Assembly: GCA_043228905.1 (NCBI GenBank)
Contig: JBHGNT010000008.1
Span: 7,750,001-7,814,000, forward strand
DNA length: 64,000 nt
Direction of reading: 5' to 3'
From: Azolla caroliniana
Taxonomy: Eukaryota; Plantae; Polypodiophyta
Positions 1-64,000 of the stretch are shown here, piece after piece. A program made the translations under genes and the position numbers. How positions within the stretch are numbered: the first letter of the stretch is position 1; the number at the start of each line of letters is the position of its first letter. The notes below the pieces were generated by a model, which saw only the letters and a program-made list of their open reading frames with translations, was not told the DNA's origin and made no database searches.

Positions 1-89
1 ACCTAAGATGTAATCTCTCGTTTGGTCTTATAGGCCATTTTGGCCTCTTAACGGACGTTAATATGTCTTTCTTTCTTTCTACTAAATTT

Positions 90-1380
90 CTTTCACTACT
101 ATTTCTTGAGTTTCTCAACCTTATCAAGGAGGGCAAAGCCTATACAAAGTGGATTTATTGCAGCTTTGTAGATTTCAGAAAAGCCATTAACAATGTACTA
201 TGTTCTTGGATCATGCAATAACATGAAACGCTTGGTGTTCCGGTAAGATATGCAAACAAGGAGTAAACCAAGGATGGCACGTATTGTTGATTCTGAGGTA
301 TCACTTACATAGAAAGATTTAGCAGTTTATAGCCACACAAAATTACTCTATGTTGACAACATTTTGCTTATCCCCGACTCTGTAGAGGGACTATAAAGAC
401 ATCTAAAAGCCTTTAAAACATTTTGTATGGATGGTAAACCTAGAAAAAACTAAAGTGATGATCAGAACCAGAAGTCTTCTTGGGAGAGAAAAGGTGGCAT
501 ACACATGATCCTACTCATAGCTATGAGTAACATTCACAAGGCCTTGGTTCTCCTTATAGGAAGCAACTTTTGCTTGACTTCTCATGGATATGCAACCCTT
601 GATGCTCTTGGGAGACAATGTGTACATATACAGTTCCAAGAGCCACAAACTAAATTGTGGCTATTTGATATACTTGTCATGCCAAATCTTCACAAGGCAA
701 ATAAGTGGAAAGATTTGGAAAGACCTTTAGCCTCAATGATTACCCACACGATAAGGAGCAATGCATCACCATGATATAATTCAGGCAGAGATCAGAGCAG
801 AGATGAGGCATTATTCTGATCAGTGACCCATATCCTACAACTTTGGGAAATCCCTAAACGAAGATGTCATCGACACAACTTGCTGAACACAAAGATAATC
901 ATTGTTGATATGACGAGACACAACAGTGGCTTGAGTCACATGGGATAAACATAAATAAACTACCCTCTGTTACAATATAGCTTGGGTTATCCCCATCTGA
1001 TCGTGGCCAACACGGAAGTGAATAGAGTAATTCGAACTGATATGATCAAAATTGGATAATGGAGAACATGGAGCAGCCCCACAACATCTCTTGGTACAAA
1101 GATGGCCCACTATAAGGCACACTTTTTTCACACATCTGAGGATGGATTCATCATTAGGCCTTCTTATATCAACATATATCTATTGCACGTGTTGTGCAGT
1201 GTGATAGGGCAACTGCAGAACTCTTAACATCAAGTAGAGATTGACATAAACTTATATGCATGCACACCTCTTGAAGAAAGAATCTACCAATTATGGCATC
1301 AGGGAATGGAATCTGATGTAGTTATACAGATGATTCCATGCGTGTTTCTTTCAACCATGAAACTTGAAATTTGAAACTCT
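90..1380 (+). mobile_element. Degenerate LINE (non-LTR) ORF2 remnant: RT domain and C-terminus
   Basis: Motif relics: AGCTTTGTAGATTTCAGAAAAGCC = SFVDFRKA (~163-186), LYVDN (YADD box relic, ~347-360), KTKVM (~446-460) and HQVEID...PLEERI (C-terminal zinc-finger region, ~1228-1285). Many stops and frameshifts. Confidence 0.7.
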
Positions 1381-1732
1381 CAAACTCGTTTTGACACATT
1401 TCTCTGACATTATGTATAATAAAGTACAGTGCAATACATTTACAAAGAAGTGATATCAAGTGATGAAATAATATTGTAACTATGGCATTAAACAATACAG
1501 TTCAGTACATACAATATAATATAATATACAAGCAAGATTTTATAGCTATGGTGCTGTATAATACAATTCAACACATAAATTTATGATGAAAAAAACAATA
1601 CAACTCAACACAGCACAATTTAATAAAATCATGACAAGAAATGAGGCAAGATTTTGGAACTACAGTGTTGAATGATACAACACAATACAAAAATTTATGA
1701 AGAACAACTGACCCAAAAGGATGAGTGCTTAC

Positions 1733-1851
1733 ATGAGTATGATCCAAATGGCAACGAAACTTAGAGCTTTCATCATCGAGAACCGCCGTTTTCTTACGCT
1801 TTGAAACTGTTGGTTTGCTCGGCTCGAAAACCACAGTCTTCCCGCACTGAT
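1733..1851 (-). other. Possible isolated exon (119 bp) of an unknown gene or transposon gene
   Basis: On the minus strand: pyrimidine-rich tract, then cattAG|ATCAGTGC...CATACTCAT|GTAAGC, followed by T-rich intron-like DNA. The frame is open (DQCGKTVVFEPSKPTVSKRKKTAVLDDESSKFRCHLDHTH). No homology recognised. Confidence 0.25.
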
Positions 1852-2149
1852 CTAATGTGAGAATTGCAATGGCGGGAACAAGGGGGGACCACGAAAGGGG
1901 AAATTCTTTAGAAGGAGGAGAATGCAAAAGAGGAGGGGGGGTAGAATGTGACGGAGGGGGAGGAGAAGAAGGAGAAGAAGGAGAAGAGAAAGGAGGAGGA
2001 GAGAAGAGAGAGAGCATTAGGTCTGAGAAAACGGTGGACTCATGAAATCGTTCCATGATTTTCTTGTCCTTCTTCTTCCCTTTCTTCTTGTGCGACATAC
2101 ACAGAGTAGGGGGACAGAGGGGGGTCGAAGAAGTGGAGCTCCCTCTCCC

Positions 2150-2865
2150 TCTCAATGTCTCTATCTCTATCTCTATCTCTGTTCTCCCCCGCCTCTCTGT
2201 TTCTCTGTGTGTGTCTGTCCGTCTCTGTGTAAACAAAAAAGCTCCGAGGTCTTGCTCTGCTCTGCTCTGCTCTGTGTGTGTTTCTTCTTCTTCTTCTTCT
2301 TCTTCTTCTTCTTCTTCTTCGCTGTGTCTCTGTTCTTTTCCGTTTTCCAAAATCTCAAAAATACCCCTCCTCCATCTCTTCGTCTTCTTCTTATTATTAG
2401 TAATAGTGTGCTCTTCTTCTTCTTCTTCTTCTTCTCCGTGTCTTTGTTCATTTCAGTTTTTCCAAATCTCACAAATACCCCTCCTTCATCTCTTCTTCTT
2501 TTTCTTCTTATTATTACTGTTATTGTTATTGTTATTATATCATCGCTCTGTGTGTGTGTGTGTGTGTGCTCTTCTTCTCTGCGTCTTTGTTCTTTTCGGT
2601 TTTTCAAAATCTCACAAATACCCCTCCTCCATCTCTTCTTCTTCTTCTTCATTATTATTATTACTCTTACTTCTTCTCCTTCTTCTTCTTCAATCATTGC
2701 TCTATGTGTGTTCCTCTTCTTCTCTATGTCTTTATTCTTTTCGGTTTTTCAAAATCTCAATAAATACCCCATCTCTTCTTCTTCTTCTTCTTCTCCGTGG
2801 ACCTTCATCATCTTCTTCTTATTATCACATCATCGCTCTGTGTGTGTTCCTCTTTTTCAAAAATG
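2150..2865. repeat. Compound microsatellite/minisatellite: (CTT)n, (TG)n and (TTA)n within about four ~120-145 bp units
   Basis: Core TTTTCAAAATCTCACAAATACCCCTCCTCCATCTCTTC recurs at ~2343, ~2457, ~2601 and ~2745. Confidence 0.9.
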
Positions 2866-3490
2866 AGCAATTGCCTGTTGCTAGTCCACGTCGCTTTGGA
2901 GCTAATCCCAAAGGCCAACCCCCAATCAAAACGCTCCAAATCAAGACCTTTGATACAAGTTGCAATTTAGAATGCCAAATATGTTTTAAGATTTTCCACT
3001 ATCCATGATTAGAGTTATGTACTTTCTATTCTTGTTCAACCTTAAATGGTAGGCATCGAAGAGATTCAATGGAGCAATGATACAAGAGATTAGTAGTCAC
3101 TTGTAAAAATTACACCTAACCGCGTAAACACCAATCAACCTATAGTTGGTCCTCGGTTTGTATAGGTAAAGGATCTTTGATTAATGTTAACACGTTTGCG
3201 TTCACAAGTGCAAGGATAAGGTTCCATCTTATTTTGGGGCTTTTTGGGCCATTTCACAAAACACCTTGATACCAGTATCACATATTCTCAAAAAGTTGAT
3301 AAAAAAGTTGAAATTTTCACCATTTGGTAAATTGGAAAATCAAGGCTCGTGTTTAGAATCTACTCAACGTGAGGAATGTTTATTCTGGACTAAGTCTTAG
3401 TTGCAAACACAATGTATTCCCTTTGGGAAAACTATCCAAAGGTGTGGTCGGAAGGATTGAATTATGTGCACATACAATTGCGAGTTATCT

Positions 3491-4474
3491 TGTTACGTTC
3501 TCTAGTATATATACTATTCGGTTATCTTATACACTCTTCGGTACACAATCCAAATCTAAATTAACACGTTGTCGTGAAGTGCGAAAGCTTCACATTAAAA
3601 GTCTACAATAAGATAAAACGTAATGAAAATAAAATAAACCTTTATAATGTTGATAACATACTATGATAATATTATACACTATATGTAGAGACAAAAATAT
3701 ATATATCTATTATATTACATGCAAAAGAGGACTTGAACCAACAACCTCAACCTTATAGCATTCAAACCTTACCATTTGGCCTATACTTATAATGTATAAA
3801 AGAGTGTGTCTTGTTTACATTTTAAGTAGTATTATATTGTTTAAACCATTAAACCATCAAACGAGCTACATGTGCACCATATAGCACACATGCAAGAGTC
3901 TCTCTGCATGTGCGCCACATGGCCCACATGTAGAACCATCTCTTCCCTATAAAAGGAGAAGGAAGTATAGACAAAGAAAACCAAGAAATAAGATGGAAAT
4001 GATTATATTGGATCTAGAGAAAGATATATTGTAATAAAGAAAGAGAGAGAGACAGAGAGAGGTATTCTTAAAAGAGAAAAGAAGAACTAGCTTGTTGGTG
4101 GTGGTCCTCAACTCGCAACAGAAGGGCAGCGGTTCGAGTATTATACTTGTCGAGAGATTGAAGGGAAGGCTATGGTCTACCATCAAGAAAGAGAAGAGTG
4201 ATTACCTAGTGAGACAAAGCTCGAAGGATCAACGATGCTTGCAATCATTTTGTAACTCATTCATCAAATAATTATAAGTTTCTTTCATTCCTTCAAATAT
4301 CATTCTATATCCCATCTTGTCATATCTTGTTGATCTCTATTTACTCTATCTCTACTCTTTCGTCTCTTTTGTCCATAATCCCAGTGATTCCTTCCTCACT
4401 TTCATGATATCTTTTGTCTACGCAATGGTACGCTTCTAGGCAAGCCACACTAAGCGTAGAAGGCAAGTACACCA
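3491..4474 (+). mobile_element. Solo LTR, probably of the tRNA-Trp-primed Gypsy lineage
   Basis: TGTTAC...ACACCA ends, imperfect flanking duplication TATCT/TATAT and TATA-like CTATAAAAGGAG at ~3947. The 3' motif GTCCATAATCCCAGTGATTCC resembles GTCCAAAACCCCAGCGGTTCCC in LTR 23988-24724 and GTCCAAGACCCCCGTGGTCCC in LTR 52026-52695. Confidence 0.65.
3719..3787 (-). promoter_or_regulatory. tRNA-like Pol III internal promoter (A box + B box) inside LTR U3
   Basis: Minus strand TAGGCCAAATGG (3783-3772) and GGTTCAAGTCC (3739-3729), 44 nt apart as in tRNA genes, followed by TTTT. Confidence 0.65.
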
Positions 4475-4776
4475 TATATATCCTCAATGAACTATATTAC
4501 TCACTCCCTTTGTTATGTACAATTCAAGCCCTTAAATAGGTAGCCTATAAGATACAAATTGATATCCATCTAGATGGTTGCATCCTTCAAGATCTGACAC
4601 TTCTATTAATAACTCTTCAAATCTAATAATATTTACAACGCTTCCTATTAACACTCAAAATTATTTATTTATTTGTCCTAGATTTCACACTTTGTCTGCC
4701 TCCGTCTTCACTCCTTCGGCTCTCCGGTTCTCCAACTTTCCGACTCTGACCCATGACAACTTCATTGGGCAACACA

Positions 4777-4816
4777 TGGCACATCCATGGGACAATACCT
4801 TGCACGTCGAACCCAC
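4777..4816 (-). other. tRNA-3'-half mimic (T-arm + acceptor strand + CCA) at the PPT position
   Basis: GTGGGTTCGA-cgtgcaaggtattg-TCCCATGGATGTGCCA, then 2 nt, then the LTR start TGTTG. Confidence 0.7.
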
Positions 4817-4822
4817 TCGCCC

Positions 4823-6068
4823 TCAACTATCTTCCAAAATTTCCAAAATGCTTTGTTGTTTGTCCTCCGCTATATCTTGCTAAGTTTCCATCTGTTCTGG
4901 CAACTCCTCATCTCCAGTCCTTTGTTGTCTCGGTGCTTGGTCCTCAGGCCATTTCGTCCGTTGCTCCGGCCGTTCTTCCTTCATGCGTGTCTGTTCCAAC
5001 TCCACCTCTAGTCACTCTTCATCACTAAGAATTTTCTGTTCGGCTTGGTTGTCCCTGGTCTGTTGTTCCGTCCGTTGAAGTCTCTCCCGCTCATAAGCTT
5101 CCAGCCCAATGTTAACTACAACTAATCATCCTCAAATTCTTCCAAGATTTTCCGTATTTCCTCTATTTGAACTTGAGCCATGGCTTGAAAGTCTTCGGAT
5201 AACTCCTCTCGGATTGTGATGATGCTTTCTTCATCCATCTTATAAAAATGATCTCCATTTTTTATCCTGTTATTTGCATCCGCACGGAACAATTGTAGTT
5301 CTATTGCTTGCCCCGACCATTCCTTCCATATTGCAACCGAACATTCCTCAAGTTTCTCTTTCATCCGTTGCCGCTGATTCTCCACAATTAGTCGGATTCT
5401 TTGTATCCCCATCTCTGTCTTCTCTTCCATGACATGCTTTTCCTATTTAAGCCGCTTAATTTGTTGCGTTCGCTTGGATCTCATATGCATGAGCTGAGTT
5501 TGATATGTGGTATGTACCTTCGTCAACACTTTTCTGGATCGTTCAATCATCTAGTCCTGGTCTCCCAATAGCTTGCTTGGCCTTCTCTGTCTCTTTTCTC
5601 ATTTGCTCCTTTGTTTCTTCAAATAACTTTTCCCACAACATCAATGCCCCAACCTTCTCCTTCACTTATGCTCGCACCTCTTTGAGTCGCTCCCATTGTC
5701 GGTCGAACTCCTTCTCCAACTCCTTGTGATCTCAATAGAGTTTCTCGAACTCCGCTTGCTTGTCCTTTAACCACCAGTTCCTTTGTGCAGGCAGCGTGTC
5801 ATCACGTTCTTTTTTTGTCGGAGCTCCTCCTGCAACCTTTTGATTTCCGTTCTAGCCATTCTTCGGATTTTCTCTTTTTCCTGCTGAATCGCTTCCTTCT
5901 CTTCCTTCATCAGGTTCAAACTTTCTTGAACCTTACGTAGTCCTTCCTCCATTTTCTTTTTCTCTTCTTCGGCTATTCCCTGCAACTGCTTCTCTTTCTT
6001 ACCTAGCGTTGTTTGCATGACAATTTCTTCTTTTAAGCTTTGCTAATTCCTTCTCCGCCTCTTCCGAC
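4823..6068 (-). pseudogene. Gypsy accessory (post-pol) ORF, C-terminal part: coiled coil plus conserved unknown domain
   Basis: ORF pieces 5767-6018 and 5122-5430. WKEWSGQAIELQLFRADANNRIKNGDHFYKMDEESI aligns with WMAWATQAAELHTYRADSENRRKDDRGFYKLNEESI in ORF 50173-50877. Confidence 0.75.
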
Positions 6069-6513
6069 TATCATGATATAGCATGGTATGGCTTCAAAAA
6101 GATTTGAACCCATCACCTTGTGGCACATGGGCAGAAGCCTTACCATTAAGCTATAAGTTGTAATACAAAAAATATTATTTCCATTTATTATTTCACTTAG
6201 GAAATCTGTGTATATTCTAGATTTCTCTGGAACATTCTAGAAATGTCAAGAGTATTCCTAAAGCCACTATAAAAAGAGGCACATGGCAAGCATTATCAAG
6301 AACAAAATCGGTTCAACGCTAGTCTTAGCCTCCTTGTTGTTCTTGTATCTTTCTTCTTATAATATAATATACTTCTTGTTGTCATCATTATCTCTCTCTC
6401 TCTCTCTCCTCTCACGTGGTTCTCACACACTCATTCCCTTCTCAGTACTAATCCTCATTCTTCTCCTCTACATTTAGTACTAATTCTCCTTGCCTCTAGT
6501 ACTATCCCTAACA
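6069..6513 (+). repeat. 5' LTR of the chromovirus
   Basis: Matches 11103-11450 plus ~16290-16393. TATAAAAA at 6268. Confidence 0.93.
6091..6156 (-). promoter_or_regulatory. tRNA-like A/B boxes in chromovirus LTR U3 (second copy at ~11125-11190)
   Basis: Minus strand TAGCTTAATGGTAAGGC (D-stem GCTT/AGGC intact) ... GGTTCAAATC, then TTTTT. Confidence 0.7.
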
Positions 6514-6515
6514 GT

Positions 6516-6528
6516 TTGAACCGATTTT
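6516..6528 (+). promoter_or_regulatory. Self-priming-type primer-binding site
   Basis: TTGAACCGATTTT is the exact reverse complement of AAAATCGGTTCAA at 6304-6316, about 36 nt downstream of the TATA box. No TGG-type tRNA PBS is present. Confidence 0.75.
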
Positions 6529-6594
6529 CCTCTTCAGCTTCGTATCCCTCCTTCCCTTTATACTAATCTTCTTATCCTTCCTTCCTCCAATACT

Positions 6595-7706
6595 ATGGCA
6601 ATTGTTACCGCTCAAGAATACCAATCTGTTTTCTTGAAGCTGCAGTGCTTGAAAGAAAGGTTTGTCGAATTGGAACAAGAAAATCAACGGTTGTTGGGGG
6701 ATCTTTAACAAATCTCTTTAGAAAAGCAGCAAGCGCAACAACATGGGGAGTTAGCGTTACATGTGCAACAACTTGAAGCAACCATTGTAGCATTGCAACA
6801 ACAAGGATCAAGTACTCAAGGGATTCATAAAGAGCCCAAGATCGGCCTTCCTATGAAATTCGATAGAACACGATCACAATTCAGAGGATTCCTTAATCAG
6901 GTACGATTAGTCATTCAAATGCATCATTCCCGATATCCCACTGATGCATCACGAGTGGGTCTAGTAGGCACGTTACTGAGCGGCTTAACTTTGGCATGGT
7001 TTGCTCTATTGTTGGAAAAAAGTTCTCCCTTACTAAATAATTTTGAAGAGTTTATAAGTGAGTTTAAAGCCTGTTTTGGAGATATTGATAGCATAAGAAC
7101 GATGATCAACAAAATCCAACGATCACGTCAAGGTGATTGTCCAGCCTCCACTTACGCTGCAGATTTCCGTCTACTACATTGATGGAGCAATTTCGATACG
7201 GCCTACGAAATGATGTCAAAGACTTACTCCTGAATTTCTCTGAAGAACCAAAATCACTCATAGAGGCAATTAGTCGAGTGGTACGATGCGATAACTGGCT
7301 TTTCGAACGATGTTCGGAATGCCAATTACAAATGCCAAGGACCAGGTTGGAGCCCACATACGCCTCGGTCGTAGCAAAACCATTTGCAAGGGAGTCATAT
7401 CATGCATCTCTGGCAAATACTCCAACACCGATGGAAATCGACACCACATGTCGTCATGGACCATTGTCGAAAGAAGAAAAGCAACTACGCCGAGTAAATC
7501 GATTATGTCTTTACTGTGGAGGACCAAGGCATATTGCAATAAACTGTCCACATAGGCCAAGAAGACGAGTAAATCAAATAGTTGCTTGTACTAAACCCAA
7601 GTCTATTTCGGTAGGAGTGTCTGATAGTCCTAATAGTACTAATAGCCCAAGTCTATCAAACAAATTTGATGTCCTTAGTCAGTTACAAGAAGAGTTAAAC
7701 GACTAA
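6595..7706 (+). pseudogene. gag: Chromovirus gag (capsid + CCHC knuckle)
   Basis: EPKIGLPMKFDRTRSQFRGFL, PTPMEID and CLYCGGPRHIAINCP. Stops and a frameshift are present. Confidence 0.9.
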
Positions 7707-7732
7707 GTCCAACCAAAATAGGAGTCATTTGG

Positions 7733-10700
7733 TTGGACAAGCCTAGATCCGTGCAACCCATTAGTGGTTCCATTCCCTCTAAGCAAGTTAGCAATGTGTT
7801 CTTAACTCAAGTAACAGTTAGTACTAAAAGTACTCCTCCAATACATGTTTTAGCACTCCTAGATTCTAGAGCTAATTCTTGCTTCATGGATAGGAATTTT
7901 GCCCAAGCTCATCAAATATCCCTAAGAAAACTCCCTTGTCCAGCCTCCGTAGTAGTCATTGGTGATCGTCCCATTGCTTCCGGAAATATCATAGAACAGT
8001 CAGAGCCAGTTAATATTGTCCTAGATAAATTAGCGTGTGTAGTATCATCTAATATAATCAATAGCCCAGAACATCCCATTGTTTTAGGATTACCATGGTT
8101 TGAATTACATAACCTAGACATAGATTGGAGAACAAGAGAAATCTGGTATCGACCAAACCGAGGATCTACTCATAGGATTGCAACCATTTCCTTACATAAA
8201 TTGCGTGAGGAAGGACACAAGGAAGCAATGTTCGACTTCACGGTATCAGTAAAACCTTCCAACACCACTAAAGAGGAATCCATAGTTCAACTTCCAGAGA
8301 AGTATCGTCATTATGCCGATGTGTTCAATAAGGTACAAGCCAATACACTTCCTCACTATCGATTGTATGATTGCCCCATCGATTTACAACCGGGAAAAGA
8401 GCCACCATGGGAACCGATCTACAATTTGTCACCAACCGAGCTATAAGTCCTTGGAGCCTATGTAGAGGAGAATTTGGCAAATGGTTTCATTCGACATTCG
8501 AAATCTCCAGCCAACGCACCCATTTTCTTTGTCAAGAAAAAGGATGGATCACTTCGTCTCGTCGTAGATTACCGTGGCTTGAATAAGGTCACCATCATGA
8601 ATAGGTATGCACTCCCCCTTATCTCAAGTCTTTTAAAACGGATCAATGGTGCAAGGTTCTTCACAAAGATTGACTTACGAGGAGCATATAACCTTGTACA
8701 AATCCGACCAGGAGATGAACGGAAGACTGCGTTTTGCACTAGATATGGGCACTTCGAGTATACGGTCATGCCATTCGGTCTCACTAATGCACTAACAGTC
8801 TTCCACCACATGCCAAATGATATATTCTGAGATGCCAATAGTCTCTCGGAAGGCATCTCTATGGATCCAGCTAAGGTCAAAACTGTGGTAGAGTGGCCGA
8901 CTCCATGTTCGTTGCGAGATGTGCAATGCTTTTTAGGCTTTGCCAATTTTTACCGCAAGTTTATATAGGATTACTCAAAGCGTATTCTGTCTCTCACACA
9001 GCTTACCAAGAAGGGGCAGTCGTTTGTTTGGTCTAAAGAAGCGGACATGGATTTTGAGAGTCTTAAGAAGGCATTTACATCATCTCCTATACTAGCCCAT
9101 GTTGATCCGAAAAAACCATTCATCATTGAGGTAGACGCGTTGGATTTTGCCTTGGGTAGCATTCTGTCACAACAAGGCGATGATGAAAAGCTACATCCTG
9201 TGGCTTTCCACTCGCGCAAGTTTGACGCCGCCGAAATCAACTATGAAATTCATGATAAGGAGTTATTAGCAATAGTGGACTCTTTTACGCAATGGAGGCA
9301 TTTTCTAGAGGGGTCTTCTCATCAAGTCACCGTATTCAGTGATCACAAAAATCTTGCCTACTTCCAGAATGCTCGTGTGTTAAATGAATGTCAAGCTCAA
9401 TGGGCCCAATTCCTCACTCGTTTCGACTTCAAAATTACATATCGTCTTGGGAAACAACAAGGGAAGGCATATGCGTTATCACGACACTCATATATAGCAC
9501 CACGTTCCGGTGAGCCAACATTTGATAACAAAAAAAAAGTAATCATAGGACCGGCACGACTTCAAGCAACGCAGGTTTTCGATATGCCATTGGATTCCCA
9601 CATTATCGATGCCGTACGTGAGGACTTGAAGACAGATGCTTTCGCTCAAGCCATTCTAGCACAAATTGATCCCTCTCGGGCATCTTGTTCGCAGTCGCAA
9701 CAACTAGGTACGGACTATCGACAATTTGAATGTCATGATGGATTATTATTCGTTAAGAAAATCTTGTACTATTCGCAGTTGCCTTCGAGTAGTCCAAAAC
9801 TGTCATGACACATATACAATTGGGCATTTTGATAGTACTAAAATGTTGGATTTAGTACAACGATCATTATGGTGGCCTCATATGCGACGATTTTTCGAAG
9901 ACTATGTTCAAACATGTGATACATGTTGCAGGGAAAAGATGCCAAGACATCATCCATATGGTTTATTGGAACCATTGCCAATTCCAAGTAAGCCGTGGCA
10001 ATCCATTTCTCTATATTTCATCACAGATCTTCCAATTTCAAAGGGATTCAACGCAATCTTAACAATAGTAGATTGATATACAAAGATAACACATTTTCTA
10101 CCTTGTACTAACAAAATCGTTGGTGAAGAAACCACCGAAATTGTCATCCGAGGGGTATGTTGGCATCATGGCCTCCCCGATAGCATCATCAACACCCGTG
10201 GACCCCAATTCTTCTCGAAATTCTGGAAGCATCTCTTCAAAATGCTCAAGGTCACTTGTAATCTCTCCTCCGGCTCTCACCCGCAAACAGACGGACAAGC
10301 TGAACGAACGAATCAAATGCTGGAACAATATCTTCGGTGTTTTCTAAGCTATCAACAAGATGACTAGGCAGATATTCTCCACTTTGCAGAATTTGCGTAT
10401 AATAACTTTGTCCACTCATCGACAAGGGTTACACCATTTTATGCTTATATGGGCTATCATCCCCGATGGTGTGTATTCGAAACTCCGGAGTTACCCATAA
10501 ATCCTTTTGCAGAGGATCGTTTGGAGCGGCGACGCAAGATACATGCAAACTTATCTACTCATTTACAACAAGCCCAACAAACACAGAAGGATTATGCGGA
10601 TCGTCATCGACTTCCATCCAGTTTTAACATTGGAGATTGGGTATGGCTATTACGATGGCACATCAAGACTACTCGACCATGCGATAAATTGAACTATCGG

Positions 10701-11102
10701 CGATTAGGTTCTTTCCATATTATCGGAAAAATTAATGATGTCGCTTTTCGTCTCGATCTACCTTCGCAACTACGGATACATCCGGTTTTTCATAGTTCTC
10801 TTCTCGAACCATATTACGACAACACTATTCCGAATCGTATTATGCCACCTCCACCCTCGATCGAGCTTGAAGCAGGACCGGAGTACGAAGTAGCTGCCAT
10901 CCTTGATTCCAAGATTTTTCACAACAAGCTCTACTATTTGGTCGATTGGCTAGACTATAGTCCAAGTGAGCGTACTTGGGAACTAGTCGAGAATGTGGTA
11001 AATGCTCGAGCTCTTGTTGAGAACTTTCATCAACGATATCTTGACAAGCCAGGTCCTCCATCTAAGAAGACTTGTAGCACTTGTTGTCTTAAGGGGGGTT
11101 AG
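7733..11102 (+). pseudogene. pol: Chromovirus pol (PR-RT-RNaseH-integrase-chromodomain)
   Basis: ALLDSRAN; [20 protein letters not shown] (the YxDD segment is deleted at ~8835); NYEIHDKELLAIV; H..GH/CDTC; EYEVAAILDSKIFHNKLYYLVDW (chromodomain). Confidence 0.93.
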
Positions 11103-11454
11103 TGTCATGATATAGCATGGTATGGCTTCAAAAGGATTTAAACCCATGACCTTGTGGCACATGGGCGGAAGCCTTACCATTAAGCTATAAGTTGTAATAC
11201 AAAGAATATTATTTCCATTTATTATTTCACTTAGGAAATCCATGTATATTCTAGATTTCTCTAGAACATTCTAGAAATGTCAAGAGTATAATTTCCTAAA
11301 GCCACTATAAAAAGAGGCACATGGCATTATCAAGAACAGAATCGGTTTAACACCAGTCTTAAGCTTCCTAGCCGTTCTTGTATCTTTCTTCTTAAAATAT
11401 AATATACTTCTTGTTGTCATCATTATCTCTCTCTCTCTCTCTCTCACTCTCTCT

Positions 11455-14400
11455 CAAAGCTCTTTGTAAGTTCATTATGGACATTGTTTTCTACGTTCTA
11501 TAGCTCTTGGAAAGCTCTTTTAGAGAGCTTTCTAAAGAATGTTCATTTATTGAATTCCAGTACTGTGGCGAGAAGTTATGAGCATTTTCATCCGCAACCA
11601 TCTTTGCCCCACGGTTCCTCAAACACAAGGTAGATTTTGAAGCCCTAAATCGAGTGAAAGGTACATTCTCTCTCCCTCCTTTTTTGTCTCTCTCTTCTCG
11701 TAGGGTTTGTCCCTACAATGACAAACACTCGTAAAGCTGCTGCAAAGTTCGGGGGTATGATTGATAATGAGCCGAGATCACCAACAAATCTCAATTCCAA
11801 TGCAATGGAAAAAATGCTTATGAGTCACTTTATTTCTCTTCAAGAAACTATAAACAAGCAAGGTGAAGAGATTAGGACGTTAATGAAAGAGAATGCTAAG
11901 CTCCAAATTGTTGTCATTGATAATGAAAGTCTTAAGCAAGTGGTTGCAAAACTTCAAGAAGAGATTCAAGAATGTAAAAGAGCTTCTATCGAAACAAATG
12001 AGCACCTTAACAAGATTGAGTTAAAGGAAACATTAAAAGAAGAAAAATTGGACACGATGAGGCGGAATGTAAGTGAGATGAAAAATGTATGTACAACGAA
12101 GTCATGGGCCAATGTATGTGGTGGGGATGTGGTATCAAACTCATCTAATATGCATGTGATGCATCAAGAGAAGAATATAGAAAGCATAGATGTTTGAGAA
12201 TTGAAAGAACATGAATGACGATCAAAGAACATTGCCGTCCGTGGGATTAAAGAAGAGAGTATGGAAACACCCTTATCCCTTGGAATTTTTTAGCATGCAT
12301 TATGTGATGTTAGATGTGAATGTATATGGGGCACACTGAGTTGGGAAACATGGTGTTAATTGCTCTGGAGAAAGGCCTATTGTATGCACAATGACAGATG
12401 ATACAAAGCAGCGGATCATACTCGAAAATAGTTGGGTATACCTCAAAGGTACGCAATGCTTTGTGACTGAAGATCATACTATCTCACAACAAAATGCTTG
12501 TCGTAAAGCATATGAAGAAAGATTGAAAAATAAGGTTAAGGATGTGCCTAAAGATGGAAATGTAGGCAAATACGGACACATGACCTATGAGACTAACCGA
12601 CGCCTTTTACGACTAGGATTTTGGAATTGCAATGGATACCCATGGAATGCGAGATTTGGCATAGAGGAGTTCACCAATGACTCGGATATCACACTTCTTG
12701 TTGAAACATGGGAGCATGATACTCAAAGGATTCAAGGTTTAGGAAACTATAATGTACACTCTTTGATATGGAAGAAAAATCCAAGACAAAGAAGAGGACG
12801 AGGGGTGGCATGTTTGATTAAGAAGGAAATAGAGAAATATGTGTCAATCATAAAAAATGATGAACATAAATGCTACATATGGCTCAAAATAGAAACACCT
12901 AATGATTTGCTCACTTTTGTAGTTGGATGTTACATTCCTCATCAAGATTCTAACTTTTATGCTTGTTTGGATAAAGATCAACCTTTTGTCAATCTAGAAG
13001 ATGATATTGCTTATTTCAAATCCAAAGGGGAAGTTATTGTCTTTGGTGACATGAATGCTCATACAAAAGTTTCCAACTTGATTCACAAGAATATTTCATG
13101 CCACATATCTCAAGGATGCAAGAGGATATGCAAATGTATAGCCGCTCTTCTAGCGATGAAAAAGATCTGAACCAATTTGGGAAGTTACTCCTACAAATGT
13201 GCAATTGTACCGGATTGCTTATTGCAAATGGTATTTCCTTATGGTTGGATCGTATACATAAATTCTCACTTGGTGAATGGACACCGGAATCCGATCATAG
13301 GCCTTGATCTCAAATGTATGCATAGGTTTGATTGTGAGAAGGCTATTGGAGATAATAAACAACCGCACTTGAGCATGAACCTTAAGCGAGCACCCATGTA
13401 TTCCAAGATGGTTGACGATATGGTACAAATGACAAAGATACAACATGGTGCCACACTAGAATGCAAATGGGAAGCTTTTAAGAAAGTCATTCTCTCCTGT
13501 ACAAACAAATGTTTTTCGACCAACCGTACATCTTGGAAATGCACCAAGAAACTTAGGGAAAAATGGTTTGATAAAGAATGTCGTGAAGCTCGAAAGTGCC
13601 TTATGGTTTTGGATGTAGTTAAGGATAAAGAGAATTACCAAAAGCATTTGCATGAGTATAAAAGACTTATTCAAAGAAAGAGAAGAATATAGGAAGTTAC
13701 TCAACAATTTATCCAAACGCAAGAGAAAGCACATGCATGTGCTAAATTTTGGGGAAATCTAAAGGGGAAACGTGTTGAGAGTTATGGTGACTTAACTCTT
13801 CACGACTTGTAAATGCATTGTAAGAATTTATATGAGTTATCTCTTGCCGGAAAGATGATGTGTTATGGTTCTCTTTCACATATGCCTCCCTTCTTTACAA
13901 TTGAAGATATATGCATAGGACTTAAGAAATTGGCCTCTCGAAAGGCAAGCAATCTTCAATGTATAAAGGCGGAAATGCTCAAATGGATGGGAAAGGAAGC
14001 ACATGTATGGATACACGATATGTTTAATGATGCATTGCAACATGGTATGCCGTACGATTGGACTACAAATTGGATCAAACCTTTAAATAAAGGTGGAGAT
14101 GTAAATAATGTAAACAACTATCGAACCATCATGGTTGGCTCATTAATGGCAAAACTGTTTGGATGTATAATGGAATCAAAGATAAGTGTATGGGGTGAAA
14201 AAAATGGTAAGAGAGCTTATGGACAAACTGGCTTTTGAAAACAACATAGCACCATTGATCACCTTATCACCCTTTGAGTATTAATGGAGGAAAGTCACCT
14301 TAGAGGTAAAGGTTTATATTGCTTTTTTATAGACTTCAAGAAAGCTTTTGATATGGTACCTTGTGAGCATCTTTGGAGGTGAATGGAAGAACTTGAGATG

Positions 14401-15940
14401 CCAAGTGAATATATGCTTGCAATTTCCCGAATTTATGAGAAGGTTATGTGTTGTGTGTGCATGAGAGATAAACTTTCAGATTTTTTCAAAAGCACTATTG
14501 GTGTTAAGCAAGGATGCCCACTCTCACCAACACTATTTGGTCTATGCATTGATGAATTGGAAGAAATGGTTACCAAGTTTGCAAAGGAAGAATGTGTTGA
14601 AGAAGTTGCCATTGGGAATGTTGTGATTATACTTTTGCTATATGCAGATGACGTAGTGCTTTTTGCAAATACTTTAGGAGATGCACAAAAGGTTATGAAG
14701 GCATTGGAAAAAGTTTGCATGCATACTGAATTAAGTGTCAATAGCTCTAAAACAAAGATTATGCTTGTGAAGAGCCAAAAAAGAGATAAACCATGCATTA
14801 TGTACAACAATGAGCAGGCACTTGAATGTGTGGAAAGCTTCAAATATCTTGGCCTTGAAGTTCTTTCAAATCATAAATGGAATGAATGTGCTACACGCCG
14901 TTTAGAGGCGGGTAAGCGAGCACACTATGCATTTGAGAACACATGCAATCTTGGAGATATTAAGTGTTGGTTCCTCGAGAAATATCTTTTCGACACTTTG
15001 GTGACACCGGTTCTTCTGTATGGGGTGGAAGTATGGGGCGGTAGCATCCCTAAATCTATGTGGAAAAAGTTTGAAAATGTCCAAAAACATTTTCTTACAA
15101 TGTTTCTACAAGTTAAGAAACAAACACCCTACACCCTCCTCCTTGAGATAGGATCACTTCCCATTGAGATCATGGCCATGGAAAGGGTTGTTGAATACAT
15201 GCTTAAGGTTCAAAAAAGTCCCTCACATCGACTTCCTAGAATTGCGTGGGAAGCAAGCAAAAAGATCCAAAAGACGCATAAAAGCAAAATTTTGTGTTCC
15301 AGTTGGATGCAAGATATAGAAAAATGGTTTGGTAGATTGGATGCGAGACACTTGCTTCATTATGCATCATTAGATTCCTCTATAAATGAGGCCTTTTTGC
15401 AACGCCAATGTATCATGACATGGGACAAATGTGGAGGCTCACGCTTCACACATTATACTACACATGTTGCACCTAACTACAAAACCATATTTTTTGTGGA
15501 ACGGGGAAATCGTACACATCGATACATGTTAGAGCCCATACCATTATTTGCCATTCGAACCATTGCTTCCATGCGACTTAGCTCACATGCATTGCGATGT
15601 GAGGCAGGTTGTTGGGCACAAGTGATGAGAGTGGTCGGCTATGCACACTTTGCCCTAAACAAGTTCGCGAGTCTGAGTATCACACTTTGATACAATGCTC
15701 TGCCTTTGATCATATTCGACCATGCTTTCCACATCTCTTCGACCGAGCTCAATCCTTGCATGAATTCCTCTCACAACCACAATGTGCACTCTTGATTGCA
15801 ACATTCATTGGTAAAGTTCTAGAACATCGAGAGTCACTACTCACTTTCACATGTATCACATGAAATGTAATATTTTTGGTCTCATAGGTCATATTTGACC
15901 TCCGAAGATGATAATATAATCTCTCTCTGTCTCTCTCTCT
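11455..15940 (+). mobile_element. Near full-length degenerate LINE (ORF1 + APE endonuclease-RT-zinc finger), inserted in the (CT)n of the chromovirus 3' LTR
   Basis: ORF1-like coiled coil 11718-12197; EN motifs GFWNCNG, LLVETW, VFGDMNA; RT motifs GVKQGCPLSPTLF, LLYADD; C-terminal RLCTLC...EYHTLIQC; ends in (CT)n. Confidence 0.9.
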
Positions 15941-16269
15941 TGTTGCATTGTGATGTGAGATAGGGCATTGGGGCACAAGTGATGAGAGTGGTCAACTATG
16001 CACACCTTTCCCTAAACAAGTTTGTGAGTCTGAGTATCACACTTTGATACAATGCTCTGCCTTTGATCATATTCGACCATGTTTTCTACATCTCTTTGAT
16101 CAAGCCAAATCCTTGCACGAATTCCTCTACAACCACAATGTGCACTCTCGATTGCAACATTCATTGATAAAGTTCTTGAACATCAAGAGTCACTACTCAC
16201 TTTCACACGTATCACGTGAAATGTAATATTTTTGGTCTCATAGGTCATATTTCACCTTTGAAGACGATA

Positions 16270-16306
<37 letters not shown>
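15941..16306 (+). mobile_element. Second, 5'-truncated copy of the same LINE 3' end, in tandem, also ending in (CT)n
   Basis: Repeats ~15587-15940 (GGCACAAGTGATGAGAGTGGTC...GAAGAYGATAATAYAATCTCTC). Confidence 0.88.
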
Positions 16307-16311
<5 letters not shown>

Positions 16312-16928
16312 CACGTGGTTCTCACACACTCTTTCCCTTCTTCTCCTCTACCTTTAGTACTAATTCTCCTTGCCTCTAGTACTATCCCTGACATCGGCTA
16401 GATTTTCTTTTTCTAGTTCATTTGCCGCAACTTGTACATCTCTCCGATCTTTCTCCTTCCCTTCACTCCGATCCTGAACCTGACGCACTGGTTTTGGCAC
16501 TATTGTCTTGTGTTGGCATGTTCTAGACACTAACTCCTTGGCACGCTTCAACTCCTCTAGTTTTGCAATTCGGCCCTTGGCCTCCATCAACTGCTTGGCC
16601 ATGTCGTTCATCCTATACTTATGTGTCAGTATGATGAACCATTCCCTTTGGTCTTCGGCCATTTGTGTTGCCGCTTTGGTGACTTGGTGCCCCATCCCGC
16701 ATTCTCCTACTACCACCGTTCTTGAATAATTGGTTGGCTCTGCTTTTCTAGTTCTTTTTTCGGCAGAACTGGCGCTTCCACTTTGGAACTCCTTTGTGCC
16801 GTGTTTTCGACCGGCCTCTACTCCACCACTACTTCTATGACAACCAACGTTATGTCCTCTCTTGGACCCGATCCATCACTCAATGTGAGGATCGTGACCG
16901 GCCACAACCGGTTATGCTCTCGAATATT

Positions 16929-17413
16929 TGTTCAGATGCAAAGAACAAGAAAGCTAGTACATAGATAGAAAACGAGAATGTAGAAAACAAGATATAGAGA
17001 CACAACGTTTAACGTGGAAAACACGAATCAGGAAAAACCGCGTGGAGTCCTCGAACTCCGAACTAGATCACTATGATAAGGAGGAGTACAATAACTCGGA
17101 GGCAACGACCTTGAGATCTTCTTCGTCTGACAGATGGCTACTAAGTTACTACTCTCTCTCTCTCTCTCTCTCTTATTCTCAGTTACAGAGGCAACTACCT
17201 TGTTTGTAACTACACAACAAATAATCATTCTACATACTCTTAAAGTTTGCCCTAGTTGTTTATATACTACAACAATTTTCTGGCTATTTACAAGTATAGC
17301 CCACAATGGCACATTTGGACTATTTACAAATATAGTCTTTCGAATCGGCTATTAAATCGATTTCGGTTTGGCTCGATCCGGCTTTGTCCAAAATCAGCTC
17401 TCTTCTTCCAACA
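16929..17413 (-). mobile_element. Solo Copia-type LTR
   Basis: TG...CA ends. Carries the motifs ACGTGGAAAAC...GGAAAAACC and GGAGGCAACGACCT shared with LTRs at 37545, 41167 and 60022. TSD not recognised. Confidence 0.7.
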
Positions 17414-17984
17414 ATCGCTTTCTCTGTGAGCCTTCTAGCCACAAAACCAACATTCCATTTTGGCCTCTTTTCGTGCCGGTTTCTGGTTCTACTGCCTTGA
17501 CTCCCCCTTCTTCTAGAGGGTTCGGAATTGTTGTTGGCACCATCTTTGTGCCTCCAATTCTGCTCATGTCGGCCGCTTGCATTGCACGCCGATCCACCTC
17601 GTCCACCACGACCACGAATCATCATTTTTAGGTATAATTTTGCATCATGGTTTTGGCGAGGATTGCTTTCAATCGCTCACCTTCCTAGTTCCAGTGGGGG
17701 TTACAAATGTTCACTTTCCTTGTGGGGATCGGATCATTGCTTGCTTGCATTGCATTTTCGTTATAGTTCAAGTCTCGCACCATTTTTTATTGGCGAGGAC
17801 CGATTTCGATTGCTCACCTTCTAGTTTCGGTGTGGATCACAACCGCTCACTTTCCTAGTGGGGATCACGTGGGTTTCTCGCTAGCGCTATCATTTGTGCC
17901 GTGTCTTAGGTCAACCTTGACTATCTTCCCTCTCATAATAGAAGAATTCAAGTCGACCGCTTCACTTGCACTCCTTCGCCTGTT

Positions 17985-18490
17985 GTTGTTCTAGTTCTCG
18001 GTGAGGGTCGGATGGTCGCTCACGTCCATTTGTGTTCCAGTTCTCGGTGAACGCCGCATGGTCGCTCACGTCCGTTCTGTTCAGTTCTCGGTGAGGCCAC
18101 ATGGTCGCGCACGCCCGTTTGTGTTCCAGTTCTCCGTGAAGGTTGCATGGTCTCTCACGCCCGTTCGTGTTTTCGATGAGGACCGCACATGGTCGCACAC
18201 GTTCTAGTTCTCGATGAGGGCCACACATGGTCACTCAATCCCGTTCGTGTTCCAGTCTCCAGTGAGGACCGCACATGATCGCTCACGCCAGCTATTGTTC
18301 GTGTTCCAGATCCTGGTGAGGACCAACATGGTCACTCATGCCCGTTGTTGTTCATGTTCCAGTTCCCGATGAGGACCACACATGGTCGCTCATGCCCATT
18401 GGTGTTCGTGTCCCAACTCTCGGTGAGGACTGACATGGTCTCTCATGTCCGTTGGTGTTCGTGTTTCCAGTGAGGACAACACATGGTTTC
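17985..18490. repeat. Tandem array of ~40-55 bp units in an LTR-element 3' UTR
   Basis: Unit approximately GTGAGGACCGCACATGGTCGCTCACGCCCGTTCGTGTTCCAGTTCTCG, about 10-11 diverged copies. Confidence 0.9.
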
Positions 18491-18546
18491 ACACACTCAC
18501 CACTTCCTGTTCACCCCTAAACCGTGCTTTCGAAAAGGCGGTCGTA

Positions 18547-18798
18547 AAGGGGAGGATAATGTCAGAGACAAGACAACAATTATGTGAAGATTTGAACTCT
18601 TGACGTTCTTGACCTCTTGTATTATAGTCAAGTGTTATATTGTGACCAACACATCCAAGTACATAATCGTGTTGTATATCTTCATAGATTATCTATTCAC
18701 GTTCTAGGAGTTTTTGGAAAGTTCTAGAACTAGAAGGTTCTAGAGGGTTCTAGAATATTCTCCAAAATATTCTCAAGAATATTCTAATGCATGTACTT
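18547..18798 (+). mobile_element. PPT plus truncated LTR (longer copy at 29437 to ~29858)
   Basis: AAGGGGAGGATAA then TGTCAGAGACAAG at 18560; breaks off at ~18798. Confidence 0.8.
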
Positions 18799-19646
18799 TG
18801 TTGACCATACGGTCGTGACAAGGAGTGCGGAATGGTAGATCATGTCGAATATGAGTGTATAATGGCCGTATTCACACTGTCCCTTTGGACAACCCAAGTT
18901 TGGGTTATTTCTGTAAATAGCATAAAGGGCAATTGCCCTAGGATAGTCACTATATAAAGTGACTTTGTAACCTTTAGTGGAGGTTGGTGGTCATTTGTAA
19001 CAGTTGCTATTAAGAAATAAAACGTTTCTGTTTGCCTATCTCTCTCTCTCTTGTTTATTCTCATACACAGGTTCTTCAACATCATAGATGTTGTTTGTTC
19101 TTCTGCACTGATGACCTTGTCCCCAACATTTGGTATCAGAGCATTGGAGGTTCTTCAACCCGCTGCCGGCCGTCATAGTACACCACACAACATTTTGTTT
19201 CTGTTTTTTCTTGAAGTACAAAGAAGAGAGAAGACAAACAAGAAGTCAACATCTTACTGTGTTAAATCACTAATTGGAGTAAGCTAGCCGACTGTACTCT
19301 GTTTCTGTGATTGTAACCACCTGAGATTGGTCTCCAAGCAACAACCAAATTTGTGCTTCATTCGACTGATCGACATTTGGGAGGATCATTTGGATCTGTC
19401 TCTCTTATCACTGCAATCATCCGAAGTAGAATTGGCCTAAACAATCGGTTTCTTGTGATCGGTATTCGGCATACAATCAGAAGCTAACCGAAGTCACTCC
19501 AAGAAGGTTCAACAAACAAGTATTCGAAACCAAACCGACTTGGGTTCAAGACCGACTAAAACAATATCGGGTGAGCCGACCGGCTGCACCCCACTAAGGT
19601 TCCTAGTCAACTCCGAACAGAGTCTTATCAACCGAAACCGAATAAG

Positions 19647-21642
19647 ATGGCATCAACATCCGGCTCATCGGAGATGAGTCTAAGGAGGTTCAATGGTTTG
19701 AATTTCAACTTCTGGAAGGAACAAATGCAGGACTATCTCATAGTGAAGGATCGGATAGACCCGATTGAGAATGAAAATCCTCCAGAAGCATAAAAGGCAA
19801 ATGAGTGGCTAAAGCTGGACAGTATCGTCCACGCCACAATTTGGATGCACTTGTCGGAGTCAGTGTACTTCATAGTGCAATCATGCTCGACAACTTTTGA
19901 ACTTTGGAAAACACTATCGGAAACTTATGAAAAGAAGGTCGCCGCAACGAGGATGTATCTGATCCGGCGCCTCTACAACTTGCGGATAAAAGAATCTGAT
20001 TTGGTTCAGGCACACCTCAACGAGTACCAAAGCCTAAGCTCCCAAATATCTTCTTAGGGAATGACAATAGAGGATGAACTCAGAGCAATGATACTCATGA
20101 GTAGTCTCCCCTCTTCTTGGGAAACTTTCGTCACAACCGTGTGCAATGCTTCAACAACTGCCATTAAGTACCCTAAAATCACGAGCATAATCCTGATTGA
20201 AGCAACTCGGAGAAAGTCTTTTGCCAAAGACTCGGCAGATGAAGCTTACGTAGTACAAGATTCGACCGACCAATCAAACAACCGGGGAAGTAGTTCTTCC
20301 CGACCGCCGAACAATCAACGAAGTCGGAGCAAGTCCCGGGACAACCGAATTTGCAACTACTGCAAGAAACCGAGACACATCAAAGCTGACTGTCGGGCAC
20401 TCAAAGAAAAAACTGACAAAGCTCAGAGAGCGGATCAGAAGAGTAGCCGACATGAGGAGGTCAACTACGTCGGCTCGTTAGCCGAAATTTGAATGACCGA
20501 CCCGAACATACTGTCCATAGAGAACCCAGTTGAATCAAAAGTTCTGCTTACGACTGAGGAATCGAGCACATGGCTCCTCGACTCGGGCGCATTGTACCAT
20601 GTGACACCTCGCCGATCTTAGTTTCGGCAATACTCGGACTGGCACTCCGACTCAGTTCGAGTCAGGAACTCGCAACACTGTGCCATAATCGGACTCGGCA
20701 CCGTAGATCTCAACCTTCCGGGTGGCTCTACACTCGTACTACACAATGTCCAACACGTTCCTGAGCTTTCAAGACCCTTGATCTTAGTCAGACAACTTGA
20801 CAAAGCCGACATCTGTGCCGGGTTCTCATCAGGAGGGTGGACACTCCACGAAGGGAACCACCTGCTTGCTCGAGGACCAAAGGTACACTCTTTGTACCCT
20901 TTATATGTCACACTCAAAGAGGGTGACTTATTTTTGGTCGATATCCCCGTGTCATCATTATGGCACGGAAGACTTGGACACCTCAGCAAGGCCGGCATAA
21001 TGCACCTATCCAGAGCTAGTTACATCCCCAAGCTCTCCTTCCCGAATCACCAATTCTGCGAGCATTGCTAGTACGGCAAATAGGTAACCATTTCACACCC
21101 GACATCAACACCAAGAGAATCGAGTCCCCTCGATTTGGTCCACTCGAAGGTCTATGGCCCGATGCCACATCAGTCTCTCGGTGGTGCTTCGTACTTCGTC
21201 AATTTTATTGACAACTCGACTCGGAAGGTGTGGGCTTACCCCATTAGAACCAAAGATCGGGTGTTCTCGATCTTCTTTGAATGGCTTGCAATGGTCGAAA
21301 ACAAGACCGATCGAAAACTAAAATGTCTCCGAACCGATAATGGAGGAGAATTCAAGTCTGACGAATTCGTCAAATTTTGTCGGGAATGCGACATTTGATG
21401 TGAATATACGGCACCCTATAGTCTGGAGCAGAACGGAATTGTTGAATGCATGAATCAAACGATTCAAGAACGCATAGTATCCATGCTCCAACACTCCGGA
21501 CTATTGGATGGCTTCTGGGCGGAGGTTCTAGTTACGTTAGTACACATAATAAATATGTCGCCAAGTAGACCTCTAAGACTTAAAATACCTCAGGAAACAT
21601 GGACCGGCAGTAAGCCGAATTATGACAGGCTGAGGATCTTCG
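19647..21642 (+). pseudogene. Copia gag-PR-integrase
   Basis: ORF fragments 19845-21665 with in-frame stops. Confidence 0.9.
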
Positions 21643-24600
21643 TGATTGCGAGAAAGTGCTTCTAAAGTTAGAAGATGTGCACCTAACACTTTCCGGGGAG
21701 AAATCGGCATTCAGGCAAGAAGAAATATTGGTAGTCGGACATCTATGTGGGCCCTATGGCTGAAGACCGTCACCAACCAAGATCGATACGATTCAAGCTA
21801 TGAAAGAAGTATGTGAGTCACAATCCGAAGTCTGAAGGTTTCTTGGAGCATGTGCATTCTATCACATATGGATTCCGCACTATGCACATATTGCGGACCC
21901 ACTCTATCACTTGTTGCGGAAGGGTAAGAAGTTCGAATGGAAATCGAAGCATACCAAAGCCATGAAGAAGCTCAAGAAATCACTACGGAGGGCAAAAGCA
22001 CTAAAGAAGCCGAACTAGGACCGACCGATCATAGTAATGGTTGACACAAGTCCAACTGGAATCAGATGGGTCATCAATCAAGCCGACTCGGATGGTTCGC
22101 GATATCCGATCCGATTTGGAGCAAAGGTTCTCAACGAAAGGCAACGCGGATATGCACAAGTCAAAAGAGAATTATGGGGAGTTGTGTCGGCAATCAAATC
22201 GGATCGAGATTATTTGGTTGGAGCCGAAGTAGTGATCGAAATGGATTGTCTTCTGATACTCGGGATGATGCGGTGTTGCACGATACCAGATGTGGCTATG
22301 CTAAGGTGGATTGCATATGTTAAGTCACTTAATCCGGAGGTACGACACATCTCTGGAAAAGACAATGCGGTAGCGGATATGCTATCAAGGGTGTGGTTCA
22401 GAGATGACATAACCGAATCCAATAATGAAGAAGTTTCCGAAGACTACTTTGCTTCGGAGCACATATGCCGGGTGAACGTAATCCAATAATTCCGGGAAGA
22501 AGAATACGAGGGAGAAAGCTTGTTGATCAGGAAAGTGCTACAAGAAATCAAGGAATCATCGGATAATAAAGAGAAGAGAGTCGAGATCCGAAGTAAGAAG
22601 CGGCAAGTCCGAAAGTTCTTGAAAAATGGATTAATATGGAGGGAGCCGAAAAGATCGGATGGCATACCACTTCGGGTAGTCGGAACGAAAGAGCAACGAA
22701 ACCGGATAATGTCCGAGTTTCACGAGTCCGATTGGGCTGGACATCGAGGAACATGGGCAACTTTTGTGAAAATCAAACAAAAATATTGGCGGAAGAATAT
22801 GTACAAAGATATAGCGAAGTTCACGGAAAGCTGTGAGAAGTGCCAAATCTACTCCGAAGTTCGACACCGAGATGAGTTGCATCCGACATTCTCACCGACA
22901 ATCAACTTCAAATGGATGGCCGACATTGTAGCCATGCCAACCGGGATCGAACAAAAGAAGTACTTGGTGTTAGCTCGGGAAGATCTCACAAACCAAGTAG
23001 AAGGTCAGGCACTATGGAGGAAAACGTCTTCTGTGGTATGCCAATTTCTTTTGGAAGAAGTGTTTTGCAGGTATGCGTGCGTAGGACAAGTGATTGCGGA
23101 TTGGGGGGAACTTGACTCTCATAAAGCTAGGGAATTCTTCACCAAACCTGGAGTTTGGTTAACACTAACAACGACATACAATCTGGAGGCCAACGGGAAA
23201 ATCGAACGAGGACATAGTCCGATCGTCAAAGCACTTGCCAAAGCATGCGACGGAAGGGTGAAGGATTGGCCGCAAATGCTCCCGTATGCACTATGGGCGG
23301 ATCGGACGACGCATAGCTCTGTAACCAGTTATATGCCGGCCAAACTCATGACCGGACAAGCACTGATAATGCCAACGGAAACCACGATCGCGACATGGAC
23401 AATGTTATCGTGGAAGGAAGAGATGAGCCGGGAAGAACTACTAGTGGTCTGGATACGACAACTAGAGGGAAGACCGGAAGACATAGCGGAAGCAACACGC
23501 CGACAACAAGAAGCACGATTCCGGAACAGAAGCTGGTTTGACACAAAGCACCGACTACGACCATGGAAGATTGAAGAAGGAGATTGGGTGATTGTCTATG
23601 ATAATAGTTTGGATCATCAACATACAACAATACAGAAGTTCGCTAAAAGGTGGTTCGGGCCATACGAGGTTCGGAAAGTTTTCGACAACGGAACTTACCG
23701 ACTATGCAAGTTGGATGGAACAATACTACGGGTGCCTATAGCGGGGAAACGGGTGAAGATTTTCAAGAAGCGAACTGACAAAGAACCTTATGTAAGCTTA
23801 GACAAGACCGACAACGAGGAGCAATTGGACAAAGATCGCGGTGATGCGGAAAGTGAAGAAAGTGGTCTTCAATTGATAATCGACATACGGGAAGAATCGG
23901 AGAGTGCTACGGATGAAGAGGAACAACGAGCACCGGGAACTTCGGCACATACCGAAGGATGTGTGGGTTTGGGGGGGGGGGGGCGAGTGTCGTAGTGTAA
24001 TTCGCACACTACATGAAAATTACATTTTTGTCCCTCCGGATGGAATCGGTAAGGAGAACCGGTAAGAACCGGATCAAGTAGAATCGGCAAGAGTGGATAA
24101 AGAAGGTCGGTGAGAGTCTCACTGGATAAAGAGACAAATTTGTAAATAGAAGAAAAAAATTGTTACATGCATAGGGCAGGATTCAAACCCTGTACCTCCA
24201 TGTTAACAAATTTTAAGCCTTACCACTATACTAGCATATTATGAATTTTAAAGTTATACTAAACTTTATTCCATGTAAATATTCTAGATATGCATGGTAC
24301 AAAAAGTTATTCATGCATACACACTCGAATTAAAAAGAAAAAGATGGGATAGAAAGCTAATCATGCACATGCAATGGGTTGAAAACTAAAGTTAGTAAAA
24401 GCATGATGCTTGCATGTGATAAACTTAGACTCTTCCAACACTATATAAGGAAGAGAGGAAGATGTATAGGGGTTGTTGATTTTTTTTAGAAGGATTAATT
24501 AATACAAAATATTCGTGGGATTCACGATTTTACCATCTAATTCTCTCTTACAATCTAATTACCCATTAATACATTATACTCGTGGGATTCACGAGTTTCA

Positions 24601-24724
24601 TATCTTCTTCTTACAATCTCTTCCTAACTAACATTATCTCATATTCTTCTTTCTCCTAGTCCAAAACCCCAGCGGTTCCCACCCGACTCACACAAACGAT
24701 CCGGCGCCGAAAGGCACTACAACA
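21643..24724 (+). mobile_element. 5'-deleted Gypsy (RT end-RNaseH-integrase-3' LTR), relative of 52026-59086
   Basis: DCEKVL, VDTSPTGI..., YAQVKRELWG, HESDWAGHRG/CEKC, WFGPY; G-run PPT; LTR TGTCGTAGTG...CACTACAACA at 23988-24724. Confidence 0.92.
24170..24236 (-). promoter_or_regulatory. tRNA-like A/B boxes in Gypsy LTR U3
   Basis: Minus strand TAGTATAGTGGTAAGGC (24233 leftwards) and GGTTTGAATCC (24189-24179; GGTTCGAATCC before CpG decay), 44 nt apart. A T7 run lies ~20 nt downstream. Confidence 0.7.
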
Positions 24725-25931
24725 GTGATCTACAGGATGAAATCTATATGCAGCAGCCGAAAGGCTTTGTGGCATTCGGCCGGGAACATCTAGTCTGCCG
24801 ACTCAGGAAGAGTTTATACGGCCTGAAACAGGCAGCCCGATAGTGGTACAAGAAGTTCGACGACTTCATCCAATCGGTCGGCCTCTCCAAGAGCGATGAG
24901 GACCACTGTCTCTTCACCAAAACAACTCAAGACGGGTCTCCCGGCTTCCTCATCATTTACGTGGCCGACATGCTACTCTTCGGCCGACATGTCGGAGAGC
25001 TCACCAAACTCGTTCGGAAATTGCGGTTGAAGTTTGCCATGAAGGACCTCGGTCCGGCAAGACACATACTTGGTATGAAGATTAGTCGGCATCGCGATAA
25101 ACGATAACTTTTCTTGTCTCAAACCGACTACATCGGATGTGTCTTGGAACGCTTCAACATGCACTCGACCAAGTCTACTTCGACCCCACTCGCCATTAAC
25201 CTTCATCTGTCTCAGCGAGACTGCCTGATATCCGGTCCGAATGGGGAAGATATGAAGTCGGTACCGTATGCACAGACAATAGGCTCCCTTATGTACGCGA
25301 TGGTCGCGACACAACCTGATATTTCTCACCCGAAGGAGTTGTCAACAGATTCATGCAGAACCCAGGCCGATCGCACTGGAACGCAGTCAAGCATGTGTTT
25401 AGATATCTAGCTAGCACAAAAGAGCACGACATTCTTTTTGGCCCGAACTCAACCTTAGGCGTAGTCGGTTACACTGACTCGGACTTCGCCGGTTGCGTGG
25501 ACAGTCGAAAACCAACAACCGGATATTGTTTCAAATTCGGCAATGGAGCAATCTCATGGAAGTCGAAACTACAGGAGTGCATAGCCACCTCAATGACCAA
25601 AGCGGAATATGTAGCTGCGTCCGACGCGACAAAAGAAGCTTTATGGCTCGATCGGCTGGCGCACACGTTTTGACAAGTCGACTTCGACTCGGCTCCAATT
25701 GTCTACAGCAACAGTCACGGTGTTGTTGCTTTGTCAAAAAATCCGGTTCAACGCAATGCCTCCAAGCATATCGACGTTCGATATCACTTTGTTCGGAACT
25801 GTGTCATTTCAGGGAAAATCGGTCTTGAGAACATATCCACAACTGATAATGTCGCAGATGGAATGACCAAGTGTCTTTCGGCGGACCGCTTCTGGTCCCT
25901 TCAGCACCAGATGGGCGTAACGAAAAATTAG
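24725..25931 (+). pseudogene. Copia RT-RNaseH
   Basis: [47 protein letters not shown]. Confidence 0.92.
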
Positions 25932-26329
25932 TCCGGTTAAAGTCGGACACACAACACAGGATGGTTTCGGACAACCGACATCGGTTCTTTGAGGATCGGC
26001 TTCAGCTCTTCCGACCCGACCAGTTCGGTTCTTTGTCTTCAGATCTTGCCGACTCGAACAAAACCGATCTGTCCAATAAACCTTGTATATACCTATAATT
26101 TCAGATAACCCATGTATACACCCACGGGGGAGTGTCGAATACGAGTGTATAATGGCCATATTCACACTGTCCATTTGGACAACCCAAGTTTGGGCTATTT
26201 CTGTAAATAGCATAAAGGGGCAGTTGCCCTAGGATAGTCACTATATAAAGTGACTTTGTAACCTTTAGTGGAGGTTGGTGGTCATTTGTAACTGTTGCTA
26301 TTAAGAAATAAAACGTTTCTGCATGCCTA

Positions 26330-26360
<31 letters not shown>

Positions 26361-26689
26361 TATTCTCATACACAACTCCTTCAACATCACAGATGTTGTT
26401 TGTTCTTCTGCACTGACGACCTTGTCCCCAACAAATCATCGGTGGGTAGACCCTAGATGTAAGAGAGGTTTAGGGGTTTAGGAGGGGTGTAGGGTTTAGG
26501 GTTGATGACCTTGCAGTCGTAACAAGGAGTGTGGAATGGTGGATCATCGGCAGGTAGAGGTGCGCGAATAGGAAAACCAAGCTCGATTTGAGCACACCTG
26601 AATCGAAGATGAGGTAGAGGAAGGGAAGAGGGAGATGACATGATTAGGAATAGGGGGTTAGATAAAAGAGGGGGGTAAAGGGAGGGATT

Positions 26690-26983
26690 TAACATACTAA
26701 TTAAAAATAAAGTGCAAGAGAGAGAGGGGGAGGAAAGGAGGGAGATTAATACATAATTAAGCCTAGGATTAAAAATAAAAAAAATGAGATTGAAGATATA
26801 ATTAAAATTTAAAAACGAGGCGTAAGGGGAGGGGAGAGGATTAACATACTAAGCCTAAACATAAACACTAATGGAAATGATTAACACATAAAACATAATA
26901 AGAAAAAAAGAACATAATCCAAAAACTAAAACATAATCATAAATCTAGAAACATAAACCTAAAAACAAGGTAAGGGGAGAGTA

Positions 26984-27050
<67 letters not shown>

Positions 27051-27173
27051 CAGCATAATTAAGTCTAAGATTAAAACTAAAAACGAGATTAAAAATATAG
27101 TTAAAAATTTAAAAGAGGGATAAGGGGAGACGAGGGGATTAACATCCTAATTAGAAACAAGATTAAAACCTAA

Positions 27174-27220
<47 letters not shown>

Positions 27221-27400
27221 AAACATAATTAAGTGTAAGATTAAAACTAAAAACGAGATTAAAAACATAGTTAAAAATTAAAAAGAGGGGTAAGGGGAGA
27301 CGAGGGGATTAACATCCTAATTAAAAACAATATTAAAACCTAATTAAAAAGGGGGGGGGGGAGAGAGAGAGAGAGAAACATAATTAAAATATGTAATTAT
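26690..27400. repeat. About four copies of a ~170 bp A-rich unit separated by (GA)n
   Basis: 27048-27180 and 27217-27350 are near-identical (CATAATTAAGT.TAAGATTAAAACTAAAAACGAGATT...GGGGAGACGAGGGGATTAACATCCTAATT). Confidence 0.85.
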
Positions 27401-27436
27401 CATTAGAAAAAATTACATGGGTAGGGGGGTTGGGGG

Positions 27437-27503
27437 TCATGGTCTAATGCTACTGACAAACTAGTTTCGCCCCTAAGGGCTCATCAGTGCCATAAGACCA
27501 TGA
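27437..27503 (-). ncRNA. Minimal type I hammerhead ribozyme
   Basis: UCAUGGUCU-UA-UGGCA CUGAUGA GCCC UUAG GGGC GAAA CUAG UU/UGUCA-GUAGCAUU-AGACCAUGA: full catalytic core, stem II GCCC/GGGC, palindromic stem III AACUAGUU, GUU cleavage triplet, stem I UGGCA/UGUCA plus a 9 bp distal stem. Confidence 0.88.
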
Positions 27504-28361
27504 GTGGATTTGAGGGGGTTTATATAGGGTTTAGGAGGGAGGGGTAAGGTGGATGGTAGAGAGGGTTCAAATTAGGGAGTGGGGGGTGAGAGGGTGCTAT
27601 GTGCACATGTGCCCTTAAGAAAGGAAAGGGTAGTGGGTTTTAATGTGGTAAGGGTGTATAAGAAAAGGAAAAGGGAATGGTGATAAGGGCAGTGGTAATG
27701 TGTGCAAAAAGGTTGAGAGGGAAAGGATTAGGCACAGGGAGAGAGAGAGAGAGAGAGAGAAAAGGTCGGGTGGTAAGGTAAAAAGGTAAAGCTAGGGGGA
27801 GGGGTTGAGGTGTAGATAGGGAGGGGTATAAGGAGAGTTAGGTAAAATGGAAGAGGGGTAGAGGTGTAAATAGGGAAAATTAGAGGGGTAGAGTAAAAAA
27901 GGTTAAAGGTGGGAGGGGGTGGAGGTAAAAGTGAGGGAGGGGTAGAGGTATGATAATAAGAAAAAAGAAAAAGGAAGGTGAGGGTTTAAAGGGGTAGGAG
28001 GGAATTTAAACAAAGGTAAGGGGAAGGGTAGGGTGGTAATTTAGGAAAAGTGAGGGCAAGGGTAGGGTGGTAATTTTGAAAAGTAGAGGGAGGGGTAGGA
28101 GGGTAATTTGGGAAAGTAATGGGAGGGGTAGGAGGGTAGTTTTAGGAAAGTAAAGAGGGGGTAGAGTTTTGAAAAGATACAAAATGCCGGCTACTAAAAA
28201 TGTAGTTCCGAGCACATCTTACAAACGGGAAAAAAAGGAGGGGAACTAAAATAAAACATTACACGGCTACATTAAGTAGTCCCGTGTTTAACAAAAGAGA
28301 GGTGTATGAGGGGATGTCGGGGAGCGATGCGTATGAGGGGGATGTCGAGAAGCGAGAGAAA

Positions 28362-28415
28362 GACCACTTAACACTGATGAGCCCCATATGGGGTGAAACT
28401 TGTTTGCTCGTGGCC
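28362..28415 (+). ncRNA. Second, partly decayed minimal type I hammerhead ribozyme
   Basis: GACCAC-UUAACA CUGAUGA GCCCC AUAU GGGGU GAAA CUUG UU/UGCUC GUGGCC: core intact, stem I and stem III palindrome imperfect. Confidence 0.72.
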
Positions 28416-28471
28416 ATTCCCATTTCCCCTATCTCATTGTAAACTCTATCTTAATGAAGATTAGTTTTGTT

Positions 28472-28517
<46 letters not shown>

Positions 28518-28886
28518 CTCATGGGTATGTTTTAATCTTATTTAGTGTTTTATTGTTATGTAGAGTTTTAGTTTTAGTATTTTGATCCCTCTTCTCCCTC
28601 TCCCCTCCCTCTACCTCTTCTAATCGTCGCCTACACCAAGCTTTGTCTACGATGCGGGTGCACTCAAATCGATCTTGGTGGTCTCGTCTCCCTCTCGACT
28701 TATCTACAACCCACCAATGATTTCCCCGTTCTGCACTCCTTGTACCGGCCGTAAGGTCAACAAAAACTCACATGCCATGAGTTTTGTGGACATGCTCCGT
28801 ATTGCTATTGAGAGAGGACATGCTCCATATTTGAGTGGTGTATTGGCCCACACTCCTTGTTGGCCGTAAGGCACTAATGCTAAAAA

Positions 28887-29858
28887 GGACCGCACATCGT
28901 TGGTCACGCCCGTTCGTGTTCCAATTCTATGCATGGTTGCTCACGTCCATCCGTGTTTAGTTCTTGGTGAGGGCCACATGGTCGCGTACGCTCGTTCGTG
29001 TTCTAGTTCTCGGTGAAGGCCGCATGGTCTCTCACGCCCGTTCGTGTTTTCGATGAGGATCGCACATGGTCGCACACGTTCCAGTTCTCGATGAGGGCCA
29101 CACATGGTCACTCACTCCCGTTCGTGTTCCAGTCTCCAGTGAGGACTGCACATGATCGCTCACTCCTGCTATTGTTCGTGTTCCAGATCCCGGCAAGGAC
29201 CGACATGGTCGCTCATGCCCGCTATTGTTCATGTTCCAGTTCCCGGTGAGGACCACGCATGGTCGCTCACGCCTGTTGGTGTTTGTGTCCCAACTCTCGA
29301 TGAGGACCGACATGGTCTCTCATGTCTGTTGGTGTTCGTGTTTCCAGTGAGGACAACACATGGTTTCACACACTCACCACTTCCCGTTCACCCCTACACC
29401 GTGCTTTCGAAAAGGCAGCCGTAAAGGGGAGGATAATGTCAGAGACAAGACAACAGTTATGTGAAGATTTGAACTCTTGAACTCTTGTATTATAGTCAAG
29501 TGTTATATTGTAACCAACACATTCAAGTACATAATCATGTTGTATATCTTCATAGATTATCTATTCACGTTCTAGGAGTTTTTGGAAAGTTTTAGAACTA
29601 GAAGGTTCTAGAGGGTTCTAGAATATTCTCCAAAATATTCTCAAGAATATTCTAATGGATGTACTTCAACTCACAATATAAATACATGTAATCTCCTTGG
29701 TCCCTTTCAAGGGATTCAACACCAATCATTGACACATCAATCTAGTATTCTCGTTTCGCCTCATCTTTGTCTCCTTCATCTTTATCTCTGTCTTCATTCC
29801 CTCATGTCACTCACAACATCTAGAGTTCCTAGCTTCATCACGTCTAGCTCCAAGTTCA
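28887..29858 (+). mobile_element. Second copy of tandem-repeat 3' UTR + PPT + LTR (LTR from 29437)
   Basis: Colinear with ~18030-18798 and extends further; right end approximate. Confidence 0.8.
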
Positions 29859-29914
29859 TATGTTGCTCATAGCCCTACCATCTGTGCTCCGTCCTAGTTC
29901 GCACTTGGTGTGTT

Positions 29915-31013
29915 TGTGATAGTAATTGTGCCTGAGCAGGTACTGGTGCATCTTGTACGACCAAGATGCGTAGTTGGATCTGTCGAGCTTCTCCGTCGGG
30001 ACCGAGCTAGCCATTCCTCTGTCCATTCTAACCTTTGTTTTCTGTTCTCTTCCAGGTGTTAGGGTTTTGTCAAAGTTAATACCCGGAAGCTTTGACAAAC
30101 CGGTTTATCCAGATAGCAACATTAAAACAGAGAATGAAGGTTTAACGGAAGCTTAAGAACAGAGAATACACAAGAGAGATAGAGAGAGTAGAAAGCATAA
30201 ACTCGATTAAAAAATAATAACACTCTAGACATAGGATGTGCTCAATGAGCACTCTTTATACACGTCCACAAGGACTAACAGAAGTACTATGTACTTCAAT
30301 GCTCATACGAGCGGCTGACACTAACTACGAGGACCATGACTACCTAGTAGTCTAGAAGCGTAGACCTCTAAACGGCCTTCCAGTACACACATGGGTCTGG
30401 CTCCTCGATCCCAATATGGCTCCTGGTTCTGGATACTATCTGGACACCGACCCGGATACAATCCGGCTCTGGCTTATCCAGCCGATCTAGATCCGATTGA
30501 GCTTGCTCCCTCAACAGGTTTGTCTTCGGAAAACGCTCATCAGTTGTAGAGGTTCTCAACCCTCGTGCTCTGATACCATGTGAAAGTTGTGCGGAAGTTA
30601 GGACAAAAACGGCTAGTCCGGATAACAACGGAACTCAGAATGAAGGTTTAATGGAGAGCTTGAATACATGCAAGAGACAGAGAGAGTAGAATAGAATAAT
30701 ATTGTATTCAAAATAATAAGCACTATGTACATACAATGTGCTCAGTGAGCACTTTTATACAAGTCCTTAAAAGGACTGACAGAAGTACTTACAAGTAATT
30801 CAATGCTCATATGAACAACTGACACTGACTCCTAAAAATATGTCTACGTACTAGGCTAGATTTGTAGGCCTCTAACGGCCTACCGGTTACAATCCGATCC
30901 AGCTCCTAGTTCCGGATACCATCCGAACACTGATCCGGTTCTTCGTTCCGGACTATGATCCAACTCTGGCTTGTTCAACTGATTCGGATCCGGTTGAGCT
31001 TGTCCGCTCAATA
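29915..31013 (-). mobile_element. 5' end of a Copia element (family C): LTR 30579-31013, PBS and gag start
   Basis: PBS TGGTATCAGAGC at 30578-30567; MASSVPTEKLDRSNYASWSYKMHQYLL. Confidence 0.88.
30068..30516 (-). mobile_element. Solo LTR of Copia family C inserted in the leader of a family C element
   Basis: TGTCAAAG...CTCAACA with a perfect TSD GGTTT; homologous to 30579-31013 and 41499-41923. Confidence 0.88.
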
Positions 31014-31654
31014 GTTTCCCGTAGTGACAATGCTCGCAGAAGTCCGTCTTCACCTGGAGTTTTGAATGTAGCCAACCGCCATCAGCTGATCTAGGTCGGC
31101 TTGAGACATATGGCCGAGTCATCCATGCCATAGGTTCGGGTCGGTCTTTTCGGCTACGTTGACGGTGTTGGGGTAGTTGTGGTTCATGCGGTGATGTCGC
31201 AGGGACTAAGGTTAAAGGAAGTTGGCTATATAGTTTATAAGGCTTGTGCGTTGATGTTAGAAAGATTAAGGATAGGAAGACAAAGTAATGTGTGTGAGAG
31301 AGACGAGTATAGATAAAAGATAGAGACAATGTATGATTTAAGAATCAAGAGTATATGTGTTGAGAATCAAGCTCAGCCTAGCCTAGTGTGTGAACACACC
31401 CTTGAGAGTGTATGAACACTCAAAGGTCAAAAGTCACACCACTACTCTTTACACATTAACTATGTGTCATAGAATCCTATTCTATGACACATAACGAATG
31501 AGTTTTCACATTCCCCATGACTCATGAGCTTCGGTAGTTAATGAAGAGAGAGGGTGATTATATAAAGCACTCTTCTCCTACTTTGTAATATGTTGGTTAA
31601 TCTCCTTTATAATATACAATCTTCTTGATTATTTTCTATTATATATCTTGTGTT

Positions 31655-31776
<122 letters not shown>

Positions 31777-31785
31777 CACACTTCC

Positions 31786-33908
31786 AAAAATTCAAAAGCG
31801 AAGTCGAGAAGACAACTGGCAGCCATGTATGATATCTTCGGTTGGACAGAGGAAAGGAATACTTCTCTGATGCGTTCACGGCATACCTTTGACAAGAAGG
31901 AATTCAACGAGAATTAACTTGTCGACACACACCGCAACAGAACTGTGTAGCCGAACGCAAGAATCGGCACATCCTCGAAGTAGCAAGGGCCATGCTAAAT
32001 GAGAAGCATATGCCCAAGTCATATTGGGCAGAAGCTGCAAATACCGTCGTCTACCTCATGAACCGGTGCACAACATCCGGAGTGCATGAGGTCACCCCAC
32101 ATGAGAAATACTATGGGAAGAAGCCGGATCTATCCCATGTAAGGATATTCTGCTCCATTGCATACGTGCACATTCCCGACGAGAAGCGGTAGAAGCTTGA
32201 CCCAAAATCAGAGAAGTGCATCCTCATGGGGTACTCATTGGAGCAAAAGGGGTACAAGTGCTTCAACACCTCTACTTTGAAGGCTCGTGTAAGTCGGGAT
32301 GTCGTCTTTGACGAATCGACATCATGGTACAAACCCGAACCGACTCCTCCCGAACCATCTATGAACGACCTCAACAACACAGAAGAGGATGATAAACTAA
32401 GGTCAATACTTGAAGAGAGTCCGATCTCAACCAGATTGAGCGAACCACAAAAGTCTCCGAGCAACCAAAGCATAACTCAATGAAGTCCAAAGATGGACAA
32501 AGGGAAAGCCAAAATGCCGGAATATGAAGACGATCACTTCGACGACAATGAATCGACTCACTCACTCGATAGTGAGTTCGATGGCTTGGATGTGCCTCTT
32601 GTGAGGTCATCCAGAGTTAAGAAAGTACTCACATCAGCAAATGAGAAACTCCATTGCTCCACCCGAGAGAAGAATCCGGTTAGGTGATTCGGCTACAACG
32701 ACTATATGGCATATCACTATGCCTTTATGATGAAGGTGGCAGCCATTCGAGAACCAGAGAGCTTTGCCAAAGCCGTTAAAGATCCACGATGGGTCGAAGC
32801 GATGAATGAGGAGATGCAAGCTCTCGACAAGAACGTGACATGGGATCTTATCCCTCACTCACCGCACAAGAAGGCAATCAGATGCAAATGGATATACAAA
32901 GTGAAGTATAATACTGACAGTTCCGTCAACCACTACAAAGCTCAACTCGTAGCAAAGGGCTACGCAAAAACACAAGGAGTCGACTATGAAGAGACCTTTG
33001 CCCCGATAGCAAAGATGACAACCATGTGGACCATGATAGCGCTTGCTGCAGCGAAAGGGTGGCACCTCCACCAGATGGATGTCAAGAACGCCTTTCTTCA
33101 AGGCAAATTAGAAGAGGAGGTGTACATGGTACAACCACCCGGCTTCGAATCCTACATTCATTCGAAAGCCGTTTGCCGACTCAAGAAGCCTCTCTATGGC
33201 CTTAAGCAAGCACCACGTGCTTGGCACTCGACGATAGCACAATATCTTCATCGAATCGGCTTCCGAATGTCAAAATCCGACAATTCTCTCTATGTAAGAA
33301 GCGATTCCAAAAATCCGATTGTCATCGTCCTATACGTGGATGATTTGGTCATTCGAGGTGAGCATGTAGCCAACATCAACAAGGTCAAGTCCCTCCTCTC
33401 CAGCAAATTCGAGATGATAGACATGAAAGAGCTCCATTACTTCCTTGGCACTAAGGTAATCCGGACTCCAACCGGAATAATGATCTCTCAATGACACTAC
33501 ATTCTCAAGTTGTTATACAAGTTCGGAATGATTGAGTGTAAATCTGTGGCAACCCTGCTCAATCAAAACCTCAAATTGGATACCGACTTCGGCACCACGG
33601 AGTGTGAGCCGACTCAGTATCGACAACTGATCGGGAGCCTCATCTACCTCACGATCACTCGACCTGACCTGAGCTATCCGGTCAATCTCCTTAGCCAATT
33701 CATGCAGACTCTAGAGATATCCATTTGGATTGTGCTAAGAGAGTGCTACGATACGTGAGTGGAACGATGGACTATGACATTCTCTATAAGTCGGTCACGC
33801 CAATTCAACTCGAAGGGTACACAGATGCCGATTGGGCCGACTAAAAAGCTGATCGACGATCAACCTCGGGTTTCGTCTTCTCCCTCAGAAGTGGAGCCAT
33901 CTCTTGGA
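31786..33908 (+). pseudogene. Copia integrase-RT-RNaseH fragment (family C-like)
   Basis: [58 protein letters not shown]. Confidence 0.92.
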
Positions 33909-35676
33909 GTAGAAACCAGACAAGATCAATGCAACGACTGGGGAAGTGTTGCATCTAAAGGCGGCCACATATATAAGGTGTTTTATAGACCTGACTCTAT
34001 ACAACAACTTCAGCGAAGAAATAGAAACATACGTTCTATGGAAGAAAATCAACGTCATGTTCGAGAACAAGAACGTTGTGAACTGAGTCTCAGTATTTCG
34101 AAAAATCGTGAGCCTTTGGTATCAAGATGGTTCCAGTATGGCGGAGCACATCAATGCCTTCCAAGGATTGATGAACTAAACCACCTCTGGCCGACTAGGT
34201 ATTAGCATTACTGTTGTTGGGATCCCTTCCGGACAACTGGGAGGCTCGTTGTCACTTTGGGCAACGTCGGACTGGAAGGAAAGCATCTATCCTTAGATCA
34301 AGTGAAGTCGAGCTTGCTGAATGAAGAAGCTCGCTTGAAGGACCGAGAGTCCAATATCGACCAGAAGGCCTTAGTCACGGAAGGTGACACGATTCGGGGA
34401 AGAGGCCAAAATCTAAGTCCATAGAACCGAGATAAGTCGGGGACCAGGTCGAAGTCGAGGGGCAAGCCCACGTGCTTCTATTGTGGGAAGCCGGGGTACT
34501 TCTAGAAAAACTATCGACACTTTTGAAAGGAGAAAGGGGGAGCTAATGGTGTAGAGCCAAAAAAAATTCCCGCACAGGAAGAACAAAATGAAGGAGGAGG
34601 AGGAGGAGGAGGAGTTGTTGCTCATAAGTGAGCAAAACGAAGTGAATCTCGTAGGCAAAGAATCGACATGGGTGGTCAATTCAGTTGCGTCGTTTCACCT
34701 AACCCCTGACCGAAAGTGCTTCTCATCCTATAGAGTCAGAGATCTCAGATCTGTAAAGATGGGAAATGAAGGTGCATGCCGAATTGTCGGTATTGGAGAT
34801 GTGTGTTTGGAAACCTCAACCGGGTGTAAACTCGTGTTGAGAGATGTACGACATGTTCGATTGATGAAGGATACATGGGTAGCATCTGGAACGGTGTCAT
34901 GAAGTTCTGCAAGGGAAGTCTGATCGGCTAGATGATGAAGGATAATATTAGCCAATCAGCTAGATGATGAAGGTTACATGGGTAGCATCCGGAACGGTGT
35001 CATGAAGTTCTGCAAGGGAAGTCTGATCATGGCTCGAGCCCAAAAAACCAACACGCCGAGGGGAAGCAAATGTGGTAGCCGGCACGGTCGGTGAACTGTG
35101 GCCCAGGAGGTTGTGCCATATCAGCTAGAAGAGGATGTGAAAGCTTGTCAAGGACAACCTCATTCCTGACACGAAGAACATGGAACTTGAGAAGTGCACG
35201 GATTGCTTGGCTAGAAAGAAGAATCGAACATCCTTCCGAGCAAGGCCCCCGATGAGGAAGAAAATGCCACTAGAACTCGTGCATACGAATGTATGCTATG
35301 TGGACACGAAGTTGCATGGTGGTTCACAATATTTCATGACCTTCATTGATGACTGTAGCCAGAAGTTGTGGGCTTCCCTGCTGAAGACGAAGGATCAAGT
35401 GTTATCCATCTTCAAAGAGTTCTAAGCGAGGGTTGAGAGGGAAACTGGCCGAAAACCGAAGGGAGTCTGAGCAGACAATGGCGGACAGTATCGTGGACCG
35501 TGAGGAATACTGCCGAAATCAAGGAATTCGGCTTGAGTATACCGTGCCGAAGACACCAGAGCTAAATGGGATGGCCGAGAGAATGAACTAGACCGTAATG
35601 GAAAGGGTCTAAAGTATGCTTGCACATGCTAAGTTACCAAAGACGTTCTGGGCTGAGGTGCTGATGACGGCAGCGT

Positions 35677-37019
35677 TGTCGTGTGGTTTTTCACACACGA
35701 TATGAAAAATAGTAAAATAATTATTTACGATTAGCTTAATATATGAATATAGAAGGATAGATGTGTTCAAGAGCTTCATAGCGTATTTTACTACGCATAA
35801 AACGGATAAACAAGTATCAAGTTATGTGAGTGTAAAGTTTGAAGAAACGAAAAGACAAGACAAAACTGTGAGATATCCCACATAGATAGGACAACATTGG
35901 AACCCAGAATATATAAGGGAAACCAAAACATTTTCATTTTATCAATGTGTGGAGCATAGAATGTTCAAGGTGACTTGGGCTACACTCTGTGGTGTGCACA
36001 CTTCGGGCATATGCGTGTATGCATGAAACGCTTCGAGCGTACGTGCGTGTGCATGGCCGAGTGGACGTTTTCGGACGTACGCACGCATGGACGTCTTCGG
36101 ATCTACGCGCGTGTGCAAGTTTTGGGCGTACGCGTGGACGTTTTGGACGGACGTGTATGTGCGAACGCCTGTGTGCGCATGTGCGCATGCATGGATACGT
36201 ACACTACGGAGCGGTCAAGACTTTTGTGTGTGGATGCGTACACGGTGCGGGTTGGACGCGCGCGCGCGTGGATGCGTATACTATGGCGCGGTCGGGACGC
36301 GCGCATGCGTGGATGCGTATACTACTACGCGGTCGAGACTTTTGCGCGCGAACGCGTCTACGGTTTGGTTGCGACGCACGTACGGATTGCGCACAGGCTA
36401 AACTTTATGGATGATTGTGTCATTTGGTCGAATTATACGGACAATCGCATGCAACCAAAAGCCAAGGCCATGCAACTAAAAGTAAAATGCATGCATCTAA
36501 AAATGGAAGCATGCAACTAAAAGCAAAGGCCATGCAACTAAAAATAGAGGCCATCCAACTAAAAGTGGGGATGCAAAATAACATTGGGGAGGAGGATCAA
36601 TGAGGAGCTCGATATATGTCTCATTTTTTCCCTCTTAGTTTTTTTTTTTTCCCCTTCTTCTTCCCTCTCGGATTCGAGAAACAATTTATCTCACATATTG
36701 ATATCAAACTCTTAACTTTTTTTACTTAATCTTTCTTGTCAAAAATTATCTCTCGTATTCATATCGGACCACTCCTTGCATGGTTGTTGGCTCCTTTCTT
36801 TGAAAAATTAATCTCTCATTTCCATACCCAACCCATTGTAACACGATTCTGAAATTATAAAGAATCGATTTTCTTTTGCAATAAACTAATGATTTGTCTC
36901 TCCCAGTTGTCTTATGCTTAAAACTTGCTTGTGTTGTACGTGTTGCACTAAATCCTTCTAGTCCAGAACCCTGGCGGTTCCGTCTCACGATCCGCACATA
37001 GTGATGGATTTTCACGACA
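35677..37019 (+). mobile_element. Solo Gypsy LTR (1343 bp)
   Basis: TGTCGTG...CACGACA inverted termini and 4 bp TSD GCGT/ACGT. Removing it restores the host Copia frame LMTAAYVINR. The 3' motif GTCCAGAACCCTGGCGGTTCC is shared with the tRNA-Trp lineage LTRs. Confidence 0.9.
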
Positions 37020-37544
37020 ACGTACGTGATAAACCGATCACCCTCAGTACCCTTGGACAGTGATATTCCACAAAGGGTGTGGAGTGGCAAAGACGTATCG
37101 AACCGACATTTGAGGTTGTTTGGTTGTCTTGCTTATGTGCATGTGACAAAGGACCAGAGGGGGAAGTTGGACTCGAAATCTCGGCCATGCATATTTCTCG
37201 GCTACGGCAATGATGAATTTGGCTATCGGCTATGGGACTTAACTGAGAAGAAAATGATTAGGATCCACGACATTGTCTTCATGGATGAAAAGACAATAGT
37301 CAACTAGGAGATTGAGAATAAGTCTCCAACTACCGAATCTAACTGAGTCGACGCTTGGCCAAATCGAGTAGAAGCTGATTCGATCGAAATCGAATCCGAG
37401 CTAATCAACTGATTTAATACTCGGCAAAATTGAGAACTGACTAAAGAACGAAGGGAAACGGCCGAAGAAGGAACCGAATTCAACTCAGCCGAAGAAGAAC
37501 CGACTGTGCCGAATGGAGGCCGAAGATACCCCTTTAGAGAAAGG

Positions 37545-37878
37545 TGTGGGAATCGATCGGGCCACAACCAGTTTCACGTTCGTATTTGTGTGCAGAAACC
37601 AAGAACTAGTACACAGACAGAAAAAAATGTGTAGACATAGAGACACCGATATTTTACGTGGAAACCCCGAGATGGGAAAAAGCACGGGGGTCCACAAACC
37701 TTGAGAAAACCGATCACTATAGTAGAGAGGAAGTACAAATACGAAACTCGGAGGCAACGACCTCGAGTTCTCCTTCGTTTGACAGACAGCTATAGAGTTA
37801 CACTCTCTCTCACTCACGGTTACAGATACTCATGAACACGGTACTTCCTTCCCATCCGGAGGGAAATGTTTCCCAACA
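37545..37878 (-). mobile_element. Solo Copia family D LTR
   Basis: TGTGGGAA...TTCCCAACA flanked by AAGG. End CCCATCCGGAGGGA..TGTTTCC matches LTR 60022-60722. Confidence 0.85.
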
Positions 37879-38458
37879 AAGGAGCGTTGCCCCCCCCCCC
37901 CCCCTAAAGATTTCTGGATGAAGAGCCTGGACTGCTAACCGATGAGGGGGAGTCGAAAAGTGTTGAAGAAGCTAAGGAAGATACCCAGAACCAAAAGTGG
38001 TTGAGTGCCATGCAAGAGGAGATGGATTCCTTGCATGAGAACCACACATATGAGCTGACCAAACTTCTAAGAGGAAAGAGGGCACTTCGGAATAAATTGG
38101 TTTACAAGTCGAAATCGTCAGATGGCAGAATCCACCCAGGTACAAAGCACGAATCGTTGTGAAAGGCTTTCCACAAAAGAAGGGTGTCTATTTCGACGAA
38201 ATATTTGCCCTAGTCGTAAAGATGATGTCAATCCGAACTATGCTGAGCATCGCGGCCAACATGGATCTCGAAGTCAAGCAATTTGATGTCAAGACGACAT
38301 TTCTATTCGGTGATCTTGAAGAGGAGATCTATATGCACCAGCCAGAAGTATTTGTGGAGAAAGGTAAAGAGAACCTGGTATGCCGATTAAGGAAGAGCTT
38401 GTACGGGTACCGAAAATTTGAATCCTTCATGACCGACACCGGGTACCACAAAACGCAA

Positions 38459-41166
38459 AGAATAAATCTAGGCGAACCTCTTTCCGAAATGGCTGAGAAT
38501 AACTACTTGATGTAACAACCCCCCCTCTCTCCTAGGGGTCTATAAAAGGAGGGAAAGAGGACTGAGTTGGGGGGGATTGAGGAGAACGAAGTGCTGCCGG
38601 ACTGGGAACCGAGCGTCGTTCTCTGTTTCATTTTCTGCAGGAGTTCTTTACCGGACGCCTCTGTTCAGGAAGCCCGTGTGCTCCCGACAGAGGATCCACA
38701 TTGTATCTCGGAGTTGGGGTGTGTGCGTTGTTGGCTAAGCCCTGGCTCGGCTACTAGCGTACCGGTTGTAACCTATTTTCATAATTGATTGGGGTCCCCT
38801 TTTCTCTTCTAATTGTCTCTCGTGTCGCTCTAGTTTCGTCTGATCTGACGAGCTCTGTGTTCGCGGCACCCAACGTCTTGCACGACACGCGCTCGTTGTT
38901 TCACTCCCTCTTCTTCTCACGCTCTTTGGTCCAGGACCCCTGTGGTCCCAGCTTCGTTTCTCATGCATACGCGTAGTTACGCGACATAAAGTGGTTAACC
39001 TGACGTGAAGTAGGCGGCAGAGGAGTGTGAAGATGAGGGGAACTGAACTCGTCGAAGCCATGGCGGCAGCTGTAGACCGACTGGTGAATGCTCGTGAAGG
39101 TACAAGTACCCTCGATCGGGCCATCGAAACGATCATTGGAAAATAGGCCAATTTGAAGTTAAGAATGCGACGAGCTATCTCGAGGCCTACCAGGCCGAAA
39201 TGATAATGAGGGACATTCCGGAGGACAAACGACTATCTGGATTCCCTCGGGTGGTAACGTTGAGCATCCACGTGGAGGTGCTCGAAATGTAGGCCGGTTG
39301 CCAAACTTGGGGGGAGTTCGAAGTGCGGCTCCTCGAGAGGTACGGGTTCAATGACTCGCTTCGGTTATCGAAATGGCAATTTATGGAATGCGTCGAAAGC
39401 CCCAGAAAGGGGAGGAACACGTCGGTGCTCCTCTAGGAGTTCAAGAAACGTTTTGCTCATCTCCTGGCGTTGGACAGGACCGTGCTCGACACGAGCCGTG
39501 TCCTGTTGTTCATCAAGTCCGTGGACACGCAGGATCAGGAGAAGGTGGGTCCCGTATTGGAGACAGACGATGGGATCACAGCCGACTGGGCCGTGGTAAA
39601 AAGGGTCTGCAGCCATTTTGACAAACGGTGTGAGTGGAGAGAAGAGGGCCCGTTGGTAGCAGGACCGACGGCGGCAAGGAAGTTGAGGAGGCGTTGCCGA
39701 CGCGAAAGGAAGAGACTCGACGTTGGCTTGAGTCGGGCATGATCCCGACCGGCGTGGTTAAAGGCCCATCGGGGGGAGTGGCTCTAGAAGAGCTAACGCA
39801 GATGGTACGTGATCTCCAGATCGCACAAGCCAGGAATGACAGTGGAGAACATACGCGCAACCGGAGGCCTCTAGCTGGACAACGATGCATGTGGTGCGAC
39901 ACGGTTGGCCACAACAGAAGAGATTGCGCGGAGTTTAGGGAGGCACTTAGAAGCAATGTAGTGTACCTCTGGAATGGGCGGGTGCACAAGAGCGAAACCC
40001 GGGAAGCCCTAGAGTTGAATACCGGGCGCGGTGGAATGAAGCCGTTGATGGAAGAAGCCGCGGCGCGGCACGCCGAAGCCATCCACTATTTGGCGTCAGC
40101 TAGGATCCGGGTTGGAAGCGATGGTGGCCAGAAGACGAAGGACTCCAGATTCTGGCCATCAGTGCTAGAAGGCCTGTCCGGATTGCGGCTAACGAAGGAG
40201 GAAGCAGACGGTGCGGAGAAGCGGGTCCGGGAGGTCACGGGATGGGACGATCTGGTTGAAGAGAAGACGGGTTTCGTGGAGGTTGTGTGCTAGAACTACG
40301 AAGTTCTGGTGGAAGATAAGCAAGTGGGAAAGGGCAGAGGGGCCGGAGAAATGGCAGAGTGGGAAAGGGCAGAGTGGGAAAGGGCAGAGTGGGAAATGGC
40401 AGAGTGGGAAATGGCAGAGTGGGAAAGGGGCAGAGTGGGAAAGGGCAGAGGGGCCGGTGGTCTCGGCTCGTAGGAAAGGTTAAAGCAGGCAGGTTATCGG
40501 CTGAGCACGGAAATAGAAAGGGCGACGGACTTGCGGAAGGTCCTCGAGGAACGGATCCCCGACAGCAAGGTGGAATTGTCGTTTAGGGATGTGCTCGGAA
40601 TCGCCAAGAAGGAGTTCCACGATTCCATCGTAGACTTGGTGAAGTGTCAAAGGCTCATGACGGAGCCAGAGCCGGAGAAGCCCGTGGAAGTGCAGACGAC
40701 GCACTTAGAGGATGCGGCCTTGGAGGACGAGTTGGCGGAGAGCCACTATTCGAAGTTGGATTGGGCAAGGGCTACTACAGAGACCCCCGTCCGGATCGGG
40801 GACGTTGAGGAGCCGGTGGTGGCGTTCATAGACCACGGTTCCGAGATAAACCTGATGTCAATGGACTTCTACGGAAAGGGGAAATGGCCAATCAACACCA
40901 AGCACGGATGGAAGATACGCACGGCCACACACGCTATGGAGGAACTACACGGAGCATGCCCGAACGTGCGTGATAAAATTGGAGACGTCGAGATAGATCA
41001 ACACTTCTCCGTGCAGGAGACATCTTCGCACCCAGTGATACTCAGCGAACCATACATTACAGCCCGCATAAAGACCAAGGTGCTGGATAACGGTTCAACA
41101 TACGCACGGGTGTAGAGCCAGGACGGGTGTTACTCCGTCCAATTTTTGACAATACAATCAAACCAT
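38459..41166 (+). mobile_element. Degenerate truncated Gypsy (partial LTR to 38986, tRNA-Trp-like PBS, gag-PR), relative of 52026-59086
   Basis: PBS TGGTTAACCTGACGTGAA at 38992; CMWCDTVGHNRRDC; FIDHGSEIN. Confidence 0.92.
40322..40455. repeat. 15 bp tandem repeat GGGCAGAGTGGGAAA (~7 copies) expanded within gag
   Basis: Directly visible; absent from the intact relative at ~54025. Confidence 0.9.
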
Positions 41167-41498
41167 TGAAGAGAATCGGGCGGAATATAGCTCAGTCACA
41201 ACCGAGTAATGAATCACTTCAATGAGAATCAAACACAAAAAAGGGAAATTGGGAGAGAACGCACGTACCCACACAGACATTAGAGAGTACACAAGATGTT
41301 TACGTGGAAAACCCTAAATGGGAAAAACCACGGGAGCCCACAGACTCCAAACTAATAGTATGAAGGAAGAGGGTGCACTCAGAAACTCGGAGGCAACGAC
41401 CTTGAGCTCTATATCTTCTCCAACCGACGGCTACAACGGAGTATCGCTCTATATCTCTCTCTCTCTCACACTCTCTTAGTACAACAGTTATGCACATA
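41167..41498 (-). mobile_element. Partial Copia family D LTR
   Basis: ACGTGGAAAACCCT...GGAAAAACCACGG...GGAGGCAACGACCT; cut by the element starting at 41499. Confidence 0.75.
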
Positions 41499-43529
41499 TG
41501 TGAAAAGGACAACGTGCGGAAGCAAGAGAAAGCAGAACATAGGAAAACACAGGTTTAATGGAGAGTTTGGACACACACAGTATGTGGGAGAGAGAGAGAG
41601 AGAGTCAATACACACAACTCTCTTCGAAAAATAATACTCAGTCTATACATAGAATGTGCTCAGTGAGCACTTTTATGCAAGTCCATACAAACTGACAGAA
41701 GTACTGACACGTACTTCAATGCTCATAAATGAGCTCTACACTAACTCCCAAAATATATTCCTACGTGGAATATCTTTCCAATGGCCTCGCGATTTTACGC
41801 ACTGCTACGGCTTCTTGTTGCGCACTGGTTTACGTATCGGTCCGGCCTAATCGATCGGTCCCAACCGATCCGGTTCTCGGCTTGCACAGCCGATCCGGCC
41901 AATGTTGAGCTTGTATCTCAACACTCCCCCTCAAGCTCAACTTGAGGCTCTTCTAGTCCTTCGGGATCATCGCTCCGGTTTCTTCTAGCTTCACGCCTCG
42001 CTCGCGCTCCTTGACCTGTTCGATTCCGCGCGCCTCGACCCTTCCGATCGGCGTGTGTGCTCGTGCGACGCTTCTCAGCTCCCTTTCTGTCGCAGTGTTG
42101 TCGCCTCTTCAGTTGCCCTTTCTTCCGCTTGGCCCTTGGTTGATTCGGCGTCTCCGAATCAAACATCAAAATCGAATCGGTTTCCTCCGATCGGTTTTCG
42201 CTCTCATCCGAGTTGGCTTAATCTCCCCGACGCTTGGCTGGCTTTGGCTCTTTCTTTCGACTGTTGCCCTCACGTCCGCTTTCGAACTCTTTCGCGGATC
42301 CGCCCTTGGCTTCTTCAGCCGACCCGAAATCAAATTCGTCATCCGACTCGGCGCCACAGTCTCTTCCGCTCCTTTCCTGAATTCTCTCCCCCTCAATTTC
42401 GACACATCGAGGTGTCGCAACCCAAGCGCAACCGAGAATTACCGCAACTTGTCGAGACCAAGGGGCTTGGTGAAAATGTCGGCGGTCTGCCGATCCGTCG
42501 AACATACCAAAGTTCGACTTCACCGGAGAGGACACGCTCGTGGACAAAGTGGTAGTGCACCTCAATGTGCTTAGTTCGGGCGTGGAAGACAAGGTTCTTC
42601 GCTAACTTGATGTTGTTGAGGTTGTTGCAGTAGATTGTCGTCGGATCGAACACATCCACGTGCAGATCCTTAAGTAGCCATTTCAGCCAGATGGCTTCGC
42701 ATTTTGCGACAACCGCTCCTCTATACTCGGCTTCGGTGCTCGACAGTGCAACTGTCGGCTGCTTCTTGCTACTCCACGCAATCGCAGCGCTCCCAAGAGA
42801 GAATGTTGTCCGCCGGAATAGTAACCGACGGACAAGAGTGTAGGAATAAGAAATAATATAAGATCATAACGCATGTAAACAGTTCACACAGGAAGTGTGA
42901 ACGGCTAAATAGACCCTGCGTATATAAAGGGCAGAAAACCTCTGATAGAGGTAGCATGTATTTTGGAATGTAAAGAAGCGTATCGTAATAGAATTCTATC
43001 TTCTCTGAAAGTCTGTGTATAGCTATGGCTAATCTACTGTGTGTCTAGAATACCTGAGCATGTAAGAACGTGAGTGTAACCATGTCTAAGGAGTCAGTTG
43101 TAGCCGTCTCCCTTATACACTAATAGGTTACGGGGAACATTCCCATATGCATTACGCATAGACGCCCCATTCGTTGTTCCACAATCATTTGGAGGTCTCG
43201 GTCGAAGGCCTGACCGCAGACCGTGTCCTTAATCGGTAACACTTTTGGCACGCTTGGTGATCTGTGTCTTCTCACACACGAGCAACGACGAATGGATGTT
43301 TAGCCACAGACGCCCCAGAGAACCAACACGACAAGACCGGCCAATCACAAGGTCCGTCACACGCTAGGTAGAGGAACGCGCACGGCAAAAGCCTCACCTC
43401 AGCGACCTCAGTACTACCTGCCGTGATTACAAAGGTGATTCTTCACTCTCCAAATACCTCGATGATACGGGGGGAGCACGCTCACCACCGCCACCCTGTG
43501 GTCTTTCCCAACCCGCCGTAGCCCCCAAC

Positions 43530-46500
43530 ATGGCCTTTGCCTATCCCCGCTTTAACGGCGAAACCGACGCTGCAACCCATATTCGCATGATCCTTAATGT
43601 CTAGAATGTGAACCACATGGCGCAGAGCCTTTCGGAGGCGGTAGCGCACTAGTCGAAAATGACGGAGTACGGGTTAACATTGGATGGGCGAGCGGCGTTT
43701 TGGCATTCACAAATGGATTTACCAACAATCACAACCTTCGATTAGCTGCAGTCCGCTTTCTTGTGGTTCTTCCATCGGAGGGTTCCACAACGCGAAATCC
43801 TCGGACAGTTCTACACGATTAAGCAACTGCCGATCGAGACGATCGCAGACTTCAGCTTACGTTTCCAAAATTTACAGCGGAAACTAGAATGGAGCCACGC
43901 GAAGGACGAGGCTCGAGAGACATTTCTGGCAGCATTACGCCGACCCATCCGGGCAACGCTCAACAACAATGGCGTGAAAGGGGAAACGACGGATATGGTC
44001 ATTGAACGAGCATTACAGCTCGAGTTGCACGACGAGGAGGAAAGGTTTTCTATGTCCTCCTTACGACAAGCGTTACCCCAGGACGAGGAACGCCAGTTTC
44101 GGCAAGCAATCCAGTGCACGATTTACTTGAACTCGAGGCGTTCCGCAGTGGAGTGCAACATGCGAATCCACTGCCCAATCTACCACTCGAAGGATCACAC
44201 AGTCGAACAATGCGAATACAATATGTTGAACAGAGCCACTCCCATAGTCCGCAACATGGACACACAGCGTCCCCCACGCTGTCCTGAACAAAGGAGGCAA
44301 GAAGACCGACCACGGTATATGGATTACAACCCACGGGATGACCGACACCACCGGAATCGCCGAAATCACAACGATTCTGAGGAAGACGAACCAGAGGATG
44401 AGGATTATCATGGACATCTGAGTTATGCTAAAGGGGGCCGGCGCTATGAGAATCACTGGCCGACAAGCAAATGTGGCGGCTTCATTGGTTATCGTGGTAA
44501 GCCACGGCAATATCGAGATCACCGGCGTTACGAGGAAAGCTCGGGAGATGAGCGACACCAAGAACCACAACGGGACCAACAGCAACCACCGCATGCGTTC
44601 TGACAAACAAGGCTAGGCCGTGAGGAGCAAGTCACACCAGGGGATCGGCACACACCACCAGGAGCCGAGAAGGGTGAATCAAGCATCCATTGTTTTATTT
44701 GTCAGTAGCCTGGACATTATGCCACGCAATGCCCAACATGCAAGGGCAAGGGGCCTGCCGTCAATACGATTACGATGGAAGTGTAGCAAGTCACGACACA
44801 CCAGCAAACAAAAACGGTTGATTGGGCTACGCAAGATGAGATACGACGACAAGCCCAAGCATGGGCGCGATCAATACAGAGCACATGCGGAAGGAGTCCG
44901 CGAATGCGAGGGAGCAAGTAGAGGACGAAGGACCGGTCCCGAACCCCATTTGGTAGGCATTAGCGGGCTGCGAGATTACGTTAACCATGGAGAAGTTGTT
45001 GCAGCTAGTCCCACGCTTTCGCCAGACCATGGAAGAACGGGTGACGGGCATACCCGGAGTGAGCGTCGCTACAAACCTTACAAACGTTAGCGACGGACCG
45101 CCAGTAGTGGATCACCACAACCCGGCTATTACATTAATATTACACAGATAGGAAATTCCTGGATGTGTAATTGAATGGCGGCTCAAGCGTTAATGTAATT
45201 AGCGCGAAAACTTGCGAGCAGTTAGGCATTTCAGAATGAGAGGCTTGGCCATTCTGGCTCCGAATGGCAGATACCCGCTCAGTACGACCATTGGGATTAA
45301 TTCGCAAGATAGGCATTATTGTGGGCGGACATCGCTTCGACATCTCGGCGGTCGTCTGAGCCTTGAACACCCCAGGGGCGTACTCAGTGCTTCTGGGCAG
45401 ACCATGGCCTCGAGCAACAAATATCAAGCAGAGCTGGCAACACAAGTGTATCAGTTTCCGACACGGACGCACTAAGGTTCGCGTACCTACGGAAGGAAGC
45501 ACGCCACAACCCAAGGGTATAACACCATTATATGCAAAAGATATAAATATGTTGGCTGGGGTGGAGGATGCAAAATTAGAGGCATACCTAGATGAGCACC
45601 ATTGGATCATTCCGCTGTTCGAAATCGATGTCATCACAACCGCGACAGAATATGCCACAGCCACTATTCTCCACGACGAGGCTTACGAACCAAACCCAGA
45701 TTCCATATTGGAACTCAGCAAAGCATGGGTGGCATTCGAAAGGGAAATGGAAATTTCACGATGAGTCACTGCCTCCGCCCTAGAAGAAGTAAATGTGGGT
45801 ACGGAGTCGGAACCCCGTTTCCTCTCCATCGCAAAGGAATTAAGGCCGGACCAGAGAAACACGATGATCGCACTACTCATGAAATATAAAGATGTGTTCG
45901 CTTGGGCTCACGAGGACATGAAGGGGTTAGATCCCAAGTTCTATCATCATAAGATCAATTTAGCAACCAACGCAAAACCCGTCCAATAGCGTTGCTACCG
46001 CATGAACCCGAACTACACAACCCGCGTAAAAGAAGAAATTGACAAACTCTTGAAGGCGGGGTTCATACGGCCAGTTAAACAAGCCACATGGTTAAGCCCG
46101 ATAGTGGTTGTTCCAAAGAAAAATGACAAAATACAGGTATGCGTGGATTACCGAAAATTAAACGCCGTAACCATTACGGACGCATTCCCTTTACCCTTCA
46201 CCGATAGCGTATTGGACGCCGTCGCAAGACATGAGATGTACAGTTTTTTAGATGGCTTCAGTGGGTATAACCAGGTACGCATGCATCCCGAGGACCAAGA
46301 AAAGACGGCATTTGTCACGGACTGGGGAGTCTATGTGGTAGTCGTCATGATGTTCGGGCTAAAGACGACGCCGACAACATTTCAACGGACAATTACGAAG
46401 ATCTTTGGGGAATACATTCTGGCGTTCATGCAAGTTTTTTTAGACGACTTTGCGATATATGGGAGAACAATAGACCATTTTAGGCACCTACAAATGTGCC

Positions 46501-48641
46501 TAGAACGTTGCCACACCGCATGATGTGCTTTTGGCATGACCAGCGGGACTCTCCTGGGCCATATAGTGAGCAAGGAGGGAATAGTGGTCGATCCGAACAA
46601 GATCTCCGCGATTACGCAAGCCAAAACTCCGTCAAACGCGAAATCACTCGGCCGGTTTTTAGGACAAATACGGTGGCATAGTCGGATGATACGATATTTG
46701 GCGGACTTGGCCACGCCGTTACATGGTGCCGTACATCGAACTCCCTTCCAATGAACCGCAACAGAGGACAAGGCCTATGAGGCACTTAAGATAATGCTCA
46801 CACAGGCCCCCGTCGTACAACCACCAGTTTGGGCGAAGTCATTCCACGTGTTCGTCGACACCTCGGACATGGCAATAGGAAGTGCACTAATGCAGCTCAC
46901 CGAACCAAACTGGTACTGGCCAGTGTACTACACTAGTCGCAAATTATCAACAGCAGAGCGTAACTATTCCACAACGGAGCGGGAGGCGCTAGGGATGATC
47001 TATAGCATCAATAAATTCCGGCATTATTTACTAGGGAGGAAATTCACGTTCCATGTGGATCATTCAGCGTTGCTGTATTTGGTGGAGAAACGAGCCTTGA
47101 CGGGGAAATTTGGCGCGATGGATGCTGCTGCTTCAAGAATTCGATTTCGTAATCCAACACCGACCAGGGATGCAACATGCAGTGGCAAATTTTTTGAGCA
47201 GACTCCAGAATGGAGAAATAGTACAGAAAGATGATGACGATTTTCCGAATGTCGACATCCTACGGGTAGTAGCACTAGCAGAAAGAACGGAATCGACCAT
47301 TCTGGACTAGTGGCTTATGGAAATGACATACTTTTTTACTACGGGACTGCCTCCACCACAATTACGCACAAACGAGAAGAAACGACTAGCCGTCCGAAGC
47401 CGTAACTTCTGCCTTGTAGGAGTTTTATATCACAAAGGAAGTGACGGCATTTGGCGACGTGGGGTACGTCAGGATGAGAAAGAAGCAATTTTACGGGAGG
47501 CGCACTGCGGCACGGCAGGCGGCCATTACGCGGGCGACGTTACAGCCCGGAAAATATGGCAGGCGGGCTTATGGTGGCCAACAACGCTGAAGGATGCATT
47601 CGAGTATTGTAGAAAGTGTGATTTGTGTCAACGGATGGGCCAGCCCACGGAGGGCGCAAGGATGCCACACCAGCCTGTATTACCGCTAGACCCCTTCCAA
47701 AAGTGGGGATTGGATTTTGTAAGCCCCTTCACACCGGCGACAGCCCGTACGAGCAATAAATACATATTGGTAGCTACGGATTATTGCACCAAGTGGGTAG
47801 AAGCAAAGGCATTATGAGAAAATACGACGGTCGTCATAGCCAGATTCCTTTACGAGCACATCTGGTGTCGATTCGGCTGTCCGATTGAGCTCATCAGTGA
47901 CCAGGGGAGTCACTTTCTCAATACGGTGGTTCGGGAACTAACACAACATTACACAGTAGTCCACAAGAAGAGCACGCCGTAGTCCATAAGAAGAGTACGT
48001 CATATTATCCACAGGAAAATGGGTTAACAGAATCCACAAACAAGACGTTGCAGACCATCTTGAAGAAAATCGTCAATGAAAATAGAACGGACTGGGATAC
48101 CAAATTACAGAGTGCGTTATGGGCGTACAGAACCAACTACAAAACAAGCATACAGTCAACACCATTTCGACTAGCGTTTGGACTGGAGGCTGTGATGCCA
48201 GTCGAATTTCAGGTACCCAGTTTGCAGATTCAGGTATGGGACCGACTATCGGAAGCCAAGTCAGAGGAGGTACGACTCCACCAGCTACTCGAACTCGGGG
48301 AAAAACGCGTACACAACATGGTTGTGTTGGAGCAGGAACAACGACAACGTAAAGTGTTTGTGGGTCGACATCGGAACGCAAGGGAAAAGGAGTTCGCCAT
48401 TGGTCGACCGGTGCTGGTTTTCCAAACCCGCATGGGCCATATGCCAAGGAAGTTACGATTCCGCTGGACCGGCCCATACTGGATAATTGGAGCGGAACAA
48501 GGCATGTTCCAACTAGGTACGTTGGCCGAGAAAGTAATATGGCAAAAGGTGAATGGGTTTCGCCTTAAACATTACCTGGGCTCTACGCCACCTCACCCAT
48601 TCACCGCCAAAAAGGATAGAGCCGAAGAACCCGCAGCATAA
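43530..48641 (+). pseudogene. Gypsy gag-pol
   Basis: ORF fragments 43761-48641 with stops and frameshifts. No extra archaeal-type RNase H and no chromodomain seen. Confidence 0.92.
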
Positions 48642-48759
48642 ATGGACGGCCCCACTTGTACCATAATGTAAAAATAGGCTGTATATAACCGTTACGAAAA
48701 AAAAGAAAAAGAAAGAAAGAGAAGATAGCACTATTAAAAGCACCAAATGCATGCACAGA

Positions 48760-51506
48760 CTCCTAGTTCAAGAACACGCGACACCACGATGGCTCACTGC
48801 CCAATGAACTCTAAGCCACAAAAAGAAGAAAATAGAAGACCTTCTGCACAAAACAAAAACCCACCTTCTAACTATCAGCGCTCCCATCGCTCCTCCCCCT
48901 CACCTTCTCCTCCATCCTATCACAGAGCTCCAACCCAACGCAACCACCAGTCTCCTTCCCGCCCCGATCCGCGAAGCACAGGTTAGCGGAGTTAGCGGCC
49001 CCAGAGTGGGAAGAGGAACCCCAACCCGCCCAGCCAAACACACGGGCAGTGCAGGAGGAACAGTCGGCACATTCTATGGAAACAGCCCCAGAGCCAGACA
49101 CCAAAACATGGCAGGATAGCCCCAGACCAAAACGGCGTAGATTGGACAGGAAAGATGGACGGGGATTGGTCAAAGACGTCCCCATGGCAGCACAAACAAC
49201 GACCGAAGGCGATGGCTCCACAACTACGGAGCCCAATAGCATCTTCGAAATCATCCGGGAGCCACAAGTGATCATTACAACCCAGTCCCAACGAGGGAAA
49301 GCCATATTGACAGCGGAAAGCAAGATTTTGGCATATCCAGATATCTTGGATACGGCCCATGAGTTCAGTGCCCTCTTATAGTTCAAAACCTCTTTTGAGA
49401 TCATGAAATTCCTGGCAACACAACAAATAAAAGCCTCCCAATGAATGGTTGAGGAGCACGCGGAGCGCCAGATGATCGAGTGCGCCCTAACACAAACGGC
49501 GGAGAGCGACGATGAGGACCGGCTAGCCAGGGTCGGCAGACAGAGGAACGCCGGGGTACGCCGAGTGAGGATGGAGCTACCCCCATTAAACACGGCCCTA
49601 GTCGAAGTCCATAGGGAACTGGCAAAGGTCAACACGGGCGCCAAGGAGATGGCCATTAAAAATAAGAATGTCTGGAAGAAGGTGAAAATGACCCAAGCCG
49701 AGCTGCAAAAAGCCAACGAACGCATCGCGGAGTTGGAAGCTATCCGCCACCAAACCACGACATCGACGCTTTGAAGGAAGAATTTGAGGCTCAGACCGCC
49801 ATCGCCTCAAAAGCGAAAAGGGTCGTGCAACTAGCGGGATCAGAAATTAACCGCCTTCGAGCTGAACTGCGCCAATCCTCAAACAAAGAAAAGGAGATCC
49901 AGGCTAATGACCGGAAGGCAGTAAAAACCCTTGAAGAGAAACTCGCTACAGAGGTAGCTCAGCACATCCATACAAAAGACGAAAACACCCAATTACGGGA
50001 TGAAGCGAAGAAATCAGAGGCGGCAATCGTGGGACTCTAGGCCTTATTAGAGAAAAAGAAGGTAGGGTTCGACGAGCAGTTGATGGTCGAACAAGAAAGA
50101 AGGCATCAGCTCGAAATCCGCCTAAACAATGAAATGGGGAACTTAGAAGAACAACACGCAAAGGAATCCTAGTTGTGGGCGGGCTTGAAGACCACGTACG
50201 AAGAAGCGGCGGCGGTTAGGCAGCAAGAAATTGCAAACCTCCAGAAGTCGATGGAGGATGCACGCAACCGTTGCCAGGCCATCACAGACAACGTGCATAT
50301 CCTTCTCCAAACAAATCGGGAGAGGTTCATAGCGCAATTGAAAATGACGTTGGACAAAGGATGGATGGCGTGGGCAACCCAAGCAGCGGAATTGCACACG
50401 TATCGTGCGGACTCGGAGAACCGGCGAAAAGACGACCGAGGTTTCTATAAACTAAATGAGGAGAGCATTGCGACCGTACACAAGGACCTAGCGCAAGACT
50501 ATCGTGCGCTAGCGGACAAACATTTCGAAGAACTCGCGCAGTTCTTATATGATTTTGGTGAAAACCAGGAGGAGTTATTTCACCAGATCACACAAGCCGG
50601 CAACACGCGAACCAATGAGGAATCCAGCGCAATGCCAATTCTGGGCATGGCCGAAGAAGAGGAACCTCGTGCCAGATCACAAGAAATTACAACGGTGAAC
50701 AACGCGGATCGACGAGCAGAGTCCCCCACAGTACTAGACAGAGAAACCACTGCCCAAGAGGAGCACCATTCGCAGGAGCCCACGCTATCGTCGAACCACA
50801 CGGAGAACAGTGTGGTCCAGGTGGAATCGCAACCCCACTCCCTGGAACGTACAAAGATAGCTGACACAAGGACCTAGCGCAAGACTATCGTGCGCTAGCG
50901 GACCAACATTTCAAAGAACTCGCGCAATTCTTATATGATTTTGGTGAAAGCGAGGAGGAGCTATTTCACCAGATCACACAAGCCGGCAACACGCGAACCA
51001 ATGAGGAATCCAGCGCAATGCCAATTCCGGGCATGGCCGAAGAAGAGGAACCTCATGCCAGATCACCAGAAATTACGACGACGGTGAACAGCGCGGATCG
51101 ACGAGCAGAGTCCCCCACAGTACCAGACAGGGAAACCGCTGCCCAAGAGGAGCACCATCCGCAGGAGCCCATGCTATCGTCGAACCACACGGAAAACAGT
51201 GCGGGCCAGGTGGAATCGCAACCCCACTCCCTGGAACGTACAAAGACGGTTGACACCATTGAGGAAGTAACGATTGAGACAGAGCCGCGGATGACCGCAA
51301 GCATGACGACGGCGGAGCCCAACCCACTAGCTCAAGAAGAGCCCACCATACCCGGACCGCCCACACACGACGACTGCGACACCGAGAGAAACCATTCCGA
51401 CCAAACAGGGGAGCCACACCACGATGCACCAACGGGCCCTACGTCGCCTCCGGACGCGGACACCGTAGCAGAGCCAAACATCCGGGCCATTTTGGAAGAA
51501 GATTAA
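48760..51506 (+). pseudogene. Accessory ORF: disordered N-terminus, long coiled coil, conserved unknown domain, acidic tail
   Basis: Fragments 49049-49774, 49771-50877 and 51018-51506; internal ~386 bp tandem duplication (50478/50864); homologous to 4823-6068 and 16394-16716. Confidence 0.8.
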
Positions 51507-51510
51507 CGGG

Positions 51511-51551
51511 ATGGGTCCAATGTGCTAGGGCACTATTCCACAGGCGTGCCA
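51511..51551 (+). other. tRNA-3'-half mimic ending in CCA at the PPT position
   Basis: ATGGGTCCAA-tGTGCtaggGCACta-TTCCACAGGCGTGCCA, then GG, then the LTR start TGTTG. No purine tract. Confidence 0.72.
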
Positions 51552-52698
51552 GGTGTTGTCCGCCGAAATAGTAACCGACAGACAAGAGCGTAGGAATAAG
51601 AAATAATATAAGATCATAACGCATGTAACGGTTCACGCAAGAAGCATGAACGGCTAAATAGACCCTGATAGCTACGGCTAATCTATTGTGTGTTTGGAAT
51701 ACCTAAGCATGTAAGAACGTGAGTGTAACCATTGCTAAGGAGTCAGTTGTAGTTGTCTCCCTTATACGCTAATAGGTTACGGGGAACATTCCCCTATGCA
51801 TTACACATAGACGCCCCATTCATTGTTCCCCAATCATTTGGAGGTCTAGGTCGAAGGATTGACCGCAGACCATGTTCCTAATCGGTAATAGAGAACGGGA
51901 ATCCGGATGTGGATCGGCGATCGCCGGCGTTTCCGGCCCAATCAGTATCGGTGTAGCCAACTAACTGTGCAGCAATATCGGTCTGATATAGTAGCCCCCA
52001 GTCTTTAGTGCCACTGATGTACCGGTGTCGTGAAGAAAACCGCCCACAAGAGGAATCGGAGGAACAAGGCGTGGGAAACGGCTCTACACACACGCGCGCC
52101 AAGAAGTACATACGAGGATCCTAGGTGGGTAGATTCGGTTGGTATGCAGTTAATGCCAAACGGCCTCTTGACGGGATATAAAAAGGAAGAGGAAGAATAG
52201 GAAAAGATATCTCGCGGGGGGAGAGGACGAAGTGCTGCCGAACCGATTTCGGAGCTCCTCTCTCACTCCTGCTTTCTCTGTCTTCTGCTCCATCGCGTAC
52301 CTGTGCAGGTTTCGAGGAGGCTTGCGCTGTTCCGTGGAACGCCCCGAGTGCGTCCTGCAGCACCTCCGACCTGTTTCCCTTTCTGTGCGTCGCAACATAC
52401 AGGGGTCGGCATCTGTTCGCCGCCCCGTTCGTTTTCGTTAGTATCCATTCCGTGCCCCGCCGTGGGTTGTAATTCTTTGGTCTGTTATTTTCTTGCATTC
52501 ATAACATATCTTTCGTTGTTGCGTCCATCTGCGTCGGCGTTTGTTTGTGATCTCCGTTTGTTGGGCCGTGTCCCTGTGCAATCTTCGGTTCTGTGTAATC
52601 GGGTCTCTCTCTTACTCCGCTCTCTCTTGCTCTTTGGTCCAAGACCCCCGTGGTCCCTCCTCCTTTCTGCACGCAAGGGCGTAGCAACCCCGACATCT

Positions 52699-52716
52699 TG
52701 GTGAACCCGACGTGAA
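52699..52716 (+). promoter_or_regulatory. Primer-binding site for tRNA-Trp
   Basis: TGGTGAACCCGACGTGAA is complementary to the plant cytosolic tRNA-Trp 3' end (TTCACGTCGGGTTCACCA, recalled from memory). Confidence 0.85.
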
Positions 52717-52738
52717 AGAGGCGGCAGAAGAGCAGGAA

Positions 52739-54865
52739 ATGAGGGGGTCGGATCTCGCAGAGGCCATGGCTTCGGCCGTGGATCGGATTGTAAACGCGCG
52801 CGAGAGCACCGGTGCCCTCGACAGAGCTATTGAGGCGGTCGTCGGCACGATCGGCCGGTTCGATGGGAAAGATGCCACGAAGTATTTGGCGTCCTACGGT
52901 GCAGAGATGCTGATGCGGGACATTCCGGAAGAAAGGCGTCTTGCCGGATTTCCCCGAGTAGCGATGCCGAGCATCCATGCGGAGGTGCTCGAGGTGCGGA
53001 CGGAGAGCCGTACCTGGGAGGAGTTCGAAGGTCGGCTCCTAGAGAAATACGGGCTGGACGACGCGCTCCGGCTTTCGAAGCGAAGGTTCATGGAATGGGT
53101 GGAGTCCCCGGGGAAGGGAAGAAACGCGTCGGCGCTCCTCCGGGAGTTCGAGGAAAACTTTGCGCGCCTTTCGGCGCTCGACCGAACCATCCTGGACACG
53201 AGCCGGGTCTTGCTGTTTGTCAAGTCGGTCGACGAGCGGGATCGGGAGCAAGTGGGCTTCTTGCTGGAGACCGAAGACGGGCTCACTACCGACTGGGCGG
53301 CTGTCAGGAAGGTCTGTGGCCGTTTCGACAAACGGCGAGAATGGGCGGATAACGGGGCGACCGGGTCGGGCTCGGTCGCAGCAAGGAAGCTCGAACCAGC
53401 GCCGCAGGTGCGCAAGGAAGAGACCCGGGAGTGGTTGGAAACCGGTTCGGCTTCGACCGGCGTAGTCAGAGGCTCAACCGGAGGAGAGGCGCTGGAGGAA
53501 TTGACGAAGGCGATAAAGGACCTCCAAATCGCGCAGGCCCGAAGGAAAGGAGGCGAACCGGCTCGTGACCGACGGCCGGCGGCAGGAAACAGGTGCATGT
53601 GGTGCGATGAAGTCGGCCACATTCGGAAGGACTGCGGCGACTTCGCGGAGGCGCTGAGGAACAGGGTGGTGTACCTGTGGGAAGGACGGGTGCATGCCAG
53701 CGACACCCGAAGGGCCCTGAGCCGAAACGACGGAAAGGGTGGTATGAAAAGGGTGATGGAAGAGGCGGCGGCCCGACACGCGGAAACAGTCCACTACTCG
53801 GCGTCAGCCGGCATTCGAGTCGGGGGCGGCGAGGCCCGGGGGGAAAGCAAAGCCGGATTCTGGCCGACGATGCTGGAAGGCCTTGCCGGTGCAGGGCTTA
53901 AAAGGGAGGAATCGGACCGTGCGGAGAAACGGGTACGGGAGATGACCGGGTGGAGCGACCCGGTCGAGGAAAAGACGGGCTTCGTGGAAGCCGCTTGCAG
54001 GAACTACGAGGCTCTGGTAGAAGAGAAGCGGGTGGGGAAACCCGGGACGACCGGGCCCTCACAACGATACGAGACCCGGTCCGGGCCACGACGGGACGAA
54101 GCCGGCGGGGCCGGTACGCGAGATAAACCCCAGAAGGGCGGGTATCGTCTGGGGACGGAGATAGAAAGAACCACGGACTTACGAAAGGTCCTGGAGGAAC
54201 GGATCCTCGACAGCAAGGTGGAGCTGTCGTTACGAGAGGTGCTGGGAATCGCCAAGAAGGAGTTCCACGACTCCATCGTGGACTTGGTGAAACGGAAGAG
54301 GCTGTCGACGGAGACAGAACCGGAAAGACCGGTGGAAGTGCGGACGACGCACCTAGACGACATGGCTCTGGGAGACGAGTGGGCGGAAAGCCACTATTCG
54401 AGACCACATTGGGCCCGAGCGACCACGGAAACCCCGGTGAAGATCGGCGATGTCCAGGAACCGGTGGTAGCTTTAGTAGACCACGGATCGGAGATCAATT
54501 TGATGTCCATGGACTTCTATAAGAAGGGCAAATGGCCGATCAACACCAAGCACGGGTGGAAAATAAGGGCAGCAACGCGCGCCACCGAGGAACTGCACGG
54601 GGCCTGTCCGAACGTGCGAGTCAAGATCGGCGACGTTGAGATTGACCAGCACTTCTTCGTGCAGGAGACGTCTTCGCATCCGGTCATTCTGGGAGAGCCG
54701 TACATCACGGCGGCGCGAATGGAGACCAAGGTGCTGGACAACGGTTCAGCCTATGCGCGGGTCAAGAGCCAGGACGGGCGCCATTCGGTCCAGTTTTTGA
54801 CGGTCAGGCCGAACCACGAGCGTAACCGCGACTCCCTCGGTTCCGATAACCGAGAGGATTTTTAG
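52739..54865 (+). CDS. gag: Gag-protease polyprotein
   Basis: Open frame from ATG 52739; CMWCDEVGHIRKDC knuckle; aspartic protease ALVDHGSEIN...VILGEPY. Confidence 0.93.
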   Translation: MRGSDLAEAMASAVDRIVNARESTGALDRAIEAVVGTIGRFDGKDATKYLASYGAEMLMRDIPEERRLAGFPRVAMPSIHAEVLEVRTESRTWEEFEGRLLEKYGLDDALRLSKRRFMEWVESPGKGRNASALLREFEENFARLSALDRTILDTSRVLLFVKSVDERDREQVGFLLETEDGLTTDWAAVRKVCGRFDKRREWADNGATGSGSVAARKLEPAPQVRKEETREWLETGSASTGVVRGSTGGEALEELTKAIKDLQIAQARRKGGEPARDRRPAAGNRCMWCDEVGHIRKDCGDFAEALRNRVVYLWEGRVHASDTRRALSRNDGKGGMKRVMEEAAARHAETVHYSASAGIRVGGGEARGESKAGFWPTMLEGLAGAGLKREESDRAEKRVREMTGWSDPVEEKTGFVEAACRNYEALVEEKRVGKPGTTGPSQRYETRSGPRRDEAGGAGTRDKPQKGGYRLGTEIERTTDLRKVLEERILDSKVELSLREVLGIAKKEFHDSIVDLVKRKRLSTETEPERPVEVRTTHLDDMALGDEWAESHYSRPHWARATTETPVKIGDVQEPVVALVDHGSEINLMSMDFYKKGKWPINTKHGWKIRAATRATEELHGACPNVRVKIGDVEIDQHFFVQETSSHPVILGEPYITAARMETKVLDNGSAYARVKSQDGRHSVQFLTVRPNHERNRDSLGSDNREDF

Positions 54866-57800
54866 AGAGGACTGCCAAGGCGTGGGGCCGCGACAGTCCG
54901 GATGCTCCGGGAAAACCCCACATTTGTACGATAAAACCGTGTACGACAGGTAGGGTATTTTGCTTCTCCGACAGCGGAGCGTGTACGATAGTCGGCATCG
55001 GCGGCCGAGAGAAGACAAAGGCGGAGGGGAGACTTCGAGCGTGCGGAGTTCTCGGCCCTGACGAGGAAATCAACGGAGCCGTGGAGGCGGTTTCATTCGA
55101 CGACACCTTGGGAATGCTGGGAAAGGTAGTCGAAGAAGGCCTTAACGAAGACCGGACGATACCGGTGTGTTCCGAGGAGATGTACGGAGTCATCGCGGAC
55201 TTCGGTCGAGGGCTCGAGTCAGTTCGGACGGCCCGCGTAGGCACCAAGTACAAGACTGTGGACCGGAAGGTAAGGCCAGTCGCGGCACCCTTACCGGAGG
55301 ACAGCGCGTCGAGAATCAAAGGGGTTGCATCGGACCCTAGTCTACGGGATCCGGCCTGCATAGGGCACACCTTCACCGACGAGACGCTCCGAGAGCTCAA
55401 AATAGGTGGGGGCGGGTTCCTACTGCCTGCGGAGGAAGACCGGTTTCGGAGAATGCTCGGAAGGCACGGGAAAGCCTTCGCATTCTCGCCGGAGGAAATC
55501 GGGTGCGTTGACCCGACGATCGTGGAGCCGATGGTGATATTCACGGTACCGCATGTACCATGGAATCTCAAGCCAATCCCGGTTCCGAGAGCTCACATCC
55601 CGAAGTTGATGGAGCTGCTGAGGCAGAAAGTTGATATGGGAATTCTCGAGCCGTCGAGCGCCCCATATTCGAATCGATGGTTCACCGTACCGAAGAAAAA
55701 CGGTTCGTTGCGCTTCATCCAGGACCTGCAGCCGGTCAATCGAGTGACCATTCGGAACGCAGGGATCGGACCGACCATAGGCGAGTTCGCGGAGGCCTTC
55801 GCCGGAAGGTCAATTTACTCGGTCGGGGATCTATACTCAGGGTACGACCAGTTCCAGCTAGCCGTGGAGAGCAGAGACATTACGACGATGCGAACTCCCC
55901 TCGGCCTAGTTCGGATGTGTACACTGCCGCAAGGAGGGACCAACTCGGTGGCCCACATGGTGAATGCGATGAACAAGGTTCTGAGGGACTGTATCCCGGA
56001 CATCACCATGCCGTTTCTGGACGACATTCCGATCAAAGGATGCCCGGTGGAAGAAAGGGACGAGACGATCGGGCCGGACGGATGCCGGCGATTCGTAGCG
56101 ACGCACATCGACGACTGCGAGAAGGTGCTGCAAAGGCTAGAGGATGCGAGACTCACCTTCTCCGGGGAGAAGTCGGCCTTCGGGCAGTCAGAAATCATGG
56201 TGGTCGGACACCTGTGCGGACCATATGGCCGGAAACCGTCTCCGGCAAAGGTAGAAGCCATCTCCGCGATGAAGCCCGACTGCAGCTCGGTCACGGAAGT
56301 ACGGAGATTCCTGGGGGCATGCGCGTTCTACCACATATGGATCCCGCATTACGCACACGTCGCGGAGCCACTGTACGGGTTGCTGAAAAAGGGGCGAAGG
56401 TTCGAATGGCTGGACGAGCACGCGGAATCGGTCCGGAAGCTGAAAGAGGCCCTCGCAGCGGCACCGGCACTCCGGAAGGCGGTATACGGGAAGGGTACCC
56501 CGGTATTCATAACGGTGGATACCAGTCCGACCGGGATCGGATGGGTCGTGAACCAGGAAGACGAGGACGGCGATCGGTTTCCGATCCGATTCGGCGCGAA
56601 AGTCCTCAGTGAACGGCAGCGAGGATACGCCCAGGTTAAACGCGAACTCTGGGGTATTGTTTCGGCGGTTAAGGCCGACAAAGACTACCTGATAGGGACA
56701 GAAGTGATCATCGAGACGGATTGCCTGCCGATTCTCGGTATGGTTTCCGGATGCGCGACTCCGGACCTGGCGATGCTCAGGTGGATAGCGTACATCAAGT
56801 CCCTGGACCCGGAAATACGACACATTTCCGGGAAAGACAACGCCATGGCCGACATGCTTTCGAGGGCGAGGTTCGACGACGAGGGCGGCATGGTTTCGGA
56901 AGACGAAGAAGTCGGCGTGGATTTCTTCGAGACGGCACACATAACGACCGACGGGATGAGCACTCCGGCGCTTAACGAGTTCGACGCGAGCAAGTACGAC
57001 GGGGAGTGGCTGCAGATCGGCGGGTTTTTGAAGGCAATGACGCCCGATGCGTCATGGACGAAGGACGAGGCCAACCGGATCCGGAAGAAAGCATACCGAT
57101 TCTTTCTCCGAGATGGGCATTTGTGGAAGCACCCGAAGAAGAGGAACGGCGTCCCGCTCCGGGTGGTGGCGATGAAGGAAGAACAGGAGGAGCTACTGGC
57201 GGCCCACCACGACAGCCCTTGGGCTGGACACCGTGGAACGTGGGCGACATTTGAGAAGCTGAAGGGGAAGTACTGGTGGCCGGGATTGTACCGGGACGTG
57301 CATCGGTTCGTGTCAACTTGCGAGAGTTGTCAGATGCACTCGATAGTCCGACACCGGGACGGGCTTCGCCCTACGTACCCTCCGACTATCCACTTCAAAT
57401 GGATGGTAGATCTGGTAACGATGCCAATGGGGGTAGGACAGATGCGGTATCTGGTCCTAGCGCGGGAAGACCTGACGAACCAGGTGGAAGGCCGAGCCCT
57501 TCAGAACAAGACGACCGCGGCCGTGTGTCGGTTCCTAATCGAGGACGTGATATGTCGGTACGGGTGCGTCGGGAAGATCGTGGCTGACCGAGGGGAGTTG
57601 GACGCCGAAGAAGCCGCGGAGCTGTTCGACCGGCTGGGGGTCAAGCTCTCGCTCACCACTGCGTACAATCCGGAGGCGAATGGAAAGGTGGAGCGCGGAC
57701 ACGGACCGATCGTCAAGGCGTTGGTTCGGGCATGCGGAGGCCGAATCGGTGACTGGCCGCGGCTCCTACCTTATGCCTTGTGGGCAGACCGGACCACGCA

Positions 57801-58344
57801 CAGTTCGGTAACCGGGTACATGCCGACAGAGCTCATGTTCGGCCAGAAGCCGATCATGCCGATTGAACGGACGATCTCCTCGTGGGCAACGGTCGACTGG
57901 AGGAACGAGATGAGCCGGGAGGAGTTGTTGGCCGCGCGTATACGACAGCTCGAGCGGAGACCGGAGGACGTGGCACTGGCTACGGAGAAGCTCCGGGTGG
58001 CGAGGACAAAGAACAAAGCCCGGTTCGACCGAACGCACCGGCTACGACCGAAGAAAATCGACGAAGGTGACTGGGTGCTCGTGTACGACAGCAGCCTCGA
58101 CAACCAGCACCGAGCAACGCGGAAGTTCGCACAGAGATGGTTCGGGCCGTACACGGTACAGAGCGCCAACGACAACGGGACATATCATCTGGCGGAACTC
58201 GACGGTACGAGAATAGCGATACCCGTGGCCGGGAAGAGGATCAAAGCTTTCAAGAAGCGGCACGACAACGAACCCGACCCGATTCTCCTGGACAGCAGCG
58301 ACGACCGATCCGAGGCCGAGGAAGGGCCGGCAGGCGAAGAGTAA
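54850..58344 (+). CDS. pol: RT-RNaseH-integrase, in the -1 frame, probably reached by ribosomal frameshift
   Basis: Frame open from 54850 (after TAA 54847-54849) to 58344; WFTVPKKNGSLRFIQDL, FLDD, VDTSPTGIG, HDSPWAGH/CESC, DRGE, NGKVER, WFGPY. Confidence 0.95.
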   Translation, partial: PRGFLERTAKAWGRDSPDAPGKPHICTIKPCTTGRVFCFSDSGACTIVGIGGREKTKAEGRLRACGVLGPDEEINGAVEAVSFDDTLGMLGKVVEEGLNEDRTIPVCSEEMYGVIADFGRGLESVRTARVGTKYKTVDRKVRPVAAPLPEDSASRIKGVASDPSLRDPACIGHTFTDETLRELKIGGGGFLLPAEEDRFRRMLGRHGKAFAFSPEEIGCVDPTIVEPMVIFTVPHVPWNLKPIPVPRAHIPKLMELLRQKVDMGILEPSSAPYSNRWFTVPKKNGSLRFIQDLQPVNRVTIRNAGIGPTIGEFAEAFAGRSIYSVGDLYSGYDQFQLAVESRDITTMRTPLGLVRMCTLPQGGTNSVAHMVNAMNKVLRDCIPDITMPFLDDIPIKGCPVEERDETIGPDGCRRFVATHIDDCEKVLQRLEDARLTFSGEKSAFGQSEIMVVGHLCGPYGRKPSPAKVEAISAMKPDCSSVTEVRRFLGACAFYHIWIPHYAHVAEPLYGLLKKGRRFEWLDEHAESVRKLKEALAAAPALRKAVYGKGTPVFITVDTSPTGIGWVVNQEDEDGDRFPIRFGAKVLSERQRGYAQVKRELWGIVSAVKADKDYLIGTEVIIETDCLPILGMVSGCATPDLAMLRWIAYIKSLDPEIRHISGKDNAMADMLSRARFDDEGGMVSEDEEVGVDFFETAHITTDGMSTPALNEFDASKYDGEWLQIGGFLKAMTPDASWTKDEANRIRKKAYRFFLRDGHLWKHPKKRNGVPLRVVAMKEEQEELLAAHHDSPWAGHRGTWATFEKLKGKYWWPGLYRDVHRFVSTCESCQMHSIVRHRDGLRPTYPPTIHFKWMVDLVTMPMGVGQMRYLVLAREDLTNQVEGRALQNKTTAAVCRFLIEDVICRYGCVGKIVADRGELDAEEAAELFDRLGVKLSLTTAYNPEANGKVERGHGPIVKALVRACGGRIGDWPRLLPYALWADRTTHSSVTGYMPTELMFGQKPIMPIERTISSWATVDWRNEMSREELLAARIRQLERRPEDVALATEKLRVARTKNKARFDRTHRLRPKKIDEGDWVLVYDSSLDNQHRATRKFAQRWFGPYTVQSANDNGTYHLAELDGTRIAIPVAGKRIKAFKKRHDNEPDPILLDSSDDRSEAEEGPAGEE
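54856..54921 (+). promoter_or_regulatory. Predicted -1 programmed frameshift signal (G_GAU_UUU + stem/pseudoknot)
   Basis: Heptamer 54856-54862 directly before TAG; 6 nt spacer; stem GGACTG/CAGTCC; loop GTGGGG can pair with CCCCAC at 54916-54921. Confidence 0.75.
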
Positions 58345-59799
58345 AGGCGGGCCGGTTTTCTCCGTGCCAACTTAATTTGGCGCATACCGGTGGATGCGCG
58401 GTTAGGTGGGGGCGGATGTCGTGAAGAAAACCGCCCACAAGAGGAATCGGAGGAACAAGGCGTGGGAAACGGCTCTACACACACGCGCGCCAAGAAGTAC
58501 ATACGAGGATCCTAGGTGGGTAGATTCGGTTGGTATGCAGTTAATGCCAAACGGCCTCTTGACGGGATATAAAAAGGAAGAGGAAGAATAGGAAAAGATA
58601 TCTCGCGGGGGGAGAGGACGAAGTGCTGCCGAACCGATTTCGGAGCTCCTCTCTCACTCCTGCTTTCTCTGTCTTCTGCTCCATCGCGTACCTGTGCAGG
58701 TTTCGAGGAGGCTTGCGCTGTTCCGTGGAACGCCCCGAGTGCGTCCTGCAGCACCTCCGACCTGTTTCCCTTTCTGTGCGTCGCAACATACAGGGGTCGG
58801 CATCTGTTCGCCGCCCCGTTCGTTTTCGTTAGTATCCATTCCGTGCCCCGCCGTGGGTTGTAATTCTTTGGTCTGTTATTTTCTTGCATTCATAACATAT
58901 CTTTCGTTGTTGCGTCCATCTGCGTCGGCGTTTGTTTGTGATCTCCGTTTGTTGGGCCGTGTCCCTGTGCAATCTTCGGTTCTGTGTAATCGGGTCTCTC
59001 TCTTACTCCGCTCTCTCTTGCTCTTTGGTCCAAGACCCCCGTGGTCCCTCCTCCTTTCTGCACGCAAGGGCGTAGCAACCCCGACACCGGAGTACGCGTT
59101 GTGCGCACTGAAGGTGCTTCTCGGTTGGCCGCACCATGAATTGACTAATCACACCCATCGGGTAACTAAGGTCTGGTCGAGTGATAGTCAAGTAGATGAG
59201 GTTTCCGACAGTCTGTCGGAACCTCTTCGAGTCACAAACCTTTCCAGAGTCCGGGCGAAGCTTAACGGTTTTATCTAGAGGAGTCGAGACAGACTAACAA
59301 TCTGCCATCCCGAACTTGAAGAGCATACCCAGTACGTAATGTTGTTGGTTGATCAGTATGCCTTTGGGGGTACGATCACTTCAATCCCAAGGAACTAATG
59401 AAGGTCCCCTAGGTCCTTCATGTCAAATGATGCCGCGAGCTAGAGCTTTACGCGGTCAATTTCACCTAGGTCAGCGCCGGTGATGACCAAGTCATCAACA
59501 TAAAGTAAATTACTAACCAGCCCGAGTCGACCTTGCCGAATGAACAGTGAAGAGTCTGATTTGGACATCAAAAATCCCAACCGACGCAATCGCTACGTGA
59601 TTTTCGCATTCCAAGTACGCGGGGCTTGCTTTAGTCCGTAAAGGGACTTCTTCAACCGGCAGACCGCCGAAGTGTTCATTCCGGAGTGAAATCTAGGGGG
59701 TTGTACTATGTACACCTGTTCCTCAAGCTCGCCTTGCAGAAATGCATTCTTGACATCCATCTGATGTAAATGCCACCCCTTCGCCGCAACTACTGCAAG

Positions 59800-62700
59800 C
59801 ACTGTATGTACGCCGTTGTCTTCATGTGCATCACTTCCCATATCGTGGCATCGATTTTCTCCGGTCTCTTGTCCCCAAACTGAACCGGCAACCAAAGATC
59901 TTTAACCACGAGCATGTCCCTCATCTTCATCTTCCACACCGAATAGTTGGAGCCAGTGAGCTTGAATATGCCTACCAACGAATCGTCCATTTTTCTGTGT
60001 CATTTTGCTCTGGTACCACTTTGAAAGGAATACACGCTCCCTAAAACACAGCGCTTGGCCACAACCGAGTCTAGGATGAAACACAGAAAACGGGTAAGGT
60101 ACGCACGGCACAGTGAAGAGAAGAGTACACAGGATGTTAACGTGGAAAACCCAAACTAGGGAAAAACCACGGCAGCCCACAGACTGCAAACTATCACTAT
60201 ATCACAATGTACAGTAGTAAAACACCGAGGCAACGACCTCGAGCTTGCTATCTTTGCCATAGGCGGCGGTTACAACAGAGGCAACGACCTCTTCCTCTCT
60301 CTCTCTCTCTCTCTATACACGGTTGCACTCAAATCTTGCACCAACAAGAATGACAACTCATCTACTCTAGGTTTGCCCTAAATCATATTTATACTAATAT
60401 GAATTTTCGGCTATTTACAAATATAGCCCCGATGGACTCTTAGAAAACATATTTACGAATATGTCCCTTCATCCGGCTCTTGACGGGTACTCGTCATCCG
60501 GTTCTCACCGAGTCTTCCGTTGCCAAGTACTTGTGATCCGGTTCTCACCGGGTCTTCCGTTGTCGGGTACTCCACATCTGGCTCTCACCGGGTTTTCCTT
60601 GCCGGGTACTTGTCATCCGGTTCTCACCGGGTCTTTCGTTGCCGGGTACTCCACATTCGGTTCTCACCGGGTCTTCCTTGCCGGGTACTCCAATCCCATC
60701 CGGAGGGATCTGTTTCCTAACAAACTCCCCCTTCACTCCGGCATGGGATGTCTTACTAGTCCGATCTGCTTCCGACATGCATCCACCTTGTCGGGTATCA
60801 ATACTTTTGTCAGCATATCTGACCCGTTCTCGGCCGTGTGGATCTTCATTAGTGCGAACTCTTGATCTTCTACTCGCTCCTGGATCCAGTGATACCTATG
60901 CTGGATGTGCTTCGTCCTGGAGTTGCGTTCTTAGCAAGGTGGATGACACTTTGACTGTCGCAATAGAGCCAGTATTCGTCTTGCCGGATACCGAGCTCTC
61001 CGATGAAGTCCTTCATCCATATTATTTCCTTGCCGGCTTCCACAGCCGCCATGTACTCCGCCTCCGTGGTTGACAGCGCAACCGTCTTCTGCAACCTCGA
61101 CTGCCACGAAATAGCTCCCCCTGCATATGTCATTACATACCCGGATGTAGACCAGTTGGTATCCACATCAGCTGACATGTCCGAATCGGTAAAACCGTCA
61201 AGTTGAGGTTTACCGGAGCCGAATCGGAGACACATATTCGAAGTGCCCTTCAGGTACCGGAGTATCCATTTGACCGTGTTCCAGTGCTCCTTGTCGGGAT
61301 TGCTCATAAACCGGCTCACCACTCCGACTGTGTATCCAATGTCCGGCCGAGTACACACCATTGCGTACATCAAGCTCCCGACAGCAGAGGCATATGGAAC
61401 CTTCACCATATCCGCCTTCTCTGCTTTCGTCTTCGGGCTTTGCTTACCGAATAATCTGCAGTTTGCCGGGAGTGTCGATTCGACCAGTTTCGCTTCCAAC
61501 ATGTTGAACCGTTGAAGCACCTTTGTCACGTATTTCTCCTATGACAGCCACAATTGCTTCGTTGGCCGGTTCCGGATGATATGCATCCCCAGCATCTGTC
61601 TTGCCGGATCCAAGTCTTTCATTGAGAAGGTTCAATTGAGAGCCTTCTTTAGCATCCGTATTTTGGCTTGGTCCCGTCCGACGATCAACATGTCGTCCAC
61701 TTATGAAGGAGTATCAGAAAGTCACCTCCTTCGAACTTCTTCACAAACACGCAGTGATCGGCCTACGTCTTGTGGTACCCTTGATCGGTCATGAAGGAGT
61801 CGAACGTCCTGTACCATTGTCGGGGAGCCTGCTTCAGTCCATACAGGCTCTTCTTCAACCGGCAAACCAGGTGCTCCTTCCCTTTCTCTACGAATCCTTC
61901 CGGTTGCTGCATGTAGATCTCCTCTTCTAGGTGACCGTGAAGGAATGTCGTCTTCACGTCCAGCTGCTCTACCTCGAGGTCCATGCTTGCCGCTATACTC
62001 AGCACCATCCAGATGGAGGTCATCTTTACTACCGAGGCAAATATCTCGTCGAAGTCCACGCCCTTCTTCTGCTAGAACCCGTTCCCCACAATCCTGGCTT
62101 TGTATCTTGGGGGGTTGTCGGCATCTCCCGGTTTCAACTTGTACACCCACTTGTTTCGGAGTGCCCGCTTTCCTTTCGGCAACTCCACCAATTCGTACAT
62201 ATGGTTCTCATGCAGGGAATCCATCTCATACTGCATGGCACTTAACCATTTGCGGCTATGGGTGTCACTTTTAACTTCCTCGAAGCTTTCTGGCTCCCCC
62301 TCATCGATCAGCAGCACATGCTCTGCATCTGGAAATCTTCAGGGGGGCCTTCTCTCTTTGAGAGGATATCTCCGTCTTTGACCTTCGGCAACCGGCTCCA
62401 CTATTTGTTCTTCATCCGAATCCAATTCGGGGTCTTGGTCGGTTTCGGTTTCACCTATTTCTTCTTCTTCGGCCTGTCTTGTCTCCTTACCGTCACTGGC
62501 CGGTTCATCGAGTGCTAACTGGTCTCTTGCCGGTTGGGTCTGCTCATCGTAGAATAGATCTCCTCACTAGTCGACTCAGAGTTCATTATCTTCTTCTCCG
62601 ACTCCCAATCGGCGAGCGTCTTGTCCTCCATGAAGATAATATCTCGACTCCGGAATACCTTCTTGTCGGCCAGGTCCCACACTCGGTAGCCGAACTCATC

Positions 62701-64000
62701 GTCGCCGTAACCGAGGAATATGCATGGCCATGTCTTTGGATCCAACTTTCCTCTCCGGTCCTTAGCAACATGCACGTACGCGAGACACCCGACTACCTTC
62801 AGATGCCGATAGGACACTTCCTTACCGGTCCAGACTCTCGGTGGCGTGTCTCCGTCCAAGGGTACTGAGGGTGATTTGTTTATCACATATGTCATCGTTG
62901 ACAGTGCCTCAGCCCAAAACTTCTTGGGTAATTTTGCATGCGCCAGCATACTCCGGACCCTCTCCATTATGGTTTGGTTCATCCTCTCGGCCAGCCCGTT
63001 TAGTTCCGGCGTCTTTGGCACGGTAAATTTGAGCCGGATTCCCTTCGAGCGATAGTACTCCTCGAACTGCCCCCAGTATTCTCCTCCGTTATTTGCTCGA
63101 ACCGCCTTTAGCTTCCAGCCGGTTTCTCTTTCCACTCTCACGTGGAGCTCTTTGAAGACGGATAGCACCTGATCCTTCATCTTCAGCGGTGTGGCCCACA
63201 GCTACCGGCTATGGTCATCTATGAACGTCACGAAGTACTGCAATTCGGCATGTGACTTCGTGTCCACTTGACATACATTAGTATGCACCAACTCCAGTGG
63301 TGCATTACGTCTCATCGGTGGCCTCGATCGGAAGGAGGTCCGGTTTTGTTTACCGGCCAGAAAATTAGTGCACTTCTCCAAGTGCACGTTCTTCACTGGG
63401 ATGAGGTTGTCGTCTGCAAGCCTCTTCATCCCCTTCTCGCTCATGTGACACAGCCTCTTGTGCCACAGCTCACCGGCAGTGTCAGATGCCACGTTCACTT
63501 CCTCCGACCATAACCGGGCATTCATAAGGTACAACATGTTGACCTTCCGGACCCGAGCCACAATCAGGCTCCCTTTACTGAACTTCATAACACCGTTCCG
63601 GATGCTACCCGTGTAGCCTTCATCATCTAGCCGATCGGCTGATATCAGGTTCAGACGAACCTCCGAAACGTGTCGGACATCCTTCAGCAGCAGCTTGCAT
63701 CCGGTTGGTGTTGTCAACCACACGTCTCCTATGCCAACAATTCGGCATGTACCTTTATTCCCCATCCGGACACAGCTGTGATCATCGGTTGAGTAGGATG
63801 AGAAGCATTTCCAGTCCAGGGTAAGGTGGAACGACGCTCCGAAGTCGACCACCCAGGTCATCTCGTCGTCAGCAAGGTTTAGCTCACTCTCCTCGGTGAT
63901 GAGCATCAACTCTTCTTCACTTGCCGCGATTGCCGTCGTTCCCTTCCGGTCCGTTCCCCTCCTGTCTTTACCATTCCGGTCCAGTGTCTGCTTCGAATTA
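59800..64000 (-). mobile_element. Copia family D: PR-INT-RT-RH-PPT-LTR(60022-60722)-PBS-gag start; continues beyond the window
   Basis: WVVDFGASFH, ANNGGEY, DVKTTFLHG, GFTDSD; PPT AAGGGGGAG at ~60733-60725; PBS TGGTACCAGAGC at 60018-60007; gag MDDSLVGIFKLTGSNYSVWK. Confidence 0.93.
60470..60692. repeat. ~40 bp tandem repeat (5-6 copies) in LTR U3
   Basis: Unit approximately CATCCGGTTCTCACCGGGTCTTCCGTTGCCGGGTACTC. Confidence 0.9.

Follow-up and report, generated by a model that had tools for sequence, protein, structure and literature searches.

Ty3/gypsy elements of Azolla caroliniana with a tRNA-Arg(UCU)-sense module, a candidate second primer-binding site, in place of the polypurine tract

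The decayed element E1 and its full-length relative E2

The window (the whole stretch of DNA that was analysed, 64,000 nucleotides from Azolla caroliniana) carries on its minus strand a motif that was confirmed to belong to the 3′ end, now decayed, of an old non-chromovirus Ty3/gypsy element, here called E1. Its features, in the order in which the minus strand is read, are:

4823–6073, minus strand: 3′ part of the extra ORF of E1, coiled-coil-like and interrupted by stops (tblastn match to a relative over 6036–5119, E 4e-36)
4777–4816, minus strand: tRNA-Arg(UCU)-sense module of E1, a decayed copy at the position of the polypurine tract (PPT), recognised by sequence reading, tRNA comparison and a covariance model, and made up of the next three features
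4807–4816, minus strand: 5′ strand of the T-stem, and the T-loop, tRNA nt 49–58, GTGGGTTCGA, by match to the tRNA
4794–4806, minus strand: 13-nt insert after A58, a hairpin by compensatory changes across subfamilies, with two C-to-T changes in the E1 copy
4777–4793, minus strand: 17-nt tail with CCA at its end, corresponding to tRNA nt 59–76 and one base shorter than the tRNA
4775–4776, minus strand: TG spacer of 2 nt, separating CCA from the LTR
3377–4774, minus strand: 3′ LTR of E1 (TG...CA), starting TGTTGCCC at 4774, delimited by relatives' LTRs
roughly 4461–3567, minus strand: insert of ~0.9 kb interrupting this LTR

The extra ORF ends in ILEILEDS followed by a TGA at 4825–4823, and 6 nt of the minus strand separate this stop codon from the module. 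A chromovirus insertion truncates E1 at 6074, and no gag-pol of E1 was found within the 64-kb window. LTR relatives of E1 share ~523 nt, from TGTTGYCC to ATAAACA, and include solo LTRs (among them L216, with a 5-bp target duplication) as well as 5′ LTRs with a primer-binding site (PBS; L189, L194, L205 and L207), those of the E1 subfamily preceding the PBS TGGCGACCAC. Because relatives occur in both of these forms, 4774 is a true LTR start, which settles a check that the first-pass annotation had called for; the motif, the 2-nt spacer and the LTR start that it had claimed were all recovered when the minus-strand sequence was read directly. Ten stretches taken upstream of E1 relatives contained no full-length element of the E1 subfamily.

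Two further tRNA-like stretches lie nearby on the minus strand. One, at ~3790–3720, is within the 0.9-kb insert of the E1 LTR and may belong to a SINE; the other, at ~6155–6090, has A-box and B-box-like motifs (identified by eye) and sits in one LTR of a gypsy element with a chromodomain, the twin LTR of which starts from 11108. LTRs containing tRNA sequence are already known, and this one resembles them. A LINE (~11444–16290) was also noted as an insertion in the 3′ LTR of the chromovirus, within its (TC)n tract, and a 93% similar copy adjoins a TC tract in L129.

The related element E2 is present in full length on the plus strand:

42804–51890, plus strand: E2, with the target duplication GAGAA
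42804–43241, plus strand: 5′ LTR
43246–43259, plus strand: ordinary PBS, complementary to tRNA-Arg(UCU) and preceded by a 4-nt spacer
about 43.5–48.6 kb, plus strand: gag-pol, decayed
about 48.9–51.5 kb, plus strand: extra ORF
51511–51551, plus strand: module of the same kind as that of E1, followed by the spacer GG at 51552–51553
51554–51890, plus strand: 3′ LTR

The parallel between the two elements had been quoted correctly, with the spacer GG and the LTR from 51554, and a comparison of LTR-adjacent module loci agrees with the view that the E1 copy represents an independent, diverged subfamily. The differences between the copies are mostly transitions, as had been said, but some are fixed within a subfamily; T55C and a longer loop, for instance, are fixed in the module of the E2 (51.5-kb) family. 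Next to E2 is another gypsy element (52026–59086), whose 670-nt LTRs are 100% identical and whose PPT is G-rich; it has a 4-bp CCGG duplication, and its PBS is presumably that of tRNA-Trp. The CCGG duplication fits the NCGN target preference given for Phygy in the accessible text of that study (PMC6317226).

Occurrence of the module and the elements that carry it

The module corresponds to host tRNA-Arg(UCU) nt 49–76 plus CCA, with 13–14 nt inserted after A58 and one C absent. It thus holds only tRNA nt 49–76 with CCA, by comparison with the full cloverleaf of a tRNA gene or the A and B boxes of a tRNA-derived SINE, which come without an encoded CCA; ARAGORN predicted no tRNA in the window, and there was no Rfam tRNA match at 3300–6600. 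Insertion of the elements into tRNA genes was considered and rejected, as four clean gene copies have neither the CCA nor the insert. A pattern search gave 25 tRNA-like places, 12 of which were retrieved, with an ARAGORN call of tRNA-Arg(TCT) at six matches. Diverged tRNA-Arg(UCU)-like copies sharing a 3′ flank were seen separately as a cluster at G000:C4 19.51–19.57 Mb (L040–L042).

The element-type tail followed by 2 nt and TGTT has 2,957 exact matches in the 523-Mb genome versus 0 for the reversed control, and the module is therefore not a chance arrangement. Similarity searches with each window copy led to 30 loci, the query copies among them; all 30 have the module, a few in decayed form. 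A second sample was picked by integrase, not by the motif, and comprised 20 young copies, of which 18 had both LTRs in view; the module stood 2 nt before the 3′ LTR, together with a 5-bp target duplication, in 18/18 of these complete copies and in 0/20 of the 5′ LTR flanks. More diverged copies had it in 14 cases out of 20, and the remaining six end before the 3′ end. Since the LTR pairs of the young copies are 98.7–100% identical (17 measured), the module family has been active recently. A covariance model that included both window copies recognised two places in the window, the E1 and E2 modules, and 35 places in 46 stretches retrieved by location; 2 nt and then TG came directly after 19 of the 20 genome matches retrieved with it, so that within this genome the matches are LTR-adjacent, as the first-pass annotation had predicted of such a model.

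No polypurine tract was found before the 3′ LTR in four copies, in which the longest purine run within the last 20 nt is 3 and the purine fraction 0.45–0.5. Two PPT elements of the window have longest purine runs of 5 and 8 versus the 3 of the module elements. Short non-coding derivatives with a period of ~2.3–2.6 kb (L248, L290, L221, L232 and L296; G000 L101, L107 and L144) keep the LTR, PBS and module and match neither pol nor the extra ORF.

These findings bear on the idea that the module is a neutral relic or a by-product of the end of the ORF. The E1 window copy is indeed decayed; however, the module is conserved against LTR and upstream sequence that diverge around it, it is retained in the non-coding derivatives, and its hairpin has compensatory pairs (see below). 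Judged by this covariation and retention, the idea appears largely refuted and scarcely credible. The module is real, selected and lineage-wide in this genome; selection had been suggested previously from the conserved position, hairpin, CCA and 2-nt spacer, and the comparison of loci, the covariation and the complete integrase-picked copies all bear it out.

Pfam analysis of two intact relatives gave the domain order gag-PR-RT-RH-INT, with which the E2 fragments agree; this order, TG...CA LTRs with target duplication and a tRNA PBS behind the 5′ LTR are those of Ty3/gypsy elements. Neither intact relative has a chromodomain after integrase (Pfam, E up to 1) or a second, archaeal-type RNase H, a single RNase H region being present, and the lack of an extra RNase H means that the elements are not Tat. 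Both contain the extra ORF, which has no Pfam family; presence of such an ORF and absence of an additional RNase H is the Athila-type combination. Their RT-RH region is 50–55% identical to proteins of Riccia, Marchantia and Adiantum, with which they group (support 85) in a quick tree of 64 rows built without REXdb references. A seed-plant group, which we take to be Athila, lies beside them in that tree, and the elements fall outside it. No relative of the integrase was found among viral contigs.

A metagenome scan returned 119 stretches; among the 80 listed, 78 were from one numbered assembly series and two were chance matches. Many LTRs on the metagenome stretches were <85% identical to, or had no match in, the G000 loci compared. 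The stretch is present in sequencing runs of two organism labels and in leaf metagenomes, where summed read depth peaks on the module and LTR start, and no RNA dataset was among the listed runs containing it.

Covariation, predicted pairing and tRNA-LTR junctions

Covariation was counted on 38 hand-picked rows, mostly from pattern matches. The inserted hairpin, extended into tRNA positions 57–61, showed both-sided changes at 6/7 pairs, versus compensatory change at 0/4 pairs of the T-stem-like helix, the 3′ strand of which was partly fixed by the search patterns yet is constant also in the location-picked copies. In six rows G58 faces T60, a combination that a sense-strand fold would accommodate; RNA folding without constraints yielded no single structure. 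A folded 'tRNA mimic', the wording of the first-pass annotation, sits badly with a T-stem that does not covary beside a hairpin that does, and with the host tRNA sequence carried by the left ends described below.

Pairing between minus-strand DNA and the tRNA was considered in the same rows. Of the changes at nt 51–57, 19/23 would still wobble-pair, although the chosen patterns and rows bias this tally, and decay also produces G-to-A changes. On the minus strand the module consists of 10 PBS-like nt, the hairpin and then GAAC at offset 31–32. This arrangement recurs in ordinary 5′ PBS regions, where GAAC lies at offset 27–33 in 18/22 autonomous-type rows; the PBS listing has 43 rows, and the 21 besides these are short-derivative PBSs, antisense modules or chance. 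In the young family L338–L357 the module has three different changes at tRNA positions 68–69, two of them not wobble-compatible, and the PBS is perfect for the same tRNA as the altered module.

Module position, identity with host tRNA-Arg(UCU), covariation of the hairpin, lack of a purine run and the tRNA-LTR-start junctions presented below were all observed directly. On these sequence data we propose, with a probability of roughly 0.75, that the module serves, on minus-strand DNA, as a second primer-binding site and is not a folded mimic, host tRNA-Arg(UCU) priming the plus strand from it. A mirror-image PBS would probably have replaced the PPT in these elements, with host tRNAs priming both strands, often two different arginine tRNAs, on RNA and on DNA. 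Once RNase H has cleared the RNA, the tRNA's 3′ end would pair with minus DNA at the module, the hairpin looping out at A58 and GAAC pairing with the T-loop in a mirror image of the 5′ PBS layout. Plus-strand synthesis would begin with the 2-nt spacer, which integrase would later trim; where primer removal is late, RT would copy the tRNA up to the modified A58 and leave 18-nt footprints. It is established for retroviruses that the RT stop at methylated A58 leaves 18 nt.

Such footprints were sought as tRNA-length tails with CCA, in searches that gave 13, 17, 14 and 2 places; with duplicates merged, these amounted to 27 junctions, which were classified by comparison with LTRs whose orientation was known. 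In 16/27 the tRNA is joined to an antisense LTR end; these are ordinary minus-strand footprints and confirm tRNA-Arg(UCU) as minus-strand primer. L121, L124–L127 and L337 join antisense LTR ends and so belong to this class. One junction is a native module and five are unassigned. The other 5/27, independent of one another, have tRNA sequence joined through CCA to a sense LTR start, and the tRNA portion is exactly 18 nt in L120, L130 and L132, 57 nt in L075 and 56 nt in L176, which has a junction spacer of 4 nt. From their sequence, these five are likely to be what a retained plus-strand primer would be expected to leave.

The element whose 5′ LTR is L075 is complete, its two LTRs are identical, and its PBS matches another tRNA-Arg. 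The L132 junction carries a gene variant of the tRNA, not the tail of its own element, and here too the PBS is that of the other tRNA-Arg. In L130 the LTR end is followed by the PBS spacer, a single T, the exact tRNA 18-mer, AG and the LTR start; the element's own module differs from this 18-mer, and at a junction in a sister copy the left end begins at AG. The other tRNA-Arg joined to nn-TGTT gave 0 matches in the genome search, and no tRNA-bearing loose end was found on contigs among the rows listed. A separate observation concerns L120 (~1500–1660, minus strand), where, past the tRNA 18-mer and LTR start, a fold-back leads into an inverted LTR tip with CA at its end, resembling an aberrant strong-stop product.

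Several points count against tRNA priming: the sense-start events are only five, template switching onto the tRNA through 10-nt homology could give the same junctions, mismatches at positions 68–69 are tolerated, and the one duplex predicted for the young family (-38.3) is not better than its best shuffle (-41.3). The main rival holds that the plus strand is primed by the element's own RNA, which at this site would form a structured fragment resistant to RNase H, the module being a non-purine PPT or a tRNA mimic. It accounts for the position, the 2-nt spacer, the covarying hairpin, the G58-T60 pairs, which fit a sense-strand fold, and the tolerated mismatches; it does not account for the T-stem-like helix without compensatory change, nor for captured left ends that have host tRNA sequence, and it would need occasional template switches to the tRNA. 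Searching for the series LTR end, spacer, remnant, nn and TGTT produced two matches; neither has the element's 17-nt tail, and both are right-end joins, which makes the test a weak one. We consider own-RNA priming unlikely.

Tf1 is known to self-prime its minus strand. A Tf1-like alternative is pairing between the module and the PBS of the same element, which would circularise the RNA or self-prime the minus strand, and the tail is in fact complementary to the own PBS over ~7–11 nt in E2 and in the L130 family. By contrast, the PBS of the E1 subfamily and several others is not complementary to the module, and minus-strand starts are marked by real tRNA footprints at the 16 junctions above. As PBS and module often match different tRNAs, self-pairing was rejected, and we hold it to be very improbable.

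Whole 76-nt tRNA-Arg copies with CCA were found captured at element PBS ends in L073 and L078, implying that RT had read through modified bases. These Tat-like read-through copies make an origin of the module by capture plausible in this genome, and they would suit a further alternative in which a tRNA fragment was captured once and kept for packaging, strand transfer, as a small-RNA decoy or as an integrase signal, with plus-strand priming elsewhere. Yet no purine tract is present where the left end of the LTR must be defined, the 2-nt spacing is fixed, and tRNA-to-LTR-start junctions exist. Retention for such a role alone seems to us decidedly improbable, and priming of the plus strand by host tRNA-Arg(UCU) at the module is the reading that we prefer.

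Comparison with known systems

Reviews, in their accessible portions, treat plus-strand priming from a PPT as the rule for LTR retroelements and minus-strand priming as variable. No tRNA-primed plus strand in LTR elements was found in literature titles and the starts of abstracts, mostly of non-subscription papers. If the proposal is true, the use of a tRNA on template DNA would depart from this rule and bear on primer selection and removal by RT and RNase H; 3′ tRNA fragments might control the element at both ends; and there would be consequences for annotation tools that expect a PPT. As the site is short and the family recently active, the claim is directly testable.

The elements share with canonical PBS and PPT replication, as set out for Ty3 and retroviruses in the available text of PMC5371799, their LTRs, 5′ tRNA PBS, gag-PR-RT-RH-INT and 5-bp duplications, and likewise one primer site sets the left LTR end. 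They differ from that scheme in that the purine tract is absent and a tRNA-sense module is predicted to recruit host tRNA on DNA. Like Athila, Tat, Phygy and Selgy, they are without a chromodomain and have a tRNA-Arg PBS, an extra ORF and a length of ~9–10 kb; those elements, unlike the ones described here, mostly have a PPT, and the part of the source available to us describes no tRNA module (PMC6317226).

A tRNA-related site near the 3′ end, with pairing of the T-arm and the 3′ end, is also found in Ty3, Ty1 and Drosophila gypsy as a bipartite or second PBS (PMC5371799; PMC1635307, both in their accessible parts). According to these texts, Ty3 and Drosophila gypsy have second sites that complement the tRNA on RNA and serve the minus-strand primer, whereas the module is tRNA-sense, includes CCA and can match a tRNA other than that of the PBS. 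The closest comparison for the junctions is Tf1, in which, from the accessible text of PMC11042837, copies of both primers are kept at the cDNA ends and mark integrase-independent insertions; the left-end remnant is a PPT in Tf1 and host tRNA sequence in the module elements. If the priming inferred here holds, these elements represent a new variant of LTR-retrotransposon replication.

What the first reader, a model, noticed from the sequence alone, without database searches (positions are those of the whole stretch)
27437..27503. Intact minimal type I hammerhead ribozyme with palindromic stem III
Seen: complete CUGAUGA/GAAA/GUU core, 4 bp stem II, self-complementary AACUAGUU in place of a stable stem III, and stem I with an internal loop and 9 bp distal helix. 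Predicted cleavage is between 27459 and 27458 on the minus strand. Known: this minimal architecture is typical of Penelope-like element hammerheads, which are proposed to cleave as dimers, whereas angiosperm LTR retrozymes use type III. Inference: a self-cleaving retroelement RNA in a non-seed plant.
Basis: partly seen in the sequence, partly recalled or inferred. Interest (0 to 1): 0.75.

Follow-up and report, generated by a model that had tools for sequence, protein, structure and literature searches.

The report
Ribozyme-cut Penelope RNAs patching chromosome breaks
This self-cutting RNA motif sits in a gene-less copy of a plant jumping gene that has no DNA-cutting enzyme yet is scattered inside chromosomes; many related copies begin exactly at the predicted cut, so the motif likely cuts in living cells, and the copies were likely written into broken DNA ends.

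Summary
The hammerhead is real (27503-27437, minus strand; 239 exact core matches in the genome, control 0; compensatory changes). It lies in a 1.9-kb ORF-less derivative of endonuclease-lacking Penelope-like elements (ORF1 + RT, tandem arrays, one ribozyme per unit behind a TATA box). Such ribozymes are known from Selaginella, and this scan already noted the family twice in this genome. Added here: (1) 5' ends of genomic copies pile up at the predicted GUU cleavage site (14 of 31 ends within -60..+1, P about 2e-9), a footprint of cleavage in vivo that a published test on an animal element did not find; none of the 14 is from this copy's own subfamily. (2) The elements are interstitial (median 5.3 Mb from scaffold ends), with one telomere-capped copy. 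(3) 14 of 22 head-to-head junctions, this locus included, join different subfamilies. (4) 9 of 60 insertion ends have 57-660-bp flanking duplications. Likely mechanism: RT primes on both ends of staggered breaks. This copy is old, solo and predicted to misfold. No wet-lab or raw-read evidence.

The parts
27437..27503 (-). Type I hammerhead ribozyme of subfamily A; core from 27487, predicted cut 27459|27458
27458..27467 (-). 10-nt palindrome AAACUAGUUU in place of a stable stem III
   Evidence: loop TA 53, AT 3, TT 2 of 58 sequences
27519..27526 (-). TATA-like box, about 68 nt upstream of the cut, kept in autonomous and non-autonomous families; promoter role inferred
26434..28362 (-). ORF-less PLE derivative (subfamily A): C-rich upstream part, TATA, ribozyme, AT/CT-rich leader, inner hairpin
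26507..26531 (-). Inner copy of the conserved CACUCCUUGU..GAC(C/U)-N4-GGUC motif; two CCCTAAA follow (26501, 26475)
18799..18842 (-). Detached last 44 nt of element A with the terminal hairpin (18827-18803)
18843..26433 (+). Later copia-type LTR element that split element A; LTRs 18843-19128 and 26133-26433 (95.5% over 286 columns); 5-bp duplication GATCA/AATCA
28359..28362 (.). 4-nt microhomology (AAAG) at the head-to-head junction of A and C
28359..28770 (+). 5'-truncated subfamily C copy beginning 46 nt before its own cut; second hammerhead (core 28374, predicted cut after 28404, loop UU breaks the palindrome); terminal hairpin 28734-28758
28800..28885 (+). Short 3' end of a third family with the same hairpin type (28851-28874)
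   Evidence: matches in L077, L089, L421
18012..18798 (+). Left copy of an about 790-bp direct repeat that ends at the outer end of A; possible long target duplication
   Evidence: 93.2% over 769 columns
28896..29666 (+). Right copy of the same direct repeat, beginning just beyond the third fragment

Best explanation
The motif is the hammerhead ribozyme in the terminal repeat of a gene-less derivative of endonuclease-lacking Penelope-like retroelements; the family's RNA is likely cut at the GUU site in vivo, and its reverse transcriptase likely writes these RNAs onto free DNA ends at breaks inside chromosomes. Shown: autonomous 4.7-6.1-kb tandem units (TATA, ribozyme, leader, hairpin, ORF1, RT without GIY-YIG); ORF-less derivatives that keep the same signals and the first codons of ORF1; genomic 3' ends 1-20 nt past the hairpin; 5' ends piled at the cut; interstitial positions; mixed head-to-head pairs; long flanking duplications in a minority. 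Inferred: (a) Pol II starts about 40 nt before the cut and reads through tandem units; (b) two ribozymes pair through the palindrome and cut; (c) RT, probably an ORF1-RT fusion made by -1 frameshift, binds the hairpin and starts just 3' of it on a 3'-OH it did not make; (d) it runs to the RNA's 5' end (the cut, or the cap of an uncut RNA) or on through an uncut or re-ligated ribozyme; (e) each end of a break can be primed on a different RNA, and the cDNAs are joined by microhomology; widely staggered ends leave a duplication. At this locus A was written onto one end, a short third fragment and then C onto the other. This copy itself is probably inactive.
For: Autonomous units and intact 660-680-aa RTs. 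RT ends after the thumb where three GIY-YIG-bearing relatives continue; clade with Selaginella, Cryptomeria and Ginkgo RTs, SH-like 100. 1 GIY-YIG match among 9 candidates in the genome, with no RT frame in the 1.1 kb read. Shared hairpin and ORF1-start remnants. AUT1 3' ends: 24 of 27 within 1-20 nt of the hairpin, 3 run on in tandem. 5' ends at -2..+1: B 5, AUT1 3, G 5, D 1 among 170 distinct sites; 14 of 31 ends in -60..+1, P 2e-9; second method 13 of 22, P 4e-7; in sets picked by a motif about 20 nt downstream 9 at the cut, 6 in +2..+21, 8 in -60..-3, P 7e-7 (hand tally; P). L295 fuses two families head to head, both at their cuts. 117 RT hits on 22 scaffolds: 10 within 1 Mb of an end, 10.8 expected if uniform. 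14 of 22 head-to-head junctions join different families. 9 of 60 ends have an adjacent duplication, reverse-strand control 0 of 60. L115 has three TTTAGGG between the duplication and the 5' end. C7 start: telomere array abuts a 5'-truncated copy.
Against: No end at the cut in subfamilies A (0 of 5), A2 (0 of 8) or C (0 of 11). Most copies run through the ribozyme, so cut linear RNA is a minority template. There is a tail of ends at +2..+21 (6). Ends at -1/-2 may be chance T matches; L399 has a 4-nt microhomology and could be a deletion; L295 gives two of the 14. 43 of 60 ends show no flanking repeat and 8 more were set aside; empty sites were not available. The window's own flanking repeat is a dispersed LTR-family sequence and may be two paralogs. 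In vitro, an animal PLE did not need its ribozyme and no RNA-seq reads ended at the cut (PMC11167929). ViennaRNA ranks the active dimer of this copy (-44.2) far above its misfolds (-70.8). A nuclease supplied in trans is not excluded: an APE-type domain lies in the window. Junction labels are automatic and rough.
Confidence: 0.72

Rival explanations
1. Same element and ribozyme, but the 3'-OH comes from an endonuclease of another retroelement (for example a LINE APE domain) acting in trans; two distant nicks give the long duplications.
For: An Exo_endo_phos domain and an RT lie at 12340-15690 of the window; duplications of median 900 bp were ascribed to the two endonucleases of the LINE Dualen (PMC9977147, passage).
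Against: No fixed short duplication at the other insertions; a telomere-capped copy and TTTAGGG at one internal junction point to free ends. Target motifs were not tabulated.
Confidence: 0.17
2. The pile of 5' ends at the GUU site comes from RT stalling at RNA structure or from short-homology joining, not from cleavage; the ribozyme is carried along unused.
For: 6 ends at +2..+21; none at the site in A, A2, C; ribozyme dispensable in vitro in an animal PLE.
Against: Density at the site is about 7 times that just downstream and 16 times that upstream (tally behind); a stall would be expected at the 3' foot of stem I, about +15 to +22 (inference); four families with different stem I sequences share the register; core and palindrome are conserved with compensation.
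Confidence: 0.06
3. Copies attach only at telomeres and were moved inward by fusions, rearrangements or assembly errors.
For: One of 3 telomere-bearing ends carries a copy; 33 of 150 RT hits are on unplaced contigs; three families have 7-10 CCCTAA between cut and hairpin.
Against: Near-identical young copies (95-100%) lie megabases inside many scaffolds, in other transposons, some with 100% identical flanking duplications; six families have no CCCTAA in that stretch.
Confidence: 0.03
4. A stand-alone retrozyme or viroid-like circular RNA, moved by LTR elements or unrelated to PLE genes.
For: No ORF in this copy; ORF-less tandem units of about 2.1-2.5 kb exist.
Against: Type I, not type III; no paired LTRs or 4-5-bp duplication around it; it keeps the PLE hairpin and ORF1-start codons and is fused to PLE ORF fragments at several loci. 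Circular RNA was not tested.
Confidence: 0.02

Closest known systems
EN-minus PLEs of Selaginella moellendorffii (Coprina Sm1/Sm2) with canonical type I hammerheads (PMC4209133, parts 1-2 of 4 read; PMC13159263, passages)
   Same: Type I ribozyme in the pLTR; RT without GIY-YIG; RT 38% identical to a Selaginella protein and in one clade with it; one copy capped by telomere repeats.
   Different: Described as telomere-associated; here mostly interstitial. Two overlapping ORFs with a conserved A-AAA-AAC at the overlap (the slippery-site label is recalled). Many ORF-less derivatives. That P0024 is Sm1 or Sm2 was not verified.
Poseidon of Anolis, PAc (PMC11167929, parts 1-2 of 4 read)
   Same: Reverse transcription starts inside the RNA near a stem-loop at the pLTR-ORF junction; both DNA strands can be extended; genomic ends mark the start sites.
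   Different: PAc has a GIY-YIG endonuclease; its ribozyme was dispensable in vitro and no reads ended at the cut, whereas here genomic 5' ends mark the cut.
Athena and Terminon elements of rotifers (PMC6431247, PMC8557442, passages)
   Same: No endonuclease, coiled-coil-type extra ORF, head-to-tail arrays, 5'-truncated copies capped by telomere repeats.
   Different: There the ribozyme is directly followed by reverse-complement telomere repeats at the 3' end; here the end lies 170-1030 nt past the cut at a separate hairpin, and 6 of 10 families have no CCCTAA there.
PLE-X (Chlamys subclade) of Chara and spike mosses (PMC8557442, passages)
   Same: No identified endonuclease, canonical ribozymes, genome-wide in Chara; how they insert is stated to be open.
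   Different: PLE-X proteins carry a CxC motif and N-terminal extension; none is seen in these RTs. PLE-X sequences were not in my tree.
Retrozymes, plant LTR type III and animal non-LTR type I (PMC11722881, PMC5680766, passages)
   Same: Non-autonomous, ribozyme-bearing, tandem copies.
   Different: Here the ORF-less units are traceable deletion derivatives of a co-resident PLE; 2-2.5 kb; circular RNA not shown.

Membership tests
Type I hammerhead ribozyme | Core CUGAnGA, GAAA, NUH in order with open stem I | tested here: met
Type I hammerhead ribozyme | Stems I and II supported by covariation | tested here: met
   distal helix GGUC/GACC against GACC/GGUC read; related sequences, so not independent events
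Type I hammerhead ribozyme | Rfam gathering score | tested here: not met
   Hammerhead_3 24.7 bits against 48.5; no Hammerhead_1 hit
Type I hammerhead ribozyme | Self-cleavage at H17 | tested here: inconclusive
   genomic footprint in B, AUT1, G, D; none in A; no biochemistry; this copy predicted to misfold
Type I hammerhead ribozyme | Loop I-loop II tertiary contact | not tested
   not modelled
Dimer-cleaving PLE hammerheads | Palindromic short stem III | tested here: met
   56 of 58 loops keep the palindrome (the flanking letters were part of the search pattern); duplex -8.4 kcal/mol
Dimer-cleaving PLE hammerheads | Cleavage needs a second copy | not testable with these tools
   needs in vitro assay
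Penelope-like element (autonomous partner) | PLE-type RT with DK(N) motif and catalytic YIDD | tested here: met
Penelope-like element (autonomous partner) | Tandem or partial-tandem units with pLTR holding the ribozyme; inverted 5'-truncated neighbours | tested here: met
Penelope-like element (window copy) | Shares cis signals with the autonomous element | tested here: met
   TATA, ribozyme, hairpin; ORF1-start remnant in subfamily A copies L060, L146. No autonomous unit with the A-type ribozyme was found.
EN-minus PLE (Coprina/Athena type) | No GIY-YIG or other endonuclease | tested here: met
   ORF1 N-terminus modelled as helices only, low confidence pLDDT 51
EN-minus PLE (Coprina/Athena type) | Restricted to chromosome ends | tested here: not met
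   one telomeric copy
EN-minus PLE (Coprina/Athena type) | Reverse-complement telomere repeats beside the ribozyme | tested here: inconclusive
   present in 4 of 10 families, absent in 6
Coprina clade | RT groups with reference Coprina sequences | tested here: inconclusive
   groups with one Selaginella RT (FastTree); no named Coprina, Athena or PLE-X reference was available
Plant LTR retrozyme | Type III ribozyme in LTRs with PBS and PPT | tested here: not met
   type I; no paired LTRs

The most novel reading that the evidence does not exclude
A land-plant lineage of telomerase-related, nuclease-free reverse transcriptases works as a general break-patching machine: it takes ribozyme-cut and uncut RNAs of several families, primes on both ends of widely staggered chromosome breaks, joins the products head to head and leaves tandem duplications of 50-1400 bp. 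The genome thereby holds a fossil record of hammerhead cleavage in vivo.
Probability: 0.4. Interest if true: 0.75.

Novelty: new variant of a known kind. Interest (0 to 1): 0.57.

Why it matters
What hammerheads do in Penelope-like elements is called unclear (PMC8557442, passage), and the one biochemical study I read found the ribozyme dispensable and no RNA ends at the cut (PMC11167929). Copy ends that stop at the scissile bond in four families are indirect evidence that cut RNA is made and reverse-transcribed in vivo. Nuclease-free PLEs are described as generally confined to chromosome ends; here young intact copies are spread through chromosome arms, some with duplications longer than the 126 bp once called exceptional (PMC9977147). 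Intact near-identical RT genes and short template RNAs make both questions testable. The motif by itself is ordinary for its class.

Tried and rejected
Rfam scan: no match at gathering score. Pfam and PDB sequence searches of the AUT1 RT: none; RVT_1 below cut-off in 3 of 4 other RTs. PF26215 is not in the library. Expression: no RNA holder listed; contigs of three runs of uncertain type were laid twice and cannot show ends, strand or level, so no conclusion. ORF1: no Pfam family above cut-off, 2 close homologs only, no usable Atlas hit, low-confidence helical model not sent to fold search. The bacterial promoter scan is irrelevant here. The maximum-likelihood tree did not finish; FastTree was used. 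An apparent pile of ends at -62..-66 in family G is an artefact of my reference and was dropped. A first downstream pattern for G was too narrow (9 hits) and was complemented. A possible second pile of ends at -52..-31 near the presumed start site is weak (11 of 18, P 0.04). A two-way element with divergent ribozymes was rejected: A and C are separate subfamilies found apart. No autonomous unit with the A-type ribozyme was found among the loci read. Four papers were not held: Gladyshev and Arkhipova 2007, Lunse 2017, Schiml 2016 and an attempt at the conifer PLE paper; they and unread supplements may already describe interstitial EN-minus copies or long duplications. Scan look-ups by words and relatives returned nothing.

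Full report
Observation. The motif is as described: CUGAUGA from 27487, stem II GCCC/GGGC, GAAAC-UA-GUU, proximal stem I GGCA/UGUC, a 9-bp distal helix, cut predicted at 27459|27458. Rfam gives only a sub-threshold Hammerhead_3 match. The genome holds 239 exact matches to the core pattern, control 0. Over 17 family representatives 169 of 170 cells pair; stem II pair 3 is C-G in 9 and U-A in 8; one family changes the loop UA to AU and so keeps the palindrome. This copy has UGUC for UGCC, and its predicted fold buries the core (0.95 against 0.27-0.62 in 6 relatives), so the z-score of -4.9 is not evidence for the active fold.

The element. The ribozyme lies about 68 nt behind a TATA-like box inside a 1.9-kb ORF-less repeat, subfamily A (40 of 153 candidates scored, all 40 matched; extent). 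One relative abuts a PLE-type ORF fragment. That fragment found 150 matches among 150 scored of 277 candidates, many with intact 660-680-aa frames. They form head-to-tail units of 4.67, 5.58 and 6.12 kb: TATA, ribozyme, leader, ORF1 (745-881 aa stop to stop), overlapping RT frame, C-rich trailer. The RT has DKN and YIDD and stops where GIY-YIG-bearing relatives continue. Named relatives are from Cryptomeria, Selaginella and Ginkgo at 38-42% and form one clade with it (68 rows, FastTree). ORF1 has no Pfam family above cut-off and a low-confidence all-helix model. One GIY-YIG match was found among 9 candidates in the genome, with no RT frame in the 1.1 kb read around it. The autonomous and ORF-less families compared share a CACUCCUUGU..hairpin; ORF-less families, A included, keep the first codons of ORF1 behind it. 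They are therefore internal-deletion derivatives (inference). Genomic right ends lie just past the hairpin: 24 of 27 AUT1 ends within 1-20 nt. This matches internal initiation shown for an animal PLE (PMC11167929, parts 1-2 of 4 read).

Footprint of cleavage. I searched for the first bases after the predicted cut (31, 57, 13 and 89 places), read the flanks held for them (170 distinct sites after merging identical flanks; a few listed places share a key) and mapped where similarity to the family stops upstream. Independent ends at -2..+1: B 5 of 29 sites, AUT1 3 of 43, G 5 of 35, D 1 of 39, A 0 of 5, A2 0 of 8, C 0 of 11. Against 17 ends in -60..-3 this gives P 2e-9 under a uniform model; ends at -62..-66 in G were dropped as a reference artefact, and duplicated flanks were counted once. 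A second method gave 13 against 9 in -29..-3, P 4e-7. Because those patterns cannot see ends downstream of the cut, I repeated the search with motifs about 20 nt further on: by hand tally 9 ends at the cut, 6 in +2..+21, 8 in -60..-3 (P 7e-7). At L295 two families are fused head to head, both at their cuts. Most copies nonetheless run through the ribozyme, which needs an uncut read-through or re-ligated template; I could not tell these apart. Published position: ribozyme function in PLEs unclear (PMC8557442, passages); self-scission proposed without in vivo evidence (PMC4209133, parts 1-2 of 4); dimer cleavage reviewed (PMC6765202, passages); dispensable in vitro, no read ends at the cut. Ten library searches listed no report of such a genomic footprint; the library lacks most subscription papers and four key ones were not held.

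Where and how it inserts. Of 117 RT hits on the 22 large scaffolds, 1 is within 50 kb and 10 within 1 Mb of an end (0.5 and 10.8 expected if uniform), median 5.3 Mb; 33 more are on unplaced contigs. Of 17 scaffold ends read, 3 carry telomere arrays, and 1 of these abuts a 5'-truncated copy, the arrangement known for EN-minus PLEs (PMC6431247, PMC13159263, passages). An automatic map of all loci found 43 of 281 5' ends in 22 head-to-head junctions, 14 between different families. Inverted neighbours are known in PLEs; mixed pairs need two RNA templates (inference). Of 67 outer ends in 6-10-kb stretches, 7 lacked the far side; 9 of the other 60 have a direct repeat that starts at the 3' end and runs to the 5' boundary (57, 111, 119, 126, 133, 290, 435, about 640, about 660 bp; 91-100%), 1 in a tandem array and 7 non-adjacent repeats were set aside, 43 had none; reverse-strand control 0 of 60 (sizes). 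One search adds candidates of about 60, 613 and 1377 bp. Duplications above 126 bp were called exceptional and tied to a two-endonuclease LINE (PMC9977147, passage). A paper title in a reference list links adjacent single-strand breaks to tandem duplications in plants (PMC8316200; the paper itself not seen).

This locus. Element A (-) meets a subfamily C copy (+) head to head over 4 shared bases at 28359-28362; C starts 46 nt before its own cut and is followed by an 85-bp end of a third family. A's last 44 nt are at 18799-18842, split off by a copia-type element with LTRs 95.5% alike. The cluster is flanked by 18012-18798 and 28896-29666, 93.2% alike: an age compatible with a target duplication, but two paralogs of a common repeat would look the same. 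This copy has no second ribozyme on its strand.

Earlier scan notes (unreviewed) had already read two other loci of this genome as EN-minus PLE ends, one with a second RNA signal and one as a head-to-head break repair. My reading was written before that look-up. I confirm the family and the hairpin, find telomere attachment to be the exception, and took from the second note the lead on conifer relatives, which I could not follow in print. They call the host a fern; I did not test that.

Verdict. The ribozyme is a member of a known class in a known kind of element; the system departs from EN-minus PLEs as described by being interstitial, and it preserves evidence of cleavage in vivo. New variant of a known kind; interest 0.57.

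Noticed in passing
L113 4746-4758 (-), L117, L119, L124 ORF1/ORF2 overlaps: All four families checked keep CCA AAA AAC at the ORF1 end with the RT frame open at -1; it looks like a -1 frameshift site (label recalled).
   Followed up: partly
L115 2863-2885 (G000:C4 about 8702870): Three TTTAGGG units between the duplicated target and the 5'-truncated end; no reference unit holds this run; possibly telomerase acted on the break first.
   Followed up: partly
L161-L162 (G000:C5:3884992-3893192): Eight tandem 1059-bp units of a B fragment beginning about 4 nt after the cut plus about 236 bp of other DNA; no intact ribozyme.
   Followed up: partly
L065 5356-9393 (G000:C4): About seven head-to-tail repeats of the 3' 450-490 bp of subfamily A.
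   Followed up: no
L122 4372 (-), L121 6402 (+): AUT5 ribozyme core reads CUGAAGA (variable position 7).
   Followed up: no
ORF1, L113/L117/L119: Long NPNP and proline-rich tracts encoded by CCCTAA-like repeats (11-36 per unit).
   Followed up: no
G000:C8:2591793-2591927 (L464): The only GIY-YIG match in the genome; reads like an exon of a cellular SLX1-type gene (label recalled).
   Followed up: partly
window 54850-58344 and 52685-54865 (+): Gypsy-type element with a 1164-aa open pol frame and DUF4100; 52026-52695 and 58417-59086 are 100% identical repeats, so a recent insertion.
   Followed up: no
window 12340-15690 (+): LINE-like fragments with APE-type endonuclease and RT domains.
   Followed up: no
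scaffold ends (L434-L453, L462, L463): 3 of 17 scaffold ends read carry (CCCTAAA)n; several others end in one shared satellite.
   Followed up: partly

Follow-up and report, generated by a model that had tools for sequence, protein, structure and literature searches.

The window, a 64,000-nt stretch of DNA from Azolla caroliniana, holds a Ty3/gypsy LTR element of 9.1 kb (42804-51890; Table 1). Several marks of the group are present (LTRs of the TG...CA type, a target site duplication or TSD, and a primer binding site or PBS), and one usual Ty3/gypsy feature, the polypurine tract (PPT) before the 3' LTR, is absent. At that place stands a motif (51511-51551) that aligns to nt 49-76 of the host tRNA-Arg(UCU), CCA included. 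The two LTRs are identical in 308 of 337 alignment columns, the accessory ORF ends in a stop codon at 51504-51506, and the gag-pol frame is unbroken in young related families. The host site of the insertion is the RNase H region of a Copia element (42393-42863 on the minus strand, and beyond 51895). Another Ty3/gypsy element, young and belonging to a different lineage, occupies 52026-59086; its 670-bp LTRs are identical, its PBS is TGGTGAACCCGACG, which we take to be of the tRNA-Trp type, a G-rich tract stands in front of its 3' LTR, its pol frame has 1164 aa and its gag belongs to DUF4100.

Table 1. The Ty3/gypsy element of the window and its parts (window coordinates).
Feature	Positions	Strand	Remarks
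TSD, left	42799-42803	+	GAGAA, 5 bp; within the Copia RNase H region (minus strand)
5' LTR	42804-43241	+	TG...CA, 438 bp
Spacer and minus-strand PBS	43242-43259	+	CTTT spacer, then PBS at 43246-43259
PBS	43246-43259	+	TGGCACGCTTGGTG; complements the last 14 nt of host tRNA-Arg(UCU), CCA included
gag-pol region	43746-48641	+	gag, RT, RNase H, integrase; several broken frames in the window copy
3' accessory ORF region	48872-51506	+	broken in the window copy; internal duplication present
Sense copy of tRNA-Arg(UCU) nt 49-58	51511-51520	+	ATGGGTCCAA; 5' T-stem strand and T-loop
Insert, 14 nt	51521-51534	+	4-bp hairpin, GTGC 51522-51525 / GCAC 51530-51533; between tRNA A58 and G59
Sense copy of tRNA nt 59-76	51535-51551	+	ATTCCACAGGCGTGCCA; one C fewer, CCA end; its minus-strand DNA complement is the proposed second PBS
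Family-specific spacer	51552-51553	+	GG; separates the LTR from the proposed end of the primer
3' LTR	51554-51890	+	337 bp, ~100 bp less than the 5' LTR; TA at its end
TSD, right	51891-51895	+	GAGAA

Pfam matches in the window copy cover RT, RNase H and integrase, and an intact relative has gag, zf-CCHC, RT, RH and IN in that order; in intact relatives a DGGSG motif marks the protease, for which Pfam gave no match. The 1943-aa polyprotein has no chromodomain by Pfam (E 0.1), and a Pfam search run without a dedicated aRH profile found no second, archaeal-type RNase H (aRH) such as Tat elements carry. An accessory ORF of ~1000 aa (L165 66-3104, minus strand; 48872-51506 in the window) is common to the clade and best conserved in its C-terminal part, and has no Pfam match at E 0.1. 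In an RT tree of 79 rows the motif-bearing elements form one clade (support 100/97) of 20 rows, which include four database proteins and one nested copy whose 3' ends were unseen. This clade lies inside a 67-row group whose branching is unresolved and which also takes in proteins of angiosperms, Riccia and Adiantum, in a tree built without labelled Athila references. Its sister proteins show 64-69% RT identity; the nearest named proteins, from Riccia, Adiantum and angiosperms, stand at ~40-47% over RT-RH-IN, and by RT the elements group with proteins from liverwort, fern and angiosperms that are 43-58% identical to them.

Plant Ty3/gypsy elements other than chromoviruses make up the OTA superclade, with Athila and Tat (Neumann et al. 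2019, PMC6317226). Like the OTA elements in the main text of that source, ours lack a chromodomain and have a forward extra ORF at the 3' side, a 5-bp TSD and a non-Met PBS, tRNA-Arg included (PMC6317226). In contrast, most OTA elements are described there with a PPT upstream of the 3' LTR and that text describes no tRNA copy, and, unlike Tat, the Azolla clade shows no aRH and its motif-bearing members stand as a clade of their own. The extra ORF, the missing aRH, the non-Met PBS and the 5-bp TSD are Athila-like without being unique to Athila.

A tRNA-like motif at the 3' LTR

The sequence-only reading had taken the motif for the 3' half of a tRNA-Arg(UCU), CCA included, and the genes of the same genome confirm the tRNA end that it had assumed: host tRNA-Arg(UCU) genes terminate in GTGGGTTCGAGTCCCACC(AG/AA/GG)GCGTG. 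Among 33 distinct 3' segments of host and organellar tRNAs, an incomplete set of 13 isotypes, Arg(UCU) scored highest against the window motif, and the window copy's score was attained by 2 of 2000 shuffled sequences, that of a sibling copy by 0 of 2000. The hairpin that the same reading had placed in the T-loop lies exactly between A58 and G59, and one C is missing at 65/66. The window copy departs from its siblings at three tRNA-like positions. ARAGORN found no tRNA gene in the window and there is no cloverleaf; upstream of the motif there is no 5' acceptor strand, and hence no tRNA-like minihelix. Variants of the motif without the 1-nt deletion, with A at the C66 position, occur in L421-L424 and in the single copies L405 and L420, and in L421-L424 the T-loop reads GTTCA. 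In L433, L443, L452 and L453 the hairpin, or the T-loop and hairpin together, is deleted at short repeats. Tandem arrays of tRNA-Arg(UCU), tRNA-Lys(UUU) and tRNA-Ile(UAU) genes lie on C11 (~693-703 kb), C22 (~1.43-1.50 Mb), C5 (~17.99 Mb) and C2 (~20.11 Mb).

Across the genome the core motif pattern matches 3,178 times and the full pattern from T-loop through insert to CCA 901 times, with no match to either reversed control. All 30 loci retrieved with a query containing the motif (best 40 of 1223 candidates scored) carry it. A motif-blind search with the LTR only, again of 30 loci, found it at 13 of 13 3' LTRs, one of them shared with a downstream PBS and one the window's own; the remaining loci were ten 5' LTRs with an Arg PBS, five solo or unclear cases and two that were unreadable. 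The 189 motif matches in the sampled loci fall into 61 clusters defined by their flanks. At positions left free by the search pattern these clusters agree with one another to a high degree (T50 79%, G51 97%, G52 97%, G53 92%, T60 97%), and the 20 nt upstream of the motif are conserved at 31-48% only.

The hairpin covaries, with changes on both sides in 23 cells against 8.1 +/- 2.0 in shuffled alignments, a value reached by none of 500 shuffles, in a set of 34 distinct rows with a 13-nt insert whose relatedness inflates the statistic. The T-stem shows no covariation in the same rows, but here the search pattern had fixed the 3' strand of the stem.

The earlier observation that no purine tract precedes the 3' LTR holds in the window and equally in young families: the last 20 nt have a purine fraction of 0.35-0.55 and no purine run longer than 6. 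Young copies with TSDs and LTRs 99.5-100% identical have the motif and no PPT, and three of four that were translated have gag-pol frames of 1943-1987 aa and retain the D-E-D residues of RNase H. Throughout, the CCA end lies 2-4 nt before U3. A PPT further upstream was considered and rejected, the end of the accessory ORF being purine-rich in some families only and T-rich in others. The motif is also kept in a non-autonomous family of ~2.6 kb from LTR to LTR (L428, L429; Arg(UCG) PBS, 4-nt TATG spacer), which fits a signal required in cis.

In a metagenome scan we found at least 122 motif-bearing stretches, of which 105 among the matches listed align to Azolla loci, nearly all at 66-90% identity and one at 97.5%; given this range they come from a related host. 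In a run labelled organism B, contigs stack on the motif far above its flanks (such contigs show neither ends nor expression). The viral contigs searched contained neither the motif nor a relative of the sister protein P0004, and the motif was traced in this genome and close relatives only. Within that range the motif is, as far as comparison of copies can tell, a real, selected, clade-wide feature.

Host tRNA joined to U3 ends

In standard reverse transcription the left end of the 5' LTR is completed when the minus strand copies plus-strand strong-stop DNA, so that sequence standing before a 5' LTR tells what was attached to the 5' end of that DNA. Real tRNA and motif can be told apart by the extra C, absent from the motif, and by the hairpin, absent from the tRNA. 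Searches for tRNA-type junctions gave 13 exact matches and 85 with one mismatch, of which 22 loci were examined, the rest being already covered or having PBS-type spacers in the match table. After PBS-side joins and two unassigned loci were dropped, eight independent tRNA-type junctions at U3 ends remained, all in faulty insertions; L187 and L414 are excluded from this count, as are L186, L189, L190, L194, L399, L415 and L416, where the join is at the U5/PBS side in a family whose PBS spacer is 2 nt long, and L417, which resembles them and has no library match. At these junctions the match to tRNA-Arg(UCU) runs for 57 nt (L183-185), 63 nt (L188), 56 nt (L387), 16 nt (L195) or 18 nt (L191/192, L193, L392 and, from the window's own family, L412), L188 and L195 being complex. 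Each retains the spacer of its own family (TG, GG, AG or the 4-nt TATG), and the GG of the window element is retained in L188, L195 and L412.

Five of the eight junctions (L184, L191/192, L193, L387, L392) precede a 5' LTR that is followed by a PBS, in complete elements whose own 3' motif differs from the junction sequence; in four of the five that PBS is for a different tRNA, Arg(UCG). A perfect TSD encloses the whole insertion at L191. In the same locus (1031-2450) the 5' LTR stands three times in tandem within one TSD, with spacer, 18 nt of tRNA and AG between the copies. The region around L184 is locally duplicated, and the history given for it is a reconstruction; the acceptor variants in L392 and L195 are matched by no host gene seen. 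Copying of a tRNA halts after 18 nt at m1A58 (PMC13191261, main text), and the exactly 18 nt of tRNA found in four of the eight junctions correspond to that stop. A control search for motif-type sequence without the usual T before GT gave 26 matches, 22 ordinary 3' motifs and four internal deletions, none of them a motif-type junction before an LTR with a PBS; this partial control is weak, being blind to run-offs that contain the hairpin and having a filter that only two of the five tRNA-type 5' junctions would pass. For Trp elements, which bear a PPT, five of 30 matches were checked and all five were ordinary PBS sides of related families. The junctions support one role that the sequence-only reading had offered for the motif, that of a second PBS on minus-strand cDNA.

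The element's own RNA might be the primer instead. The motif RNA, a structured tRNA mimic surviving RNase H and cut after its CCA (perhaps through the specificity that removes tRNA primers), would then act like a PPT, and the tRNA junctions would come from template switching. We consider this improbable. Its CCA end is located where a PPT would end, in some families the sense RNA can fold into a T-arm-like stem with an inner hairpin, and chimeras (L161, and L085 and L091 described below) show switching at the motif site. In L161, real tRNA from the D-loop to A58 is fused onto the element's hairpin, as expected if the tRNA pairs with nascent minus-strand DNA at nt 49-58, and the fusion also shows that template switching occurs. 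The junctions are few, and switching from the motif onto a co-packaged tRNA could have made some of them, L161, L188 and L195 being complex. However, the junctions before 5' LTRs are tRNA-type in five of five cases and motif-type in none, the RNA without a 5' acceptor strand offers no minihelix resembling a tRNA, and the T-stem departs by mismatches only (for example G53A against a fixed C61, in a pattern that fixed the 3' strand). Moreover, each junction would need a second rare event within ~10 nt of homology. What stands of the earlier suggestion of a structured, RNase H-resistant RNA primer is the structured insert; a priming role for it is disfavoured by 5' junctions that are all tRNA-type.

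The usual primer might also be an 18-nt 3' fragment of the tRNA (tRF-3) rather than the whole tRNA-Arg(UCU). A length of 18 nt fits tRF-3 as well as it fits the m1A58 stop, and four of the eight junctions have it exactly. Three junctions, however, reach 56-63 nt into the tRNA, and the conserved match to nt 49-58 would not be needed by an 18-mer, so we regard this reading as very unlikely.

The minus-strand primer

Thirty-four PBS copies extend to real tRNA-Arg(UCU) sequence, compared with none that carry the complement of the motif. Of 15 PBS-side copies retrieved, 12 match the tRNA for 18-19 nt and three run for 58-76 nt. Other families have a PBS for the host tRNA-Arg(UCG), whose genes (L196, L198) were located with a PBS-derived pattern, and their 3' motif is still Arg(UCU)-like. 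The 90 matches to Arg(UCG)-CCA-LTR all have spacers of at least 5 nt, and none has the 2-nt spacer of U3. Judged from these copies, the minus strand is shown to start from an ordinary PBS, with Arg(UCU) or Arg(UCG) as its primer. Self-priming of the Tf1 type was rejected, as the PBS copies match host tRNAs for exactly 18 nt and no PBS is derived from the motif; L423, a candidate for one, is actually a head-to-head fold-back. Such fold-backs are centred on LTRs or the PBS (L423 1589-2300, L199, L195).

The tRNA-templated PBS copies vary at tRNA positions 67-68 (AG, AA, GG, GT, AT, GA, CG, CT); some of these variants match no host gene seen, and misreading or heteroduplex repair is possible. L085 and L091 (~1500) are chimeras: after the 3' end of the element with its hairpin come 18 nt of genuine tRNA, then AAAG, then U5 in antisense. 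They suggest that plus-strand strong-stop DNA can anneal wrongly, through its PBS copy, to the sense motif.

The 3' end of the motif had been described as a near reverse complement of the element's own PBS, and in the window's family the two are indeed near-complementary (duplex of -32 kcal/mol), so that one might suppose that they pair to circularise the RNA, to regulate priming or to self-prime the minus strand, with plus-strand priming elsewhere. This we find hardly credible. Where young families have an Arg(UCG) PBS, their motif is still that of Arg(UCU) and the two pair poorly (-17 kcal/mol), and pairing explains neither the absence of a PPT nor the junctions at U3. The motif is thus independent of the PBS that its element carries, which disposes of circularisation and of self-priming; the proposal of a PBS-pairing element that circularises the RNA is contradicted by the same families and by the lack of motif complement in PBS copies. 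Just as implausible is a motif with no priming role, be it a neutral remnant of tRNA captured long ago or a B-box for Pol III: GTTCGA is indeed the B-box core, and tRNA cDNA is demonstrably captured beside these LTRs, but the motif is conserved across families of 66-90% DNA identity while its flanks diverge, its hairpin covaries, the insert interrupts the B-box and no other plus-strand primer is visible.

Proposed tRNA priming of the plus strand

The reading that we favour, with a probability of roughly 0.8, is that the motif forms a second PBS on minus-strand DNA, from which the host tRNA-Arg(UCU) primes the plus strand. With a shade more reserve we also think it probable that the whole active clade has dropped the PPT and has both cDNA strands primed by tRNA, several families using Arg(UCG) for the minus strand and Arg(UCU) for the plus strand on a DNA site split by a hairpin.

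Once RNase H had cleared the RNA, tRNA nt 59-76 and 49-57 would pair with the minus strand, C65/66 being bulged and the hairpin looped out beside m1A58, and reverse transcriptase would extend the CCA end of the tRNA through the spacer and the LTR. Normally the tRNA would be removed and integrase would trim the spacer; where it was left in place, the minus strand would run on into it, as far as m1A58 (18 nt) or further. RNA parameters served as a proxy in co-folding, which predicts a three-way junction, at -43 to -56 kcal/mol for Arg(UCU) compared with -29 to -40 kcal/mol for Arg(UCG). More speculatively, the bulge and hairpin may split the RNA:DNA hybrid into short pieces spared by RNase H, and they may weaken the sense motif as a decoy for the PBS copy. 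It speaks against the reading that a tRNA paired with DNA is a substrate for RNase H and that the enzyme of the clade retains its D-E-D motif; how the primer would survive is conjecture.

In Ty3 (PMC5371799) and HIV-1 (PMC13191261) the plus-strand primer is an RNase H-resistant PPT encoded by the element itself, and in the main texts of four sources (PMC5371799, PMC13191261, PMC6894440, PMC6317226) the PPT is either the plus-strand primer or the usual 3' feature. The Azolla elements resemble Ty3 and HIV-1 as described there in their tRNA-primed minus strand, the 18-nt stop and a plus-strand primer that ends just upstream of U3. They differ in that a PPT is missing and that the evidence indicates a host tRNA, sitting on a DNA site, in its place. 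A likeness in form is the bipartite PBS of Ty3 and Ty1 (PMC5371799, main text), where two segments that lie apart, in Ty1 with a small internal loop between them, are bound by the acceptor stem and the T-arm of one tRNA; acceptor stem and T-arm would likewise pair with two split segments here. In the RNA of Ty3 and Ty1 these segments complement the tRNA, and their role is in priming the minus strand (PMC5371799). The Azolla motif, unlike these, has the sense of the tRNA, so that only minus-strand DNA can pair with the tRNA. HIV-1 also holds a tRNA-Lys3-like sequence, in U3-R, which pairs with the tRNA at the RNA level and aids minus-strand transfer; HIV-1 keeps its PPT, and what the two have in common is a sequence related to a tRNA close to the 3' end of the retroelement's RNA.

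Departures from standard priming are known, among them self-priming in Tf1, Tcn1 and TAR and the use of half-tRNA primers, but as given in the main text of PMC6317226 these concern the minus strand and none replaces the PPT. In the literature, judged mostly by titles, the openings of abstracts and main texts, we found no tRNA-primed plus strand and no tRNA copy in place of a PPT. The Azolla elements are likely to represent a new variant of Ty3/gypsy replication, the new part being the proposed route of plus-strand priming.

PPT priming of the plus strand is treated as a rule for retroviruses and LTR retrotransposons. If our reading is right, a successful and recently active clade with thousands of copies would truly break it by priming from a tRNA that is annealed to DNA. 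That would raise the questions of how an RNA primer that is not purine-rich escapes RNase H, whether PPT and PBS are interchangeable and how one particle recruits two tRNAs. Annotation tools that demand a PPT will miss or mislabel such elements. The elements themselves would depend twice on the tRNA-Arg pool of their host.
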